Shown here: piece after piece, positions 1-62,686 of the stretch
Position numbering within the stretch: the stretch's first letter is position 1
Layout of the letters: every line of letters starts with the position of its first letter
Assembly (NCBI GenBank): GCA_964586735.1
Contig: CAZPIN010000105.1
Location: 1-62,686 of the forward strand
Source: an uncultured Rhodobacterales bacterium
Lineage (GTDB): Bacteria; Pseudomonadota; Alphaproteobacteria; Rhodobacterales; CAZPXZ01
Length of the DNA stretch: 62,686 nt
Direction of reading: 5' to 3'
Program-made: the position numbers and the translations under genes
The notes under the pieces: generated by a model
Databases searched by the model: none
Told to the model about the DNA's origin: nothing
What the model saw: the letters and a program-made list of their open reading frames with translations, nothing else

Positions 1-13
1 CCCCCCCCCCCCC
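1..13 (+). repeat. Homopolymeric poly-C tract (at least 13 C, cut by the window edge) directly upstream of the SD and start codon of Calx-beta autotransporter 1
   Basis: Positions 1-13 are all C, followed by gctcAGGGAGGGcgtc and ATG at 30. The same layout (poly-C, SD, ATG) recurs at 7451-7479 before the paralog. Confidence 0.9.
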
Positions 14-29
14 GCTCAGGGAGGGCGTC

Positions 30-3000
30 ATGAGGTGGCTGCGGACGGCGGGACTGCTGCTGGCATTGGCCGGCATGTGGCCGCTTGGCGCGTGGGCGCA
101 GATGGAGATGGATCCAGTGCCGGTTACGCTGGTCAAGAATACGGGTAAAACTGCAACCCTCAACGGAGTAAGCATGATCGCAGAAGCTACGAATGGAGTC
201 GTGGGCGCTCCGGCAGCCGGGTATACCGCCATTGCGCAACCGTTTCGCACTGGAGCGTCGGCTGGCGGCTATGAAATAGAAAGCGTGGATGTATGGAATG
301 ATCGAACATTAACCCACGTATTCCCGTTTGCCACACTTTCCTTTGTGGTTGAAATTGCGGAGGGGAATGCGGCGGGCACTGCGCCGGAAAGCGCCGATGC
401 CAATGTTTTGCACAGATGGACGTATGACAACTTGCAGAGTACAGCGAATCTTCCGGGCGGTGGCAGCGGCACCGCTTTGCGGATTGAGGTGGATGTGGAC
501 GACGGTACGCATGCAGCGCCAAAGGGTGACAGTGAAACAACGCTCTCCCCCAACACCACTTACTTTCTTGTACTAAGGTGGGCCAATATGACGGGTACGG
601 GGAGAGGATTCACTTCAGGTCCTGTTTCGAGAGACACCTTGGCAACTGACGTGGACACGGACAGCGCCAGCGGCTGGAGTCTGCCGGGCATTGTGAGAGG
701 AATTCGCACCCCTGGAACCTGGGTAGACTTTACTTCAGCGTCCAGGCTGTTAATCGATATCGAGGGGCACATACTGCCCCCGCCGGAGATCAGCATCAGC
801 GACGCTGACGCCGTGACGGAGGGCAATGGGGGAACGGGTGAAGCACCTGTATACCTTGAATACCCGGTGTCCATCGACAAGGCTCCGACTGAGCCGGTTA
901 CGGTCAGCTATGCGCCGGTCGCGTATGATCGAGTAAATGGGCCAACCACGGCGACGGCAGGCGAGGACTTTGTGACGGCTGATGCGTCGGGGACGCTGAC
1001 TTGGGAAGCAGGAGATGACACCGACAAGCTGATTAGGGTGCGGGTCATCGGCGACACGCTGTTCGAAATTGACAGAACTACATTTACCGAAACGCAGGAT
1101 GTGGCAATTATGCTGTCTTCGCCGACCGGCGGCGCCACTGTGAACATGGATATGGACACGGCTTCCGGCACTATCACTGATAACGACGCCAAGCCGCAGA
1201 CCACCGCCCGCGTGACAACAGTTGCAGAGGGCGACTCGGGCGATGCGGCCAGAACTCTGGACTTTGTAGTTACAAGGACAGGAGATGCGGACGAGACCGT
1301 TAACATAAGTACCGAAGTTTGGGTCCAAACCACAGCAGGGGTTTTGCCTGGAGAACCAGCCAATTTGGAACTCGCAGCCTATAACACAGATTTTACCATT
1401 GCAGGAGTCTCGGGCATAAGCGAATCCGGTGGGGCCATTGAAGGAGGTATCAGGTGGGGCGCCAACGAATTCGAGAGGACGGTTTCATTGCCTATTGTAC
1501 TGGACAACATTGCCGAGCCGGACAAGTTTATTGGTTTTTCCTTGGTTCGAGGCTCCTATATGGATGTTGTTGGGGGCAGCGGAGACAATGAATTTGAACG
1601 ATACTTCTTCGGCACCCTGACGGACGATGACCGGGGCATATCCATCGACTCGCCGGAAGTTACGGAAGCTAATTCGGGAGCAGACAGCACCCTGATGTAC
1701 ACCGTTTCGCTGGACGGAGTATGGCCGCATGATGTTACCGTGGAATACTTGGTGACCGGCGGCGACGCGGTAGCGGGCACCGACTACAATGCACTGACCC
1801 CCGGTACGCTGACGATTACAGCAGGCAGCACGTCGGGGACGATCGACATTACGGTTCCTGGCGATGGCGACCCCGAACCCGACAAGACGATTGAGGTAAC
1901 GATCCGCAACGCGCAGTGCGCGTCCTGCGCCGCCAATCTTGTGCCCACTATCACTACGGACGTTGGCGTGGGCACCATACGCGACAACGACACCCCCAGA
2001 GTGTCCATCAGCTCGCCAGCCGCCGTGACCGAAAACGCCGGAACGATGACGTTCAATGTTACGCCAGGTTCGGCCCCTACAGCGCAGGGAACTGTCACTT
2101 GGACGGTGTCCAGCACGAGCACGGCCATGGCAGGCACCGCCGCCGATTACACCATCGCGGACGGCAGTGGTACGCCGCTGAGTGGCACGTTGACGTTTCC
2201 GATAGGCGTCCGCACAGCGCAGCCGATCACGGTTGCCATCAACGACGACATGATCCACGAAGCGGAAGAAACCATCGTCATTGACCTTTCCTCACCCAGC
2301 GGGGGTGTCATACTGGACCCGGCGGCGTCCACCGGTACAGGCAGGATCACGGACAACGACCCCATCCCTACGCTGTCCATCAGCAATGCGACGGTCACCG
2401 AAGTCGATACCGGCACCTCTACCCTGAGCTTCACCGTAACGAAGCAGAATCAAACTGCGCTGCCCGCAAGCGTCAGCTACAGCGTAACGGGCGGCACGGC
2501 GACGTCCGGCACCGACTTCACGGCGCCCACGGGCACCTCGCTGGAATTCGCACCCGCCGAAACGCAGAAAACCATCGACATCCTGGTGACCGGTGACAAT
2601 CTGGCGGAAGGCAATGAAACCGTAGAGATCACCCTTGCCAGCCCTTCCGGCGCTACCATCGCAGGCGGCATGGGCGTCGGGATGGGTACCATCACCGACG
2701 ACGACCTTCTGGAGTTCTCTATCGACTCGACGCAGGTGGCGGAGGGCGCTGCCGGGCAAATGCCTACGATGACGCTTACCGTTTCGCTGGCCTCGGACCA
2801 CGCCTACTCCATTTCGGTGCCCTACACCGTCGAGGGCAGCGCTACCTCCGGCACGGACTACCAGGCGATTCCCGCCGGTCCGCTCGTGTTCGCTTCGGGC
2901 GAAAGGACAAAGACAATCACGGTTACGGTTACGGGCGATGACGACTCGGAGCCGAGCGAGACGGTCGAAATCGTCCTGGGCACGCCTACCTGCACGGGCT

Positions 3001-6000
3001 GCCCTACAGGACTGGACCCCAGCGTCGCGGCTGGTATGAGAAGGGGTGTGGCCACCATAACCAATGACGACTCGCCGCTTCTGTCCATCTCCTCGCCAAG
3101 CGTGACCGAGGGCGATATGGGCACCGTAGACCTGACCTATACGGTGACGCTGACTCCGGCGGTGGACGATCAGACAGTAACCGTCAGCTACGCCGTTACG
3201 GGCGGTACGGCGGAGGAAGGCGTCGACTACACGGCCCCGACTGGCAGCACGCTGACCTTCCAGCCCACCGTCACTACGCAGACCTTTACCATTAGCGTTG
3301 TCGGCGACGAGATCCACGAAGGCGACGAAGACGAAACGGTAATCATATCGCTGTCCAATCAAACGCCGGGCATCGAGCTGGCGCTGGAGCCCGGTACCGG
3401 CAGGATTGCCGACAACGACCCAGCCCCCGTGCTTTCCATCGACCCGTCGAGCGTGAGCGTGAGCGAGGGCGACATGGGTACGACGGACCTGGCATTCACG
3501 GTTACCAAGACCGGGAACGAGACGGCGCTGCCCGCGACGGTCAGCTTCGCCGTGGCGGACGGCACGGCGACCGTCGCCGACGGCGACTACGCCGCGCCAT
3601 CCGTCACTTCGCTGACCTTCGCGCCGGCAGACACCACAATGCCAATTACGGTACCGGTCACTGGCGACAACCGCGCCGAGGAGGACGAGGACCTGACCGT
3701 CACGCTCTCCAATCCTGTTGGCGCCACCATCGGCACGGCCATGGGCACCGGCACCATCCTCGACGACGACCCCCTGACGCTCTCCATCAATTCGCCAGAA
3801 GTGCTGGAAGGCGACTCGGGCACCGCGAACCTGACCTTCGAGGTAACGCTGGCGTCGCTGGCTGCCACTCAGGTCACCGTTGCCTATAGCGTGTCGGACG
3901 GTACCGCGACGGTTGCAGACAGCGACTATGCAGCCCCGCCCGACGGCACGCTGACGTTTCCGGCGGGCAGCATGGCCGCGCAGTCGATTTCCGTAACAGT
4001 CAACGGCGACGAGAACAACGAACCCCACGAGACGGTGACCGTGACGCTGTCCAGTCCCACGGGGGGAGCGATGTTCGTTGGCGGCGATACCACGCTCATG
4101 GGTACGGGCACCATTCTGTCCGATGACCTTCCCCTGATCACCGTAAGCTCGCCAAGCGTGCTGGAAGGGCGCACGGGCACGGCGAATCTCGAGTTTGTCG
4201 TGACGATGAGCCAGACTTGGCGGGATGCCGTTACGGTCGCCTATGAGGTCACGGACGGCACGGCCTCGGCTTCTGACGGGGACTATCGCCCGCTGGCCGA
4301 CACGCTGACCTTCGAGGCAAACACCACCGAGCTCCAGCAGACCATCACCGTTACGGTGAATGGCGACCACACTTCTGAAGGGGACGAGACTGTGACGGTT
4401 ACGCTCTCCAGTCCCGTCAACGCGATCTTCGATGGCGGCAGCTCCACGCTTGCAGGCATCGGCACGATACTCTCTGATGACAGGAGGCTGGCCATCAGCT
4501 CCGCGTCGCAGGTGCAGGAAGGCGATCCTGTGCCAGAAGACCAGGTTGCGGGAACCCCTAGATACCTTGAGTACACGGTGACGCTGAGCCCCGCCGCTGG
4601 CGATTCCCCCGTTCAGGTCGGCTACCAGATTACCGATGCCAGTACCGCCACCCCGAACGCGGACTACGGCATGTCGTCTCCCGAAAGCCCGCTGACCTTC
4701 ATGGCGGGCGAAACCTCTAAAACCATCAGAGTCGCGGTCAACGGCGACTACATTGAGGAGGACAGAGAGTCTGTCGAAATCATGCTGGTGCCAGCTGGAA
4801 GCGCCGCCTCCGTAGCGGGCGCCGTGATCGTGACTCGGTCCGCCAGAGCCTACATTCTGCCAAGAAAGCCTTCGGGCAGCTCGGTGCTGTCGGTGCGGCC
4901 GGGGCGTGTATCGAGTGGCGGAGCCGGAGCGGAGCCGACGGTAGACCTGACGTTTGAGATGAATCCGCCGCGGACGTATCCCGTGACGGTTCAATATCAG
5001 GTGCGGCTCCAGAGCGGCGGGTCAGGCTCCTCCCTTGCTAGAGGCGTAGGGTCCCGGATGCTGGGCGTCACCGCTACGGTTGATCTTGCCGCCAATCAGG
5101 GGATGGCGGATATCACCCATCGTCTGGGGACGTCGTTTGACACGGCTAACGCCCGCGATTTGGAGGTGCTGGTCGAGCAGGCACTGGTAGCGTCCAGCGG
5201 CGATCCCGACCCCAACGTCAACATTGCTGGAGTGCAGGCAGCGGTACGGGGAGGCGGCGCGTTTACCAGAGTGGGCGCGACGGACGCCGCTCGGCTTGCG
5301 AGGGGCTTGGGCTACGTGCTGTCCAGCGCAGGAAGGTCGCTTGCCACCGGACTTGTCGATGCGCTCTGGGAGCGCGCTGCGGCCCACCGGGCGGGCAGCG
5401 GAGAGCAGGTCGCCGTACTGGGCGGACGCGCCGTTGACACCGGGGCCTTCGCGCCGGGCACGGACGCCGGCCGGGCGGCGCGGGAAGTAGCCGGGTTGCT
5501 TGGGATCGAGGCCATAGCGCCCTCGGTACAGGCTGCCTCCTACTCCGGTGGCGTCTACGGCGACGGCATCGAATCGTACCGCGAGTGGGCTGGCCTGCCA
5601 GACTCGGGCGACGCGGCGCGACGCAGCCGATTCGCGCTGTCCCTTGGCGGGAGTGCCGTAGGATCCATCACGGCATGGGGTAGGGGCGACATCCGCTCGT
5701 ACGAGAGCGACTTGGCGGATAAGGGTTTTGCGTCCGAGGGGGAATCGTTCGCATGGCTGTTTGGCGTCGACTACCGGTACCAGGAAGACATTGTCGTAGG
5801 GGTGGCGGTCAGTCGGCTGTCGGGTGAGACCGACTACGTATTTGACGATAACGAGGGCGAAGGCGTGGTGGAAACAGGCCTGACCAGCTTCGCGCCATGG
5901 GTGCACTGGACCAATCCCGCCGGATACGTCGGATACGAGGCGTGGGGCAGCTTTGGTACCGGGTCGGGCACGGCGACGGTCGACGAGGACGGCGGCAAGG

Positions 6001-6785
6001 TGGAGACCGACGTAACCACGCGCATCCTGGCCGCCGGAGTGCGGGGAAGGGAGATGCCCTATGGGCGGGCCATAGTGGCGGCGAAGGCTGACATGTATCG
6101 GGCGACCCTGACATCGACCGCGGCGGAGGGCGGCCTTCAGGTGGCGGATGCGGACGGCAACTCTTCCCGCGTGCGGCTGGCTGTGGAGGCCGCGAGCAGC
6201 AGCAGCCTTGAAAGCGGCGAACAGCTCACCGCTGGATTGGACGTAGGAGCGCGGTTTGATGGCGGCGGGGCGGAGAGCGGTATGGGTGCGGATGTAGCGG
6301 TGGACTTCCGCTATGCCCACCCAACCAACGGCATCGAGGTGACGTGGCGGAACAACTGGCTGCTGTTTCATGGCCAAGACGGGTACAAGGAGTCGGCTTT
6401 CAGTCTCGGCGTCGCCTTTGACCCGGGGATATCCGGGCTGGGCTTCCACATGAACCTGGAGCCGTCGTGGAACGCCAGCCATCTGGGTGGCGGGTCGATG
6501 TGGGACTCGGGACCGGCCGCCGGCCTACTGAATCAGACCGGCGATGGCGCGGCCTATCGGGCTCGGCTCGGCTACGGCCTTGGCGCGCTGCGGGGGCGGG
6601 CTCTGGCGACAGCGTACGGCGAAGTCGACGGCGGCGAAGACGCGCGCATGCGACTGGGCGCGGACCTGCGCAACGCGGACAGCGGCATCAGCGCGGTGCG
6701 GCTGGGGATCTACGGGGAGCGCGAGCACAGCGGAGCGCCGGGCGAGGACGACACGATCATGCTGGAGGGGCGGGTCGGTTTTTGA
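30..6785 (+). CDS. Giant Calx-beta-repeat autotransporter-like outer-membrane protein (paralog 1, 2251 aa)
   Basis: SD AGGGAGGG lies 4-5 nt before ATG 30. Signal peptide MRWLRTAGLLLALAGMWPLGAWA/Q. A ~230-aa head is followed by about 11 tandem ~100-aa Calx-beta-like modules. Each module opens like ISISSPxVTEGD, has a core like VxYxVTGGTAxxGxDYxxxxGTLTFxxGxTxxTIxVxVxGDxxxExxETxxVxLS, and closes GTIxDDD. The C-terminal ~390 aa (nt ~5620-6782) shows alternating-hydrophobic strands (AWGRGDIRSY, GVDYRY, RLGYGL) and ends LEGRVGF, as in autotransporter beta-barrels. Confidence 0.88.
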   Translation: MRWLRTAGLLLALAGMWPLGAWAQMEMDPVPVTLVKNTGKTATLNGVSMIAEATNGVVGAPAAGYTAIAQPFRTGASAGGYEIESVDVWNDRTLTHVFPFATLSFVVEIAEGNAAGTAPESADANVLHRWTYDNLQSTANLPGGGSGTALRIEVDVDDGTHAAPKGDSETTLSPNTTYFLVLRWANMTGTGRGFTSGPVSRDTLATDVDTDSASGWSLPGIVRGIRTPGTWVDFTSASRLLIDIEGHILPPPEISISDADAVTEGNGGTGEAPVYLEYPVSIDKAPTEPVTVSYAPVAYDRVNGPTTATAGEDFVTADASGTLTWEAGDDTDKLIRVRVIGDTLFEIDRTTFTETQDVAIMLSSPTGGATVNMDMDTASGTITDNDAKPQTTARVTTVAEGDSGDAARTLDFVVTRTGDADETVNISTEVWVQTTAGVLPGEPANLELAAYNTDFTIAGVSGISESGGAIEGGIRWGANEFERTVSLPIVLDNIAEPDKFIGFSLVRGSYMDVVGGSGDNEFERYFFGTLTDDDRGISIDSPEVTEANSGADSTLMYTVSLDGVWPHDVTVEYLVTGGDAVAGTDYNALTPGTLTITAGSTSGTIDITVPGDGDPEPDKTIEVTIRNAQCASCAANLVPTITTDVGVGTIRDNDTPRVSISSPAAVTENAGTMTFNVTPGSAPTAQGTVTWTVSSTSTAMAGTAADYTIADGSGTPLSGTLTFPIGVRTAQPITVAINDDMIHEAEETIVIDLSSPSGGVILDPAASTGTGRITDNDPIPTLSISNATVTEVDTGTSTLSFTVTKQNQTALPASVSYSVTGGTATSGTDFTAPTGTSLEFAPAETQKTIDILVTGDNLAEGNETVEITLASPSGATIAGGMGVGMGTITDDDLLEFSIDSTQVAEGAAGQMPTMTLTVSLASDHAYSISVPYTVEGSATSGTDYQAIPAGPLVFASGERTKTITVTVTGDDDSEPSETVEIVLGTPTCTGCPTGLDPSVAAGMRRGVATITNDDSPLLSISSPSVTEGDMGTVDLTYTVTLTPAVDDQTVTVSYAVTGGTAEEGVDYTAPTGSTLTFQPTVTTQTFTISVVGDEIHEGDEDETVIISLSNQTPGIELALEPGTGRIADNDPAPVLSIDPSSVSVSEGDMGTTDLAFTVTKTGNETALPATVSFAVADGTATVADGDYAAPSVTSLTFAPADTTMPITVPVTGDNRAEEDEDLTVTLSNPVGATIGTAMGTGTILDDDPLTLSINSPEVLEGDSGTANLTFEVTLASLAATQVTVAYSVSDGTATVADSDYAAPPDGTLTFPAGSMAAQSISVTVNGDENNEPHETVTVTLSSPTGGAMFVGGDTTLMGTGTILSDDLPLITVSSPSVLEGRTGTANLEFVVTMSQTWRDAVTVAYEVTDGTASASDGDYRPLADTLTFEANTTELQQTITVTVNGDHTSEGDETVTVTLSSPVNAIFDGGSSTLAGIGTILSDDRRLAISSASQVQEGDPVPEDQVAGTPRYLEYTVTLSPAAGDSPVQVGYQITDASTATPNADYGMSSPESPLTFMAGETSKTIRVAVNGDYIEEDRESVEIMLVPAGSAASVAGAVIVTRSARAYILPRKPSGSSVLSVRPGRVSSGGAGAEPTVDLTFEMNPPRTYPVTVQYQVRLQSGGSGSSLARGVGSRMLGVTATVDLAANQGMADITHRLGTSFDTANARDLEVLVEQALVASSGDPDPNVNIAGVQAAVRGGGAFTRVGATDAARLARGLGYVLSSAGRSLATGLVDALWERAAAHRAGSGEQVAVLGGRAVDTGAFAPGTDAGRAAREVAGLLGIEAIAPSVQAASYSGGVYGDGIESYREWAGLPDSGDAARRSRFALSLGGSAVGSITAWGRGDIRSYESDLADKGFASEGESFAWLFGVDYRYQEDIVVGVAVSRLSGETDYVFDDNEGEGVVETGLTSFAPWVHWTNPAGYVGYEAWGSFGTGSGTATVDEDGGKVETDVTTRILAAGVRGREMPYGRAIVAAKADMYRATLTSTAAEGGLQVADADGNSSRVRLAVEAASSSSLESGEQLTAGLDVGARFDGGGAESGMGADVAVDFRYAHPTNGIEVTWRNNWLLFHGQDGYKESAFSLGVAFDPGISGLGFHMNLEPSWNASHLGGGSMWDSGPAAGLLNQTGDGAAYRARLGYGLGALRGRALATAYGEVDGGEDARMRLGADLRNADSGISAVRLGIYGEREHSGAPGEDDTIMLEGRVGF

Positions 6786-6791
6786 GGGGCT

Positions 6792-6814
6792 GGCCGCGCA
6801 TGGCTCGCGCGGCC
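6792..6814 (+). terminator. GC-rich stem-loop 7 nt after the stop codon of autotransporter 1 (possible terminator or mRNA-stabilising hairpin; no U-tract)
   Basis: GGCCGCGC (6792-6799), 7-nt loop atggctc, then GCGCGGCC (6807-6814): a perfect 8-bp stem. No T-run follows, so its function is uncertain. Confidence 0.3.
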
Positions 6815-7450
6815 CTGCGCGACCACGGACACCATCGTCGAAGATTGCCGCAGAGGCAGCCTTCACCTGCGCGAAGCGTGAAACGCGAACGCCATTGGCG
6901 GGAGGGAAGCGCCTGCTGGGCGTAGCAGCTTGGCGAAGCTGGAGACGGGGCCATTCGCAACGGATCTGTCGATGGCAGACGCGGTGATGGTAAAGCCGTA
7001 CTGTGCGGCGCATCCCAATGGCGCGTGGAGAAATGACGGGATATTCGTAGCGCCGCTGCTAGCGGCAGCCGTCATCACCATCGTCGCGGCCACCTGTCAG
7101 CCCAGGGCCAGCCTGTGGCGCCACCGAGCATCCTCGCCGCGTACGAGGCGCATCAGGCCTGAGCCCAGCGGGAGGGTACGGGCTGGAAGTAGATACGAGG
7201 CAGCCGAAGGGCGGGGCCGGGACCGAAGTGGCGGGCAGCGCTATACTGGTGACGCTGGGGCGGCTGGCAGCAGCGCATGCGGGCGCAGGTCGACTGGGTG
7301 CATCCGAGTCGGTGGCCGGAAGCCGTACAGGAACTCGTGGCACACGGCGGTTGCCTAGGACGGCGAGGTGGTGCTGCTGCCGAGGCTTGCCGGCGGGTAG
7401 AATGGCGCATGGCGCGCCGCAAAGAGGAGAAAAGCGCATGCTGAAAGCTT

Positions 7451-7460
7451 CCCCCCCCCC
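7451..7460 (+). repeat. Homopolymeric poly-C tract (10 C) between two SD/ATG pairs upstream of Calx-beta autotransporter 2
   Basis: Sequence: aaaGAGGAGaaaagcgcATG(7438)ctgaaagctt-C10(7451-7460)-gactAAGGAGGGtgtcATG(7477). With 10 C the two ATGs are in frame. Confidence 0.9.
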
Positions 7461-7476
7461 GACTAAGGAGGGTGTC

Positions 7477-10400
7477 ATGAAGTGGCTGCGGACAGCGGGT
7501 CTTCTGCTGGCAGCGGCAGGATTTTGGCCGCATGGCGCATGGGCGCAGACGGAGCCGATTCCCGTTACGCTGGTCGAGAATACGGGTCAAACTGCAGTAA
7601 CGAACGGACCTGGCATTGGCGCAAGGGTTACGGGTGATGGCGCGCTTAATCCGGCAATTGGCTATAATGCCTTGGCACAGCCGTTTACGACGGGAGCGTC
7701 TGCTGGCGGCTATGACATTGAAAGCGTCCGTGTGGTGGTTCAAGGGACGTTGTTTCAAGTCACCATTTTTAAGTCCATTGCCTTTGTGATTGAAATTGCA
7801 GAGGGGAATGCGGCGGGAACCGTGCCGGAAACCGCCGAGGCCAATGTTTTGCACAGGTGGACCTTTGACCTGGAAGCTGCCGACACACCCCTTTTTCCAG
7901 ATACAGAGGTGGATGTAGATGACGACAACCACACAACACCGAAGGGAGAAAATCAAACAGTGCTCGCTCCCAATGAGACTTACTTTCTTATTATTAGGTA
8001 TGATGTAACGGGCACAGGAGTTATGGCAGGTCCAAGATTTGAAGCCACCGCGCAGTCAGTCGTGGACAGTACCAGTTCGAGCGGCTGGAGCATGGGCGAG
8101 TTGAGTGTAGTGAATGTAGTTGAAGGTACAGAAAGCTGGCAAGTGCATATTCCAGAGCGTAGGCTGCATCTCGATATCGAGGGGCACGTGGTCCCGCCAC
8201 CGGAGATCAGCATCAGCGACGCCCCCGCCGTGATGGAAGGCGATTCGGGAATGAGCAATGAACTTGTCTATACAGTTTCCATTGACAAGGCCCCGTTGCA
8301 ACGGACAACGGTCAACTACGCGTCCGTCGCGTACAACACGGCCGGACCCACCACTTCGATGGCTGGCGAGGACTTTGTGGCGGCCGATGCAACTGGCATG
8401 CTGACCTGGGAAGCCGGGGATGACACCGATAGGGAGATCAGGGTGCGGGTTATCGGCGATACGCTGCACGAATTAGACATTAATACGTTAGACAGATCGC
8501 AGGACGTAGCTATTATGCTGTCTGCACCGACTGGAGGCGCCACGCTGGCCGCGGGTGGAGACACGGCCTCAGGCACAATCACCGATGACGACGGCAAACC
8601 GCGTGTTTCTGTAAGCGTGGGATCTGCCGCAGAAGGCGACTCGGGTGATGATACCAGAACCCTGGACGCTACGTTTACATGGACAGGAGATACGGATGAA
8701 AGTGAATTTGTGCGTGTTTCATATAATGTGATGACCTTGCCGGGGCTGGCTGGAGAACCCGCCAATCAATCTGTCGCAGTCGAAAACACTGACTATACCA
8801 CTGCAGGCATACAGGACTTGGACGAGTTTCTCGATGGCTTTGTGCAATTTAGTTCTGGCGAACGAGCCAGGACGATTTCATTTCCGATTGTAATGGACAA
8901 TATCGCCGAACCGGACAAGTATCTTGGCGTTGTCTTGACGCAAAATTTCTATGCGGACATATCTGGCAGCGCGGCGACAGACGAAGATCAAGTGGAATAT
9001 TACTTCTATGGCACCCTGACGGACGACGATCGAGGTATATCCATTGACTCGCCGGGAGTGGATGAAGCAGATTCGGGATCCAACATCACCCTGACCTACA
9101 CCGTGTCGCTGGACGGAGAATGGCCGCAGGAGGTTGCCGTGGACTACTCGGTGGCGGCGGAGAGCACGGCTACCTCCGGCACCGACTATGTTGCCCTGGC
9201 AGATGGAACGCTGACGTTTCCGGCAAACAGCAGTACAGCGCAGACGATCACGGTTACGGTTACTGGCGATGACGAGTTCGAGGAAGACGAGACGATTGTT
9301 GTAAGGCTGGCCAACGCGCGGTGCACGACATCCTGCGGAGTCAATCTTGCGCCCACCATCACTACGGCGGATGGCGAGGGCACCATACGCGACAACGACG
9401 ATCCAAGAATATCCATCAGTAACGCCGCAGCTGTGGATGAGGGCGATTCGGGCATGAGCGCCGAACTTGTCTATACGGTGTCCATCTCCGCTGCTCCGAT
9501 GGAGCAGGTAACGGTCAACTACGCGCCCGTCGCGTACAATTCAGCTGGTCCCACCACGGCGACATCTGGCGAGGATTTTGTGGCGGCCGATGCGATGGGC
9601 ACACTGACTTGGGAAGCAGGGGATGACAGTGACAGGGAAATCAGGGTAAGGATTATCGGCGATACGCTGCTGGAGAGAAATTCAGTCACAAGAGACAGGT
9701 CGCAGGATGTGGCCATCATGCTGTCTTCGCCGACTGGCGGCACCACGCTGGCCGCGGGTGGAGACACGGCTACGGGAACAATCACTGATGACGATGACAA
9801 TCTGCAGGTTACGGCACGCGTGGCAAGTGCTGCTGAAGGAGACTCGATCGATACTGCCAGAACCCTGGATGTTGTAATTGCAAAGACAGGAGACACAGAC
9901 GAAAGCTTTAGTTCTTTGGCAGTCGGATATGTTGTTTTATACAGAACGGGGCAGGCTGGAGAGCCCTCCAATTTGGCCATCGCTAGAAATGGCATCGACT
10001 ACACCACTGTAGGCATATCGAATATAAACATGGACCTCGAGGGTATTGTGCAGTTTGGTCCCACCGAGTACGAGCAAACGCTTTCGTTTCCGATTGTAAT
10101 GGACAATATCGCCGAGCCAGACAGGTATCTTGGCATTAGCTTGCAAAGTGGCACCGGCTTCGATCTAACTGGCGGGGCGGGGAATCAATTTGAACAAAAC
10201 TTCTACGGCACCCTGACGGACGACGACCGAGGCATATCCATCGACTCGCCGGGAGTGGATGAGGTCGATACGGGGGCCGACAGTACCCTGACCTACACCG
10301 TTTCGCTTGACGGGGAATGGCCACAGGAGGTTGCCGTGGACTATTCGGTGACGGCGGAAAGCACGGCTACCTCCGGTGCCGACTATGTTGCTTTGGTGGA

Positions 10401-13400
10401 TGGAACGCTGAGGTTTCCAGCAAACAACAGCGCAGCACGGACGATTACGGTAACGGTTACTGGCGATGACGCGTTTGAGGAAGACGAGACGATCATCGTA
10501 AGGCTCGCCAACGCGCGGTGCACGACATCCTGCGGAGCTAATCTCGCGCCATCCATTACTACAGCGGATGGTACGGGGACTATTCGCAATAATGACAGTC
10601 CCAGGATATCCATCAGTGACGCTCCCGCCGTGGACGAGGGCGACTCGGGAATGAGCGCTGAACTTGTCTATACCGTGTCCATCGACGCTGCTCCGCTACA
10701 GCGGGTAACGGTCAACTACGCGCCCGTCGCGTATGCTCGACTCGGGGACACCACGGCCATGGCAGGCGAGGATTTTGTGGCGGCCGATGCGATGGGCACG
10801 TTGACTTGGGAGGCAGGGGATGACACTGACAGGGAGATCAGGGTAAGGATTATCGGCGATACGCTGTACGAGGTAGATAACAATACTCTATCCGCGTCAC
10901 AGGACGTGGCCATCATGTTGTCTTCGCCAACAGGCGGCGCCATGCTGGCCGCGGGTGGAGACACGGCTTCTGGTACAATCACAGATGACGACAGCTTTCC
11001 GCAGATTACTGCCCGCGTGGGGTCCGCCACAGAGGGTGACTCGAGCGATGCGGCGGGAACCTTGGATGTTGTGGTTTCAAGGACAGGAGATACCGACGAA
11101 AGTACCAGCGTTAGCGCCTCATATTTTATCATAAGCGCATCAGGACTGGCTGGAGAGCCTGCAAATCTGGCCGTTGCAGCGCTGGACGCCGACTACACCA
11201 GAACGGGCATTGCTGGTCTAGATGAGTTTCTTGAGGGTAGTATTGGATTTGGCCCCACCGAATATGCGAGAACGCTTTCGTTTCCGATTATACGTGACAA
11301 TGTCGCCGAACCAGACAAGTACTTGGGAATAGCTCTGCTCAATGCTTCAGAAATTGAAATTACTGGTGGTACGCCAGACGATCCAGTTTTGCGAGGCGAA
11401 GTCTACTTCTATGGCACCCTGACGGACGATGATCGAGGCATATCCATCGATTCACCGGAAGTCACGGAGGCCAACACCGGAGCCGACAGCACCCTGACCT
11501 ACACCGTATCGCTGGACGGTGAATGGCCGCAGGAGGTTGCTGTGGACTACTCGGTGGTAACGGCGGACAGTACAGCGGCCTCCGGTACCGACTACGTGGC
11601 TCTGGCCGATGGTACACTGACGTTTCCGATGGGCAGCGCCACTCCGATGACCATTCCCGTGACGGTCACCGGCGACGACGCGTCCGAGGGTGACGAGACG
11701 ATTGTCGTAAGGCTCGCCAATGCACGCTGCACGACGCCCTGCGGAGACAACCTGGCGCCCACCATCACGACGGCGGATGGCGAAGGCACCATACGAGACA
11801 ACGATATCCCCAGAGTGTCCATCAGCTCGCCGGCTGCCGTGACCGAGGGGGACACGACGACCGTTGCGATGAGGTTCAGCGTCAGGCCAAGCGCGGCCCC
11901 GGATGCGCAGGAAACCGTCATTTGGACGGTCTCCAGCACAAGCACGGCCACGGCCGCCGCCGACTACACCATTGCGGGCGCCAGCGGTACGCCGCTGAGC
12001 GGCCAGCTGACGTTTCCCGCTAACCAAATCACGGCGCAGACGGTCACGGTTACGGTCAACGGCGACCTGCTCCACGAAGGGGACGAAACCATCGTCATTG
12101 ATCTTTCATCGCCGAGCGCGGGACTCATACTGGATACGGCGGCGCAGACGGGGACAGGCACGATCACGGACAACGACCCAGCCCCCGTGCTGTCCATCGG
12201 CAATGCGACGGTGGCCGAGGGCGACACCGGCACCGCGACCCTGCGCTACACCGTAGAGAAGGCGGGACAGACCGCGCTGCCTGCAAGCGTCAGCTACAGC
12301 GTGACGGATGGTACGGCGACGTCTGGCACCGACTTCACGGCGCCCACTGGCACCTCGCTGGAGTTCGCTCCCGCCGAAACGCAGAAAATGATCGAAATCC
12401 AGGTAACCGGAGACAACCTGGCCGAAGGCAACGAAACGGTCGAGATCACCCTTGCCAGCCCCAGCGACGCAACCATCGCAAGCGGCATGGCCGTCGGCAC
12501 GGGTACCATCACCGATGACGACCCCCTGGAGTTCTCGATTGATTCCACGCAGGTGGCGGAAGGCGCTGCCGGGGAATCACCCACGATGACGCTGACCATT
12601 TCGCTGGCGTCGGACCACGCCTACACCCTGACGGTGCCCTACACCGTCGAGGGCAGCGCGACTTCCGGTACGGACTATCAGGCGATTCCCGCCGGTCCGC
12701 TTGTGTTCGCTTCGGGCGAAAGGTCAAAGACGGTCACGGTTACCGTCACGGGCGACGACGATTCGGAGCCTAGCGAGACGGTTGAGATCGTCTTGGGCAC
12801 GCCATCCTGCACGGGCTGCCCCACGGGACTGGGGCCAAGCATCGCGATGGGCATGGCCAGAGGTGTCGGCACCATTGCCAATGACGATTCGCCGCTGCTG
12901 TCCATCGACTCGCCAAGCGTAACCGAGGGCGATGCTGGCGTCGTGGACCTGACCTTTACGGTGACGCTGACTCCAGCAGCGGACGATCAGACAGTAACCG
13001 TCAGCTACGGAGTTACGGGCGGCACAGCGACGGCAGGGGACGACTACACGGCCCCGACTGGCAGCACGCTGACCTTCCAGCCCACCGTTACTACGCAGAC
13101 CTTTACCATCAGCGTTGCTGGCGACGAAATCTACGAAGGCGACGAAACGGTCATCGTCGCGCTGTCGAACCAAACGGAGGGCATCGAGCTGGCGACGGCC
13201 CCCGGTACCGGCACGATCACTGACGACGACCCTATGCCCGTGTTCGCCATCGATTCGCCGAGCGTCAGCGAGGGCGACACGGGTACGACGGACCTGACGT
13301 TTACAGTCACCAAGACGGGGGCTACGGCGCTGCCCGCGACGGTCAGCTTCGCCGTGGCGGACGGTACGGCAACCGTCGCCGACAGCGACTACACCGCCCC

Positions 13401-16400
13401 ATCCGACACGTCGCTGGATTTCGCCCCGGCTGACACCACGTTGACGGTTACGGTTTCAGTTACAGGCGACAGCCGCGGCGAGGAGGACGAGACCCTTACC
13501 GTCACTCTCTCCAACGCTACCGGTGCCACCATCGGTACGGCGGTGGGTACTGGCACCATCCTCGACGACGACCCCCTGACGCTCTCCATCGATTCGCCAA
13601 GCGTGCTGGAAGGCGATTCCGGCACCGCGATCCTGACCTTCGAGGTAACGCTGGCATCTCCGCCATCCTCCCAGGTTACCGTCGCATACAGCGTATCGGA
13701 CGGCACGGCGACAGTCGCCGACGGTGACTATGTCGCGCCGCCCGACGGCACGCTGACGTTTCCAGTGGGCAGCATGGTCGCGCAGACATTTGCGGTAACG
13801 GTCAACGGTGACACCAACGCCGAACCCCACGAGACGGTGACCGTGACGCTGTCCAGCCCCACGGGCGGGGCGGGGTTTGCTGGGGACGGCGCCACGCTGA
13901 TGGGCACCGGTACTATCGTATCCGACGATCTTCCCCTGATCGCCGTCAGCTCGCCAAGCGTGCTGGAAGGACGCTCGGGTACGGCGACTCTCGATTTTGT
14001 CGTGACGATAAGCCAGACTTGGCAGGACGACGTTACGGTCGCCTATGAAGTATCGGACGGTACGGCCACGGCTGCCGACGGAGACTACAGTGCGCCGGCT
14101 TCCGCCACCCTGACCTTTGCGGCCAACACCGCAACGCTCGAGCAGACCATCACGGTCACGGTGAATGGCGACAACGTCTCCGAAGGGGACGAGACCGTGA
14201 CGGTGACGCTGTCCAGTCCTGTCAACGCGATCTTCGACGGCGGCAGTCCCACGCTCGTGGGGACCGGTACGATACTCTCGGACGACCGGAGACTGACCAT
14301 CAGCTCCTCATCCGAGGTGCGGGAAGGAGAGCCTGGAGGCGCACCTGCGTATCTTGAGTATACGGTGGCGCTGACCCCGGCGGCTGGCGGTAGCACGGTC
14401 GAAGTCGGCTACCGGATTACGGACGCCAGCACCGCTACCGTCGAGGCTGACTACTCGGCGCCGTCTCCCGAAAGCCCGCTGGTCTTCATGACGGGCGAAA
14501 CCTCCAAAACCATCAGGGTCGCGGTCAACGGCGACTACATCGAGGAGGCAAGGGAGTTTGTCGAGATCATGCTTGTACCGGCCGAGGGTGCCGTCTCTGC
14601 AGCGGGCGCCGTGATCGAGACGGAGCGCGCCAGAGGCTTCATCCTGCCAAGAAAACCCTCTGGCAGCTCCGTACTGTCGGTGCGCCCGGGACGGGTATCG
14701 ACGGGCGATGACGGGGCCGAGCCGGCGCTGGGTCTTTCGTTTGAGATGGATCCGCCGCGGACGTATCCCGTGACGGTCCAGTATCAGGTGCGGCTCCAAG
14801 GCGATGGACCGGGTACTGCCCTTGCGAGAGACGTCGGATTAGGGGCCGTTCTTGCGGGGGACGCCGGATCCCGGGTGCTGGGCGTCACCGCTACAGTTGA
14901 TCTTGCCGCCAGTCAGGGGACGGCGGAGATCGACCATCGTCTTGGGGCGGCGTTCGATGCAGGCAGCGCCCGAAATCTGGAAGTGCTGGTCGAGCAGGTG
15001 CTGGTCGCGTCCAGCGGCGATCCCGATCCCAACGTCAACATCTCCGGTACGCAGGTAGCGGTACGGGGAGGCGGCGCGGTCACCAGAGTCGGCGGCGCAG
15101 ATGCCGCGCGGCTTGCAAGAGGCCTGGGCTACGTGCTGGCCGGCGCCGGGCGGTCGTTTGCCACCGGACTCGTTGACGCGCTCTGGGAGCGGGCGGCAGC
15201 CCACAGGTCGGGGAGCGGCGAGTCGCTTGCCGTGCTGGGCGGCCGCGCCATCGATACAGCCGCCTTCGCGCCGGGTACGGATGCCAGCCGGGCGGCGCGG
15301 GAGGTAGCCGGGCTGTTTGGAGTCGAGGCGGTAGCGCCCTCGGCTCAGTACGAATCCCTCTACGGAAGCGCCTACGGCGACGGTCTTGAAAACTGGCAAG
15401 GAGCGGTCGCATACGCGGACTCCTACTACGACGGCTCCTATGGAGACGGCATCGGGTCGTACCGCGAGTGGGCTGGCCTGCCAGACTCGGGCGACGCGGT
15501 GCGGCGCAGCCGTTTCGCACTGTCCTTTGGCGGGAGCGCCGTCGGATCCATCACCGCTTGGGGAAGGGGCGACATCCGCTCCTACGAGAGCGATTTGGCG
15601 GATTCGGGATTTTCGTCCGAGGGGGATACGGTCGCATGGCTTTTCGGAGTCGACTACAGGTACCAGAAGGACATCGTCGTAGGGGTGGCGGTCAGTCGGC
15701 TTTCGGGCGAGACCGACTACGTATTTGACGAAAATGAAGGCGAAGGCGCGGTGGAAACCGGTCTGACCAGCTTTGCGCCATGGGTGCATTGGACTGGCTC
15801 CGCCGGATACGAGGCCTGGGGCAGCATAGGAGTCGGGTCGGGCACGGCGACGGTCGACGAGGGCGACAGGGCAGCGGAGACCGATGTCACTTCGCGCATC
15901 CTGGCGGCTGGCGTACGGGGAAGGGAGATGTCCTTTGGACAGGCCATTGTGGCGGCAAAGGCCGACGCGTATCGGGCAACCCTGACATCGTCTGCGGCGG
16001 GTGGCGGCCTTCAGGTGGCGGATGCGGACGGCAACTCGTCACGTGTGCGGCTGGCAGTGGAGGCGTCGCGCAACAGCAGCCTGGACAGCGGCGTACAGCT
16101 TGCCGCTGGACTGGACATAGGAGCGCGGTTTGACGGCGGCGCGGCGGAGAGCGGCATGGGGGCGGATGTTGCCCTCGACCTCCGCTACGCCCATCCAGCC
16201 AACGGCATCGAGGTGACGTGGCGCAGCAGCTGGCTGCTGTTTCATGGCCAGGACGGGTACAAGGAGTCGGCCTTCAGCCTCGGTATCGCCTTTGATCCGG
16301 GGATTTCCGGGCTGGGTTTCCACATGAGTCTGAAGCCGTCGTGGAACGCCGCCCATCTGGGCGGCGGGTCGCTGTGGGACTCGGGGCCAACTGCTGATGT

Positions 16401-16662
16401 ACTGGATCGGGACGGTGATGGCACAGCCTACCGGGCGCGGCTTGGCTACGGTCTGGAGGCGCTGCGGGGGCGGGCTCTGGCGACCGCGTACGGCGAAGTC
16501 GATGACGGCGGCGAAGAAGTACGCATGCGGCTGGGTGCGGACCTGCGCAACGCCGATACTGGCATTGGCGCGGTACGGCTGGGGCTGTACGGGGAGCGCG
16601 AGAACAGCGGAGCGCCGGACGAGGACGATACGATCATGCTAGAAGGGCGGGTCGGTTTCTGA
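7477..16662 (+). CDS. Giant Calx-beta-repeat autotransporter-like outer-membrane protein (paralog 2, ~3061 aa from ATG 7477)
   Basis: The ORF track gives 7228..16662. I place the start at ATG 7477 (SD AAGGAGGG, 7465-7472). The product then begins MKWLRTAGLLLAAAGFWPHGAWA/Q, collinear with paralog 1. An in-frame ATG at 7438 with its own SD (GAGGAG, 7424-7429) would read through the C10 tract (MLKASPPPTKEGV-MKWL). About 17 Calx-beta modules, including a 3 x ~1.2-kb super-repeat. The barrel (nt ~15508-16659) ends LEGRVGF. Long strings match paralog 1, e.g. VPYTVEGSATSGTDYQAIPAGPLVFASGER. Confidence 0.88.
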   Translation: MKWLRTAGLLLAAAGFWPHGAWAQTEPIPVTLVENTGQTAVTNGPGIGARVTGDGALNPAIGYNALAQPFTTGASAGGYDIESVRVVVQGTLFQVTIFKSIAFVIEIAEGNAAGTVPETAEANVLHRWTFDLEAADTPLFPDTEVDVDDDNHTTPKGENQTVLAPNETYFLIIRYDVTGTGVMAGPRFEATAQSVVDSTSSSGWSMGELSVVNVVEGTESWQVHIPERRLHLDIEGHVVPPPEISISDAPAVMEGDSGMSNELVYTVSIDKAPLQRTTVNYASVAYNTAGPTTSMAGEDFVAADATGMLTWEAGDDTDREIRVRVIGDTLHELDINTLDRSQDVAIMLSAPTGGATLAAGGDTASGTITDDDGKPRVSVSVGSAAEGDSGDDTRTLDATFTWTGDTDESEFVRVSYNVMTLPGLAGEPANQSVAVENTDYTTAGIQDLDEFLDGFVQFSSGERARTISFPIVMDNIAEPDKYLGVVLTQNFYADISGSAATDEDQVEYYFYGTLTDDDRGISIDSPGVDEADSGSNITLTYTVSLDGEWPQEVAVDYSVAAESTATSGTDYVALADGTLTFPANSSTAQTITVTVTGDDEFEEDETIVVRLANARCTTSCGVNLAPTITTADGEGTIRDNDDPRISISNAAAVDEGDSGMSAELVYTVSISAAPMEQVTVNYAPVAYNSAGPTTATSGEDFVAADAMGTLTWEAGDDSDREIRVRIIGDTLLERNSVTRDRSQDVAIMLSSPTGGTTLAAGGDTATGTITDDDDNLQVTARVASAAEGDSIDTARTLDVVIAKTGDTDESFSSLAVGYVVLYRTGQAGEPSNLAIARNGIDYTTVGISNINMDLEGIVQFGPTEYEQTLSFPIVMDNIAEPDRYLGISLQSGTGFDLTGGAGNQFEQNFYGTLTDDDRGISIDSPGVDEVDTGADSTLTYTVSLDGEWPQEVAVDYSVTAESTATSGADYVALVDGTLRFPANNSAARTITVTVTGDDAFEEDETIIVRLANARCTTSCGANLAPSITTADGTGTIRNNDSPRISISDAPAVDEGDSGMSAELVYTVSIDAAPLQRVTVNYAPVAYARLGDTTAMAGEDFVAADAMGTLTWEAGDDTDREIRVRIIGDTLYEVDNNTLSASQDVAIMLSSPTGGAMLAAGGDTASGTITDDDSFPQITARVGSATEGDSSDAAGTLDVVVSRTGDTDESTSVSASYFIISASGLAGEPANLAVAALDADYTRTGIAGLDEFLEGSIGFGPTEYARTLSFPIIRDNVAEPDKYLGIALLNASEIEITGGTPDDPVLRGEVYFYGTLTDDDRGISIDSPEVTEANTGADSTLTYTVSLDGEWPQEVAVDYSVVTADSTAASGTDYVALADGTLTFPMGSATPMTIPVTVTGDDASEGDETIVVRLANARCTTPCGDNLAPTITTADGEGTIRDNDIPRVSISSPAAVTEGDTTTVAMRFSVRPSAAPDAQETVIWTVSSTSTATAAADYTIAGASGTPLSGQLTFPANQITAQTVTVTVNGDLLHEGDETIVIDLSSPSAGLILDTAAQTGTGTITDNDPAPVLSIGNATVAEGDTGTATLRYTVEKAGQTALPASVSYSVTDGTATSGTDFTAPTGTSLEFAPAETQKMIEIQVTGDNLAEGNETVEITLASPSDATIASGMAVGTGTITDDDPLEFSIDSTQVAEGAAGESPTMTLTISLASDHAYTLTVPYTVEGSATSGTDYQAIPAGPLVFASGERSKTVTVTVTGDDDSEPSETVEIVLGTPSCTGCPTGLGPSIAMGMARGVGTIANDDSPLLSIDSPSVTEGDAGVVDLTFTVTLTPAADDQTVTVSYGVTGGTATAGDDYTAPTGSTLTFQPTVTTQTFTISVAGDEIYEGDETVIVALSNQTEGIELATAPGTGTITDDDPMPVFAIDSPSVSEGDTGTTDLTFTVTKTGATALPATVSFAVADGTATVADSDYTAPSDTSLDFAPADTTLTVTVSVTGDSRGEEDETLTVTLSNATGATIGTAVGTGTILDDDPLTLSIDSPSVLEGDSGTAILTFEVTLASPPSSQVTVAYSVSDGTATVADGDYVAPPDGTLTFPVGSMVAQTFAVTVNGDTNAEPHETVTVTLSSPTGGAGFAGDGATLMGTGTIVSDDLPLIAVSSPSVLEGRSGTATLDFVVTISQTWQDDVTVAYEVSDGTATAADGDYSAPASATLTFAANTATLEQTITVTVNGDNVSEGDETVTVTLSSPVNAIFDGGSPTLVGTGTILSDDRRLTISSSSEVREGEPGGAPAYLEYTVALTPAAGGSTVEVGYRITDASTATVEADYSAPSPESPLVFMTGETSKTIRVAVNGDYIEEAREFVEIMLVPAEGAVSAAGAVIETERARGFILPRKPSGSSVLSVRPGRVSTGDDGAEPALGLSFEMDPPRTYPVTVQYQVRLQGDGPGTALARDVGLGAVLAGDAGSRVLGVTATVDLAASQGTAEIDHRLGAAFDAGSARNLEVLVEQVLVASSGDPDPNVNISGTQVAVRGGGAVTRVGGADAARLARGLGYVLAGAGRSFATGLVDALWERAAAHRSGSGESLAVLGGRAIDTAAFAPGTDASRAAREVAGLFGVEAVAPSAQYESLYGSAYGDGLENWQGAVAYADSYYDGSYGDGIGSYREWAGLPDSGDAVRRSRFALSFGGSAVGSITAWGRGDIRSYESDLADSGFSSEGDTVAWLFGVDYRYQKDIVVGVAVSRLSGETDYVFDENEGEGAVETGLTSFAPWVHWTGSAGYEAWGSIGVGSGTATVDEGDRAAETDVTSRILAAGVRGREMSFGQAIVAAKADAYRATLTSSAAGGGLQVADADGNSSRVRLAVEASRNSSLDSGVQLAAGLDIGARFDGGAAESGMGADVALDLRYAHPANGIEVTWRSSWLLFHGQDGYKESAFSLGIAFDPGISGLGFHMSLKPSWNAAHLGGGSLWDSGPTADVLDRDGDGTAYRARLGYGLEALRGRALATAYGEVDDGGEEVRMRLGADLRNADTGIGAVRLGLYGERENSGAPDEDDTIMLEGRVGF
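8206..11814 (+). repeat. Intragenic tandem super-repeat: 3 copies of a ~1.2-kb unit, each encoding three different Calx-beta modules
   Basis: Unit boundaries fall at the ISIS(D/N)A motif: nt ~8206, ~9409, ~10606, with the next module at ~11815 (periods 1203, 1197, 1209 nt). Each unit runs ISISDAPAVxEGDSGMS...TITDDD, then AAEGDS...NIAEPDKYLG...YGTLTDDD, then RGISIDSPGVDE...ARCTTSCG.NLAP.ITTADG.GTIR.ND. Paralog 1 has one such unit (nt ~789-2000). Confidence 0.9.
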
Positions 16663-17052
16663 GGGACGGGCTGCCTATGCTGGCGGCCGCCTGCACCGAT
16701 GCGAACGCTGTTGAGGGGATACACCGTACGGTGAACCTGGACTCGTAGAGAGAGAGCTAAGCATGACTCCATCGGCGGGGGATGTCCGCCTTCGTTGAGG
16801 AGCGGCCTGCGGGCGAAGCTGGGATGAGCGCTTGACCGGTCGAACTTGTCGATGGCAGATGCTATGATGGTCGAGATGCCCAACCCACGATATCCCAATA
16901 GCTCACGGGATTGCGGTTTCACAGTGATATGGCAGTCATCACTAGACATCCAGAAATTTCGAGGTTGACCACGTGAAGCAAACTGTGCTAGAAGTACCCG
17001 ACAACCAGACTGTCTAGACAGTCTACCCACCACATCTTAGGGAGTGGCGAGA

Positions 17053-20000
17053 ATGAGCATCGAATCAGGCAGAGTGGAGAGCCGCTTTCTCCACAACGCT
17101 CCTGGCCAATCGGCACCAGTCTCTGAGGACACTGATGGCGACCAGACAACGGACAGGATCACGCAATACCACTATGAGTCTGACGCGGTTGGAGCAGACC
17201 TCGTTAGAGTGACGGTTCAGTATGGCAGTGTTGGCGAGGATGAGACCTTCGTTCCGGAAACGCAGGAGACTTGGTACTACGATGGAACGGGAGAGGACTA
17301 CGACTACATCATCTACGACGGTACCGAGGGGGGCGACGCGGCGGACGGTACTGGCGAATGGCTGGAGTATCGAGGCGGCGCAGACTTTGAGCATGTGCTC
17401 GACGGTGCGCAGACGGGTCTAGCCGGGGTGCAGGCGGTTCAGCTGTCAGGCCGGGGCGGCGCCACTACTCTGACTCTGTCCGACGGGGATCTGACGGAGC
17501 TTGCCAACGGAGCGGACGGCTACGTGGTGAAGATCGATGGCGGCCGCGACGACACGGTGGTGTTTTCCGGCAACATCATCTACGCCACTGGCCTCGTCGT
17601 GAATGGGCGTAGGGAGTTTCAGGGGACGGACGGAAAGGTTTATGTCGCGAATGCGGTGGCGTTCAGGGGAGCACGAGACCCGAGGGAGGTCATTCTTTCC
17701 AACCTCGCTGAGGCCACAGTGGATATGTTCGGACTACTGGCGGGCGGAAACGGTATTGTCGGCGTTACCGCGGATAATCTAGACTCCGTCAAGACGGTGA
17801 TAGGAGCATATGGATCTGCCACATCGCCTGCTCTGGCGGACCTTACGGAAGCCCAGATCGTGAATCTGGCGGGGGTTGTTTCCACAGGCCGTGCGGTACC
17901 CTCGGGCGGAAGGGTGCTTACAGCAACTCTTCAAGAAGATAATGTGTGCTTGCGCTTAGAAGTTGACGCGAACGGAGATAGTACGATCGACCAGCGCGTC
18001 GGAGTGACATTGGACGGGGCAACGCTGGCGGTGATCGGTCTGACACGGAGCATGGATAGCAACGGGGACGGTGTCTGGGACGACCGAAGTGAAGTGGACA
18101 GCAACTATGATGGTACCGTGGACCAAGTGATAACAGTTGGGCGGACAAAAACTGACAGCGACAGCGATGGAACTGCCGAAAGAATTGTAACGAAGACGTT
18201 TATTGACGGGACTCTGCGCATAAAGGCAACCGAGGAAGATATTGACGACGACAGCACCGTAGATACCGAGGAGACTCTCTACTATGATGGCACAGGTGAG
18301 CCGCGCGATGACGGCACTGGAGTGCCATATGATTATGCGGTGCTGGATGGTAGTGGAACCAGTGATAGGCAGGACGGAACGGCGGACCGGCTGGAGTACA
18401 AAAATGGGATTGATTTTACTCACACAATCTACGGCACGGGCAGGGAGGGGTTGGTCGGAATGAGGAGGATCATGCTTGCAGACGGAGAGGGGGACATCAC
18501 CCTGACATTTGCCGATGGTGCTTTGGAAGGGCTTGCCGCCAATGTAGACAACTATACGCTGACCATAGATGGCGACAGTGGCGACACAGTGGTGTTTTCC
18601 GATGACGTTTATAATACGGGAGTGCAGGAGGGCAGTCACGATGTGTACCGCGGCGAATCGGTGCGGGTTCTCGTTAATTCGGAGGTGGAGGTGATGGGAG
18701 AGCAGGATGCCCTCGAAGCCCTGCTCGCCAACTTGGATGATGCCACGGTGGGAATGTTTGAACGGGTGGGCGATGAGGGAATCGCCGGGGTCACCAGCGA
18801 CAACCTTGCCCTTGTCAAGGTGGTGTTGGGAGTTTTTGGCTCGGCAACCACGCCCCCGCTAACAGACTTGACGGAGGAGCAGGTGCAGAATCTGGCGTTG
18901 ATTGCGTCTAGCGGCTTTGCTGTTCCAGCAAGCAGTGCAGTGATGGCTGCCTCGGTGAGCCAGAACAACCTTGTCCTGAAAGTCGATCTGAATGGGGACG
19001 GTACGGAGGACCAGCGGTCAACGGTGAGCCTTGCTACAGGTACGATGGCTATGACCGATATGTTGCGAGTATACGACAGTGACAGCGACGGAGATTGGGA
19101 CAGTCGAAGTGAGAGGGATGTATACGACGATGGAACTCGTCAAAGTAAGGCGGTTCGAACGGACAGTGACGGGGATGAAATATTTGAGCGTATTGAGACG
19201 GAAACGTATCAGGCTAGTAGGCTGCACACCTATAAAGTGGAGCGGGATCTGAATGATGACGGAACAATAGACACGGCGGAGACCCAGTACTACGATGGTA
19301 CAGGAAGTAGATACGACTATGCCCTTTTCGACGGCGATGGAACCAATGATCCAGCGGATGGAACCGGGGAGTGGTTGGAGTACCGTAGTGGAACGAATTA
19401 TGATCGCCCATTCGATGGTGCGGAGGTAGGGGTCGCTGGAGTGCAGGCGATTCAGTTGGCTGGGCGGGGAGGTGTAACCACATTGAAGTTCTCCGACAGT
19501 GACCTGACCGAACTTGCAAACGGTGTCGGAGGATATATGCTTCGTATTGACGGTGACGCTGACGATTTGGTGAAGTTCAGTGGAGGGATATATGATACTG
19601 GGCAACATGACGGTGACTATGAGGTGTATCGGGGAACAAGCGGAACTGTGCTTGTGGATGCGGACGTGGTGGGAGTTTCGGGAACGTCGGACGCACTGTC
19701 GGCGTTGCGAATGAACATCTCCAAGGCCACGGTGGAAATGTTTGGATTGGTGGGGGACGGAATAACTGGCGTGAGCAAGGGTAATCTCGCAGCCGTTAGA
19801 ACGTTACTTGGCGAATACGTGGACTCCACGGCGATAGGTGGAGGTACCCTAACAGAGGCGCAGGTAGGAGCGTTGGTGAGCATTGTCAACGATGTTGAAA
19901 ATGTCCCGGAGGGTGCAGAGATTGCTACCATTACTGCGGTCGCCGGAAACAATCTTGTGCTTGAGATGACGCTCCCCGTATCCGGAGGAAGTAGAATGCG

Positions 20001-22479
20001 GGTAGAGTTAGGACTGAATGTGTCTAGCTACGCGATCACGAGAACAACTCGCAAGTTCGACGAGGATGGCGATGGTACCTATGAGCTGATTGAACATGAT
20101 CACGACGCGGACGGGATTTTGGACGTGGTGGAACATGACGAGGATGACGATGGAACCGTTGAATATAAAGCGTATGACGATGGAATTGGTAGCGGCGGTG
20201 ATGATGGCACCCCCGACAGACTGGAGGTTTTAACCGGGGGCGCACCGATGTTGATCATTGGCGCAGATATGGCGGAGGAGTTTGCGCTAGTAGCCCGAAT
20301 TGAGATGGCTAATGACGTGAGTAACGTGAGCGGTGTAACGCTTGTAAATGGGGTGCTGGATAGGCCGGCAGACCATAATGGTGATGGAACCGTTGACAGC
20401 GTGTTTACGCTTACGGTAGTAGGCGGTACAAACGACACGTTAGCGGTGGGAGACACAGCAGTTGTCCGCGAGGAATCATCCGACACAGCAGGTTTTAACG
20501 CTTATCGCGGATCGAGCGGGCTACTAATGGTCGACGAGGATGTGACAGTGGATTTCGCGCCGGCGCAGGCAGTGCGATCGATTCGAAGCGACCCCGCGAA
20601 TGCAACTACCGCGATGTTTGCCGATATTGGTATTGATGGGCTCAGCGACCGGAGTCTTGCAAATGTAAAGATGCTAATTGGGGCGTTTGACAGCGATAGC
20701 ACGCCTGCTCACTCGGAATTAACTTACAGCCAGATTCATAATCTTGTTGAAATTGCAAGTGACACCCGTGTTGTGAATGCGGATGGGACGGTGACTGCGG
20801 TTTCTTTGAGTGAAGATGGTATGACCGTGGATATAAACACCGACGCAGACAACGTTATTGAAGAACGATCTGTACTCAATCTTGACGCTGCGAGCTTAGC
20901 ACTATTAGATCAAGTAAAATGGTATGACTTGTTTGGCGATGGAACTTTCGATGTCCGAAGTTATGAAACGTATAACAGTATTGGACAAGTACTCAGCTAT
21001 GACTTTGTCTTGGGCAGATATTTGTCCAGTGAGCGATATACATATAAAGATGGTGCGCTAAATGCAAAGGTGACAGAAAAAGACTACGATGGCGACGGAA
21101 CAGTTGATCGCCGTGAAACTTACACATATCACAGCACTGGAGAGCGCGCAAGTAAGATCACTTTGTTTGACAATGACGATGATGGTACTATGGATGGCCG
21201 CTCGAATACTACATACAATGACAGGGGTTTTCCAACTTACGCGGAACATGACAGCGGAATTGACGGTACCATGGAGTCCCGCGAAACATGGATTTACCAC
21301 AGTACAGGTGAGTTGAAATCCAATACAACAGTGCGTGACGTCAATCATGACGGAACAGCAGATACCCAGGATCAAAGGTACAGCGAAAGTGGTAAATTGA
21401 TTAGTGTTGAGTTTGACAGTGGTACAGACGGTACCGTGGATACAACGACACACGGTTACAACGACAAAGAACAACTGGTAAGTACGAAGTTTGACAGAGA
21501 ATCTGACGGTACCATAGAACGGCGCGTAGATTACACATATCATAGTAATGGCGAGCGACATACAAAAATTCAACAAGAAGACAATAACGGTGACGGTACT
21601 TTTGATAGGAGGAGAGAGGAAAGTAATAATGAAAATGGAAAGCTGGTCAGTTTTGATTTTTATTACGGCAATTTCGACTACGTTAACTCTCGCAGAGAAA
21701 TCACTTACTTTGCGTCGGGAAGGAAAATGACAGACATTACACGTTATGACAATGATGACGATGGCGTTTTTGACAGGAAAACGGCGAATACTTACAATGA
21801 GTTTGGTATAATCCGGACTGATAGCGATTATGATTTCGATGGGACAATTGATTATCAGTTGGTATACACGTATCACGATAATGGCTATCGAGCGACATAC
21901 ATGGAGAGGCAAGATAATAATGACGACGGAACTGTTGGCCTTTCTATAACGTACACTTACAACGAGTCTGGACAAAAAATTCGATCGGAAATCGATCTCG
22001 ATGATGACGGAACCCCATATTTTGTATGGGTAGATGCGGATGCCGATGGTTACGGCGAAATGATGTCATTCAGCTGGGGAGACAGTGGGACAGTTAACTA
22101 TCGGATTTATGATGGTACAGGATCCTCTGACGATGACGGGACCCCAGATCGTTTGGTGTTTACTGATGAAACAAGATTTTCAATGAGGTTGGGAGGTCCC
22201 GAAGCGAGGACGGCTTCGGGTATCAGTACGATTGAATTAGCTGGTGAAGTCGACAGGTCGACAACACTTGAAATACAAGATGAAGATCTTACAGTATTGT
22301 CCGCTGGATTGAGTGAATATAGACTTGTTGTCAGAGGTACGGACAGTGATACGCTCCGAATTGGTGCTGGCATAAGTAGAATCACCGGCGAGGGTGCCTT
22401 GGACGGAGACCGTACGGGTTATGAAGGGTCGCACGGGAGAATATATGTTGACCCGGAAGTAGCAGTTGAACATGTATAG
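17053..22479 (+). CDS. Giant Ca-loop (DxDxDGxxD) repeat protein, family 2, with no signal peptide or BapA-type prefix; possible T1SS-type surface protein (~1808 aa)
   Basis: The ORF track starts at GTG 17044; ATG 17053 has SD AGGGAG (17038-17043). There are five ~330-aa supermodules, starting near 17355, 18385, 19369, 20215 and 22147. Each has module A (e.g. EWLEYRGGADF...AGVQAVQLSGRGGATTLTLSDGDLTELANGADGYVVKIDGGRDDTVVFSGN...GRREFQGTDGKVYVANAV). Module B follows (ATVDMFG..GVTADNLDSVKTVIGAYGS...LTEAQIVNLAGV), then arrays of DxDxDG loops. The 3' third holds about 12 YD-like repeats. The protein ends in a module A copy (...GYEGSHGRIYVDPEVAVEHV). Confidence 0.8.
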   Translation: MSIESGRVESRFLHNAPGQSAPVSEDTDGDQTTDRITQYHYESDAVGADLVRVTVQYGSVGEDETFVPETQETWYYDGTGEDYDYIIYDGTEGGDAADGTGEWLEYRGGADFEHVLDGAQTGLAGVQAVQLSGRGGATTLTLSDGDLTELANGADGYVVKIDGGRDDTVVFSGNIIYATGLVVNGRREFQGTDGKVYVANAVAFRGARDPREVILSNLAEATVDMFGLLAGGNGIVGVTADNLDSVKTVIGAYGSATSPALADLTEAQIVNLAGVVSTGRAVPSGGRVLTATLQEDNVCLRLEVDANGDSTIDQRVGVTLDGATLAVIGLTRSMDSNGDGVWDDRSEVDSNYDGTVDQVITVGRTKTDSDSDGTAERIVTKTFIDGTLRIKATEEDIDDDSTVDTEETLYYDGTGEPRDDGTGVPYDYAVLDGSGTSDRQDGTADRLEYKNGIDFTHTIYGTGREGLVGMRRIMLADGEGDITLTFADGALEGLAANVDNYTLTIDGDSGDTVVFSDDVYNTGVQEGSHDVYRGESVRVLVNSEVEVMGEQDALEALLANLDDATVGMFERVGDEGIAGVTSDNLALVKVVLGVFGSATTPPLTDLTEEQVQNLALIASSGFAVPASSAVMAASVSQNNLVLKVDLNGDGTEDQRSTVSLATGTMAMTDMLRVYDSDSDGDWDSRSERDVYDDGTRQSKAVRTDSDGDEIFERIETETYQASRLHTYKVERDLNDDGTIDTAETQYYDGTGSRYDYALFDGDGTNDPADGTGEWLEYRSGTNYDRPFDGAEVGVAGVQAIQLAGRGGVTTLKFSDSDLTELANGVGGYMLRIDGDADDLVKFSGGIYDTGQHDGDYEVYRGTSGTVLVDADVVGVSGTSDALSALRMNISKATVEMFGLVGDGITGVSKGNLAAVRTLLGEYVDSTAIGGGTLTEAQVGALVSIVNDVENVPEGAEIATITAVAGNNLVLEMTLPVSGGSRMRVELGLNVSSYAITRTTRKFDEDGDGTYELIEHDHDADGILDVVEHDEDDDGTVEYKAYDDGIGSGGDDGTPDRLEVLTGGAPMLIIGADMAEEFALVARIEMANDVSNVSGVTLVNGVLDRPADHNGDGTVDSVFTLTVVGGTNDTLAVGDTAVVREESSDTAGFNAYRGSSGLLMVDEDVTVDFAPAQAVRSIRSDPANATTAMFADIGIDGLSDRSLANVKMLIGAFDSDSTPAHSELTYSQIHNLVEIASDTRVVNADGTVTAVSLSEDGMTVDINTDADNVIEERSVLNLDAASLALLDQVKWYDLFGDGTFDVRSYETYNSIGQVLSYDFVLGRYLSSERYTYKDGALNAKVTEKDYDGDGTVDRRETYTYHSTGERASKITLFDNDDDGTMDGRSNTTYNDRGFPTYAEHDSGIDGTMESRETWIYHSTGELKSNTTVRDVNHDGTADTQDQRYSESGKLISVEFDSGTDGTVDTTTHGYNDKEQLVSTKFDRESDGTIERRVDYTYHSNGERHTKIQQEDNNGDGTFDRRREESNNENGKLVSFDFYYGNFDYVNSRREITYFASGRKMTDITRYDNDDDGVFDRKTANTYNEFGIIRTDSDYDFDGTIDYQLVYTYHDNGYRATYMERQDNNDDGTVGLSITYTYNESGQKIRSEIDLDDDGTPYFVWVDADADGYGEMMSFSWGDSGTVNYRIYDGTGSSDDDGTPDRLVFTDETRFSMRLGGPEARTASGISTIELAGEVDRSTTLEIQDEDLTVLSAGLSEYRLVVRGTDSDTLRIGAGISRITGEGALDGDRTGYEGSHGRIYVDPEVAVEHV

Positions 22480-22724
22480 GGTCAGTCTCCCATGTCTTTG
22501 GTCAATCAGCAGGAAGAGGGCGTACGGCAAGCCGTACAACACTCTTGCAGAATCCGCAGAAGAATAATGCAGAATGTAGAACATGTGGAAGGTGACATTC
22601 TTCTACAAGTGCAGTCTGCGGAGAGCAGTTGCAGTACGTACCAAACTTGTGTTTTTATGCGGAGAAGGGTAGTACTCTTGCACGGACAGAATGCAAACAA
22701 CAGTATTAAGGGCGAAAAATTCAA

Positions 22725-25700
22725 ATGATTACGCATCTGACAGCTCGGATAGCGGGCGGACTGTTGTCAGTCCGAGCGTGCGCGAGAACAACTGCCGCGG
22801 CAGTGGCATCCGTACTGGGGCATAGGTGGAGAACGGGGCTATTGCGGGCTACCGCGACGGCCGTATTGGCTTTTTGGGCAGTGATGGCGAGCTGGATTCC
22901 CGCGTCTGCGCAGGGCGCGTCGGGAATTGATATCTATTACATTACTACACTGCATGTTTGGGTGGAGCCAGGGCCGTTGCCTACCATTCCAGCAGGTCCC
23001 GATGGGTTGGATCTCGTAGCAGACCGGTCACATCCGGAATATGATAACAATGATGTAATTAAGAATGTGGATGATTTCTGTGGTGAAATTCCCGGAGATG
23101 ACGATGACAATACAATTGTTGAATATCCAGAGCCTCTGAAGCCGAATGATCCAAATGACATACAGGACGCTGAACGTATAAACATGAGTTTCAGAATATG
23201 TGCCGCATGGGAAACGCATGACTGCCCGGATGGCTTGAATTGCTCGTTCCTTACGACGGACGGGGCTAATCCGGGAAATATCGATATCACATATAGATTT
23301 CATGTTCCTTCGTCAAGTCAATGGCTTTGGACTGAGTATGGATCTGACTATACTGACTGGCCAAGGCAAGAGGAGTGCTCGAATGACCAATCTGGATCCA
23401 GATCTTTGGAGCTTGATGATAATTTGGCTGCTAATAATGTCCGTGATGGCAAAACATGGAGAACGATAAATTGTTATATAATTGGAGACGGCTTTTACGA
23501 GGAAGAGGAACACATTCAGCTTGAAATTCTGTCAGCGGATTGCGACAATTGTAATGGGCCATTATCTAGCAACCATCGGTGGGCCGAAATGCCAAGCGAG
23601 GCGATACTTGGAGGAAAAAGAAGATTAAGGCGCGATATCATCAACCGGGATCCGCCGCCGGTTGCGTACATTTTTTACGACGTCCCCGACAGCGACACGG
23701 TCGCGACGGGCTGGGGTGGACCGGAGGGCGCCGCTGGGGAAGAAACCGAGTACACAATCACGCTGCTTTTAACAGGCGAAACGCAATTGAGCATGTTTTT
23801 CAGCGTTGCAGTCGAAGACAGCCTGGAGGACGGGGGTTCATACACCAGCGGCGATGATTTGGGCTATCAAATTATTGGCCTGGACGATCTCGAGGGGGAT
23901 AATGGACGATTGTGTCTCGGCCCGTGCGGGGGTAAAATTGTTTCAAGATCGACCTTCTCCATTCTTGTAAAGGGAGACAATTGGGCGGAGCCAACGCAGT
24001 ACATTACCTTCAGGCTTGAAAATCCCTTGTGGGGTGTAATTTCAAGACGTTACCCCAGTCTCTCAATAGCGATTGAGAATGACGATTCGCTGCATTTTTC
24101 CCTTAGGAAGTCATCCGACCCGGTTGTGGAGGGAGATCAAGGCGACACAAGTCGAGTGGGGGTGACCGTAGCGCTGGCCTCGTTGGTGCAGGGGTCATTT
24201 ACCATGGACTACGCGATTTCGGGTACGGCGACAAACGGCGTGGACTATCAGCAGGTACTGCCAACTGGAACCATTGCGTTTGGCGGCGACGGTAATCTGG
24301 ACCCAGACCAGGTGCTGAGCCATACGCTATACTTTGACATAATACCCGATTTGCTAGTCGAAACAGACGAAACCATAGTCCTTTCGTTTGGCAATGTACA
24401 GTGTACCAGCTGTGTGGACGGCCCGGTAGGGCGCGTAACCTTCCCCGGCTGGGAGGCTGTGCGGAACGTCCAGGGGGCTACTATAATTACCATCGAGGAG
24501 GACGATTTTCCCGAAATTACCATAATTAGCCCCAGTCTGTTGGAGGGAGGGCCAGACAACAGCCTTTTGCTTGACTTCATCGTTGAACTATCGGCCGTTT
24601 CGCCGCTGGATATCGTCGTACGGTACAGCATAGAGGACGGCACGGCCACCGCAGGGAGAGACTACGTAGCGACGGATGGCGATCTACTGTTCACCGCAGG
24701 CCAAACGCTAAACCACGTTTCGGTGACCATCAACGGCGACGACGTCTACGAGCTTGACGAGACCATCACTGCCACGCTGTCCAACCCGGTGGCGGCGATT
24801 TTCCCCGGTGGCGCGTCCACCGTAACTGCCAGAGGCGTTATCGTCAACGACGACCCCCCACCAGTCATTACGCTTACCCAGCCCGCCAGCGTCACCGAAG
24901 GCGACACCGGCGAAACGGATATGGTGTTCACCATCACCAAGACGGGCCTGACGGAGGTGGACTCGACCGTAACCTATTCGCTGACGGGCTCTGCGGTAAG
25001 CGGCGTCGACTACACGCCGCATGACAGGTTCAACCTGACCATCCCGGCGTCGGTCTCCAGCATTCCGCTTACAGTTGTCGTTCTTGGAGACAATCTGGCA
25101 GAACCCAACGAAACCGTGGACCTGACGCTGGCGCTTCCGTATCACGCACACTTCATGGCGGGTAGCTCCACCACATCCACGACTGGGACCATCATCGACG
25201 ACGAGGTTCTATTGCTCGCCATTGATTCGCCGCAGATGCTGGAGGGCAACGCGGGCGACAGTACAGTTCTTGAGTTTACCGTGACGATGAGCGCGCGGGC
25301 CGACCAGGTCGTCTCCGTGGACTACTTTCTTACCCACGAGGGCGGCACAGCGACCGAGGGCGCCGACTACTCGATTCAATTCGACCCGCTGGTGTTCAGC
25401 CCGGGCGAAACCGTACGCAGAATCCCCGTAACGCTCGTTGGCGATTCCGTGGGCGAAGCCAACGAGACCATCGAGATTGATCTTCTTTTCCCGACCTGTA
25501 CGGCCTGCGCGGCGGCCGGCGTGATTCAGCCTGAAATAGAGACCGGACTGGGCGTCGCCACCATCATCAATGACGACGGTACTCTTCTGTCCATCGATTC
25601 GCCAAGCGTGGACGAGGGCAACGCGGGACAGCGCATGCTGACCTTTACCGTGTCGGTTGGCACAGCTCCGACCAAAACCATCCGCGTCCAGTACGCCGTA

Positions 25701-28700
25701 ACCGGAGGCACTGCATCGGTCGCTGGCGGCGACTACATCGTGCCGACTGGCAACACGTTGACCTTTCCTGCCAATGTGTCCACCCCGCGCACCATTCAGG
25801 TTGCCGTATTCGGCGACAGCATCTACGAGGCCGACGAGACCCTGACCGTGTCCCTGAGTACCAGCGAACCTGAATCCGAAGTGGCGCTTTTCCCAGCCAC
25901 GGGTACCGGCACCATCAGAAACGACGACGTTCCGCCTTTAGTCACCATCGATTCGCCGATACCGATCACCGAGGGCGACACCGGATCCAAGAGCCTGGAG
26001 TTTCTGGTCACCAAGTCGGGTCCGACGGAGCTGGACGCCACCATCGAGGTAGCCATTCTGGGCACGGCGACCAGCCCCTCCGACTACGTGGATGTCGTCG
26101 GCGGTTCCTCGCTGACCTTCGGTCCAGCCGAGACCACAAAGGCCATCACCTTAACCGTAATCGGAGACAGTGTGGCGGAGCCGGACGAAACTGTCATCGT
26201 ATCCCTGTCCGGTCTGGTTCACGCCGCCTTCACCGGCGGTGGTTCAACGCTATCAGGACGTACCAGTATCCAAAACGACGATGGCCTCCAATTCGCCATA
26301 GATTCGCCAAGCATCGACGAGGGCCAAAGCGGCACCACCCACAGGATGACCTTCACCGTCACGCTGGACGCGGAGTTCTCCCAGCAGACATCCGTTTCCT
26401 ACAGCGTCACGGGTGGCACCGCCACGGCCGGCGAGGACTACCAGACGCTGTCTCCCGGCACCCTGACTTTCGCGCCGGCCGTGACGTCGCAGACCATTGA
26501 CGTCACGGTTGTCGGCGACTTGCAGATCGAAGGAAGCGAGACGGTCATCGTCACACTGGCCAATCCAACCTGCACCAGCTGCGCCGGTCTTGGCGTCGCG
26601 CTGGCCACCATTTCCCCTGACCATGGCGTCGGTACGGGCACAATCGTGGGGGACGATCAGCCTCTTCTCTCCATTGACTCCCCGTCGGTGATGGAGGGCG
26701 ACAGCGGACAGGTCAGTACGCTGGAGTTCACAGTCACCATGACTCAGCGGTGGCACAGCCAGGTCTCGGTCGACTACAGCGTGACCGGCGGCACGGCGAC
26801 GGCGGGAGAGGATTACCGTACGGTCGCCGACGGCACGCTGATTTTTGTCGTTAACACCGACACCCAGTCCACGATCTCCGTCGACGTGCTCGGCGACGGC
26901 GACGGCGAGCGCGACGAAACCCTCGTTGTCACTCTCTCCAACCCCATCAACGCCACCATCATGTCCGGCGTCGGCACCGGTACCATCCGCTCCGATGACC
27001 GCAGCCTCTCCATCCGCGCCGCCACCCCCAGTGTAACGGAAGGCGAAGACCGGCCTCTGGAGTTCCTCGTTGAAATGGATCCCCCCGCTGACAGCCGGCT
27101 GATGGTCGATTTCGAGGTCACGCCGCAGTCCACGGCCACCGTCGGTGCGGACTTCGAATCCCCGTCTTTCACCCAGCTGGTCTTTGAAAGAGACGAGTCA
27201 TCCAAGTCCATCATGGTGATGGTCAAGGACGACTCTCTGGAGGAAGACGAGGAGTTCGTCGAGATCGCCCTCGTCGACTCGGTGGAGTCCGCCAGCATCA
27301 CCACGGCTACGGCAAGGGGCGCCATCATTCCGCGCCGGCCCGCCGGGGGATCTGTGCTGTCGGTCGCCCGGCTGGGACCAACATTGGGGTCCGACGGGAC
27401 GGGACCCACCACCGACATGATTTTCCGCTTCGATCCGCCCCGCAACGTCGCCACTTCGATTACCTATATCGTGCGGCTCAGCGATCCCGGCGTGACTGGA
27501 AGCGGCAGGCTGGGCATCCCCGTCACCGTTACCGTTCCAGCCGACCAGAGAGAGTTCAGGGATACCTACTCTTTAGGACCCGCCTTCAATCTGGAGCACG
27601 TCGGCCTTCTCGTCGTCGAGGTAGTCTCGGTGTCCGTCGAAGGTGAAACCGAGCCAGATCCCCTAGTTAACATCAGAGGCTTGCAGGACTCCAGCGGCAG
27701 GGCATTGGTCGGGCACAACGGCGAGGAGGCGGGCAGGCTCGCGGTCGGCATGCGCTACGTCCTCTCAGGCGCCGGGCGAGCGGTGGCCGCCAGCCTCGTC
27801 GAGACGGTCTGGGAGCGGGCCGAGGCGTACCGCTATGGCCGGCCGGAGTCCACCGCCACAGTCGGCGGCCGCCGCGTCGACGTCGCCGCTTTTGCCCATG
27901 GAGACGATCCAGGCCGTGCCGCGGGCGAAGTCGCCCGGCTGCTTGGCATCGAGACGTCGGCGCCTTCGGCGCGGCGTGGCAACAGCCACTCCGGTTCCGG
28001 CTTCGGCGCCTGGCGCGACTGGGCTGGACTGCCCGGCGATGACCTTGCCCGCGGCACCCGTTTTTCGCTGACTTCTGGCGACCGCGGCGTCGGTATGTCC
28101 ACTGTTTGGGGCCGCGGGGACTTCCGCTCGTTCGAAAACGTCTCAGACAACGACGACCTGACCGTGGAAGGCGACACCGATACGCTGCTTCTCGGCTTTG
28201 ACCACCGCTACAGAAAGAACCGCCTTGTCGGCGTAACCCTGAGCCGGGCGTCGGGCGATGTCAGCTACGTCTTTGGCACCAAGGACGAGGGATCCATGAC
28301 GGTCAGCCTGACCACCCTTGCGCCGTGGTTCCACCGCGCCTCCGACACTGGCGGAGAGGCATGGGGAATCGCGGGCATTGGCATGGGTACGGCGGGGGTC
28401 GAGGAAAGCGGCGTCTCTGTCGACACCGACGTCCGGATGCTGATGCTGGCATTCGGCCTGCGTGGCAAAGACGTGCTAATAGGCAATTCCATGGCCGCCC
28501 TGAAGGCGGACGCCTTCATGGCGTCTCTGTCGGCGGACGCGGCTGACGGAGACCTGCGGGTCGCCAAGGCGTCCGCCGACACGCATCGCCTGCGGCTTGC
28601 GCTCGAACTCGCCGGCGGCTGGAATTTCGAAAGCGGCGGCGAGTTCGCCGGCCTTCTGGATGTAGGAGCGCGCTCCGACGGCGGCGACGGGGCTAGCGGC

Positions 28701-29207
28701 TCCGGCATGGACGCCATTCTGGGTTTCCGCATGACATCTGGTGGCGGAGGTCTCGAGATGACCGGCAAGACAGGGATCCTGCTCTCCCATAGCCAGGAAG
28801 GCTACGACGAGTCTTTCATGAGCTTCGCCCTTGCTTTGGACCCAAGCGGCGAGGGGCGGGGAATCCAATTGTCCTTGGAGCCCGCCCTGAACGCCGCAGC
28901 CATACGAGGCAGCGGATACCAGTGGAACGCGGCTCCGGATGGCAAAAGGGATGCGCCTTTGACCTCGGGAGCCTCCCTGCGCTCGCGGCTGGGCTACGGG
29001 TTAAGGGTAATGGACGACTGGGCGCTGGCAACGGCTTACGGCCAGGTCGAAAGCGGAGAGGACCAGTCCAGCCTGCGTCTGGGTGCCGAGCTGCGCGGCC
29101 TGAACCGGCGGGAGGGCGGATTCACCATCGAGGTCTATGGCCAGCGCGAGGCGGCGGCCTTGCAACCTGACGATGCGCTCATGCTGGAGGGCCGCTTTGG
29201 CATATAG
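22725..29207 (+). CDS. Giant Calx-beta-repeat autotransporter-like outer-membrane protein (paralog 3, divergent, 2160 aa)
   Basis: Long N-terminal leader ending LAFWAVMASWIPASA/QG. A low-GC, Cys-rich head (nt ~22930-24090) is followed by about 10 Calx-beta modules (e.g. LLSIDSPSVDEGNAG...VQYAVTGGTASVAGGDYIVPTGNTLTF...VAVFGDSIYEADETLTVSLS). The C-terminal barrel (nt ~28057-29204; VWGRGDFRSF, GFDHRY, RLGYGL) ends LMLEGRFGI. Confidence 0.85.
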   Translation: MITHLTARIAGGLLSVRACARTTAAAVASVLGHRWRTGLLRATATAVLAFWAVMASWIPASAQGASGIDIYYITTLHVWVEPGPLPTIPAGPDGLDLVADRSHPEYDNNDVIKNVDDFCGEIPGDDDDNTIVEYPEPLKPNDPNDIQDAERINMSFRICAAWETHDCPDGLNCSFLTTDGANPGNIDITYRFHVPSSSQWLWTEYGSDYTDWPRQEECSNDQSGSRSLELDDNLAANNVRDGKTWRTINCYIIGDGFYEEEEHIQLEILSADCDNCNGPLSSNHRWAEMPSEAILGGKRRLRRDIINRDPPPVAYIFYDVPDSDTVATGWGGPEGAAGEETEYTITLLLTGETQLSMFFSVAVEDSLEDGGSYTSGDDLGYQIIGLDDLEGDNGRLCLGPCGGKIVSRSTFSILVKGDNWAEPTQYITFRLENPLWGVISRRYPSLSIAIENDDSLHFSLRKSSDPVVEGDQGDTSRVGVTVALASLVQGSFTMDYAISGTATNGVDYQQVLPTGTIAFGGDGNLDPDQVLSHTLYFDIIPDLLVETDETIVLSFGNVQCTSCVDGPVGRVTFPGWEAVRNVQGATIITIEEDDFPEITIISPSLLEGGPDNSLLLDFIVELSAVSPLDIVVRYSIEDGTATAGRDYVATDGDLLFTAGQTLNHVSVTINGDDVYELDETITATLSNPVAAIFPGGASTVTARGVIVNDDPPPVITLTQPASVTEGDTGETDMVFTITKTGLTEVDSTVTYSLTGSAVSGVDYTPHDRFNLTIPASVSSIPLTVVVLGDNLAEPNETVDLTLALPYHAHFMAGSSTTSTTGTIIDDEVLLLAIDSPQMLEGNAGDSTVLEFTVTMSARADQVVSVDYFLTHEGGTATEGADYSIQFDPLVFSPGETVRRIPVTLVGDSVGEANETIEIDLLFPTCTACAAAGVIQPEIETGLGVATIINDDGTLLSIDSPSVDEGNAGQRMLTFTVSVGTAPTKTIRVQYAVTGGTASVAGGDYIVPTGNTLTFPANVSTPRTIQVAVFGDSIYEADETLTVSLSTSEPESEVALFPATGTGTIRNDDVPPLVTIDSPIPITEGDTGSKSLEFLVTKSGPTELDATIEVAILGTATSPSDYVDVVGGSSLTFGPAETTKAITLTVIGDSVAEPDETVIVSLSGLVHAAFTGGGSTLSGRTSIQNDDGLQFAIDSPSIDEGQSGTTHRMTFTVTLDAEFSQQTSVSYSVTGGTATAGEDYQTLSPGTLTFAPAVTSQTIDVTVVGDLQIEGSETVIVTLANPTCTSCAGLGVALATISPDHGVGTGTIVGDDQPLLSIDSPSVMEGDSGQVSTLEFTVTMTQRWHSQVSVDYSVTGGTATAGEDYRTVADGTLIFVVNTDTQSTISVDVLGDGDGERDETLVVTLSNPINATIMSGVGTGTIRSDDRSLSIRAATPSVTEGEDRPLEFLVEMDPPADSRLMVDFEVTPQSTATVGADFESPSFTQLVFERDESSKSIMVMVKDDSLEEDEEFVEIALVDSVESASITTATARGAIIPRRPAGGSVLSVARLGPTLGSDGTGPTTDMIFRFDPPRNVATSITYIVRLSDPGVTGSGRLGIPVTVTVPADQREFRDTYSLGPAFNLEHVGLLVVEVVSVSVEGETEPDPLVNIRGLQDSSGRALVGHNGEEAGRLAVGMRYVLSGAGRAVAASLVETVWERAEAYRYGRPESTATVGGRRVDVAAFAHGDDPGRAAGEVARLLGIETSAPSARRGNSHSGSGFGAWRDWAGLPGDDLARGTRFSLTSGDRGVGMSTVWGRGDFRSFENVSDNDDLTVEGDTDTLLLGFDHRYRKNRLVGVTLSRASGDVSYVFGTKDEGSMTVSLTTLAPWFHRASDTGGEAWGIAGIGMGTAGVEESGVSVDTDVRMLMLAFGLRGKDVLIGNSMAALKADAFMASLSADAADGDLRVAKASADTHRLRLALELAGGWNFESGGEFAGLLDVGARSDGGDGASGSGMDAILGFRMTSGGGGLEMTGKTGILLSHSQEGYDESFMSFALALDPSGEGRGIQLSLEPALNAAAIRGSGYQWNAAPDGKRDAPLTSGASLRSRLGYGLRVMDDWALATAYGQVESGEDQSSLRLGAELRGLNRREGGFTIEVYGQREAAALQPDDALMLEGRFGI

Positions 29208-29334
29208 CCGATGTCGGCTTGCTGACAGGGTGGTGAGAATCCGGAATGCGGTACGGGCACGGTGCCGCTGCGGAAGACAGGCAAAACGCGCTTCCTGCTG
29301 TTTGCCAGACGTTGGCCTGCGACCTGCTTGGACA

Positions 29335-29368
29335 ACGGCGGCGCCGCCGAATGTCCGAATGCCGCCGT
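29335..29368. terminator. GC-rich stem-loop between convergent genes (autotransporter 3 and Rpn-like gene); possible bidirectional terminator
   Basis: ACGGCGGC (29335-29342) pairs with GCCGCCGT (29361-29368) across an 18-nt loop. An alternative perfect palindrome CGGCGGCGCCGCCG lies at 29336-29349. No U-tract. Confidence 0.25.
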
Positions 29369-30393
29369 CAGCCTTTGCCGTGCCCGTTGAAGACCCGGTC
29401 AATCGAGTTGCTGTCAAAAGACTGCATGAACCAGTCTTCGATCTCCTGCGCGTCAGCGGCGGCGACCCGTTCCCGATACTGCTCAGGCAGCGGCCCGAAT
29501 CTGCGCCGGAGAACGTTCGTCAGCACTTCGGCCCTGCCTCTGGCTCTTTCTCTGGCTTCGCCCTTGGCCTCGCCTTCGGCCCAGTATCTTTCCACCATGT
29601 TCGCCATGATCCTTCCTCCATCCTTCGGGTAGGCTTGGCGAAGCGCCCGCTCCACCATCCTTCTGGTTACTTCATCATACTCGCTTTCGAAGAACGCCGC
29701 AAGCGGCTGCAGAACATCAGAGTCCTTTCCGACCATCCTGAGGATCGTCACCATCAAGTGCATGATGTTCAGGTCCTTCCGCCTGCTGACGCAGGAGTAG
29801 TACAGTGCCAGCAGGATGGCCGTAACCTCGCTGTTGCCGCAGTACAGATGTTCCGGCCTCAGCCGGGAGAAGTCCACGATATGGATGTGGATGTTCAGCA
29901 CGCGCTTGCCCAGCCGGGCGATACCCGGCAGCCACCAGTCAAGAGACAACGGAAATTTCCACGGCCTGTCCCCGGTGTAGAGGAGAATGCCGCAGATTGC
30001 GGCGTGCGCGCGGATGCCCAGTACGCACTCGAGCAGGGCGCAGACCACGTAGCCTATCAGCTGCGCAGGCGCCTCCCTGGACGGGGACGACTTCGCCTCC
30101 AGCACGCTCTCAACGAGGGGCATGCCGTCGGGGTTCGTTTCCATCCGGAAGCGGGCGTCGCATTCGCTGGGGCGCAGGACCTGGCTGATGAATTTTGTGG
30201 GCAGGATCTCGGCGGGGCCGTCGGCCAGCGCGCCGGCAAACTCGATGGGACCGAAGACCCTTGCAAAGACGCCAGCCCGAGTCGGGTCTCTGAACCCGAT
30301 TCGGATGAGGCTGTCGCGGGCTTGGTAGGTTTTGCGCTTCTCAGCGCCTCGGTCGTTCTCTCGGTGGCCTGACGCGCCGGTCTGTGTGTGCAT
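29368..30393 (-). CDS. Rpn/YhgA-like PD-(D/E)XK recombination-promoting nuclease / putative transposase with DUF4351-like C-terminal module (341 aa)
   Basis: Nuclease-core-like strings are ECDARFRME...VESVLEAKSS...AQLIGYV and ICGILLYTGDRPW. The C-terminus WAEGEAKGEARERARGRAEVLTNVLRRRFGPLPEQYRERVAAADAQEIEDWF...SNSIDRVF matches the E-x-x-G repeats plus helical DUF4351 pattern. Confidence 0.75.
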   Translation of the reverse strand: MHTQTGASGHRENDRGAEKRKTYQARDSLIRIGFRDPTRAGVFARVFGPIEFAGALADGPAEILPTKFISQVLRPSECDARFRMETNPDGMPLVESVLEAKSSPSREAPAQLIGYVVCALLECVLGIRAHAAICGILLYTGDRPWKFPLSLDWWLPGIARLGKRVLNIHIHIVDFSRLRPEHLYCGNSEVTAILLALYYSCVSRRKDLNIMHLMVTILRMVGKDSDVLQPLAAFFESEYDEVTRRMVERALRQAYPKDGGRIMANMVERYWAEGEAKGEARERARGRAEVLTNVLRRRFGPLPEQYRERVAAADAQEIEDWFMQSFDSNSIDRVFNGHGKG

Positions 30394-30574
30394 GGTTTTT
30401 CTCCCTGCGCTGCGTCTGCGGAGCGTCTGCGCCGCCGTATGTTGTCAGCCGCTCGCTCGCACGGACCATCCGTGGTGCGGCCGTCGGCTGGATTGGTTGA
30501 GCACTGCCATAGCAGGTTGAAGCGGGGAGCGCAAACCGGGATTCTGGGATGGGTATATTTCGCGGTGAAGTGTC

Positions 30575-30616
30575 ATTTTTGGGACCGCCCAGAAACAATT
30601 TGAAAAAAGTGATTTT
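30575..30616 (-). promoter_or_regulatory. AT-rich conserved motif / candidate sigma70-type promoter about 180-205 nt upstream of the Rpn-like gene
   Basis: Minus strand reads AAAATCACTTTTTTCAAA, giving TTCAAA (-35), an 18-nt spacer and AAAAAT (-10). The 18-nt core (plus 30599-30616, TTTGAAAAAAGTGATTTT) is 17/18 identical to 41194-41211, upstream of the second minus-strand Rpn gene. Confidence 0.3.
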
Positions 30617-31186
30617 GGCGCGAAACCCCCAGTCATGCCCATGAATCCGGCCCTGTCAAGCGCCTGCGTGCACCGCCCGTGCGGGAGCATGACCGCGCCC
30701 TTCGACCAGTCCGCGTATAGCGTATTGGCGTCTGACGCGGGCGGCGGCGTCGATGGCCTTGGTGCCGGGCGGTGTCGGCTGTGCGCCGTCTCGCGAGGCG
30801 GTCATGGCGTGGCGCTGGAGCGGCGCGCGGCTTTCGGTCTTCCTCCGCCTCCGTGCCGGCGCCTGACCGAGGACGTCGCCATTCCGGACCGGCCTGCGCA
30901 TCTCTGCCGGGTCCTGCGGGCTATATGAGACGCCGCACAGATTCCATCGGCGACTCGGGGAGAGTGCGATTCGCGGTCTGTCCGGTGTGCTCATGCTGGC
31001 GCCCCATCCCAGCATCGAGTCTGGCAGGGCAGCGCCTTCGGCGGCGCGGCAGACGCGGCTGCCCGGATGGCGCGTTCGGCATTGCCACGCTACGGCAAAT
31101 CGGCGGGCCGACTCGCAGGAGAAATTTTGGCTATCTTGCATCGCCGGAATGCACCGTCTCGAAAGCCGGGACGCAGGGAGAGGAAA

Positions 31187-32740
31187 TTGGCGGGGAGAGA
31201 ACGCAAGCGGCGGCGCCAGGGCGGCCATGCCAGCAACCCAAGGCTCAACCAGTCGGCGGCGCAGCAGCGGCCCTGGAAGCAGCCGGTCAACACCGACAGG
31301 TACATCGAGCCTCTCGACGAGGAGGGGGTCCGGTTCATCCACGACGGCGCCATGCGCATGCTGGAGGACGTCGGCCTGGAGATCCATCACGACGAGGCGC
31401 TGGGCCTGCTTCGCGACGCCGGGGCCATCGTCGACTTCGACAGCAAACACGTCCGAATCGGCCGCGAGATCATCGAGGAGGCGGTGCGGCAGGCGCCGGA
31501 GACCTTCGAGATGGAGCCCCGCAATCCGGAGCGGCGAATCACCATCGGCGGCCGCTATCTGACCATCTCGCCCGTGGGTAGTGCACCCAACGTCCAGGAC
31601 ATTGACCGCGGCCGCCGCACCGGCAACCGCGAGGACTTCCGCAACCTCGTCCGCCTGGGGCAGCATTTCAACTGCATCCACCTCATCGGCGGCTATCCGG
31701 TCGAGCCCATCGACCTGCACCCCTCCATCCGCCATCTCGAGGCGCAGCTCGATAAGCTCATGATCTCCGACAAGATCACCCATGCCTACAGCCTCGGCAA
31801 GGAGCGCGTCTCCGACATCATGGAGATGGTGCGCATCTCCTCGCGGGTCAGCGAGGACGAGTTCCCCGAGGTGGCGCGCATGTTCACCAACATCAACACC
31901 AACTCGCCGATGAAGATCGACGGGCCGATGATGGACGGCGCCATGCGCTGCGCCGAGCGCGGCCAGGGCGTGGTGGTGACTCCCTTCACCCTGTCGGGCG
32001 CCATGGCCCCGGTCACCGTCGCCGGCTCGGTTGCCCAGCAGACCGCCGAAGCGCTGGCGGGCATCGCCGTCTGCCAATTGCTCAAGCCAGGGGCCCGCTG
32101 CGTCTACGGCGGCTTCGTTTCCAACGTCGACATGAAGTCCGGTGCTCCCGCCTTCGGCACCCCCGAGTACATGCGCGGCGCCCAGGTTGGCGGCCAGATG
32201 GCCCGCTTCTACAAGCTCCCCTACCGCGCCTCCAACGTCAACGCCTCCAACCATCCCGACGCCCAAAGCGTCTGGGAGTCGGCGTTTTCGCTGTGGGGCG
32301 TGCTGACCGGCGGCGTCAACCTCGTTTTCCATGGCGCAGGCTGGCTGGAAGGCGGGCTCTCGGCCAGCTTCGAGAAGTACATCATCGACTGCGAGATGCT
32401 CAACTGGCTGGCCGCCTACTACGACGGCTTCGAGCTCAGCGAAGACGCCCTGGGCATCGAGGCGGTGCGGGAGGTTGGCCCGGGCGGGCACTTCTTCGGC
32501 TGCGCCCATACCCAGGCGCGCTACGAGACTGCCTTCCACCAGCCGTTCCTCAGCGACTGGCGCAACTACGAGACCTGGCAGGAGACCGGCGCGGTCGATG
32601 CCACCCGCCGCGCCAACGCCATGTGGAAGAGCATCCTCAAGGAGTTCGAGCCAGCGCCCCTCGACGAGGGCGTCCGCGAGGAGCTCGAGGCGTTCGTCGC
32701 CCGCCGCACCGAGGAGGGCGGCGCGCCCACCGACTTCTAG
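31187..32740 (+). CDS. MttB-superfamily (trimethylamine methyltransferase family) protein, non-pyrrolysine type, copy 1; probable quaternary-amine (glycine-betaine-type) methyltransferase
   Basis: The ORF track gives 31067..32740. I favour TTG 31187, preceded by GGGAGAGGA, because it aligns with GTG 33028 of copy 2 and gives equal lengths (517 aa). Family-like strings: RKRRRQGG, PLDEEGVRFIHDGAMRMLEDVGLEIHH, NINTNSPM, VVVTPFTLSGAMAPVT. No internal TAG. The start codon is uncertain. Confidence 0.82.
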   Translation: MAGRERKRRRQGGHASNPRLNQSAAQQRPWKQPVNTDRYIEPLDEEGVRFIHDGAMRMLEDVGLEIHHDEALGLLRDAGAIVDFDSKHVRIGREIIEEAVRQAPETFEMEPRNPERRITIGGRYLTISPVGSAPNVQDIDRGRRTGNREDFRNLVRLGQHFNCIHLIGGYPVEPIDLHPSIRHLEAQLDKLMISDKITHAYSLGKERVSDIMEMVRISSRVSEDEFPEVARMFTNINTNSPMKIDGPMMDGAMRCAERGQGVVVTPFTLSGAMAPVTVAGSVAQQTAEALAGIAVCQLLKPGARCVYGGFVSNVDMKSGAPAFGTPEYMRGAQVGGQMARFYKLPYRASNVNASNHPDAQSVWESAFSLWGVLTGGVNLVFHGAGWLEGGLSASFEKYIIDCEMLNWLAAYYDGFELSEDALGIEAVREVGPGGHFFGCAHTQARYETAFHQPFLSDWRNYETWQETGAVDATRRANAMWKSILKEFEPAPLDEGVREELEAFVARRTEEGGAPTDF

Positions 32741-33027
32741 GGCCGTCGGTTTGTACCAGTCCCCAGCGGGGCTGCCAGGCATAGGCATTCCGCATCGGAA
32801 GCCGCCACGTTTCCCGGCGGCCTTTCCTTCCTTCGCGGGAAGGTCCAGCGCGCGCGGTTCGTTCCTATCTGAGGCGCGGGTAAGGTTCGCGCGCGCAGGC
32901 TCGATACCGCCGACGCCGCTGCTTTGGTCCCTGCTATCCGTAAGTATGTCGGTAAACCGTCTGGATTTCCGCTATCCTGCGTCGCCAGTACATGGGTCAT
33001 GAGGACCGGAGCGCAGGGGAGGACAGT

Positions 33028-34581
33028 GTGGCGGCGCCAGAGCGGATGCGGCGACGGCAGGGCGGACGTTCCAGAAACCCTCGGTCCCGCGGGTCAGCGA
33101 TGCGCCAGAGACCCTGGTGCCAGCCAGTCAACACGGACCGCTGCATCGAGCCGTTGGACGAGGAAGGCGTCCGCTTCATCCACGACGGCGCCATGCGCAT
33201 GCTGGAGGACGTCGGCCTCGAGATCCACCATGAAGAGGCGCTTGGCCTGCTCCGCGACGCCGGCGCCATCGTCGACTTAGACAGCAGGCACGTGCGAATT
33301 GGCCGCGAGATCGTCGAGGAGGCGGTCAGGATGGCGCCGGAATCCTTCGAGATGGTGCCCCGCAATCCCGAGCGACGGATCACCATCGGCGGGCAGCATG
33401 TGGCGGTCCAGCCGGTGGCCGGCGCTCCCAACGTCCAGGACATCGACCGAGGGCGCCGCGCCGGCAGCCGCGAAGACTTCCGCAACCTCGTCCGCCTCGG
33501 GCAGCACTTCAACTGCATTCACATCATCGGCGGCTACCCGGTCGAGCCCATCGACCTGCATCCTTCCATCCGCCACCTTGAGGCGCACCTCGACAAGCTT
33601 GCCATCTCCGACAAGGTCACGCATGCCAACAGCCTCGGCCGCGAGCGCATTGCCGACGTCATGGAGATGGTGCGCATCGCCTCGCGGGTCGGCGAGGACG
33701 AGTTTCCCGATGTGGCGCGCATGTTCACCAACATCAACACCAACTCGCCGATGCTGATTGACGGTCCCATGATGGACGGTGCCATGCGCTGCGCCGAGCG
33801 CGGCCAGGGCGTGGTGGTCACTCCCTTCACCCTGTCGGGCGCCATGGCGCCGGTGACCATCATCGGCTCGGTCGCCCAGCAGACCGCCGAGGCGCTGGCG
33901 GGCATCGCCGTCTGCCAGCTGCTCAAGCCGGGCGCCCGCTGCGTCTACGGCGGCTTCGTGTCCAACGTGGACATGAGGACCGGCGCTCCGGTCTTCGGCA
34001 CTCCCCAGTACATGCGGGGCGCCCAGATCGGCGGCCAGATGGCCCGCTTTTACAGGCTCCCGTATCGCGCCTCCAACGTAAACGCTTCCAACGTCCCCGA
34101 TACCCAGAGCATATGGGAGTCGGTGCTGTCGCTGTGGGGAGTGCTCACCGGCGGCGTCAATATCATCGTCCACGGGGCAGGCTGGCTCGAGGGAGGGCTT
34201 TCCGCCAGTTTCGAGAAATACATCATCGACTGCGAGGTGCTCGACTGGCTGGCGGCCTACTACGAGGGCTTCGAGTTCAGCGAGGACGCGCTGGGCATCG
34301 AGGCGGTGCGGGAGGCTGGCGCGGGAGGGCATTTCTTCGGCTGCGGCCACACCCAGGCGCGCTACGAAACCGCCTTCCACCAGCCGTTCCTCAGCGACTG
34401 GCGCAACTACGAGACCTGGCATGAGACTGGCGCAATCGACGCCACCCGCCGCGCCAACGCCATGTGGAAGAGCATCCTCAGGGAGTTTGAGCCCGCGCCA
34501 CTCGACGAGGGCGTCCGCGAGGAACTCGAGGCGTTCGTCGCCCGGCGCACCGAAGAGGGCGGCGCCCCCACCGACTTCTAG
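33028..34581 (+). CDS. MttB-superfamily protein, non-pyrrolysine type, copy 2 (tandem duplicate)
   Basis: The ORF track gives 32992..34581. GTG 33028 follows GGGGAGGA (33016-33023); ATG 32992 and ATG 33046 are alternatives. It is collinear with copy 1 and mostly identical, e.g. IEPLDEEGVRFIHDGAMRMLEDVGLEIHH and FHQPFLSDWRNYETW in both. No internal TAG. Confidence 0.82.
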   Translation: MAAPERMRRRQGGRSRNPRSRGSAMRQRPWCQPVNTDRCIEPLDEEGVRFIHDGAMRMLEDVGLEIHHEEALGLLRDAGAIVDLDSRHVRIGREIVEEAVRMAPESFEMVPRNPERRITIGGQHVAVQPVAGAPNVQDIDRGRRAGSREDFRNLVRLGQHFNCIHIIGGYPVEPIDLHPSIRHLEAHLDKLAISDKVTHANSLGRERIADVMEMVRIASRVGEDEFPDVARMFTNINTNSPMLIDGPMMDGAMRCAERGQGVVVTPFTLSGAMAPVTIIGSVAQQTAEALAGIAVCQLLKPGARCVYGGFVSNVDMRTGAPVFGTPQYMRGAQIGGQMARFYRLPYRASNVNASNVPDTQSIWESVLSLWGVLTGGVNIIVHGAGWLEGGLSASFEKYIIDCEVLDWLAAYYEGFEFSEDALGIEAVREAGAGGHFFGCGHTQARYETAFHQPFLSDWRNYETWHETGAIDATRRANAMWKSILREFEPAPLDEGVREELEAFVARRTEEGGAPTDF

Positions 34582-34845
34582 GGCCGTCCGCCCTCGACGG
34601 CCTGCTGCGGATTGCGGCTCGTTTTGTGGCAGAGACTGCCGCGCTGGTGGCAGTTCCCGGGTCTCTGCGCTTCAGCACCCTCGATACACGGCATGGCCAG
34701 CGCGTCGATTTCTACAGTGCCTTCCGTCCGCATTGCCCAGCGGGGCGGGCGCATTGCCAAACGCCATACAAGGGTGAAGCCGCTTGCGCCGCTGCCGCAG
34801 CCCGTCTATGCTGACATGAAAGAGATCCCCCTGGAGAAACCTGAT

Positions 34846-36462
34846 ATGGCAAAGACAGCGCTGCCGATTGGAGTACAGTCGTTCGGAACGATTCGCCGGC
34901 AAGGACTTCGCTATGTAGACAAGACAGGCTTTGCCAAACGGCTGGCGGATAGGGGGAAGTGGTACTTTCTTTCCCGTCCCAGGCGGTTTGGCAAGAGCCT
35001 GTTCATAAGCACGCTGAAAGAGCTGTTCGAAGGCAACGAGAAGCTGTTCCGGGGGCTGGCCATACATGGGCAATGGGACTGGAGCGTACGCTATCCCGTC
35101 ATACGGCTTAGCTTTGGAGCGGGTAACTACGCGGGGAAAGGAGTGCTCCTCAGCCGGATGCACAAAATTCTCGATGACGCGGCCGTAGCTGCTGGCCTGT
35201 CGCGGTGGGCAGTCATGGCTCGTAGGATTGTTCGAAATGCCGCGCGCAGCTTTGGTAGAGTCGGTTCACATGAATTGTCTGCACCGGATGACCGCTTCAC
35301 GGATCTAATTCACAGTCTCAGGAGGAAGTTCGGCCGACCCGTAGTCGTGCTCGTGGACGAATACGACAAGCCGGTACTTGCTGCCGTCGACAATCCAGAG
35401 GTCGCCCGGGAAAACCGAGATATGCTGCAGAGCTTCTATGCGGTGCTGAAGGAAGAGGATGATAACATTCATTTCTGCTTCGTGACGGGAGTGTCGCGGT
35501 TCTCGAAGGTCAGCCTGTTCTCGGGAGCGAACCAGCTTCACGATATTACGCTGGTTCCAGAGTATTCCGCCATTTGCGGCTATACGGAATCGGATATCGA
35601 CGAGGTGTTCTCCGAGGAGCTGGCCGGACTTGACCGCGACAAGGTGCGCGAATGGTACAATGGATACAATTGGCGTGGCGAAGAAAGCGTATACAACCCG
35701 TACGGCATTCTGCTGCTGCTGGAGAACCGGGAGTTCAAAGCATGGTGGTTTTCTACCGGCACTCCAACTTTTCTTATCGATGTCATGAAACAGCGAGGCA
35801 TGTTTCCGATCATGCTGGAGGACGTGGTGGTTTCTGACGGCGATTTGCTGGTATCTGACATTAACAGCATATCCGCCGAGGCGCTGCTGTTTCAGTCTGG
35901 ATACATGACGGTTGTCGATGAAGAATTGGCGGGAGATCTGTCGCTGTACACGTTGGGCTACCCAAACCGTGAAGTAAGGCAGGCCCTTAACGAAAGCCTC
36001 CTCATGGACCTGTTTCCACAGCCTCCCGCAGCTCTAGCGAAGAACAGGCAGAACCTGATCAGATATCTTGAAAACGGAGATATGGATAAGCTGAAAGGCG
36101 TTCTTCATTCCATGTTTGCCGGCATACCGCATCAGTGGCATATGAGCTCCGCGGCGGCGAACTATGAAGCCTATTTTTCAAGCGTGGTGTACGGATACTT
36201 TCTTGGATGGGGACTGGACGTTCGAGTCGAGGATTCGACAAGCGAAGGGAGAATTGACCTCGCCGTGGTTGCCTCTGCGCACATCTACCTGTTTGAGTTC
36301 AAAGTGGTGAATGGAAGCCCCGAAGGAACGGCAATCGAGCAGCTTCGGGACAGGAACTACGCCGACAAGTACAGGCTTCATGGAAAGCCCATTCATCTTG
36401 TCGGGGTAGAATTCAGCAGGGAGACGAGGAATCTGCAGGTGTTCAATGCGGAACCTGCCTGA
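34846..36462 (+). CDS. AAA-ATPase-like / PDDEXK_9-type predicted ATPase-nuclease (copy 1, 538 aa)
   Basis: ATG 34846 has GGAGAA 8 nt upstream and aligns with the start of the 49596 paralog. N-terminal strings: YVDKTGF, FLSRPRRFGKSLF (P-loop-like), VVVLVDEYDKP (Walker-B-like). C-terminal PD-(D/E)XK-like string: GRIDLAVV...HIYLFEFKV. Confidence 0.8.
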   Translation: MAKTALPIGVQSFGTIRRQGLRYVDKTGFAKRLADRGKWYFLSRPRRFGKSLFISTLKELFEGNEKLFRGLAIHGQWDWSVRYPVIRLSFGAGNYAGKGVLLSRMHKILDDAAVAAGLSRWAVMARRIVRNAARSFGRVGSHELSAPDDRFTDLIHSLRRKFGRPVVVLVDEYDKPVLAAVDNPEVARENRDMLQSFYAVLKEEDDNIHFCFVTGVSRFSKVSLFSGANQLHDITLVPEYSAICGYTESDIDEVFSEELAGLDRDKVREWYNGYNWRGEESVYNPYGILLLLENREFKAWWFSTGTPTFLIDVMKQRGMFPIMLEDVVVSDGDLLVSDINSISAEALLFQSGYMTVVDEELAGDLSLYTLGYPNREVRQALNESLLMDLFPQPPAALAKNRQNLIRYLENGDMDKLKGVLHSMFAGIPHQWHMSSAAANYEAYFSSVVYGYFLGWGLDVRVEDSTSEGRIDLAVVASAHIYLFEFKVVNGSPEGTAIEQLRDRNYADKYRLHGKPIHLVGVEFSRETRNLQVFNAEPA

Positions 36463-36850
36463 AAGTGCCCTCAGTACACTGGCCAATCGCGGTTAACGCT
36501 GGCGGATTCCCATCCAGGCCGCTGCCCCCGCGCTGCGGCAAGTCGCATCAATCGGGGAAGGACTGCAGCGGGCCGCTGACGGGGCGCATTCGCACCAGAA
36601 GCGGACGACGGTCCGTTTGCTGGGCATGGATGCGCGGTCCGGCATACGGATGCTGGTCCTTTGTCCGCGCCAGTCACGGCCAGACCCCCGCGTCTGCCCC
36701 TGTCCGCTGCGCTTGCGCCATCGTGGGCTTCGGCGGCAGCCGTGCGCGAATCGGCGTCGGCATCGCAGTGGCGGCGGTGCGGCAGGCGCCGTCGACGCCA
36801 TGCGCCATGCAAACGCCTTCTGCATAGGCTATCCTAAGGGAGCTCGGTCC

Positions 36851-36952
36851 GCGCCCCTCGACGAGGGCGTCCGCGAGGAGATCGATGCATTTGCCGCCCG
36901 CCGCACCGAGGAGGGCGGCGCACCCGCCAGCATTTGCAGCAGTCCGCCCTCG
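36851..36952 (+). pseudogene. Relic of the 3' end of a third mttB-family copy (last ~25 codons plus downstream bases)
   Basis: gcgcccctcgacgagggcgtccgcgaggag (36851-36880) matches mttB copy 1 at 32654-32683 in 30/30 positions. gcccgccgcaccgaggagggcggcgc matches in 26/26. gtccgccctcg matches the sequence just after the copy 2 stop. It translates to APLDEGVREEIDAFAARRTEEGGAP, against APLDEGVREELEAFVARRTEEGGAPTDF in the intact genes. Confidence 0.75.
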
Positions 36953-36983
36953 CGGGCGCGCGCAAGCCATAAGGAACAGATCA

Positions 36984-39410
36984 TTGGATACCCATGCAAA
37001 TACCGTCGTCATCGGCGGCGGAGTCGTTGGCTGCTCGGTTCTTTACCATCTCGCCAAGGCGGGATGCGAAGACTGCCTCCTGATCGAGCGCGCCGAGCTT
37101 ACCGTCGGCTCCTCCTGGCATGCCGCCGGCGGCATGCACATGCTCAACGGCGACCCCAACGTCGCCGGCCTCCAGAAGTACACCATGGAGGTGATGGCCG
37201 AGATTGAGGAGCTGTCCGGCCAGAGCTGTGGCGTCCACATAACGGGCGGTCTGCTGCTGGCGGGTACCGAGGAGCGGCTCGACTGGCTGCGGATGCTGGT
37301 CGCCCGCGGCCGCTTCCATGGCGTGCAGCACCGCATCCTCTCAGCCGGCGAGGCCCACGAGCTGTTCCCGATCATGGACCCCAGCTTCTTTGTCGGGGCG
37401 ATGCTTGACGAGCACACTGGCCACGTCGACCCCTCCGGAGTCACGCACGCCTACGCCAAGGCGGCGCAGAAGCTGGGGGCCAAGGTGCGGTTGCGCGACC
37501 GGGTGGTGGAAACCCGCCAGCGCGCCGACGGCGGCTGGGACGTCGTCACCGAGCAGGGCACGGTGCATGCCGAGCGGGTGGTCAACGCCGGCGGCCTGTG
37601 GGCCCGCGAAGTCGGGCGTATGGCCGGCCTCGAGCTCCCCGTCCTGGCCATGGAGCACCACTACATCCTCACCGACGACATGCCCGAGGTGATCGAGGCG
37701 CAGGAAAAGTCCGGCCACCAGCTGATCCACGCCACCGATTTCTCCGGCGAGCTGTACATGCGCCAGGAGCGCATGGGGATGCTGATGGGAACTTACGAGA
37801 AAGCCTGCGTGCCCTGGTCCATGCGCGAGACGCCGTGGGACTTCGGTCCCGAGCTGCTCCAGCCCGACATGGAGCGAATCGCCCCCTCGCTTGAGGTGGG
37901 CTTCCGCCACTTCCCGGCCTTCTCCCGCGCCGGAATCCGTGAAACCATCAACGGCCCCTTCACCTTCGCCCCGGATGGCAATCCCTTGGTCGGCCCCGTG
38001 CGCGGTCTGCCCAACTACTGGGTCGCTGTCGGCGTCATGGCCGGCTTCAGCCAGGCGGGCGGCGTCGGCCTGGCCCTTGCCAGCTGGATGGAGACCGGCG
38101 ATCCCGGCGCCGACATCTGGGGCATGGACGTCGCCCGCTACGGCGACTGGACCACCATGGCCTACACGCGGGCCAAGGTCTGCGAAAACTACTCCCGCCG
38201 CTTCCAGATACGTTTCCCCAACGAGGAGCTGCCCGCCGGGCGGCCGCTGCTGGCGAGTCCGCTCTACCACCGCCATCGCGCCATGGGCGCCGTCATGGGC
38301 GAGTCGGCTGGGCTGGAGGTGCCGCTGTGGTACGCGCCCGAGGGCGTCTCCGACGTCCTGTCGTTCCGCCGCTCCACCGACTTTCCCCACGTAGCCGCCG
38401 AGTGCCGCGCAGTGCGCGAGGCGGTGGGCGTCGCCGAGATCACCGGCTTCGCCAAGTACGAGGTCACCGGCGATGGCGCCCGCGAGTGGCTCGACCGCGT
38501 CCTCGCCGGCCGCCTGCCGCGCCAGGGGCGCATGTCGCTCACGCCGATGCTCAACGAGCGCGGCCGCCTCATCGGCGACTTCACCACCGCCCAGCTGGGC
38601 GAGGGGCACTACTTTATGGTGGGATCGGGCGCCGCCGAGACGTATCACATGCGCTGGTTCGAGGCGCAGGACCCGCAGGGCGCCGGGGCGGCCGTCGATA
38701 CCCTCGGCCTGGCGATGGGAGGGCTGGCCATCGCCGGTCCCCGTTCCCGCGACCTACTGGCGCGGCTGGTCGACGAAGACGTCTCCACCGCGGCGTTTCC
38801 GTTTATGGCCATCCGCATGATGGACGTGGCCATGGTCACCTGCCTGGTGGGCAGGGTCAGCTACACCGGCGACCTGGGCTATGAGATCTGGTGCCCCGAG
38901 CCCAATCTGGCTGGACTGTACGAGCGGGTGCTGGAGGCCGGCGCGGGTCTGGGCCTGCGTCCGTTCGGCAGCCGCGCCCTCAACGGCCTTCGCCTGGAAA
39001 AGGGCTTCGGTTCCTGGGCGACCGAGTACCGGCCGCTCTACGGTCCCGTCGAGGCGGGCCTGGACCGCTTCGTTGCCTACGACAAGAACGCTCCCTTCAT
39101 CGGCCGCGACGCCGCGCTTGAGGAGCGCGAGCAGGGCGGCGAGACGCGGCTGCGCGTGTTTCTGGTGGACACCCCTGACATCGACGTGCTGGGCGACGAG
39201 CCCATCTGGCGCGGCGGCGCCATGTGCGGGCGGGTGACGTCCGGCGGCTACGCCCATGCCTCGGGCAGGTCGGTGGCGCTGGGCTACGTGCCCCGGGAGA
39301 TCGCCGACGAGGCGGAGGGATGGAGCGTCGAGATACTGGACACCCGCCATCCGGCGACGCTTCAGTCCGAGCCGCTGTTTGACCCCGAGGGAACGCGCAT
39401 GCGGGCCTAA
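36984..39410 (+). CDS. Dimethylglycine/sarcosine dehydrogenase-like protein: FAD-dependent oxidoreductase fused to a GcvT-type aminomethyltransferase (folate-binding) domain (~808 aa)
   Basis: The ORF track starts at 36885. The likely start is in-frame TTG 36984, after AAGGAA, giving MDTHANTVVIGGGVVGCSVLYHLAK (GxGxxG at the N-terminus). C-terminal GcvT-like strings: LAIAGPRSRDLLARL, VSYTGDLGYEIWCP, GSRALNGLRLEKGF. The size is typical of the DMGDH family. Confidence 0.85.
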   Translation: MDTHANTVVIGGGVVGCSVLYHLAKAGCEDCLLIERAELTVGSSWHAAGGMHMLNGDPNVAGLQKYTMEVMAEIEELSGQSCGVHITGGLLLAGTEERLDWLRMLVARGRFHGVQHRILSAGEAHELFPIMDPSFFVGAMLDEHTGHVDPSGVTHAYAKAAQKLGAKVRLRDRVVETRQRADGGWDVVTEQGTVHAERVVNAGGLWAREVGRMAGLELPVLAMEHHYILTDDMPEVIEAQEKSGHQLIHATDFSGELYMRQERMGMLMGTYEKACVPWSMRETPWDFGPELLQPDMERIAPSLEVGFRHFPAFSRAGIRETINGPFTFAPDGNPLVGPVRGLPNYWVAVGVMAGFSQAGGVGLALASWMETGDPGADIWGMDVARYGDWTTMAYTRAKVCENYSRRFQIRFPNEELPAGRPLLASPLYHRHRAMGAVMGESAGLEVPLWYAPEGVSDVLSFRRSTDFPHVAAECRAVREAVGVAEITGFAKYEVTGDGAREWLDRVLAGRLPRQGRMSLTPMLNERGRLIGDFTTAQLGEGHYFMVGSGAAETYHMRWFEAQDPQGAGAAVDTLGLAMGGLAIAGPRSRDLLARLVDEDVSTAAFPFMAIRMMDVAMVTCLVGRVSYTGDLGYEIWCPEPNLAGLYERVLEAGAGLGLRPFGSRALNGLRLEKGFGSWATEYRPLYGPVEAGLDRFVAYDKNAPFIGRDAALEEREQGGETRLRVFLVDTPDIDVLGDEPIWRGGAMCGRVTSGGYAHASGRSVALGYVPREIADEAEGWSVEILDTRHPATLQSEPLFDPEGTRMRA

Positions 39411-39445
39411 TCTTGGTCAGTAACGCTAGCGGGTACTAGGCAAGG

Positions 39446-39958
39446 TTACTCGCTGGCGTCGCCGTTGCCGCTTCCGTTGAACACCGACTTCAGGTCAGGG
39501 GCTATGTGCAACCTGTCAAGCCACACCAATATCTGGCCCGACGACGCGTCGCTCACCCGGGCTGCAAGATGGTCCGGGACGCTCTGAAACCGCTCTTCGG
39601 CAGCCTTCAGAAAAGCATTCCGATGGGCCATCCTCAGCATTTCCCCATCCTTGAACGTCTCCACTCCTCGCTTGATCTCTCTTGCCAATGCGACCCAGGC
39701 AAACTGCAATACTGGTTGACCGCTGGCCACACTGTCGCCACTTCCGCTGAACACCGACTCCAAGTTTGAAGCTTCCTGCAACATGCCATGCCAGACATCG
39801 AGCTGGTCCGGCGATGCACCGCGCACCCGGATCACCAGATGCTCCGGGATGCTTGTTTTGAATTGCTTCTCGGCAGCCTCCAGAAAAGCCTTCTGGCGTC
39901 CTGTGACATATCCATAAACGTAACCAAGATTCGTCAGGTGCCTAAAGTACGGGCCCAT
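39446..39958 (-). CDS. Free-standing protein made of two tandem DUF4351-like (Rpn C-terminal) modules
   Basis: Module 1: FLEAAEKQFKTSIPEHLVIRVRGASPDQLDVWHGMLQEASNLESVFSGSGDSVAS. Module 2: FLKAAEERFQSVPDHLAARVSDASSGQILVWLDRLHIAPDLKSVFNGSGNGDASE. Both are collinear with the C-terminus of the adjacent frameshifted Rpn gene. ATG 39958 follows TGGAGG; the track start is TTG 39997. Confidence 0.6.
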   Translation of the reverse strand: MGPYFRHLTNLGYVYGYVTGRQKAFLEAAEKQFKTSIPEHLVIRVRGASPDQLDVWHGMLQEASNLESVFSGSGDSVASGQPVLQFAWVALAREIKRGVETFKDGEMLRMAHRNAFLKAAEERFQSVPDHLAARVSDASSGQILVWLDRLHIAPDLKSVFNGSGNGDASE

Positions 39959-40074
39959 GACTGCCTCCAAACCTTCTTGCTTCAGCTCCTTCTCCAAAAC
40001 CGCCGCGATGCGATGCTGGACTCTGCGAACTGGCGCTGACTTGCCAGAGCGGCCCCGGCAAACCGCGAAACCGG

Positions 40075-41024
40075 CTATCCGCTGGCATCGCCGTTGCCGC
40101 TTCCGTTGAACACCGACTCCAGATCGGAAGCCTCGTACAGACTGTCAAGCCAGGCATCGATCTGGTCCGATGATGCGCCGCGCGCCTGGGCCGCCAGATG
40201 CTCCGGGACGCGCTGAAACCGCCGCTCAGCGGCCCGCAGAAAAACCTCCGTTTGGCCCTCGGCGCGGCCCTCGCTCCTCAGCTGTTCCTTAATCACGTCC
40301 ATGGCTCTGTTCGCCTCCTCCTGGTTCTTCCCTCTTGCCAGAACTGCCAGCCACCGCTCCACCGGCACGCCCAGCACTTCGACAACCTCTCCAACAATAT
40401 AGCCCCTCATCTCCTCATTGTGAAGCTCTGCCGCCTCGCCCAGATAGGCAAGGCCCCTGTCGTCCAGCTCTCGCCCGCCCCAGCCAACCGTAAACGGCAG
40501 TATCAGCCCACCAGCCTCCGGGTCCTCGCAAAGGTCATCCAGGCCAATCTCCCCGAAGTCGAGTTCGCCAATTGTCAGGGTGTTCATCGCGGCCTTCTTC
40601 TCCTCCTCGGTGAGGCCGGCCTGTCGTCCAGATCTTTCGGAGGATGCTTCGACGCACCTCGGTGCAGGGCGAGCACGCCGCACATGATTGGCATCTTGCC
40701 TTCTGTAGACTTTCCATCCTCCACCAGCACGTACGCCTTGGCGAAGACGTAGCGCGCCAGCTGCAGCTTCGCGTTCTTCGACGGATAGGACTTGTGCTCC
40801 CATACGATGAGCAGGAAGCGGCCGTCGGTCAGCTTCGCAAGGACCACCAGGTCAGCCTCGCCGAAGCCCACGATTATGGGGTTGATCGGCTGGAGGCCAA
40901 ATTCCGTGCAGAGCTGCAGGTAGAATACCGGGGCGAGGCTCAGCCGGGCCAGCTCCCAGAGTACCTTCCGGTAGTTGCCCAGCCTGCGGAAATTGGCATC
41001 CTGCCGATTGTTGGGGTCGTGCAT
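40075..41024 (-). pseudogene. Rpn/YhgA-like PD-(D/E)XK nuclease gene split by a frameshift near 40610-40635 (or a sequencing error)
   Basis: The N-terminal part lies in ORF 40584..41144. The likely start is ATG 41024 after AAGGGAG, giving MHDPNNRQDANFRRLGNY...EADLVVLAKL...LLIVWEHKSYP...ARYV. The C-terminal part lies in a different frame, ORF 40075..40803 (...LTIGELDFGEIGLDDL...EGRAEGQTEVFLRAAERRFQRVPEHLAAQARGASSDQIDAWLDSLYEASDLESVFNGSGNGDASG). The two ORFs overlap by 220 nt. Confidence 0.6.
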
Positions 41025-41170
41025 GGCGATTGCTCCCTTGTCTGCGTGGAGACGCTGCCAGCCAGCCTCTCCGGATTGATGGTTCATGCAAGGTAGGCAT
41101 GCGGCGGGGAATTGCAAACGGCGCAATTGCGCAGCACCATGCAATGCGCTCCGTACGACAAATCCTCTCC

Positions 41171-41211
41171 AAAATATTGCTCAAAATAACTGGTTTGAAA
41201 AATGTGATTTT
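41171..41211 (-). promoter_or_regulatory. AT-rich conserved motif / candidate promoter about 150-170 nt upstream of the frameshifted Rpn gene
   Basis: Minus strand reads AAAATCACATTTTTCAAA, giving TTCAAA (-35), a 17-nt spacer and TATTTT (-10). The core is 17/18 identical to 30599-30616. Confidence 0.3.
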
Positions 41212-41977
41212 ATGGACGTGACTCTTATGGCGCAAGGGTTAACGCACGTCCAAGCCGTTTATCGAGGTGAACGCCGCCCCTACATCGCGGCCATGATTAT
41301 GGACGGCTCAGCCGCCCCCGTACGGCGTTGATGCAGTCCCGGGCCGCCCATTCGTGGGCTGCTGGCGTGGCGACTCATAGGATCGGCACCGACGGCAATT
41401 TTGGCAAGAGGGCGCGAGGTCGACATGCAGTCCAGCCAGCCATGGAGGCCGTCTTCAGCGGCGATGGCGGGCAGGCGGCCGCGCAGGGTATTCATGAAGG
41501 GGCTGGCTGGCCGTCGCCGTTAGTCCTGCCATCGTCTCGGCCTCGCCGCTATGCTGATGGTTCCTCAGGATTCCCGCCAACGCCTCGACTATGGGGGACT
41601 GCAGGGCTTGGGCTCGTGCCGCTGCATGAACTTCTGAATTCACCAGGCTGCGCCGCGGGTCAAGAGCCTTCGCCCGTCCAGGGGCGCGGGGGCTTCAAAG
41701 GATGACGTCCCATCAGCGGACGGCAGAGCCGGGCGCCGCTTCTCCGGTCGCCAATGCCGCATGCCACGCCGCAGCCCGTCGACACCGCGGCGGTAGGCTC
41801 AATGCGACGCGCCGCGGGTTGATAAGGGGAGACGCGCCACTATATGGCGAATTGCTCCCGCCGAGGTCCGCTGCCGTTGCGGCACAGGCTCTCGGGGCAG
41901 CCGCAGTCAAGGGAGGCATCCCGACAACTGGCATTTCCCGCGCCGGCGGCTGCGCTGCGGGGATGAGGAGACCGCAA

Positions 41978-42787
41978 ATGGCAAGGCAGAGCGCTGCTAG
42001 TACGGCAGGCATGTACAAGTCGGCGAAATGTTTGCTGGCCGCGTGCGCGGTCGCCCTGCTTGGCGCGTGCGGCGGCGGTTCCGAACCGCAGACAAGGGTT
42101 CTAACGGTCGACAGTTTCGCACTCGTAACGGTCAAGAGAGAGGCTGTAGTGGAGGTGGATGGCGTAGCCATAAAGGATATGGGCGACGTCCAGAATCTTG
42201 TCGAGCCCATCGAGGTGCAGGACTGCGCCGGCGCAAGTCTGCGCTATGAGCAGGTAAGGCGAAACGGCGTGCTTCAGGATGAGCCGGTCTGGGTTACGGT
42301 TGAACCTCTCGAAGGGATCTACGTCCGCAGATTCCGGGTGACCAACGACTCCGCTGCTACGCTGAACATCAGCCGCGCGGATGCCGTGCTGGTCGACGCG
42401 GCCGGCAACGACAACGAGGTCGCCACAGCGGAAATACTGAAGCAGAACGTGCTTGCGCGCTACCCCTGCTCCAGCGGACCGGCGATCGTTCGCACGCTGC
42501 GGCCGCTGAAGATGCTGGGCTCCGACATACGCGTTCGCCCGGGCCGGTCGGTAACGCTTTACGCCATGTTTCCCAGCGCCGACATCAGCATTCTCGGTGA
42601 TTGGGTTCTGGAGATCAACGACTTCCCCGTTCAGGCCGATGCCAGCGGAGACGTCTCCAAAGTCGCCCAGTTCAAGTTCGATCTGGTAGCCAAGGGATAC
42701 AGAACTACGATCACCCAGGAAAAGGAGGGCCTGCTGTCGGGATGGGTCGATGTCGACCGCACCACGGAAGAGCTGGATGACATCTGA
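41978..42787 (+). CDS. Predicted lipoprotein of unknown function (~269 aa)
   Basis: The ORF track starts at 41702. GAGGAG (41965-41970) precedes ATG 41978, and ATG 42011 is an alternative. The N-terminus MARQSAASTAGMYKSAKCLLAACAVALLGAC-GGGSEPQ has a lipobox (LLGAC). I recognise no other domain. Confidence 0.55.
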   Translation: MARQSAASTAGMYKSAKCLLAACAVALLGACGGGSEPQTRVLTVDSFALVTVKREAVVEVDGVAIKDMGDVQNLVEPIEVQDCAGASLRYEQVRRNGVLQDEPVWVTVEPLEGIYVRRFRVTNDSAATLNISRADAVLVDAAGNDNEVATAEILKQNVLARYPCSSGPAIVRTLRPLKMLGSDIRVRPGRSVTLYAMFPSADISILGDWVLEINDFPVQADASGDVSKVAQFKFDLVAKGYRTTITQEKEGLLSGWVDVDRTTEELDDI

Positions 42788-42886
42788 TCCGCAGCGGATG
42801 GACGCTGCCTAGATGAGCCTTCGCGTCCGCCATCGGCGGCTGTGCCGCGCCCCGGGCATGTCGGCGGCTCCAAACGCGCGCATCGC

Positions 42887-45166
42887 ATGAAGTTCGGCAT
42901 CGGCCAGCCGGCGCCGCGGGTCGAGGACCCCCGCCTGCTCAGGGGCGCGGGGTCGTTTCTGGATGACGCCCCTCCGGAGGACGGCGAGGTCGCCGCGCTG
43001 TTTCTCCGTTCGCCCATGGCGCATGCCGTCCTGCGCTCCATCGATGCCGAGGCGGCGCGCGGCATGCCCGGCGTGGCGGCGGTGATCTTGGGCAGCGACC
43101 TCGACGGGGCGGGAGTCAACGACACTTCGGCCGTCGCGCTGACCTGCGCCGACGGCAAGCCCATGCCGCGGCCGCGGAGGCCGCTGATTGCCAGCCGGCG
43201 TGTCCGCTATGTCGGCGAGCCCGTAGCCCTGGTGCTTGCCGACACCCTCCATCAGGCGCGGGACGCCGCCGAGGCGGTCGAGGTCGACTACGACGAATTG
43301 CCCGCCGCACCGCACACGGCCCATGCCGGAGACGGTCTCGACCTGCACCCGGAGGCGCCGGGCAACGTCGCCTTCGACTGGGAGGCGGGGGACGCGGAGG
43401 CGACCGACGCCGAGCTCGCCAGATGCGCCCACCGGGTCGAGGTGGAGCTGGTCAACAACCGCGTCGCCGCCGTCCCCCTCGAGCCGCGGGGCGCCATTGC
43501 CCGCTGGGACGCCGAGAACCAGACCCTGCATCTTGCCGTCGGCAGCCAGGGTGTCTGGCGGGTGCGCGACGAGATATGCCTGCGCCTGGGACTGGACGCC
43601 GAGCGGGTCTGGGTCACCACCGGAGACGTGGGCGGCGGCTTCGGTGCCAAGACCATGCCCTATCCCGAGTACACGGCCGTCGCCTACGCCGCCCGCAGCC
43701 TCGGCCGCGGCGTGCGCTGGGTTGCCGACCGATCAGAGTCGTTTCTCTCCGACGCCCAGGGCCGCGATCACGCAGTGCGGGCGGTGGCGGGCTTCGACGG
43801 CGGCTTGCGGCTGCGGGCGCTGAAGGTGGACAGCCTCGTCGCTCTGGGTGCCTATCTGTCGCAGCACGGCGCGGTGATTCCCTCGAAGCTGCTGGCCAAC
43901 GTGCTGCCGGGCGCCTACGACTTTGGCTGCATGCACTACCGGGCGCGCGGCGTGTACACCAGCACCACCCCCGTCGACGCTTACCGCGGTGCCGGCAGGC
44001 CCGAGGCCAACTACATCGTCGAGCGGGTGATGGACCTGGCGGCGCGAGAGCTGGGCGTCGACAAATTCGAAATTCGCCGCCGCAGCCTGGTGCGGGCGTT
44101 TCCCTACCGCAACGCCGCCGGGGCGACCTACGATTCGGGCGACTACCAGCGGCTGCTTGCCCGCGCCGAGCGGGAAGCCGAGGGCTTCGCCAACCGCCGC
44201 GCCGAATCGGAGTCGAAGGGATGCCTGCGCGGCCTCGGCCTCGCCTGCTACGTCGAAAGCATCCTCGGCTCGCCCGAAGAGCGGGCGGCGCTGGTACCGC
44301 TGGAGGACGGAGGCTGGGAGCTGCGGGTGGGTACGCAGTCCACGGGCCAGGGGCATGCCACCTCCTATCTGCAGCTGCTGCTTCAAAGGACCGGCATCCC
44401 TCCGGAGCGGGTGCAGGTGGCGCAGGGAGATTCGCGGGCGATTCCCTTCGGCGGCGGCACGGGAGGGTCGCGCAGCCTCACTGTGCAGGGCGCCGCCATC
44501 GAGGAGGCCAGCCAGCGACTGGTCGAGCGGCTGATGGAGGAGGCGGAGGACGCGCTGGAGGTGGACCGTCTGGACATCGAGCACGAGTCCGGCGTCTACC
44601 GCGCCGCAGGCAGCGACCGCACTGTCACGGGCTTGGAGCTGGAGGAGAGAATCCGCGGGCGCGGCGACATCGACAGCCTGAGGGTGGATGCGACGGCGCT
44701 GCTGGAGCGGCGGTCGTTTCCCAGCGGCTGCCATCTGTGCGAGGTGGAAATCGACCGGGCGACGGGCGCGGCGCGAATCGACCGCTATCTGGCGGTGGAC
44801 GACTTCGGCACGCTGGTCAATCCGATGCTGGTGGAGGGGCAGGTGTTTGGCGGAGTCGCCCAGGGCCTCGGCCAGGCGATGATGGAGCACGCATGCTTTG
44901 ACGGCGACGGCCAGCCGATGGCCGGGAGCTTCATGGACTACGCCATGCCGCGCGCCGCCGACATGCCCATCATGCGGTTTGCCAGCGAGCCCACGCCAAC
45001 CGACGCCAATCCCCTTGGCGTCAAGGGATGCGGCGAGGCGGGTACCGTCGGCGCCCTGCCGGCCGTGGTCAACGCCGTGGCCGACGCGCTGTGGGAGGCG
45101 GGAGTGCGCGACGTCCAGCCGCCGATGACTCCCTGTCGAATCTGGAGTCTGCTGCAGCGGCGGTGA
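42887..45166 (+). CDS. Xanthine dehydrogenase/aldehyde oxidase-family molybdopterin-binding large subunit, form-II CoxL-like (759 aa)
   Basis: The product begins MKFGIGQPAPRVEDPRLLRGAGSFLDD. Family motifs: GDVGGGFGAK, VDAYRGAGRPEANY (the AYRGAGR loop of form-II CoxL-type proteins, not the AYXCSFR of true CO dehydrogenases) and GVKGCGEAGTVGALPAVVNAV. Confidence 0.88.
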   Translation: MKFGIGQPAPRVEDPRLLRGAGSFLDDAPPEDGEVAALFLRSPMAHAVLRSIDAEAARGMPGVAAVILGSDLDGAGVNDTSAVALTCADGKPMPRPRRPLIASRRVRYVGEPVALVLADTLHQARDAAEAVEVDYDELPAAPHTAHAGDGLDLHPEAPGNVAFDWEAGDAEATDAELARCAHRVEVELVNNRVAAVPLEPRGAIARWDAENQTLHLAVGSQGVWRVRDEICLRLGLDAERVWVTTGDVGGGFGAKTMPYPEYTAVAYAARSLGRGVRWVADRSESFLSDAQGRDHAVRAVAGFDGGLRLRALKVDSLVALGAYLSQHGAVIPSKLLANVLPGAYDFGCMHYRARGVYTSTTPVDAYRGAGRPEANYIVERVMDLAARELGVDKFEIRRRSLVRAFPYRNAAGATYDSGDYQRLLARAEREAEGFANRRAESESKGCLRGLGLACYVESILGSPEERAALVPLEDGGWELRVGTQSTGQGHATSYLQLLLQRTGIPPERVQVAQGDSRAIPFGGGTGGSRSLTVQGAAIEEASQRLVERLMEEAEDALEVDRLDIEHESGVYRAAGSDRTVTGLELEERIRGRGDIDSLRVDATALLERRSFPSGCHLCEVEIDRATGAARIDRYLAVDDFGTLVNPMLVEGQVFGGVAQGLGQAMMEHACFDGDGQPMAGSFMDYAMPRAADMPIMRFASEPTPTDANPLGVKGCGEAGTVGALPAVVNAVADALWEAGVRDVQPPMTPCRIWSLLQRR

Positions 45167-45248
45167 CGGGACTTCGGGCAAGTACGCGCAGCCCCTGCGT
45201 TGGCGGTGCCCAGGTGAGATTGCCGCATGTGAAAGCGGAATTTGGATA

Positions 45249-45276
45249 TTGACATCAAGGTGACATTCTGTATCAT
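45249..45276 (+). promoter_or_regulatory. Near-consensus sigma70-type promoter candidate ~160 nt upstream of giant gene 45437..49330
   Basis: TTGACA (45249-45254), a 16-nt spacer, then TATCAT (45271-45276), within a locally AT-richer stretch of the intergenic region. Confidence 0.35.
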
Positions 45277-45436
45277 TCAGTACAGCGTGACTGGTAGCGT
45301 GGAGATTCGCGCGGCTGGTCGCCGCTGGGTGGCAGTGCCCGCTGCCGACGCGGTCTTGGGGCCGCGGCGCGCGGCGGGATGCCCCGAAAGACGCGGCTAG
45401 GAGCGCAGCAGGGAGCGCAAGAGGAGCGGGCCGTAA

Positions 45437-48400
45437 ATGGCAAGCGGGGTTGTAGGCGCAGCGGATGCGACCAGCGGCCTAACGGTGGCGGCGATGGCCA
45501 GCCTGACGGAGAAACTGCGTCTGGCCGGAATCGAATCACAGGTCGTCGAAACCTACCGCGACGGAAACAGCCTCGTGCTGGTGCTGGCCGACGGCCGCGA
45601 ACTGCGCATCGAAGACTACTACCTGCAGACGCAGCGCCACGCGACCGAAGATGCGACGGCGGCAACGGGCCTGATCGAAGACGAAACCGCTGCCGACATG
45701 GCGCTGGCAAGGGCCTCTCTGGAAGAGATGTTTGGCGGAGACGGCGATCACGCCGCAGCCGCCGAGGCAACCGGCTCGGCAGTTCTGGATATGGGGCCTC
45801 AGGTGGCGTCGGCGGCGCCGCTGGGCGGGCTGGGCCTGCCGCTTGGACTGACGGCACTGGTGGCGGCCGCGCTGGGCGGCGACAGTGGCGGAGGGTCAAG
45901 CTCCCCTGAATCGTCTCCCGCCGCCCAGCCGCAGGAGAACGGGCTGGCGCCGCCGCCCTCGCCGCAGCGAACCGTCACAAAGACCCCAACTGCGAGCGGA
46001 GGCCAGTCTGAGACGTCGCCGCAGCCTGATACGTCGCCTAAGCCTGATACGTCGCAGCAGACTGAGGCAGATACCGCGAATGCTGAGTCGGAAGATGGCG
46101 ATTCGGAAACGGGCACGGTTTCGGTACCGGAGGACGGACAGTTGGGGACTTCATCAAAGCAGTCTGGCGGAGAATCCCAGACGGGAAGCGGTGGCAGTAC
46201 GGATAGCCAGCCTCAGACAGCGAAGCAGCAGACTCTGAATCAGGAGGAGCAGGCGCGGCAGCCGGACCAGACGGCGCAGATAGGCCCGGGCGTGGGAGGC
46301 CCCGGGAATCCCCCACCTCCGCCGACGCCACAGGAAACCGCGCTGGCGAGAATTCTGACCAGCCCGCAAACGGCGACCGTGGATACGTTTGCGACGGCAG
46401 GAGTTTCTGGCGTAACCGCTGTGCGGCTGGACTCCGTCAAGTCCCTGCTTGGCGCGATGGACGACGTCGAAAAGACGGAGCTGGGACTGGACAGCCTGCA
46501 GTACGTAGCAGACATCGTTTCGCGCTACGTCAACCCGGGCGCCACGAACTTCCTGGATGCGGCGGTCAGCTTCCCCAACGGCGGCACCGCCCTTGAAGTG
46601 GAAGTCGACACCGACGCAGATGGATCGCCCGACCGCACCATGACGTACCTTCACGATGGCCTGAGCCAGTTCCGCATCGAATTCGATGACGGCAGCGACG
46701 GAACCTTGGACCGCATCGACCTTGACGATGACGGTGATGGAACCGTGGACCAAATCGAGACTCGCGTCTTCAACTCAGACGGGGTGATGACGCTGCGAAG
46801 CATCGACAGCAATGCTGACGGGTACGCGGACATCGACTACTACGACGAGGATGCGGACGGGTCGGTGGACCGAACCGATACGCATGTCTACGACGGGCAG
46901 GGAAGGCGGAGCGAGACGCGCAAGGACCTGGATTCGGATGGCACCATCGATGAAACGCTTGCCATAGGCTACGACGCGCAGAACAGGGTGAACCTGAACC
47001 GGTATACCGCGGACGGCAATGATGACGGGACCCCTGACTCCATACTGGAGTACCGCTACGACCCGGACAGCGGGGGCCGCGTAGTCAGCTACACGAGCGA
47101 CGGAAACGCCGACGGAACCGTGGAGGTGATCAAGCACTATCGGTATGACGGCAATGGACGGCTTGTCTACAGCGTGGAGGATGACGGGGGCGACGGCACA
47201 GCTGATCGAGTCGTTTTCACGGACGGCATTGGCTACGCCTATAGCCTGGAAGCGGCGGAGGCGGTAACGCTTGCGGGACTAGACCGCGTGGTGCTGGCGG
47301 GAGATAGCGGATCGACCACGCTGCGCATGACGGACGAGGCGCTGACAGCGCTGGCGGACGGGGAGTCCGCGTATTCCCTCGCGATTGATGGCGAGGATGA
47401 CGACGTGGTGCTGCTCATGGGAAGCGGGTACGCCTTGGCGGGCGGAACCGACTCTTCCGGGCGAATCGAATATGCGGGGACCGGCGGCTCGGTATTTGTG
47501 GATGCGGACGTACCCGTAGTTACCGTGGGCAATCCCGAGGCCTTTGAAGCCATACTCGCGGCCATCATGTCGCGGGGGGTAAGCCCCAGCGCGGCGCAGA
47601 TGCAGTCAATTGCCCGTATCGCGGACTATGTGCCGGAGGGCACCGAGGTGGATTCCGCCAGCTACGCGCACGCAAGCAAAAGCCTGTCGCTGGAGATCAG
47701 CGGAGACCCCGTATACACGGAAATGTACATTCGCCTGAACAGCGGCTTTGCTGCGACGTACGCGCAGTATTCAAACTCTGACAGCACCCGGATAAAGATG
47801 GTGAATGATGCCGATGCCGACGGAAATTTGGAAAAGGCCACGGTACAGGAGTATTTTCTGGCGGGGTCGCTCCTTGAGGGGCTGCGGCAGGGCAATATAG
47901 CGAGAGATCAGTCCAGTTACGACAACAACGACGACGGCACCATGGATGTCGTCTGGATACGCCAGTGGCTTGATGGAGGCCCGATACATCGCAGCGAACA
48001 GGATTTTGACGCTGACGGGAGGATGGACAAGGTGGAGGTGTCTGGATACGACGCCAGCGGCAGGAAGTCGTATGTAGTAGAGGACTACACGCTAGGACAG
48101 CCTGCCGACGGCGCGATGGACAGGATTTTGTTTGTCGACTCCGTCAGCCGCACGGTAGCGCCCACCGCAGCGGAAGCGGTGGAGTTTGCCGGAATTGATA
48201 GCGTCAGGATGGCCCAGAAAGGCGGCGCCAGCACGCTGGTATTGCGCGAAGCGGCGCTGGCGGCAATTGCGGGCAGCGATGAAGCATACAGGCTTACAAT
48301 TGACGGTGACGCGGACGACACGCTGCATTTACGGGGCGGGAGCATTGTGCGCGACGTCTCGGCCGATGCCGGCGGTCGCGAAGCCTATACGATGGACGGC

Positions 48401-49330
48401 AGTACCGTGCTCGTGGATGCGGACGTAGGGGTGCTCCATATCAGGAATCCGCAGGCTTTTGACAAAATACTCGGGGCGTTCAATGGAGCCACGCGGACCG
48501 GTTTCAGTTTGGCTCAGATGCAGTCGCTTGTACGCGCGTCGGACTATGTCCCTGATGATGCAGAGGTATTGACGGCGCGGTACGGTTCGCAGTTCAACTA
48601 CCTGCAACTAACTGTCACTGGCGATCCCGTGTACGCCAACATTAGGATTAATTTGAACAGCGACTACGCTCCTACGCTGGTGCAGTATTCCAACTCAAGC
48701 CGTACCGAGGTCAGGATGCTGGTAGACGACGACGCCGACGGATTCCTGAACGAGACTCACTACCACCGCAACACCGCGGACCGCACACTGTACTGGGAGC
48801 GGCGGGTTTTCGACAGCGACGACGACGGTACGGCGGACGTAATCTGGATTAAGCGGTACAGCCCAGACGGGGGAGCGCTGCTGCGCAGCGAACTTGATAC
48901 GGATGCCGACGGGACAGCCAACAACATCGAGGTTCGGGGGTATGACGGCGAAGGGAGGTCGGCCTACACAGCCGTCGACAAGACCGCAGACGGCTCGATG
49001 GACAGCCTGACGTTCAACGACGGTGAAGACCGCGCAATTGCATGGGACGCGGCGGCGGCGGCAGACCTGGCCGGGCTGAACAGCATTGCGCTGGCGGGAG
49101 GAGATGGCGCGAGCACGCTGTCGCTCAGCGAGGCGGTATTGGCTGCTCTGGCGAACGGCGAAACTGGGTATACGCTGCGCATCGACGGCGATGCCGATGA
49201 CACGGTGCGGTTCACGGATGGTGAGATAGCGCGGGACTCCTCAGCCGATGCTGGGGGACGGGAAGCCTACGCCGCAGGCGGTATCACAGTCCTGATCGAC
49301 CCGGACGTTGCGGTCCAGTTGCCTTCGTAG
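45437..49330 (+). CDS. Giant Ca-loop repeat protein, family 2, with BapA-prefix/retention-like N-terminus (1297 aa); probable T1SS-type adhesin
   Basis: SD GAGGAG lies 10 nt before ATG 45437. The N-terminus VVETYRDGNSLVLVLADGRELRIEDYYLQ resembles the R-x-G-N-D-L-V-I...F-F prefix of BapA/LapA-type adhesins. A hydrophobic G/A/L segment (LGGLGLPLGLTALVAAALGG) follows, then a P/T/S/Q-rich linker and YD-like plus DxDxDG repeats. There are three module A copies, the last at the C-terminus (...REAYAAGGITVLIDPDVAVQLPS). Confidence 0.8.
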   Translation: MASGVVGAADATSGLTVAAMASLTEKLRLAGIESQVVETYRDGNSLVLVLADGRELRIEDYYLQTQRHATEDATAATGLIEDETAADMALARASLEEMFGGDGDHAAAAEATGSAVLDMGPQVASAAPLGGLGLPLGLTALVAAALGGDSGGGSSSPESSPAAQPQENGLAPPPSPQRTVTKTPTASGGQSETSPQPDTSPKPDTSQQTEADTANAESEDGDSETGTVSVPEDGQLGTSSKQSGGESQTGSGGSTDSQPQTAKQQTLNQEEQARQPDQTAQIGPGVGGPGNPPPPPTPQETALARILTSPQTATVDTFATAGVSGVTAVRLDSVKSLLGAMDDVEKTELGLDSLQYVADIVSRYVNPGATNFLDAAVSFPNGGTALEVEVDTDADGSPDRTMTYLHDGLSQFRIEFDDGSDGTLDRIDLDDDGDGTVDQIETRVFNSDGVMTLRSIDSNADGYADIDYYDEDADGSVDRTDTHVYDGQGRRSETRKDLDSDGTIDETLAIGYDAQNRVNLNRYTADGNDDGTPDSILEYRYDPDSGGRVVSYTSDGNADGTVEVIKHYRYDGNGRLVYSVEDDGGDGTADRVVFTDGIGYAYSLEAAEAVTLAGLDRVVLAGDSGSTTLRMTDEALTALADGESAYSLAIDGEDDDVVLLMGSGYALAGGTDSSGRIEYAGTGGSVFVDADVPVVTVGNPEAFEAILAAIMSRGVSPSAAQMQSIARIADYVPEGTEVDSASYAHASKSLSLEISGDPVYTEMYIRLNSGFAATYAQYSNSDSTRIKMVNDADADGNLEKATVQEYFLAGSLLEGLRQGNIARDQSSYDNNDDGTMDVVWIRQWLDGGPIHRSEQDFDADGRMDKVEVSGYDASGRKSYVVEDYTLGQPADGAMDRILFVDSVSRTVAPTAAEAVEFAGIDSVRMAQKGGASTLVLREAALAAIAGSDEAYRLTIDGDADDTLHLRGGSIVRDVSADAGGREAYTMDGSTVLVDADVGVLHIRNPQAFDKILGAFNGATRTGFSLAQMQSLVRASDYVPDDAEVLTARYGSQFNYLQLTVTGDPVYANIRINLNSDYAPTLVQYSNSSRTEVRMLVDDDADGFLNETHYHRNTADRTLYWERRVFDSDDDGTADVIWIKRYSPDGGALLRSELDTDADGTANNIEVRGYDGEGRSAYTAVDKTADGSMDSLTFNDGEDRAIAWDAAAAADLAGLNSIALAGGDGASTLSLSEAVLAALANGETGYTLRIDGDADDTVRFTDGEIARDSSADAGGREAYAAGGITVLIDPDVAVQLPS

Positions 49331-49595
49331 GCTGTGGATACGGTGGCTGCTGTGTTTGAGCAGTCCGCAGCAAAAAAGCAAGCAACGTAAAGCACTTTGC
49401 AGCTAATGCGACTGTGCGAAGTTCCTTGTACGAGTGTCTGCTAGTAATGATGCACATGCACTGGAGACGGACTTGCCTTCTGCAGGCAGGTATCCTATAC
49501 TCCGCACGTGGCCGCCCTGCCCGACACAGCTGGGCTGTCGGAATTAGGCGAACCGCATTAGTGGTCATGCTGTGTGACCGGGAGAGGTAGAGACA

Positions 49596-51146
49596 ATGGA
49601 AGAGGGCAAGCTTCCAACCGGAATCGACGACTTTCGCAGCATTCGCGAAGGCGGATACTACTATGTCGACAAGACAGGTTTCGCCGAACGGATGGTCCGC
49701 TCGGGCAAAAACTACTTCTTGTCAAGGCCAAGGCGATTCGGCAAGACCCTGTTTGCTGACACGCTTCAAGAGTTGTTCGAGGGCAGCGAGGAGCTGTTCA
49801 AGGGGTTAGCGATTCACAACAGCTGGGATTGGACTACTCGCTACCCTGTGGTTCACCTAGACTTAGGTGGCGACTTCTTTACTGAGCCGGAATACCTTGC
49901 TGGCTATCTCAACTCTGAATTGGATGACATCGAGCTAGCTACCGGTATCACCACTAAATCAAGCGATGCTCCGTTACGTCTTGCTCAGCTGGTGAGGGGG
50001 CTCCGCAGGAAGTCTGGCCGCCCCGTTGTTCTGCTGATTGACGAGTATGACAGACCCATTCTCGATGCGCTCCATCTGCCAGAGGTAGCTCTGTCTAACA
50101 GGAACTACTTGCATAGAATATTTTCTGCAATTAAACGACTGAGCTCCAGCATTCATTTTGTTTTCATTACGGGAATTACTAGATTCTCGAAAGTGAGCAT
50201 GTTCTCCGGCCTCAACAATCTCGAGGATATATCTATAGAGCCGTCGTTTTCGTCAATTTGCGGATATACGGACAGTGACATTGACAATGTATTTGCCCCC
50301 GAACTCGATGGTCTCGACCGTGAAGAAATCCGAGAATGGTACAACGGATACAGTTGGTTTGGGGATGATCGAGTCTATAATCCATTTGATATTCATTTAT
50401 TGCTGAAGTTTCGGGACTATAAACCATGGCGGAGGGAGACTGGAACGCCGGATTTTCTAGTAAATGAGCTAAAGAAGCGTAGCTTGTATTCTGTTGATTT
50501 TGGCAATCCGATCAGTTACGGTGACTTGAACTTTTCTTTTGAGATAGGCAAGGTAGATCCTCAGGCGCTACTGTTTCAAAGTGGTTATTTGACGATTGTG
50601 GGGGAAGAAATAAGAGAAGATGGAAAATATCATCGACTCGATTTTCCAAATCGTGAAGTTTCTATCTGCTTCAATCAGCTTTTGGTGAATAACATGCTTC
50701 CACAATCCCATGTTAGCCACATGGCGCGAGCCTCTTCTATTAGCAAATTTCTTCGGAGTGCAGACTTTAATGGACTAAGAGAGCACTTTTATTCAATTTT
50801 TGCTGGAATTCCGCATCAATGGTTTGTTCGCGCAAACGTGACCAGATACGAAGCCTACGTCGCTGGTTTGTTTTTCTCATATTGCAAAGGAGCGGGGCTT
50901 GACGTTAGAGTTGAAGAAACTACTAACAAGGGGCGGGAAGACATGGCTATACTGGAGCAGAACAATATTTTTCTGTTTGAGTTCAAGGCGGTAGAGGACC
51001 AGCCTACAGGAGACGCTTTGCAGCAGTTGCGAGACAAGCAGTACGCGGATAAATTCCGGCATCTTGGTCGTCCAATTCACCTTATTGGTGTCGAGTTTAG
51101 CAACAGCGAGCGCAACATTGTCGCCTTCGACGTTGAGCAAGCGTAA
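49596..51146 (+). CDS. AAA-ATPase-like / PDDEXK_9-type predicted ATPase-nuclease (copy 2, 516 aa)
   Basis: SD GGGAGAGG precedes ATG 49596. Strings: YVDKTGF, FLSRPRRFGKTLF, VVLLIDEYDRP, and C-terminal GREDMAILEQNNIFLFEFKAV. Collinear with 34846..36462. Visibly lower GC than its neighbours (21/60 in line 50641). Confidence 0.82.
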   Translation: MEEGKLPTGIDDFRSIREGGYYYVDKTGFAERMVRSGKNYFLSRPRRFGKTLFADTLQELFEGSEELFKGLAIHNSWDWTTRYPVVHLDLGGDFFTEPEYLAGYLNSELDDIELATGITTKSSDAPLRLAQLVRGLRRKSGRPVVLLIDEYDRPILDALHLPEVALSNRNYLHRIFSAIKRLSSSIHFVFITGITRFSKVSMFSGLNNLEDISIEPSFSSICGYTDSDIDNVFAPELDGLDREEIREWYNGYSWFGDDRVYNPFDIHLLLKFRDYKPWRRETGTPDFLVNELKKRSLYSVDFGNPISYGDLNFSFEIGKVDPQALLFQSGYLTIVGEEIREDGKYHRLDFPNREVSICFNQLLVNNMLPQSHVSHMARASSISKFLRSADFNGLREHFYSIFAGIPHQWFVRANVTRYEAYVAGLFFSYCKGAGLDVRVEETTNKGREDMAILEQNNIFLFEFKAVEDQPTGDALQQLRDKQYADKFRHLGRPIHLIGVEFSNSERNIVAFDVEQA

Positions 51147-51206
51147 CCGCGCTGAGCAAGTACGCGTAACTTCACATTCGGTGCAGCGACAGTAGAAGGC
51201 ACAGAC

Positions 51207-52169
51207 ATGGGTATTCTAGTAACGGGCAGCAACGGCTTCATTGGCCACCATACATGCAGACAGCTGGTCGAGCGGGGCGAGGATGTCGTCGGCGTTGACG
51301 ATCTTTCCACAGGCTTTGAGGAGGCACGAGTTCCGGGCGCGAACTACCACGTTCGCAATATTCAGGACTTGGAGTATCTGACCGGCCTGCTGCGCGACGT
51401 TCGCCCTCGGGCCGTCATCCATCTGGCTGCCATCGCACGCGTGGCCCAGTCGGTTCAATATCCCCTGCGTAACGCCGACGCCAACGTACTTGGCACGCTG
51501 TCGGTACTCAGCGCGGTGCGGGACGCGGGTTTGGTCGAGCATACCCGAGTAGTGTCCGCCAGCAGCAGCAGCGTCTATGGCAACACGGAAGTGTTGCCGA
51601 CGCCGGAAACAGCAGACCGCAGTCCACGCTCCCCCTACGCTCTTGCCAAACTACAGGCGGAGCAGTGGTGCTCGATGTTCCATAACCTGTATGGGCTGGA
51701 TGCGGTTTCGCTGCGATACTTCAATGTCTATGGTCCTGGCGCTCGCTTCGGCGGCGCTTATTCCACGGTGCTGCCAGCTTGGCTGTACCATATTTTCGTC
51801 GAGCCGTCGGAGGTAGCCTTTCTTGAAGGCGACGGTACGCAGTCCCGCGACTTCAGCTACGTAGACGACGTGGTGTGCGCCAATCTCGCAGCGGCCGACC
51901 GTGCCGTGAGGTTTTCTGGTGAGGCGGTCAACATTGGCGGCGGGGATAGCCAGACACTGCTTGATATAGCCAGGCTGCTGGAGGAAACCGCTGGCAGCGA
52001 GCTGAATCTGGAACGGCGCCCGCCCCGTCAAGGTGATGTGATGCACACCGCCGCAGACATCAACGTTGCGCAGCGTTTGCTGGCTTGGACGCCGCAGGTA
52101 CCGTTCGACGAGGGATTGCGTCGTACAGTGGACTGGTGGCGAGAGGCACGTCCACCGCAATTATCATGA
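51207..52169 (+). CDS. NAD-dependent epimerase/dehydratase (extended SDR family, UDP-sugar 4-epimerase-like; 320 aa)
   Basis: N-terminal Rossmann motif ILVTGSNGFIGHH. Catalytic YxxxK in SPYALAKLQAE. Also RYFNVYGPG. Typical length for the family. Confidence 0.88.
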   Translation: MGILVTGSNGFIGHHTCRQLVERGEDVVGVDDLSTGFEEARVPGANYHVRNIQDLEYLTGLLRDVRPRAVIHLAAIARVAQSVQYPLRNADANVLGTLSVLSAVRDAGLVEHTRVVSASSSSVYGNTEVLPTPETADRSPRSPYALAKLQAEQWCSMFHNLYGLDAVSLRYFNVYGPGARFGGAYSTVLPAWLYHIFVEPSEVAFLEGDGTQSRDFSYVDDVVCANLAAADRAVRFSGEAVNIGGGDSQTLLDIARLLEETAGSELNLERRPPRQGDVMHTAADINVAQRLLAWTPQVPFDEGLRRTVDWWREARPPQLS

Positions 52170-52399
52170 CCTGAGGTGTTGTGAGCGGGGTGTATTCGCC
52201 TGTGTCCTGGTGACCCAGGTGTGGCGATTCGGACACGGTATTTCAGCATCAGTATTGTCGGGACGGTCTGCTATGCGGAAAGAGATACATCTCCTACGCC
52301 GGCGGGTTGGGCGACGAACTCCTCATGCTTTGAGCTGTTGCGTGAGACTTTTGCCCGCCGGTGCAGTAGTCCCCGTCTTGCGGACTCGAGATGCTGCTG

Positions 52400-55300
52400 T
52401 TAAAGGGCAACGACCGTGATATCAGGATCGATGAAGATTATGCCATCTGTTCCCTGATACCCGTTTCGCCCCGCTTCGTCTGTTTCCTTGTCACCCGTGG
52501 CCCCGCTAAGGCCACTTAGTGTTACGCGATCGTTGCCGTCTCCATCAATAATTAGCTTATAGTTCAATGCGCTGCCCGCAAGTACTGTCAAGTCCTCGTC
52601 GCTAATTGTGATCTTCGTTGAACCAATTCTAAATCCGTCGTTCCCTGCCAGCTCCATCTTGGTGATTCCGGTTAGCAACGCTAGGTCAAAATCGCTCAAG
52701 GTCAACGTTACAGTATTTCCGTCAATGAACTCCAACCGATCCGGTGTACCGTCGTTTGATCCACCCTCATTGTCATATATTCTAATGTCCATAATGCCGT
52801 CCATTGTAGTATCCCCTGTTCCGTCCATATCCTCGTCTAGTGGGCCTTCGGTTGCAAGGTCAAATTCTTGCCGTTCCGCTGTTGAATCAAAGTTCGGATC
52901 GAACCACCTGCGCACCGTCCTGCCAAAGAAGCTGAAAGTGGTGACATAGTCCACTTCGATGCCGGAAGGCGATAGATTATCGTCCAGGCTGAGTTTAACT
53001 CTCCTTCGATCCACTGGCGTTACGCCATCGCTCTCAAATGTCTCCAAAGAAAATCTCATGAGCGGTTCGGTGCCCTCAAATCTAACAGTGTCGGTGATAA
53101 ACCTGGATACACCGGGAATGACGTACTCATTGGCGACAAAGTCGTCAATCAATGTTTCCAGCATTTCTCTGCTTATGTCAGTATACCTTAGTGGAAACGG
53201 GAAACGAAATGCCCGTACTGCCTGCCAAACCAAATGATGGTCCACATCCGCGGCGTTTACGCCATGCCGCTCGAAAACCGATTCATGGTTGTACGCAGTC
53301 CCGTCGAACGCGTCCCCGGCCCGTATAGCGCTTCGATTACCGTCAATTACCTCCAAAACATCCAATACTCGAATTACCTCCACGCCTGAATCAACGTATA
53401 CTGTTCCATCAGAGCCTTGATACTCGTCCCGGCCGCTGGAGTCAGTACCCCCAGTCGCCACTATCCCACCTCCCAAGTCCAACACGCCGCCATCTGCGCC
53501 ATGAAAAACAATGGTATAGCCCGATCTGCTGCCAGCCAGGGCGGTCAGCGTATCGTCAGACAGCCTGAATGTTGAATCAACATCTTCACCGGAGAAGTGC
53601 ACATTCCCAATTCCTGCAAAGTCACCAGTCTCCGCTTCTTTGAGATTGAAAAAGTGAGGCGCATCTCTGTAGAAGTGAATCGCGTCAGGCGAACCATCTC
53701 CCAGTTCGTCATCCACTCCATATATGCGGGTTCCTTCGTCATCATAGAAATACTGCAGCTCGCGTACTAGTGTTTCATTTGTCCCGCTGTACACTAGTTC
53801 CCTGTCAATCTGCCCGTTTGAATTGAAGTGCCGTACCGCCACGTGATCCGTGCCGTTTAGCATACCGTCATCACCACGCTCCTCGTATCGTTCTACGACA
53901 GCGAGGTATCCCGCTGCATCATACGTAGTTTGTCGCCATGTCTCAAATGTTCCGTCTTCATCGTTGTCTGTACGTACTGTTTCAGTTTCTCTCGTGTTGG
54001 CCTGGACTCTGTAATTCGTTTCACGGCGAACCTCTAGTGTTCCGTTGTTGTCGTAATCTACTTCAAAAAGAACTTCATCGCCGTTTATGTTTAGTTCGCG
54101 CTTGTCAGAATGGTCTACTGTACCGTCATCTGCGGTTCCCATGTCCATATTCGAACCGCCAAGTCCATCATCGTATTCAATATGCAACTCCGATACGGCC
54201 ATACCATCTGGCGCATAGATCGTACGCAAACGCCTTTCAAAGTGTCCGTCGTCGTCCATATCAGTAACGTCATGCCTTTCCGTAAGTATGTCATCCTCCG
54301 TCCCATTGTCGCTTGTCGTACTGTATCGCAATTCTACCCGGCCTTCGGGTGTGCCGTCTCCGTCGACATCCGTGTAGGTAATTGTGGAAACAGCTTCATT
54401 CGTACCATTGCTGTCCATGTCAGTCTCCGTTCGATCCGGTCTACCATCCAGATTATCATCAAACACCGCATATTCAGAGGCCAATGTGCTGTCGTTCAGG
54501 GTAAGCCAAACGACAAAATTTTCCGAACTGCCTGCATCGTCGCTGTCAATCCCGAGCATGAGGGTCAAAGCGCCTTCTTCACCTTGGGAAACTGATGCGG
54601 ACACAATCGCGCCGCCTGTCGGTACAAAACGGTCTACAGCGTCCGTCAACGAGTCAACTCTTGTTTGGTTGAAGGTTGAGTAGAGGTTGAGAAGCACAAC
54701 CGACTCTTCGCGGCTATCCGTCTCCAAGCTGTCTAGAATAGCGTCCAGTGCAGCAGGGGTACCCAGTACCGAAACCGCCTGCGCGACTAGAACTTTTCCG
54801 TTTCGTCCCTGGTATTCGTCTTTTCCATCGATAACTCTACCCGTCGCGTATATGCCTCCATTGAAGGTCACGGAGTCGTTAGCCTCGCCATCAATAGCAA
54901 GTTCATAGCCGCTCTCGCCGTTTGCCATTGTCGTCAGATGAGTGTCATCCAGAGTAAGTCTGGTAACCCCTTCAGAAGACGAGTCCGTACCGGTGACCTG
55001 GTCCCCCGACAGCTTAATGGCATCAATGCCTGCAAACTCAACTGCGATTTCAGCAGTTACAACCACCTCGGTGCGATCGGGCACGGTCGGAGCGGGAGCC
55101 TGCGGGGGAGCAACTCCATCGGGGAACTTAACGCTGTCCAGAGTCCCATCTTCATCGCTGGTACCAGATCCGTCACGCAGGATGAAATCCGTTGTTCCGT
55201 CCTCATTAATATCGCGGTCAATCGATTCGTCAATACCATCATAGTCGCGATCTGCTTCAATGGTATCAATGGTTCCATTTCCGTCGCGATCCCGATGTAC

Positions 55301-58300
55301 GATAATTCCAGTTATGGAAAACGCCGCTGGAGAAACAATTATTTGCAGCATTCGGTCAACTGTTTGGTCACTGTCTTCATCTATGCCGATCACAAGTCTG
55401 TCCGGTATGGCAGACTGAGTGAATGGTATAGCTGGCTGCGCTGGTGCAAACACAGAAGAAATAACAGAATCGTCAGTTCCAAATACGCGGTGCTCGCCGG
55501 CGATATCAATTAACCCCTGTACCTGAGTCGAGGTTAAGTCGCGTAGCTTTGGGCTAGAATGCTGTTCGTTGTCGAAAGAGCCAATCAATCCTTTTATATT
55601 TTCCAGATTTCCCTCTGTTACATCAGTGAGTCCCGCCAGTTCAAACATCTTCAAAGTAGCTTCTCCCAAGTGGCGCAGCACTCCCGCGAGCGGGTCCAGT
55701 GCCCCTCGGACCTCCACGTCTGGGCCCACGTAGAATTTTGCATTCGTGCCCTGGTACTCACGCCGGCCTTGATCGTCCGTTCCTCCGGTTTGATAGATAA
55801 TCTCATTGCCATTGGTGGTTCCGTCTCCGATAATGACGAAGTCATCAACATTTCCATTCACCGGAGAATCTGGATACCCATCAACGGTAAAGGAGTAATT
55901 ACTGTCCAGTACGCCATTGGGGCTTGCCAATGCGGTGAGGGCATCGTCGTCAATTTTCAGAGAAACGCCAACACCGCTATAAGGCGGGTTGGGCGACTTG
56001 GTACCAGGTAACATAACCTCTCTCACTCCAGTAACTTCACTCCTAGTTGAATCCAGCGTTAGGTCGTAGTGTATTACCTCATCCGTTCCGAAACCAGCCG
56101 CAAAGAACTGCAATCGGTCTACCGTGCTGTCGTATCGGTTATCCGTTCCAAATCCGTCATACCTGGTGTACAGAGCTTCGCTGTTGCTTCCTAGATAAGT
56201 GTGATACTCCGCCCTGTCTCGAGTGCCGTCAGCGTCGTCGTCGAAAAACTGCGTATCAATACGACCAGTAGCGTCATAGGCATTGGTTTGAGTTTCATCT
56301 GCCGTTCCGTCGTCGTCGATATCCGTTTCAATTTGCACCGTTTCAATAAAGCCGTCTCCCGAGTACATGGTGATGGTTACTCTATCAACAACGTATGCGT
56401 CATCGTCGCTGTTTATTTCAACGCGAAGCTCTTCAAGCGCAGCCCCGTCGGCACCAAACGTTTCAAACCGGTGCTCATCACGTGTACCGTCAACATCCGT
56501 ATCAATAGCGGTAGTACGAGTTATCAGCAGCCCGTTGGTGAAATTAGAAGTTGCCACAGTCTCGTATGTTCCGTCCATGTTGATGTCGATGCTTTCGGTT
56601 ACGATATCTACCATGCCGTCAAAGTTGTTGTCGGCCTCCTGCCGGTCCCCAATGGTTCCATCATTGTCAGCATCGACATCCCGCACCATTTCTGTTGGTG
56701 CAAACGCTGCTGAATCGAGAGTCAGCGTAACCCGCTGATCGACTGTGCCATCTCCGTCGGTGCTGATACCAAGTACCAGCTGCTCCATATCCAGGCTAGC
56801 GATTTCCAACACCCCCCCAAAAGGCACTACAGCGACTTCGCCGGTGATTATTCCTGCTAATGCCCGTACTTGCGCTAGTGTAAGGCTTTCCCGAGGTGGC
56901 GTGGTTTCTTCGTTCCATTGCCCAATTACCAGCTTTACGGCGGAGAGATTTTCACTGGTCACACCGGGAATGGCTGCCGTGGCAAACAGTTCCACCGTAG
57001 CAGCGCCGAGGTTGCTGAGAATGCTCATTAAGGCGTTAAACAGCGTGAAGTCGACGATGATGTCCGAATCCAGCAATATCGTGCCGTGACTGCCCCTTAG
57101 AGCGCGATATCCAGCAGGAGTTTGGTCAACTGTCGCGTCCACGATCTGATCGTCTGTAACCGCAAGTGCTCCACTGGCCCCATTGACTGTAAGCACGAAT
57201 CCGACATCGGGGGTTCCATCGCTGTCCCTGTCTGACAGCCGGGTTAACGTCTCGTCGTCTATCTCTACACTTTGCTCACCACTTCCTTCTCCAAGATTGA
57301 TCTCGGTAATTCCCGCGAATTTCTCCACTTCGTTAGCGCCGAACGCCAGGTGGAAGGATACACCGCTGGCAAGCGTTAGCTTGTCGAGCGTACCGTCATC
57401 GTCTCCGGTACCCGTGCCATCGCTAAGGATGTAGTCAACTGTACCGTCATCATTGGAATCGTACGCGATGGTTTCGGCATTGCCGTCTGCTTCAGCGTCG
57501 GTTGCCACCGTCTCGTAGGTGCCGTCGGAGTCGTCATCGCGGCTTAGTGTTGCTCCAGAAACAGCAAAATTCGCAATATTTAGCGCAAGCGCCGCGCTCA
57601 GTTCAATCGCTGGATCCGAGTGGGTGCTTATGCCAAGCGTTAGTACACTCCCTGACCAGGCTGCAGAGTCAACGATTGCGCCAGCGGGCACGATCTCGGC
57701 GTCGTTGACAATGTCTACAAGCCCCTGTATCTGTACCTGCGTCAGACTGGTCAGAATTGGCGTGGTTTCCGCGCCGAAAGCACCGATGGTCGTTCGTACG
57801 TTTTCCAGATTGCCAGAGGAGATACCCCTCAGACCGGTCTGCTCGATCATCGCCAGCGTCGCGATGTCCAGATGTCGAAGCACTGCTGTCAGTGGATCAA
57901 CCGCTCCCATCACACTGACCGCCGGTCCTACTAGAACCCTGCCGTTCGTGCCCTGATACTCTTCGCGGCCATTGGCAGTGACGCCGGTTCCGTAGATTGC
58001 GTTTCCAGTAAACACCAACCGGTCGTCGCTTCCCCCGTCAATAACCAGTTCATAGCCGCTGTCTGGCGTACCGTCGCCCTTGCCATCCGCCAGCAGAGTC
58101 AGCTGCGCGTCAGAAATAGTAAGCGTTGTCCTTCCGGTTCCGATGCGGATGTCACCGGCCAGATCAATCGCGCGGATGCCGGCAAATTCCCTCGCAAGTG
58201 CATCGCGCAAGGCCAGGTTGTATTCCCCGGGGCCGGAAATCACCAGACGGTCTGGAACGCCGTCGTCATCGGACGTTCCCGTGCCGTCATACAGCATGTA

Positions 58301-60982
58301 CCCGACTGTACCGTCGCTGTCAGAGTCATAGGCCACGCTCTCGCTTGCACCGTCTCCATCGGCGTCGGTTGCCACCCTCTCAAAATTGCTGTCGCCATCG
58401 GCGTCCTCCAGTATCAGATTGTCATATGCGCCATCTCCGTCAGTGTCCTCGCGGACCGTTGCGCCAGCCGGCCCATAGGTTTTCGGCGCGAGCCCAATGA
58501 CAACTTCTCGCTCGTCACCAATGCGCTGGCCGGTGTCTATCCGCAGAGTCAGCGTGCCAGCCCCACCTCCCGCGCTCTCCGTGTACGCGGCGCTGGAGAT
58601 GGCCGCTCCGCTCGGTACGAAATTCGCTTCATCCGCGATTTCAGCCAGCGACTGCACCTGCGTCAGACTCAGGTTGGTGCGCATCGGATTGCTATTGCCG
58701 TCCCATGCCTCCAGCACCGCCTGCACATTGGCCAGATTGGCGCTGGTAGCCGTGGTAATCCCTGCCAGCTTATACATGGCCACGTCGTTGTCTGAAGCGG
58801 ACGGGTCGGCGAGTATGTTCCGCAGCGCCTGCGCAGACCTGTCGACTACCTCGACATTCGCGTCGACATGGACTCTTCCATTGGTGGCGATAAAGATTTG
58901 CCTCCCTGTCTCCGCCTCGGTTCCCGCGCTCGCAAAGCCGTGGGAGGCCAGAATTACGGCGTCACCTGCTTCGCCCGCGATGACCAACTGATAGCCGCTG
59001 TCCGGGGCACCATCTCCATCGCGGTCCGCCAGCAGGGTCAAATGCAAGTCGGAAATCGTTAGCCTGGTCGATCCATCCGTTCCTGCTATGTCGTCGGCAA
59101 AATTGATTGCCTGCAGGCCGGCAAACGCAGCTGCCAGATCGTCGGTCAGTGCCAGCGCGTAGGTTTTGCCATCCACAAACTCCAGCCGGTCTATGGTGCC
59201 GTCTGCCGGGTCGCTGGTACTGAAGCCGTCGACTGCCGTGTAGACGTGGTCCTCGTTGGCGCCGTCAAAGTAGCGGGTCGAGTCGATGTCTAACGCTCCA
59301 TCGTCGTTAGTGTCTTCGCTTATCTGCTCTCGTTCGACGAATCCGTCGTCGCCATAGAAGTACTGCCGCCGTTCATCGACGTTGTCGTCGCTGTCGGGGT
59401 TCAATTCCACCGTGCGCAGCCTGCCGTTAGCGTAGAATCTGGAGATTCTGTCTAAGCCGCCGTCGCCGTCCGTGTCCGATTCGATCCTATCCAGAGTGCC
59501 GTCTTCGCGGTAGAAGTAGAAGTCCGTCTTGTCCGCTTTGCCGTCTGGGGTGCCGTCCTCGGTCTCGCCATCGTCGTACACTTCGGATGCCAGCCGGTCC
59601 CCAATGCCGTCCCCGTCAATATCCATGTACAATAGAGTCCTGATCTGCCGCAGCAGCCTCGGGTCCGTGATTCCGGCTGTCTTCTCGTCCGCGTCCGGCG
59701 TTCCATAGCTCTCGACAGCGTCGACGCTGCCGTCTGCCGATTCGCCCGGCGTTCCGCTGTCGTCGATGGACCGTTCGATGACGTAGTTGCCGCTGCCGTA
59801 GGTAAAGCTCTCGATTCGGCTGTAATGCCTGACGTCGTCTGGATTCGAGGCGATACCCGCCACATCCACGGTCCCTTGGGCGGGAGCCTCGGCAATGCGC
59901 ATTTCGCTTGGCACGAGCAGTTCGTTCTGCACAATGTAAACCACCCGGTCCACATCACCTGTACCATCGCTCGGATTGTCAATCTCTAGTCGCAGCGACC
60001 CCGCATCGGCAACAAGCACGGCCTCGCCTCCCTCAGAGTCGACTGCCTCGTTGACGGTGTCAATCAGTACCTGCAGTCGTTGCCTCTGCACCGCACTGTC
60101 TTGGTTGACCAGCCCAACCAGCGCCCCGCTTGCCTCGTCAAGCTCGGCCTCCAGCACTGTCCTCAGATTCTTCAGATTGCTTTCCGTAACGCTATCCAGT
60201 CCGGCGACCAGAGCCCGTCCCGCCGTCAGCGAATCTGGATTGCTGAGAATTCGCCTTAAGGCGCTTTCGGGTGTCTCCCTATCCTCAGCGCCGCCGCTGG
60301 ATGCGCTTCCGGCTGCCAGCAGCAGCACCCCGCCAAGAAGGGCTGCGCCGCCGCCAGGAACGCCAAGCCACCAGCCGCCGTCTTCCTCTTCGCCCGTCGA
60401 CTCCTCGGCTTGTGCCGGAACGGTCGCCTCGGATGCCGGCTTGGCCGCAGCTGCTTCCTGCGCGGTTTCCCCGACTGGCGACGTCGGCGCAGACTCTGCC
60501 GAGACTGCCTGCGCCGTTCGGAGTGGGCTTCCGCCAACCGCCGCGTCCGCTTCAGTCCCTGCCTCTAGATTCGCTTTCTCATGCTCGGCTGCATCCCACT
60601 GCGTGATTTCGGCTGCCTGTGTGACTCTGGCAACTGCCTCTGGTGTCCGTTCGACGCCAAGCATCTCATCCAGATGGCTGCGGGAAACCGCCTCAAAAGA
60701 GATGATGCGTCCCGCCTCGGTAACCTTGACCACGAGGGCTCCGCTGTTACCGTCATTGACAAGCAGCGCGGGACTTCCAGCAGTGTCAGTGCGGAAATAG
60801 TCCTGTACCACCAGTGAGCGTCCGTCGGCCAGCTCTAGGATCAGGTTGTTGCCCTCGCGGTAACTGAGAAGAATCTCCTCAATGGCGACCTGCAGCCGGA
60901 CAGATTCAACGCTACCGCCGCTAACCCAGACCTCCCGCTCAGGGGGAGTCGTCATTGGCTGGGCAACCGTGTCAACGCTCAT
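52400..60982 (-). CDS. Giant Ca-loop repeat protein, family 2, with BapA-prefix/retention-like N-terminus (~2860 aa); probable T1SS-type adhesin
   Basis: The ORF track starts at GTG 61024; ATG 60982 follows GAGG. The N-terminus is SVRLQVAIEEILLSYREGNNLILELADGRSLVVQDYFRTDTAGSPALLVNDGNSGALVV (BapA-prefix-like). A hydrophobic segment follows (GGWWLGVPGGGAALLGGVLLLAAG). There are seven supermodules of the same A/B/Ca-loop type as 17053..22479. It ends in module A (...GYQGTDGIIFIDPDITVVAL). Confidence 0.85.
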   Translation of the reverse strand: MSVDTVAQPMTTPPEREVWVSGGSVESVRLQVAIEEILLSYREGNNLILELADGRSLVVQDYFRTDTAGSPALLVNDGNSGALVVKVTEAGRIISFEAVSRSHLDEMLGVERTPEAVARVTQAAEITQWDAAEHEKANLEAGTEADAAVGGSPLRTAQAVSAESAPTSPVGETAQEAAAAKPASEATVPAQAEESTGEEEDGGWWLGVPGGGAALLGGVLLLAAGSASSGGAEDRETPESALRRILSNPDSLTAGRALVAGLDSVTESNLKNLRTVLEAELDEASGALVGLVNQDSAVQRQRLQVLIDTVNEAVDSEGGEAVLVADAGSLRLEIDNPSDGTGDVDRVVYIVQNELLVPSEMRIAEAPAQGTVDVAGIASNPDDVRHYSRIESFTYGSGNYVIERSIDDSGTPGESADGSVDAVESYGTPDADEKTAGITDPRLLRQIRTLLYMDIDGDGIGDRLASEVYDDGETEDGTPDGKADKTDFYFYREDGTLDRIESDTDGDGGLDRISRFYANGRLRTVELNPDSDDNVDERRQYFYGDDGFVEREQISEDTNDDGALDIDSTRYFDGANEDHVYTAVDGFSTSDPADGTIDRLEFVDGKTYALALTDDLAAAFAGLQAINFADDIAGTDGSTRLTISDLHLTLLADRDGDGAPDSGYQLVIAGEAGDAVILASHGFASAGTEAETGRQIFIATNGRVHVDANVEVVDRSAQALRNILADPSASDNDVAMYKLAGITTATSANLANVQAVLEAWDGNSNPMRTNLSLTQVQSLAEIADEANFVPSGAAISSAAYTESAGGGAGTLTLRIDTGQRIGDEREVVIGLAPKTYGPAGATVREDTDGDGAYDNLILEDADGDSNFERVATDADGDGASESVAYDSDSDGTVGYMLYDGTGTSDDDGVPDRLVISGPGEYNLALRDALAREFAGIRAIDLAGDIRIGTGRTTLTISDAQLTLLADGKGDGTPDSGYELVIDGGSDDRLVFTGNAIYGTGVTANGREEYQGTNGRVLVGPAVSVMGAVDPLTAVLRHLDIATLAMIEQTGLRGISSGNLENVRTTIGAFGAETTPILTSLTQVQIQGLVDIVNDAEIVPAGAIVDSAAWSGSVLTLGISTHSDPAIELSAALALNIANFAVSGATLSRDDDSDGTYETVATDAEADGNAETIAYDSNDDGTVDYILSDGTGTGDDDGTLDKLTLASGVSFHLAFGANEVEKFAGITEINLGEGSGEQSVEIDDETLTRLSDRDSDGTPDVGFVLTVNGASGALAVTDDQIVDATVDQTPAGYRALRGSHGTILLDSDIIVDFTLFNALMSILSNLGAATVELFATAAIPGVTSENLSAVKLVIGQWNEETTPPRESLTLAQVRALAGIITGEVAVVPFGGVLEIASLDMEQLVLGISTDGDGTVDQRVTLTLDSAAFAPTEMVRDVDADNDGTIGDRQEADNNFDGMVDIVTESIDINMDGTYETVATSNFTNGLLITRTTAIDTDVDGTRDEHRFETFGADGAALEELRVEINSDDDAYVVDRVTITMYSGDGFIETVQIETDIDDDGTADETQTNAYDATGRIDTQFFDDDADGTRDRAEYHTYLGSNSEALYTRYDGFGTDNRYDSTVDRLQFFAAGFGTDEVIHYDLTLDSTRSEVTGVREVMLPGTKSPNPPYSGVGVSLKIDDDALTALASPNGVLDSNYSFTVDGYPDSPVNGNVDDFVIIGDGTTNGNEIIYQTGGTDDQGRREYQGTNAKFYVGPDVEVRGALDPLAGVLRHLGEATLKMFELAGLTDVTEGNLENIKGLIGSFDNEQHSSPKLRDLTSTQVQGLIDIAGEHRVFGTDDSVISSVFAPAQPAIPFTQSAIPDRLVIGIDEDSDQTVDRMLQIIVSPAAFSITGIIVHRDRDGNGTIDTIEADRDYDGIDESIDRDINEDGTTDFILRDGSGTSDEDGTLDSVKFPDGVAPPQAPAPTVPDRTEVVVTAEIAVEFAGIDAIKLSGDQVTGTDSSSEGVTRLTLDDTHLTTMANGESGYELAIDGEANDSVTFNGGIYATGRVIDGKDEYQGRNGKVLVAQAVSVLGTPAALDAILDSLETDSREESVVLLNLYSTFNQTRVDSLTDAVDRFVPTGGAIVSASVSQGEEGALTLMLGIDSDDAGSSENFVVWLTLNDSTLASEYAVFDDNLDGRPDRTETDMDSNGTNEAVSTITYTDVDGDGTPEGRVELRYSTTSDNGTEDDILTERHDVTDMDDDGHFERRLRTIYAPDGMAVSELHIEYDDGLGGSNMDMGTADDGTVDHSDKRELNINGDEVLFEVDYDNNGTLEVRRETNYRVQANTRETETVRTDNDEDGTFETWRQTTYDAAGYLAVVERYEERGDDGMLNGTDHVAVRHFNSNGQIDRELVYSGTNETLVRELQYFYDDEGTRIYGVDDELGDGSPDAIHFYRDAPHFFNLKEAETGDFAGIGNVHFSGEDVDSTFRLSDDTLTALAGSRSGYTIVFHGADGGVLDLGGGIVATGGTDSSGRDEYQGSDGTVYVDSGVEVIRVLDVLEVIDGNRSAIRAGDAFDGTAYNHESVFERHGVNAADVDHHLVWQAVRAFRFPFPLRYTDISREMLETLIDDFVANEYVIPGVSRFITDTVRFEGTEPLMRFSLETFESDGVTPVDRRRVKLSLDDNLSPSGIEVDYVTTFSFFGRTVRRWFDPNFDSTAERQEFDLATEGPLDEDMDGTGDTTMDGIMDIRIYDNEGGSNDGTPDRLEFIDGNTVTLTLSDFDLALLTGITKMELAGNDGFRIGSTKITISDEDLTVLAGSALNYKLIIDGDGNDRVTLSGLSGATGDKETDEAGRNGYQGTDGIIFIDPDITVVAL

Positions 60983-61364
60983 TCGCGCACCTCGTTTGCC
61001 AGTGGCTTCGTTGCTACCAGACACCGCTGCGGCTGGGGTTCCAATACTGAGGCTTGACCCAAAAAGCCGCCCGCAGCCGTGCGGACATTCTATCCGCCGA
61101 TTTGTTCGAGATGGGCCTTCGCAGCTCTAGGCCAAGCGCAGCCGCTGCCACACGCCATTTGCAGGACAATGTACTGATCGTTCGAAGCTGGCGGCTTGGT
61201 AGGAGGCCACCCTCACCCTGAGGGGGGTGCGCTTGTGCCCGCCGTCCGTCCACGCTAGACACGACCCGCAACGTTCGCTTGGCGGTCTTCCAGATTGGCG
61301 CTCGTGGACACAGGCCGGACGGGCATCTGTTGTGCCTGCTCCGAGGCAGCCAAGGGAGCGCATC

Positions 61365-62444
61365 ATGCAGGACGAAGCCAGCGAATCGAACCCTCAGGAA
61401 GTGGCCAGCAAGGACATCGAGTCTAGGCTGATCCACTTCCCGTATGACAGCATCCTGAGCTTGATGTTCGATGACGAGCAGTGTTGTACCGACTTTGTTT
61501 TGGACCACGGCGACAAGGACTTGGTCCGTCATCTGGCTGGGGGTCCCGCCTCGACTAAGCCCACCAGGCAGGTCGGCAATGGGCTGAAGCGCGCAGAAGC
61601 CGATTCGCGGTTTAGGCTGGCGACGACGGATGAGGAGATGTCCGACGTAGAAGTCACGGTGGAGTTTGATTCGGGCGGGAACGACACCAAGGCGTTCAAG
61701 AAGACGCTGGGCTATGTGCTCAGGGGAGTGCTTCGTTGGCTGAGAAGCGGTGAGGCCCCTCTCGCCTCCAGCGCGTTTCTCGTAAGCACGGGAGAAAGGC
61801 CGTATTCAGGCCCTCGGTCACTTGGAGAATTGGTGCCCGGGCTCGACCGCATGGGGGATTCCGCTCTGAATTTCATAATAAAAATTCTGGATTTTTCCCA
61901 TGTAGAGCCGAAAGATCTGGTAAGCAAGAACCAGAAGAATTCGGTCATTCTCCTGACTGTGTACTTCGCCGTTGCCTCCCGGCGCGCTAGAGCAGACTTT
62001 GATAGCTGGATGGACTTCATCTTCAGCCAGCCGAATGTCCGAGACGACGTACTGGCAGTGGTTGTGCTGTTCATGAAGTTCCTGTATGGTGACGCGTATC
62101 AGGCGGTGATGAAGGCTAAGCTCCGTTCCGCCCGACCCTATGACTGGAGGAATATCATGGATGCTGCAATCAGGGAAATCGTGGAAGCCGTAGGGCCAGA
62201 GTACGAGGCCCGCGGAGAGGCCCGCGGGGAGGCCCGCGGGGAGGCCCGCGGGGAGGCCCGCGGGGAGGCAAAGGGGAGGTCCAAGATACTCACCCATTCG
62301 CTGGAAAGCGTGTTTGGTGCCCTGCCGAACGGCTACAAGCAGCGCATCAGCGACGCCAGCGAGGAGGACATCCTGCGCTGGAACGTCAGGCTTCACGGGG
62401 CCACCTCGCTCGACCAGGTCTTCGACGACTCCGCTGATGACTGA
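61365..62444 (+). CDS. Rpn/YhgA-like PD-(D/E)XK family protein with (EARG)5 repeat and DUF4351-like C-terminal module (359 aa)
   Basis: The ORF track starts at 61227; ATG 61365 follows AAGGGAG (61352-61358). Core-like strings: AEADSRFRL...VEVTVEFDSG...LGYVLRG and FLVSTGERPYSGPRSL. The C-terminus is EYEARGEARGEARGEARGEARGEAKGRSKILTHSLESVFGALPNGYKQRISDASEEDILRWNVRLHGATSLDQVF. Confidence 0.75.
   Translation: MQDEASESNPQEVASKDIESRLIHFPYDSILSLMFDDEQCCTDFVLDHGDKDLVRHLAGGPASTKPTRQVGNGLKRAEADSRFRLATTDEEMSDVEVTVEFDSGGNDTKAFKKTLGYVLRGVLRWLRSGEAPLASSAFLVSTGERPYSGPRSLGELVPGLDRMGDSALNFIIKILDFSHVEPKDLVSKNQKNSVILLTVYFAVASRRARADFDSWMDFIFSQPNVRDDVLAVVVLFMKFLYGDAYQAVMKAKLRSARPYDWRNIMDAAIREIVEAVGPEYEARGEARGEARGEARGEARGEAKGRSKILTHSLESVFGALPNGYKQRISDASEEDILRWNVRLHGATSLDQVFDDSADD
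62205..62276 (+). repeat. In-frame 12-bp tandem repeat GAGGCCCGCGGR x5 plus one variant unit (encodes EARG x5, EAKG)
   Basis: Units start at 62205, 62217, 62229, 62241 and 62253, with the variant gaggcaaagggg at 62265. The duplicated copy downstream (62532-62591) has only 4 perfect units plus the variant. Confidence 0.92.
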
Positions 62445-62477
62445 CCGGCTGCTGCTGGGGCCAGCGGTGACTGGAGA

Positions 62478-62686
62478 ATGATCATGGATGCTGCAATAAG
62501 GGAAATCGTAGAGGCCGTAGGGCCGGAATACGAGGCCCGCGGGGAGGCCCGCGGAGAGGCCCGCGGAGAGGCCCGCGGGGAGGCAAAGGGGAGGTCCAAG
62601 ATACTCACCCATTCGCTGGAAAGCGTGTTTGGTGCCCTGCCGAACGGCTACAAGCAGCGCATCAGCGACGCCAGCGAGGAGGACAT
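62478..62686 (+). CDS. Partial (3'-truncated by window) free-standing DUF4351-like ORF: duplicated Rpn C-terminal module with its own ATG
   Basis: ATG ATC ATG GAT GCT... translates to MIMDAAIREIVEAVGPEYEARGEARGEARGEARGEAKGRSKILTHSLESVFGALPNGYKQRISDASEED. It stays open to the window end. It is absent from the ORF track because no stop codon is reached. I see no convincing SD. Confidence 0.5.
   Translation, partial: MIMDAAIREIVEAVGPEYEARGEARGEARGEARGEAKGRSKILTHSLESVFGALPNGYKQRISDASEED

What the first reader, a model, noticed from the sequence alone, without database searches (positions are those of the whole stretch)
62141..62686. Head-to-tail duplication of the Rpn C-terminal module with a different EARG repeat number (5 versus 4), continuing beyond the window
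Seen: unit 1 (62141-62467) contains the last ~101 codons of the Rpn-like gene plus 23 nt. Unit 2 starts at 62468 and is still open at 62686. The copies differ by a few substitutions near the 5' end and by one 12-bp unit (GAGGCCCGCGGR: 5+1 versus 4+1). The last 95 nt are identical. Unit 2 has acquired ATG ATC ATG where the full-length gene reads AAT ATC ATG (N-I-M). The Met conserved in both is a candidate internal start for a small C-terminal protein. Inference: this is the same theme as at 39.4-41.0 kb, namely amplification of the Rpn C-terminal module as separate ORFs, here with a hypervariable coiled linker. More copies may follow downstream.
Basis: partly seen in the sequence, partly recalled or inferred. 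Interest (0 to 1): 0.66.

Follow-up and report, generated by a model that had tools for sequence, protein, structure and literature searches.

The report
Second antitoxin copy behind Rpn gene
A sponge-bacterium Rpn nuclease gene, a toxin that carries its own antitoxin inside it, is followed by a real second copy of that antitoxin part with one fewer 4-amino-acid repeat; E. coli rpnE-ypaA has the same layout, so this is a new example of a known design.

Summary
Unit 1 (62141-62467) and unit 2 (62468 to the window end) differ by 10 substitutions and one 12-nt GAGGCCCGCGGR unit (5+1 versus 4+1 EARG/EAKG).

It is not assembly stutter. In two independent sponge metagenomes the unit1-unit2 junction and an exit contig into unique DNA each sit at 1x depth, and the shared core sits at about 2x. 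So there are exactly two copies, and no further copies follow.

The gene belongs to the Rpn/YhgA family (hhalign 99.8% to E. coli RpnA). The shared Met (62157) aligns with RpnA Met244, the proven internal start of the RpnS antitoxin, and has a GGAGG 6 nt upstream. Unit 2 is therefore a stand-alone "rpnSs" gene, as in E. coli rpnE-ypaA, where the two copies also differ by one 12-nt unit.

All 7 substitutions inside the small ORF are synonymous, which points to purifying selection. The "acquired" ATG at 62478 lies 1 nt after the SD and is unlikely to be the start.

In 14 long-plus-small pairs from other genomes and metagenomes, 13 also differ in repeat number.

Verdict: a new member of a known kind, of modest interest.

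The parts
61365..62444 (+). rpnL-like gene (359 aa from ATG 61365; the ORF is open from GTG 61227). It has an N-terminal PD-(D/E)XK (Transposase_31/YhgA-like) nuclease domain and a C-terminal RpnS/DUF4351-type module.
   Evidence: ORF list. Pfam PF04754 scores only 17.7 bits (GA 21) for the single sequence. Homologues carrying PF04754 plus PF14261 reach E 6e-16. The family profile against E. coli RpnA gives hhalign probability 99.8%, E 3e-29. The AF2 model has pLDDT 87.8.
61446..61664 (+). Span holding the conserved acidic residues D28 (61446-61448), D80 (61602-61604) and E100 (61662-61664), which match RpnA D11, D63 and E82. RpnA Q84 is D102 here, and R94 is K112.
   Evidence: Alignment A4 has invariant columns D80 and E100 and near-invariant D28. 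RpnA mutant phenotypes come from PMC5350276.
62141..62467 (+). Unit 1 of the head-to-tail duplication: the last 101 codons of rpnL including the stop, plus a 23-nt spacer.
62146..62159 (+). GGAGG Shine-Dalgarno (62146-62150), a 6-nt spacer, then ATG 62157: the candidate internal start (iTIS) of the RpnS antitoxin.
   Evidence: Sequence. This Met aligns with RpnA Met244, the experimentally verified iTIS (PMC10400941).
62157..62444 (+). Internal RpnS ORF (95 aa). It has a long helix 1 holding the repeats, followed by short helices.
   Evidence: AF2 model with pLDDT 80.6, helix at residues 3-53, then 58-66 and 69-79. Small homologues reach E 6e-12, and 26 of 36 of them match PF14261.
62205..62276 (+). 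12-nt repeat array 1: 5 x GAGGCCCGCGGR (EARG) plus GAGGCAAAGGGG (EAKG). It begins at residue 17 of RpnS.
62445..62467 (+). 23-nt spacer between the rpnL stop and unit 2. A hairpin is predicted but is not significant, and there is no U tract.
62468..62686 (+). Unit 2: a stand-alone rpnSs gene (second antitoxin copy), cut by the window end. GGAG is at 62473-62476 and the probable start is ATG 62484. By the contig graph it continues identical to unit 1 up to the equivalent of 62434 and then leaves into unique DNA.
62532..62591 (+). 12-nt repeat array 2: 4 x EARG plus EAKG, one unit fewer than array 1.

Best explanation
The locus is an Rpn-family toxin-antitoxin / candidate anti-phage gene. The full-length product (RpnL) is a PD-(D/E)XK DNA nuclease. 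An internal start at Met265 (ATG 62157, GGAGG 6 nt upstream) would give the small RpnS protein, the C-terminal helical module that binds RpnL and blocks it. Directly behind the gene sits a tandemly duplicated stand-alone copy of that module with its own SD and ATG (62484). This is an 'rpnSs' gene of the E. coli rpnE-ypaA type. The two copies differ by one 12-nt (EARG) unit in helix 1, the tract whose length sets which RpnS pairs with which RpnL in E. coli RpnC. Shown here: family membership; positional identity of the Met with the proven RpnA iTIS; reality of the duplication and a copy number of two; purifying selection on unit 2; and recurrence of the same layout, with unequal repeat numbers, in many phyla. 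Inferred from the E. coli work: translation from the internal Met, antitoxin activity, and that a 4+1 copy pairs poorly with a 5+1 RpnL. Also inferred: the 12-nt units change by slippage, and the identical core between diverged flanks reflects gene conversion between the copies.
For: Family: the profile including the window protein against E. coli RpnA gives 99.8% probability, E 3e-29. D28/D80/E100 align with D11/D63/E82, and window Met265 aligns with RpnA Met244. Homologues carry PF04754 plus PF14261.
SD and ATG geometry.
Repeat position: the repeats start at residue 17 of RpnS, inside the published 8-20 window.
The duplication is real and there are two copies: junction at 1x, core at about 2x, exit contig at 1x, in X1 and X2.
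Selection: all 7 substitutions inside the small ORF are third-position synonymous, and the 3 others lie upstream of the Met. dN/dS is 0.07.
Same anatomy in E. coli K-12 rpnE-ypaA: the duplication starts at the SD, and copy spacing is 183 versus 195 nt, i.e. one 4-aa unit.
Survey: 14 long-plus-downstream-small pairs from Nocardia, Magnetococcales, Acidobacteria, Paracoccaceae and others are 58-99% identical, have dN/dS 0.10-0.41 (not computable for L036, whose synonymous sites are saturated), and differ in repeat number by multiples of about 4 aa in 13 of 14.
Literature: RpnS antitoxins, repeat-number specificity and rpnSs copies (PMC10400941; PMC10400984).
Against: The window protein alone is below the Pfam thresholds for both PF04754 (17.7 < 21 bits) and PF14261 (no hit). 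The residue matching RpnA Q84 is Asp and the adjacent His is Phe, so nuclease activity is not assured; E. coli RpnE is annotated as inactive. Foldseek and profile searches did not recover the RpnAS crystal structure 7TH0. hhalign of the module family against YpaA is weak (37%). No RNA or ribosome data exist for this organism, and no sigma-70-like promoter was found. The end of unit 2, including its stop codon, was not read. PADLOC models give no hit.
Confidence: 0.8

Rival explanations
1. Assembly artefact: the assembler stuttered at a repeat, or merged two strain alleles of one module into a false tandem at the contig end.
For: The window ends inside the repeat. The region fragments into short Logan contigs. 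A third run (X3) shows neither the junction nor either 5' haplotype.
Against: An independent junction contig (62405-62597) links a module end, the 23-nt spacer and the unit-2-specific variants in X2. The same path is present in X1. Depths of 1x junction, about 2x core and 1x exit fit a tandem pair. The units carry 10 substitutions, so this is not a simple stutter.
Confidence: 0.04
2. Unit 2 is a decaying, untranslated remnant of a duplication, i.e. a pseudogene. K-12 ypaA is flagged this way in RefSeq.
For: ypaA is annotated as a pseudogene. The unit 2 SD is weakened (GGAGG to GGAGA). No promoter was found, and there is no expression evidence.
Against: Changes inside the ORF are 7 synonymous and 0 non-synonymous. 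With about 23% synonymous sites this gives P of about 3e-5 (my calculation). The ORF stays open through at least 89 codons by the contig graph. All surveyed downstream copies for which the ratio could be computed have dN/dS 0.10-0.41. YpaA protein was detected experimentally (PMC10400941).
Confidence: 0.08
3. Unit 2 is simply an extra dose of the cognate antitoxin for the adjacent RpnL, and the one-unit difference has no functional consequence.
For: Apart from the missing EARG unit, the protein is identical to RpnS over all 67 residues visible in the window. It is probably co-transcribed, 23 nt behind the stop. Koonin suggests second copies decouple toxin and antitoxin for regulatory flexibility.
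Against: In E. coli RpnC a mismatch of one 4-aa repeat abolished neutralisation (PMC10400941). Thirteen of 14 surveyed pairs, plus E. coli rpnE-ypaA, have unequal repeat numbers. That would be odd if matching were needed for the downstream copy's job.
Confidence: 0.25

Closest known systems
E. coli K-12 rpnE-ypaA (rpnE plus rpnESs), and rpnC-rpnCSs in some strains (Zhong et al. 2023, PMC10400941)
   Same: A full-length rpn gene is followed on the same strand, within a few tens of nt, by a small gene that is a head-to-tail copy of its own C-terminal module. The duplication starts at the SD of the internal start. The two copies differ by one 12-nt / 4-aa unit: spacing 183 versus 195 nt in E. coli, 327 versus 315 nt here.
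   Different: The host is a very distant, uncultured sponge-associated bacterium, and the N-terminal domain is about 10% identical to RpnA in the profile alignment. The repeat is EARG (the GEARG-type DUF4351 subfamily) rather than WQEG/KLEG. Here the downstream copy has fewer units, whereas in E. coli it has more. The central 182 nt are identical between flanks that have diverged, which suggests recent gene conversion.
RpnL/RpnS gene-within-gene toxin-antitoxin and phage defence (RpnA, RpnB, RpnC, RpnP2)
   Same: PD-(D/E)XK N-terminal domain with the D/D/E triad. An internal Met aligns with RpnA Met244 and has an SD. The small C-terminal helical module has a long first helix. The 4-aa repeats start 16 residues after the Met, and their number varies between related strains: 5, 4 and 3.
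   Different: No functional data exist here. The Q84-equivalent is Asp and His83 is Phe. No defence-island context was recognised. The predicted module did not retrieve 7TH0 by fold search.
Stand-alone DUF4351 (PF14261) small proteins
   Same: The module's closest relatives are 64-167-aa proteins, and 26 of the 36 aligned match PF14261. 'GEARGEARGE' is the consensus of the family. Three of three examined lie directly behind an Rpn-like gene.
   Different: The window's own module scores below E 0.01 against PF14261.
TAEL repeat variation in the HsdS subunit of EcoR124I / EcoR124II (cited in PMC10400941)
   Same: The number of 12-nt / 4-aa repeats in a helix sets a molecular spacing and hence a specificity.
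   Different: There the repeat sets a DNA-recognition gap. Here it presumably sets the register of a protein-protein interface. The proteins are unrelated.

Membership tests
Rpn / YhgA-like (PF04754, COG5464) RpnL-RpnS systems | N-terminal Transposase_31 / PD-(D/E)XK domain homologous to E. coli RpnA | tested here: met
   hhalign of family alignment A4 (window protein as first row) against RpnA gives probability 99.8%, E 3e-29 over 254 columns. phmmer hits to PF04754 proteins reach 6e-16 with 91% coverage. The single-sequence Pfam score of 17.7 bits is below GA 21.
Rpn / YhgA-like (PF04754, COG5464) RpnL-RpnS systems | Residues essential in RpnA: D11, D63, E82 (and Q84, R94) | tested here: inconclusive
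   D28, D80 and E100 are conserved. Q84 is replaced by D102, H83 by F101 and R94 by K112. In RpnA, Q84K is dead but Q84A is still toxic, so activity cannot be judged from sequence.
Rpn / YhgA-like (PF04754, COG5464) RpnL-RpnS systems | Internal translation start giving RpnS from the C-terminal module | tested here: inconclusive
   At sequence level this is met: Met265 aligns with RpnA Met244, and GGAGG lies 6 nt upstream. Translation itself is not testable, because no RNA runs are available.
Rpn / YhgA-like (PF04754, COG5464) RpnL-RpnS systems | C-terminal module is a small helical bundle with a long first helix (RpnAS, PDB 7TH0) / DUF4351 | tested here: inconclusive
   The AF2 model shows a helix at residues 3-53 followed by short helices, with pLDDT above 90 for residues 40-90. 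Twenty-six of 36 close homologues match PF14261. However, there is no Foldseek or profile hit to 7TH0, and hhalign to YpaA gives only 37%.
Rpn / YhgA-like (PF04754, COG5464) RpnL-RpnS systems | Four-amino-acid (12-nt) repeats beginning 8-20 residues after the internal Met, with number variable among strains | tested here: met
   EARG units begin at residue 17. There are 5+1 in unit 1, 4+1 in unit 2, and two fewer than unit 1 in a related strain in run X5. The criterion comes from PMC10400941.
Rpn / YhgA-like (PF04754, COG5464) RpnL-RpnS systems | RpnL is toxic or a nuclease; RpnS binds and neutralises it; the system protects against phage | not testable with these tools
   This needs expression, nuclease and plaque assays.
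rpnSs (ypaA-type) downstream second copy | A small gene immediately downstream on the same strand, most similar to the C-terminus of its own upstream rpn gene | tested here: met
   There is a 23-nt spacer. The protein is identical over all 67 aligned residues of the small ORF (71/72 in the local alignment that also covers the N-to-M change upstream of the Met) apart from one missing EARG unit. The anatomy matches L002 rpnE-ypaA.
rpnSs (ypaA-type) downstream second copy | Own ribosome-binding site and start, intact ORF, and evidence of constraint | tested here: met
   GGAG at 62473-62476 lies 7 nt before ATG 62484. The ORF is open to the window end, and by the contig graph to the equivalent of 62434. 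Substitutions are 7 synonymous and 0 non-synonymous.
rpnSs (ypaA-type) downstream second copy | The protein is made | not testable with these tools
   No RNA runs hold the stretch.

The most novel reading that the evidence does not exclude
The downstream copy is not a spare dose of the cognate antitoxin. Instead it is a deliberately mismatched module: a stored alternative-specificity cassette. Recombination or gene conversion between the two direct repeats could re-set, in one step, the repeat number (and so the pairing specificity) of both RpnL and its internal RpnS. Alternatively, the mismatched small protein could neutralise other RpnL alleles or titrate a phage factor. Three observations fit this reading. 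Repeat numbers are unequal in 13 of 14 surveyed pairs, plus the window and E. coli. A conversion-like identical core lies between diverged flanks. A related strain has an RpnL-linked module that carries the unit-2 haplotype at 5 of 5 synonymous sites and a third repeat number.
Probability: 0.15. Interest if true: 0.6.

Novelty: new member of a known kind. Interest (0 to 1): 0.3.

Why it matters
The locus extends a layout so far documented experimentally only in E. coli (with C. difficile evidence for the internal start) to an uncultured sponge-associated bacterium and, through the survey, to many phyla. That layout is an Rpn nuclease with an internal antitoxin plus a separate downstream antitoxin copy. 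The practical gain is for annotation. The small ORF should be called as a gene starting at ATG 62484, and the contig break is explained by the repeat. The one point of wider interest is that downstream copies almost always have a different repeat number from their upstream partner while staying under purifying selection. Mismatched repeats abolish neutralisation in E. coli RpnC, so this raises a testable question about what the second copy is for.

Tried and rejected
Extending the sequence past 62686 failed:
- No exact-product record exists for either RpnL start or for the neighbouring giant gene.
- Only an 8-kb Logan contig carries a nearby window protein.
- A protein scan of genome contigs found no relative of RpnL.
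- Two exact-pattern scans of metagenome contigs found nothing.
- The exit 30-mer is not in the window, so there is no circular closure.
- The last 10 or so nt and the stop of unit 2 therefore remain unread.

Structure-based links to RpnAS 7TH0 or to a solved full-length Rpn also failed. Foldseek gives nothing significant for either model; the weak top hits for the full-length model are PD-(D/E)XK nucleases such as Nt.BspD6I, XisH and TnsA at E of 0.04 or higher. Sequence and profile searches against the PDB give only low-complexity or chance hits.

NCBIfam and PADLOC give nothing. The Pfam 'Shadoo' and ribosomal S10 hits are artefacts of the EARG repeat.

Rejected ideas:
- ATG 62478 as the start: its SD spacing is 1 nt.
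- A terminator or attenuator in the spacer: the hairpin z-score is -1.44 and there is no U tract.
- A third copy: ruled out by depth and the exit contig.

No metatranscriptome run was available. An alignment of all 36 small homologues was too diverse for locus finding, so a narrower one was used.

Full report
**1. The observation**

- The repeat finder reports 62141-62257 against 62468-62584 at 91%, and 62217-62371 against 62532-62686 at 99%.
- Tandem Repeats Finder reports a 12-nt array (GAGGCCCGCGGR) of 5.4 copies at 62205-62269 and 4.4 copies at 62532-62584.
- An exhaustive placement of a single 12-nt gap gives 10 substitutions and one indel.
- The last 119 nt of the window (62568-62686) are identical to 62253-62371.
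- Unit 1 is the last 101 codons of the ORF 61365-62444, including its stop, plus 23 nt. Unit 2 starts at 62468 and is open at the window end.

**2. Is it real, and how many copies are there?**

The stretch occurs in sponge-metagenome runs. Only Logan contigs (k=31) are available, and their graph is informative.

In run X2:
- The unique flank, ending at 62246 in the repeat tract, has depth 7.8.
- A 182-nt contig covering 62253-62434, which is common to both units, has depth 13.
- A 193-nt contig covering 62405-62597 has depth 6.7. It spans a module end, the 23-nt spacer and the unit-2-specific variants.
- A 725-nt contig has depth 9.0. It starts at 62405, follows the window to 62449 with 4 mismatches, and then runs into unrelated sequence (AGCATCCGGAGGGTCC...).

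Run X1 shows the same paths with depths 9.6 (flank), 16.4 and 11.5 (exit contig).

One entry, one junction and one exit at 1x, with the core at about 2x, means exactly two modules in tandem followed by unique DNA. So this is not stutter, and no further copies follow. The window simply ends where the assembler could not resolve the repeat.

By the same graph, unit 2 stays identical to unit 1 up to the equivalent of 62434, nine nt before the stop, and then diverges. Its stop codon could not be read.

Run X3 has the core at 1x but neither 5' haplotype, nor the junction, nor the exit. A more distant strain in X5 has an RpnL-linked module with two repeat units fewer than unit 1. The locus is therefore polymorphic in the population.

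**3. What the gene is**

On its own, the 359-aa product is below Pfam thresholds (PF04754 17.7 bits against GA 21; no PF14261 hit). The closest proteins in 5.8 billion are only about 25% identical. However, they cover 91% of the length and carry PF04754 plus PF14261.

A 36-sequence alignment with the window protein as first row matches E. coli RpnA at 99.8% probability, E 3e-29. This alignment places:
- window D28, D80 and E100 on RpnA D11, D63 and E82, whose alanine mutants are dead (PMC5350276);
- D102 on Q84, and K112 on R94;
- window Met265 (ATG 62157) on RpnA Met244.

Met244 is the internal start whose mutation abolishes the small RpnAS protein (PMC10400941).

In the window a GGAGG sits 6 nt upstream of this ATG. 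An AlphaFold model of the 95-aa product has a helix from residue 3 to 53 that contains the EARG units, followed by short helices. The EARG units start at residue 17, within the published range of 8-20 residues after the internal Met.

Fold and profile searches did not retrieve the RpnAS crystal structure. The equivalence of the module therefore rests on three things: its position, its DUF4351 relatives (26 of 36 match PF14261), and its repeat architecture.

**4. What unit 2 is**

Zhong et al. showed the following:
- RpnL proteins are toxic nucleases.
- RpnS proteins made from the internal start are their antitoxins.
- The number of 4-aa repeats varies between strains.
- In RpnC, a one-repeat mismatch abolishes neutralisation.
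- Some loci carry a second, separate copy (rpnSs) downstream, for example ypaA behind rpnE. These copies arose from the upstream gene itself.

I checked the K-12 locus. The rpnE-ypaA duplication starts at the SD of the internal start (AAAAGGAGAG...ATG). The copy spacing changes from 183 to 195 nt, which is one extra KLEG unit in YpaA.

The window has the same anatomy. The duplication starts at TGACTGGAG, that is, at the SD. There is a 23-nt spacer, and the copies differ by one 12-nt unit.

The likely start of unit 2 is the conserved ATG 62484, which lies 7 nt after GGAG. The 'acquired' ATG 62478 lies only 1 nt after it and is an unlikely start.

The substitutions support this. The three changes at 62150, 62152 and 62153 lie upstream of the Met. 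All seven changes inside the small ORF are third-position and synonymous. With about 23% synonymous sites, seven of seven has a probability of roughly 3e-5 (my calculation). Unit 2 is therefore under purifying selection as a protein.

**5. How general the layout is**

The module's nearest relatives are small stand-alone proteins, and 'GEARGEARGE' is their consensus. Three of three that I looked up sit directly behind a 336-355-aa Rpn-like gene whose C-terminus they copy.

A scan of species-representative genomes found 424 relatives. Among the 80 loci fetched, ten more have a long gene plus a downstream small copy. These come from Nocardia, Magnetococcales, Acidobacteria, Paracoccaceae, Aestuariivita and Rhodoferax.

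Across the 14 pairs:
- Identity is 58-99%.
- dN/dS is 0.10-0.41 where it could be computed (synonymous sites are saturated in L036).
- The repeat tract differs by 4, 8, 12, 16 or about 20 residues in 13 pairs. Only L044 is equal.

One locus (L009) has two downstream copies with 4, 2 and 1 leading EARG units. Longer arrays therefore do exist elsewhere, just not here.

**6. History of the window pair**

Divergence is uneven. There are 8 differences in the first 64 nt, 2 plus the indel in the repeats, none in the next 182 nt, and then 4 of 15 at the 3' end before the sequences part. An identical core between diverged flanks suggests an older duplication with recent gene conversion (inference).

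In run X5, the RpnL-linked module of a strain about 10% diverged carries the unit-2 nucleotides at all five synonymous sites between 62171 and 62201. This points to exchange of module sequence between positions or lineages, but the stretch is short.

**7. Function**

The best-supported reading is an RpnL/RpnS toxin-antitoxin gene with a second, separately encoded RpnS paralogue. What the second copy does is open.

If the RpnC result generalises, a 4+1 protein would pair poorly with a 5+1 RpnL. The near-universal inequality of repeat numbers in the survey argues against a simple extra dose. However, fast slippage could produce the same pattern neutrally.

No promoter, terminator or significant RNA structure was found around the spacer, so co-transcription with rpnL or rpnS is the simplest assumption. 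No expression data are available.

**8. Verdict**

The feature is a new member of a known kind. Interest is modest. The main residual question is the role of repeat-mismatched downstream copies.

Noticed in passing
window 29368-30393 (-): A third Rpn-like gene (341 aa) with a canonical E-A-K-S motif and a C-terminal module containing EGEAKGEARERARG. No downstream small copy was detected.
   Followed up: partly
window 39446-41144 (-): An Rpn-like gene split across two overlapping frames (40584-41144 and 40075-40803), which is either a frameshift or an assembly error. It is followed by ORF 39446-39997, which carries two more C-terminal modules. The three modules are 51-66% identical in protein and about 77% in DNA, and have almost no EARG tract.
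   Followed up: partly
window 49596-51146 (+): A 516-aa protein with AAA-ATPase_like (PF09820) and PDDEXK_9 (PF08011) hits. No PADLOC match.
   Followed up: partly
window 30-6785, 7228-16662, 17044-22479, 22725-29207, 45437-49330 (+) and 52400-61024 (-): Six giant ORFs of 1297-3144 aa. The one read is rich in D/G/T repeats of an adhesin or calcium-binding type. Together they fill most of the window.
   Followed up: no
window 1-13: The window begins with a run of 13 C, probably an assembly or contig-end artefact.
   Followed up: no
window 20000-24000 and 50000-57000: GC falls to 0.47-0.50 and 0.51-0.53 respectively, against 0.60-0.69 elsewhere. Both dips lie inside giant ORFs.
   Followed up: no
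L009 1776-3951 (ENA ctg518567l): An Rpn-like gene followed by two downstream small copies. The leading EARG units number 4, 2 and 1, and the proteins are 98% identical otherwise.
   Followed up: partly
L012 408-5127 (MAG, uncultured delta proteobacterium): Four full-length Rpn-like genes in a head-to-tail array, each with a C-terminal module.
   Followed up: no
window 62362-62449, run X5: In another sponge metagenome, a 1645-nt contig with depth about 180-220 matches the module's 3' end at about 90%. Neighbouring contigs have depth about 20. This suggests a multicopy or very abundant relative.
   Followed up: no
window 61942-62406, run X3: A third sample holds the module core (62248-62406) at single-copy depth. 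It lacks both 5' haplotypes, the junction and the exit contig, so it carries a further allele of the C-terminal region.
   Followed up: partly
L002 7817-8002 (E. coli K-12 ypaA): RefSeq flags ypaA as a pseudogene, although Zhong et al. detected the protein. It differs from the RpnE C-terminus by one extra KLEG unit.
   Followed up: yes
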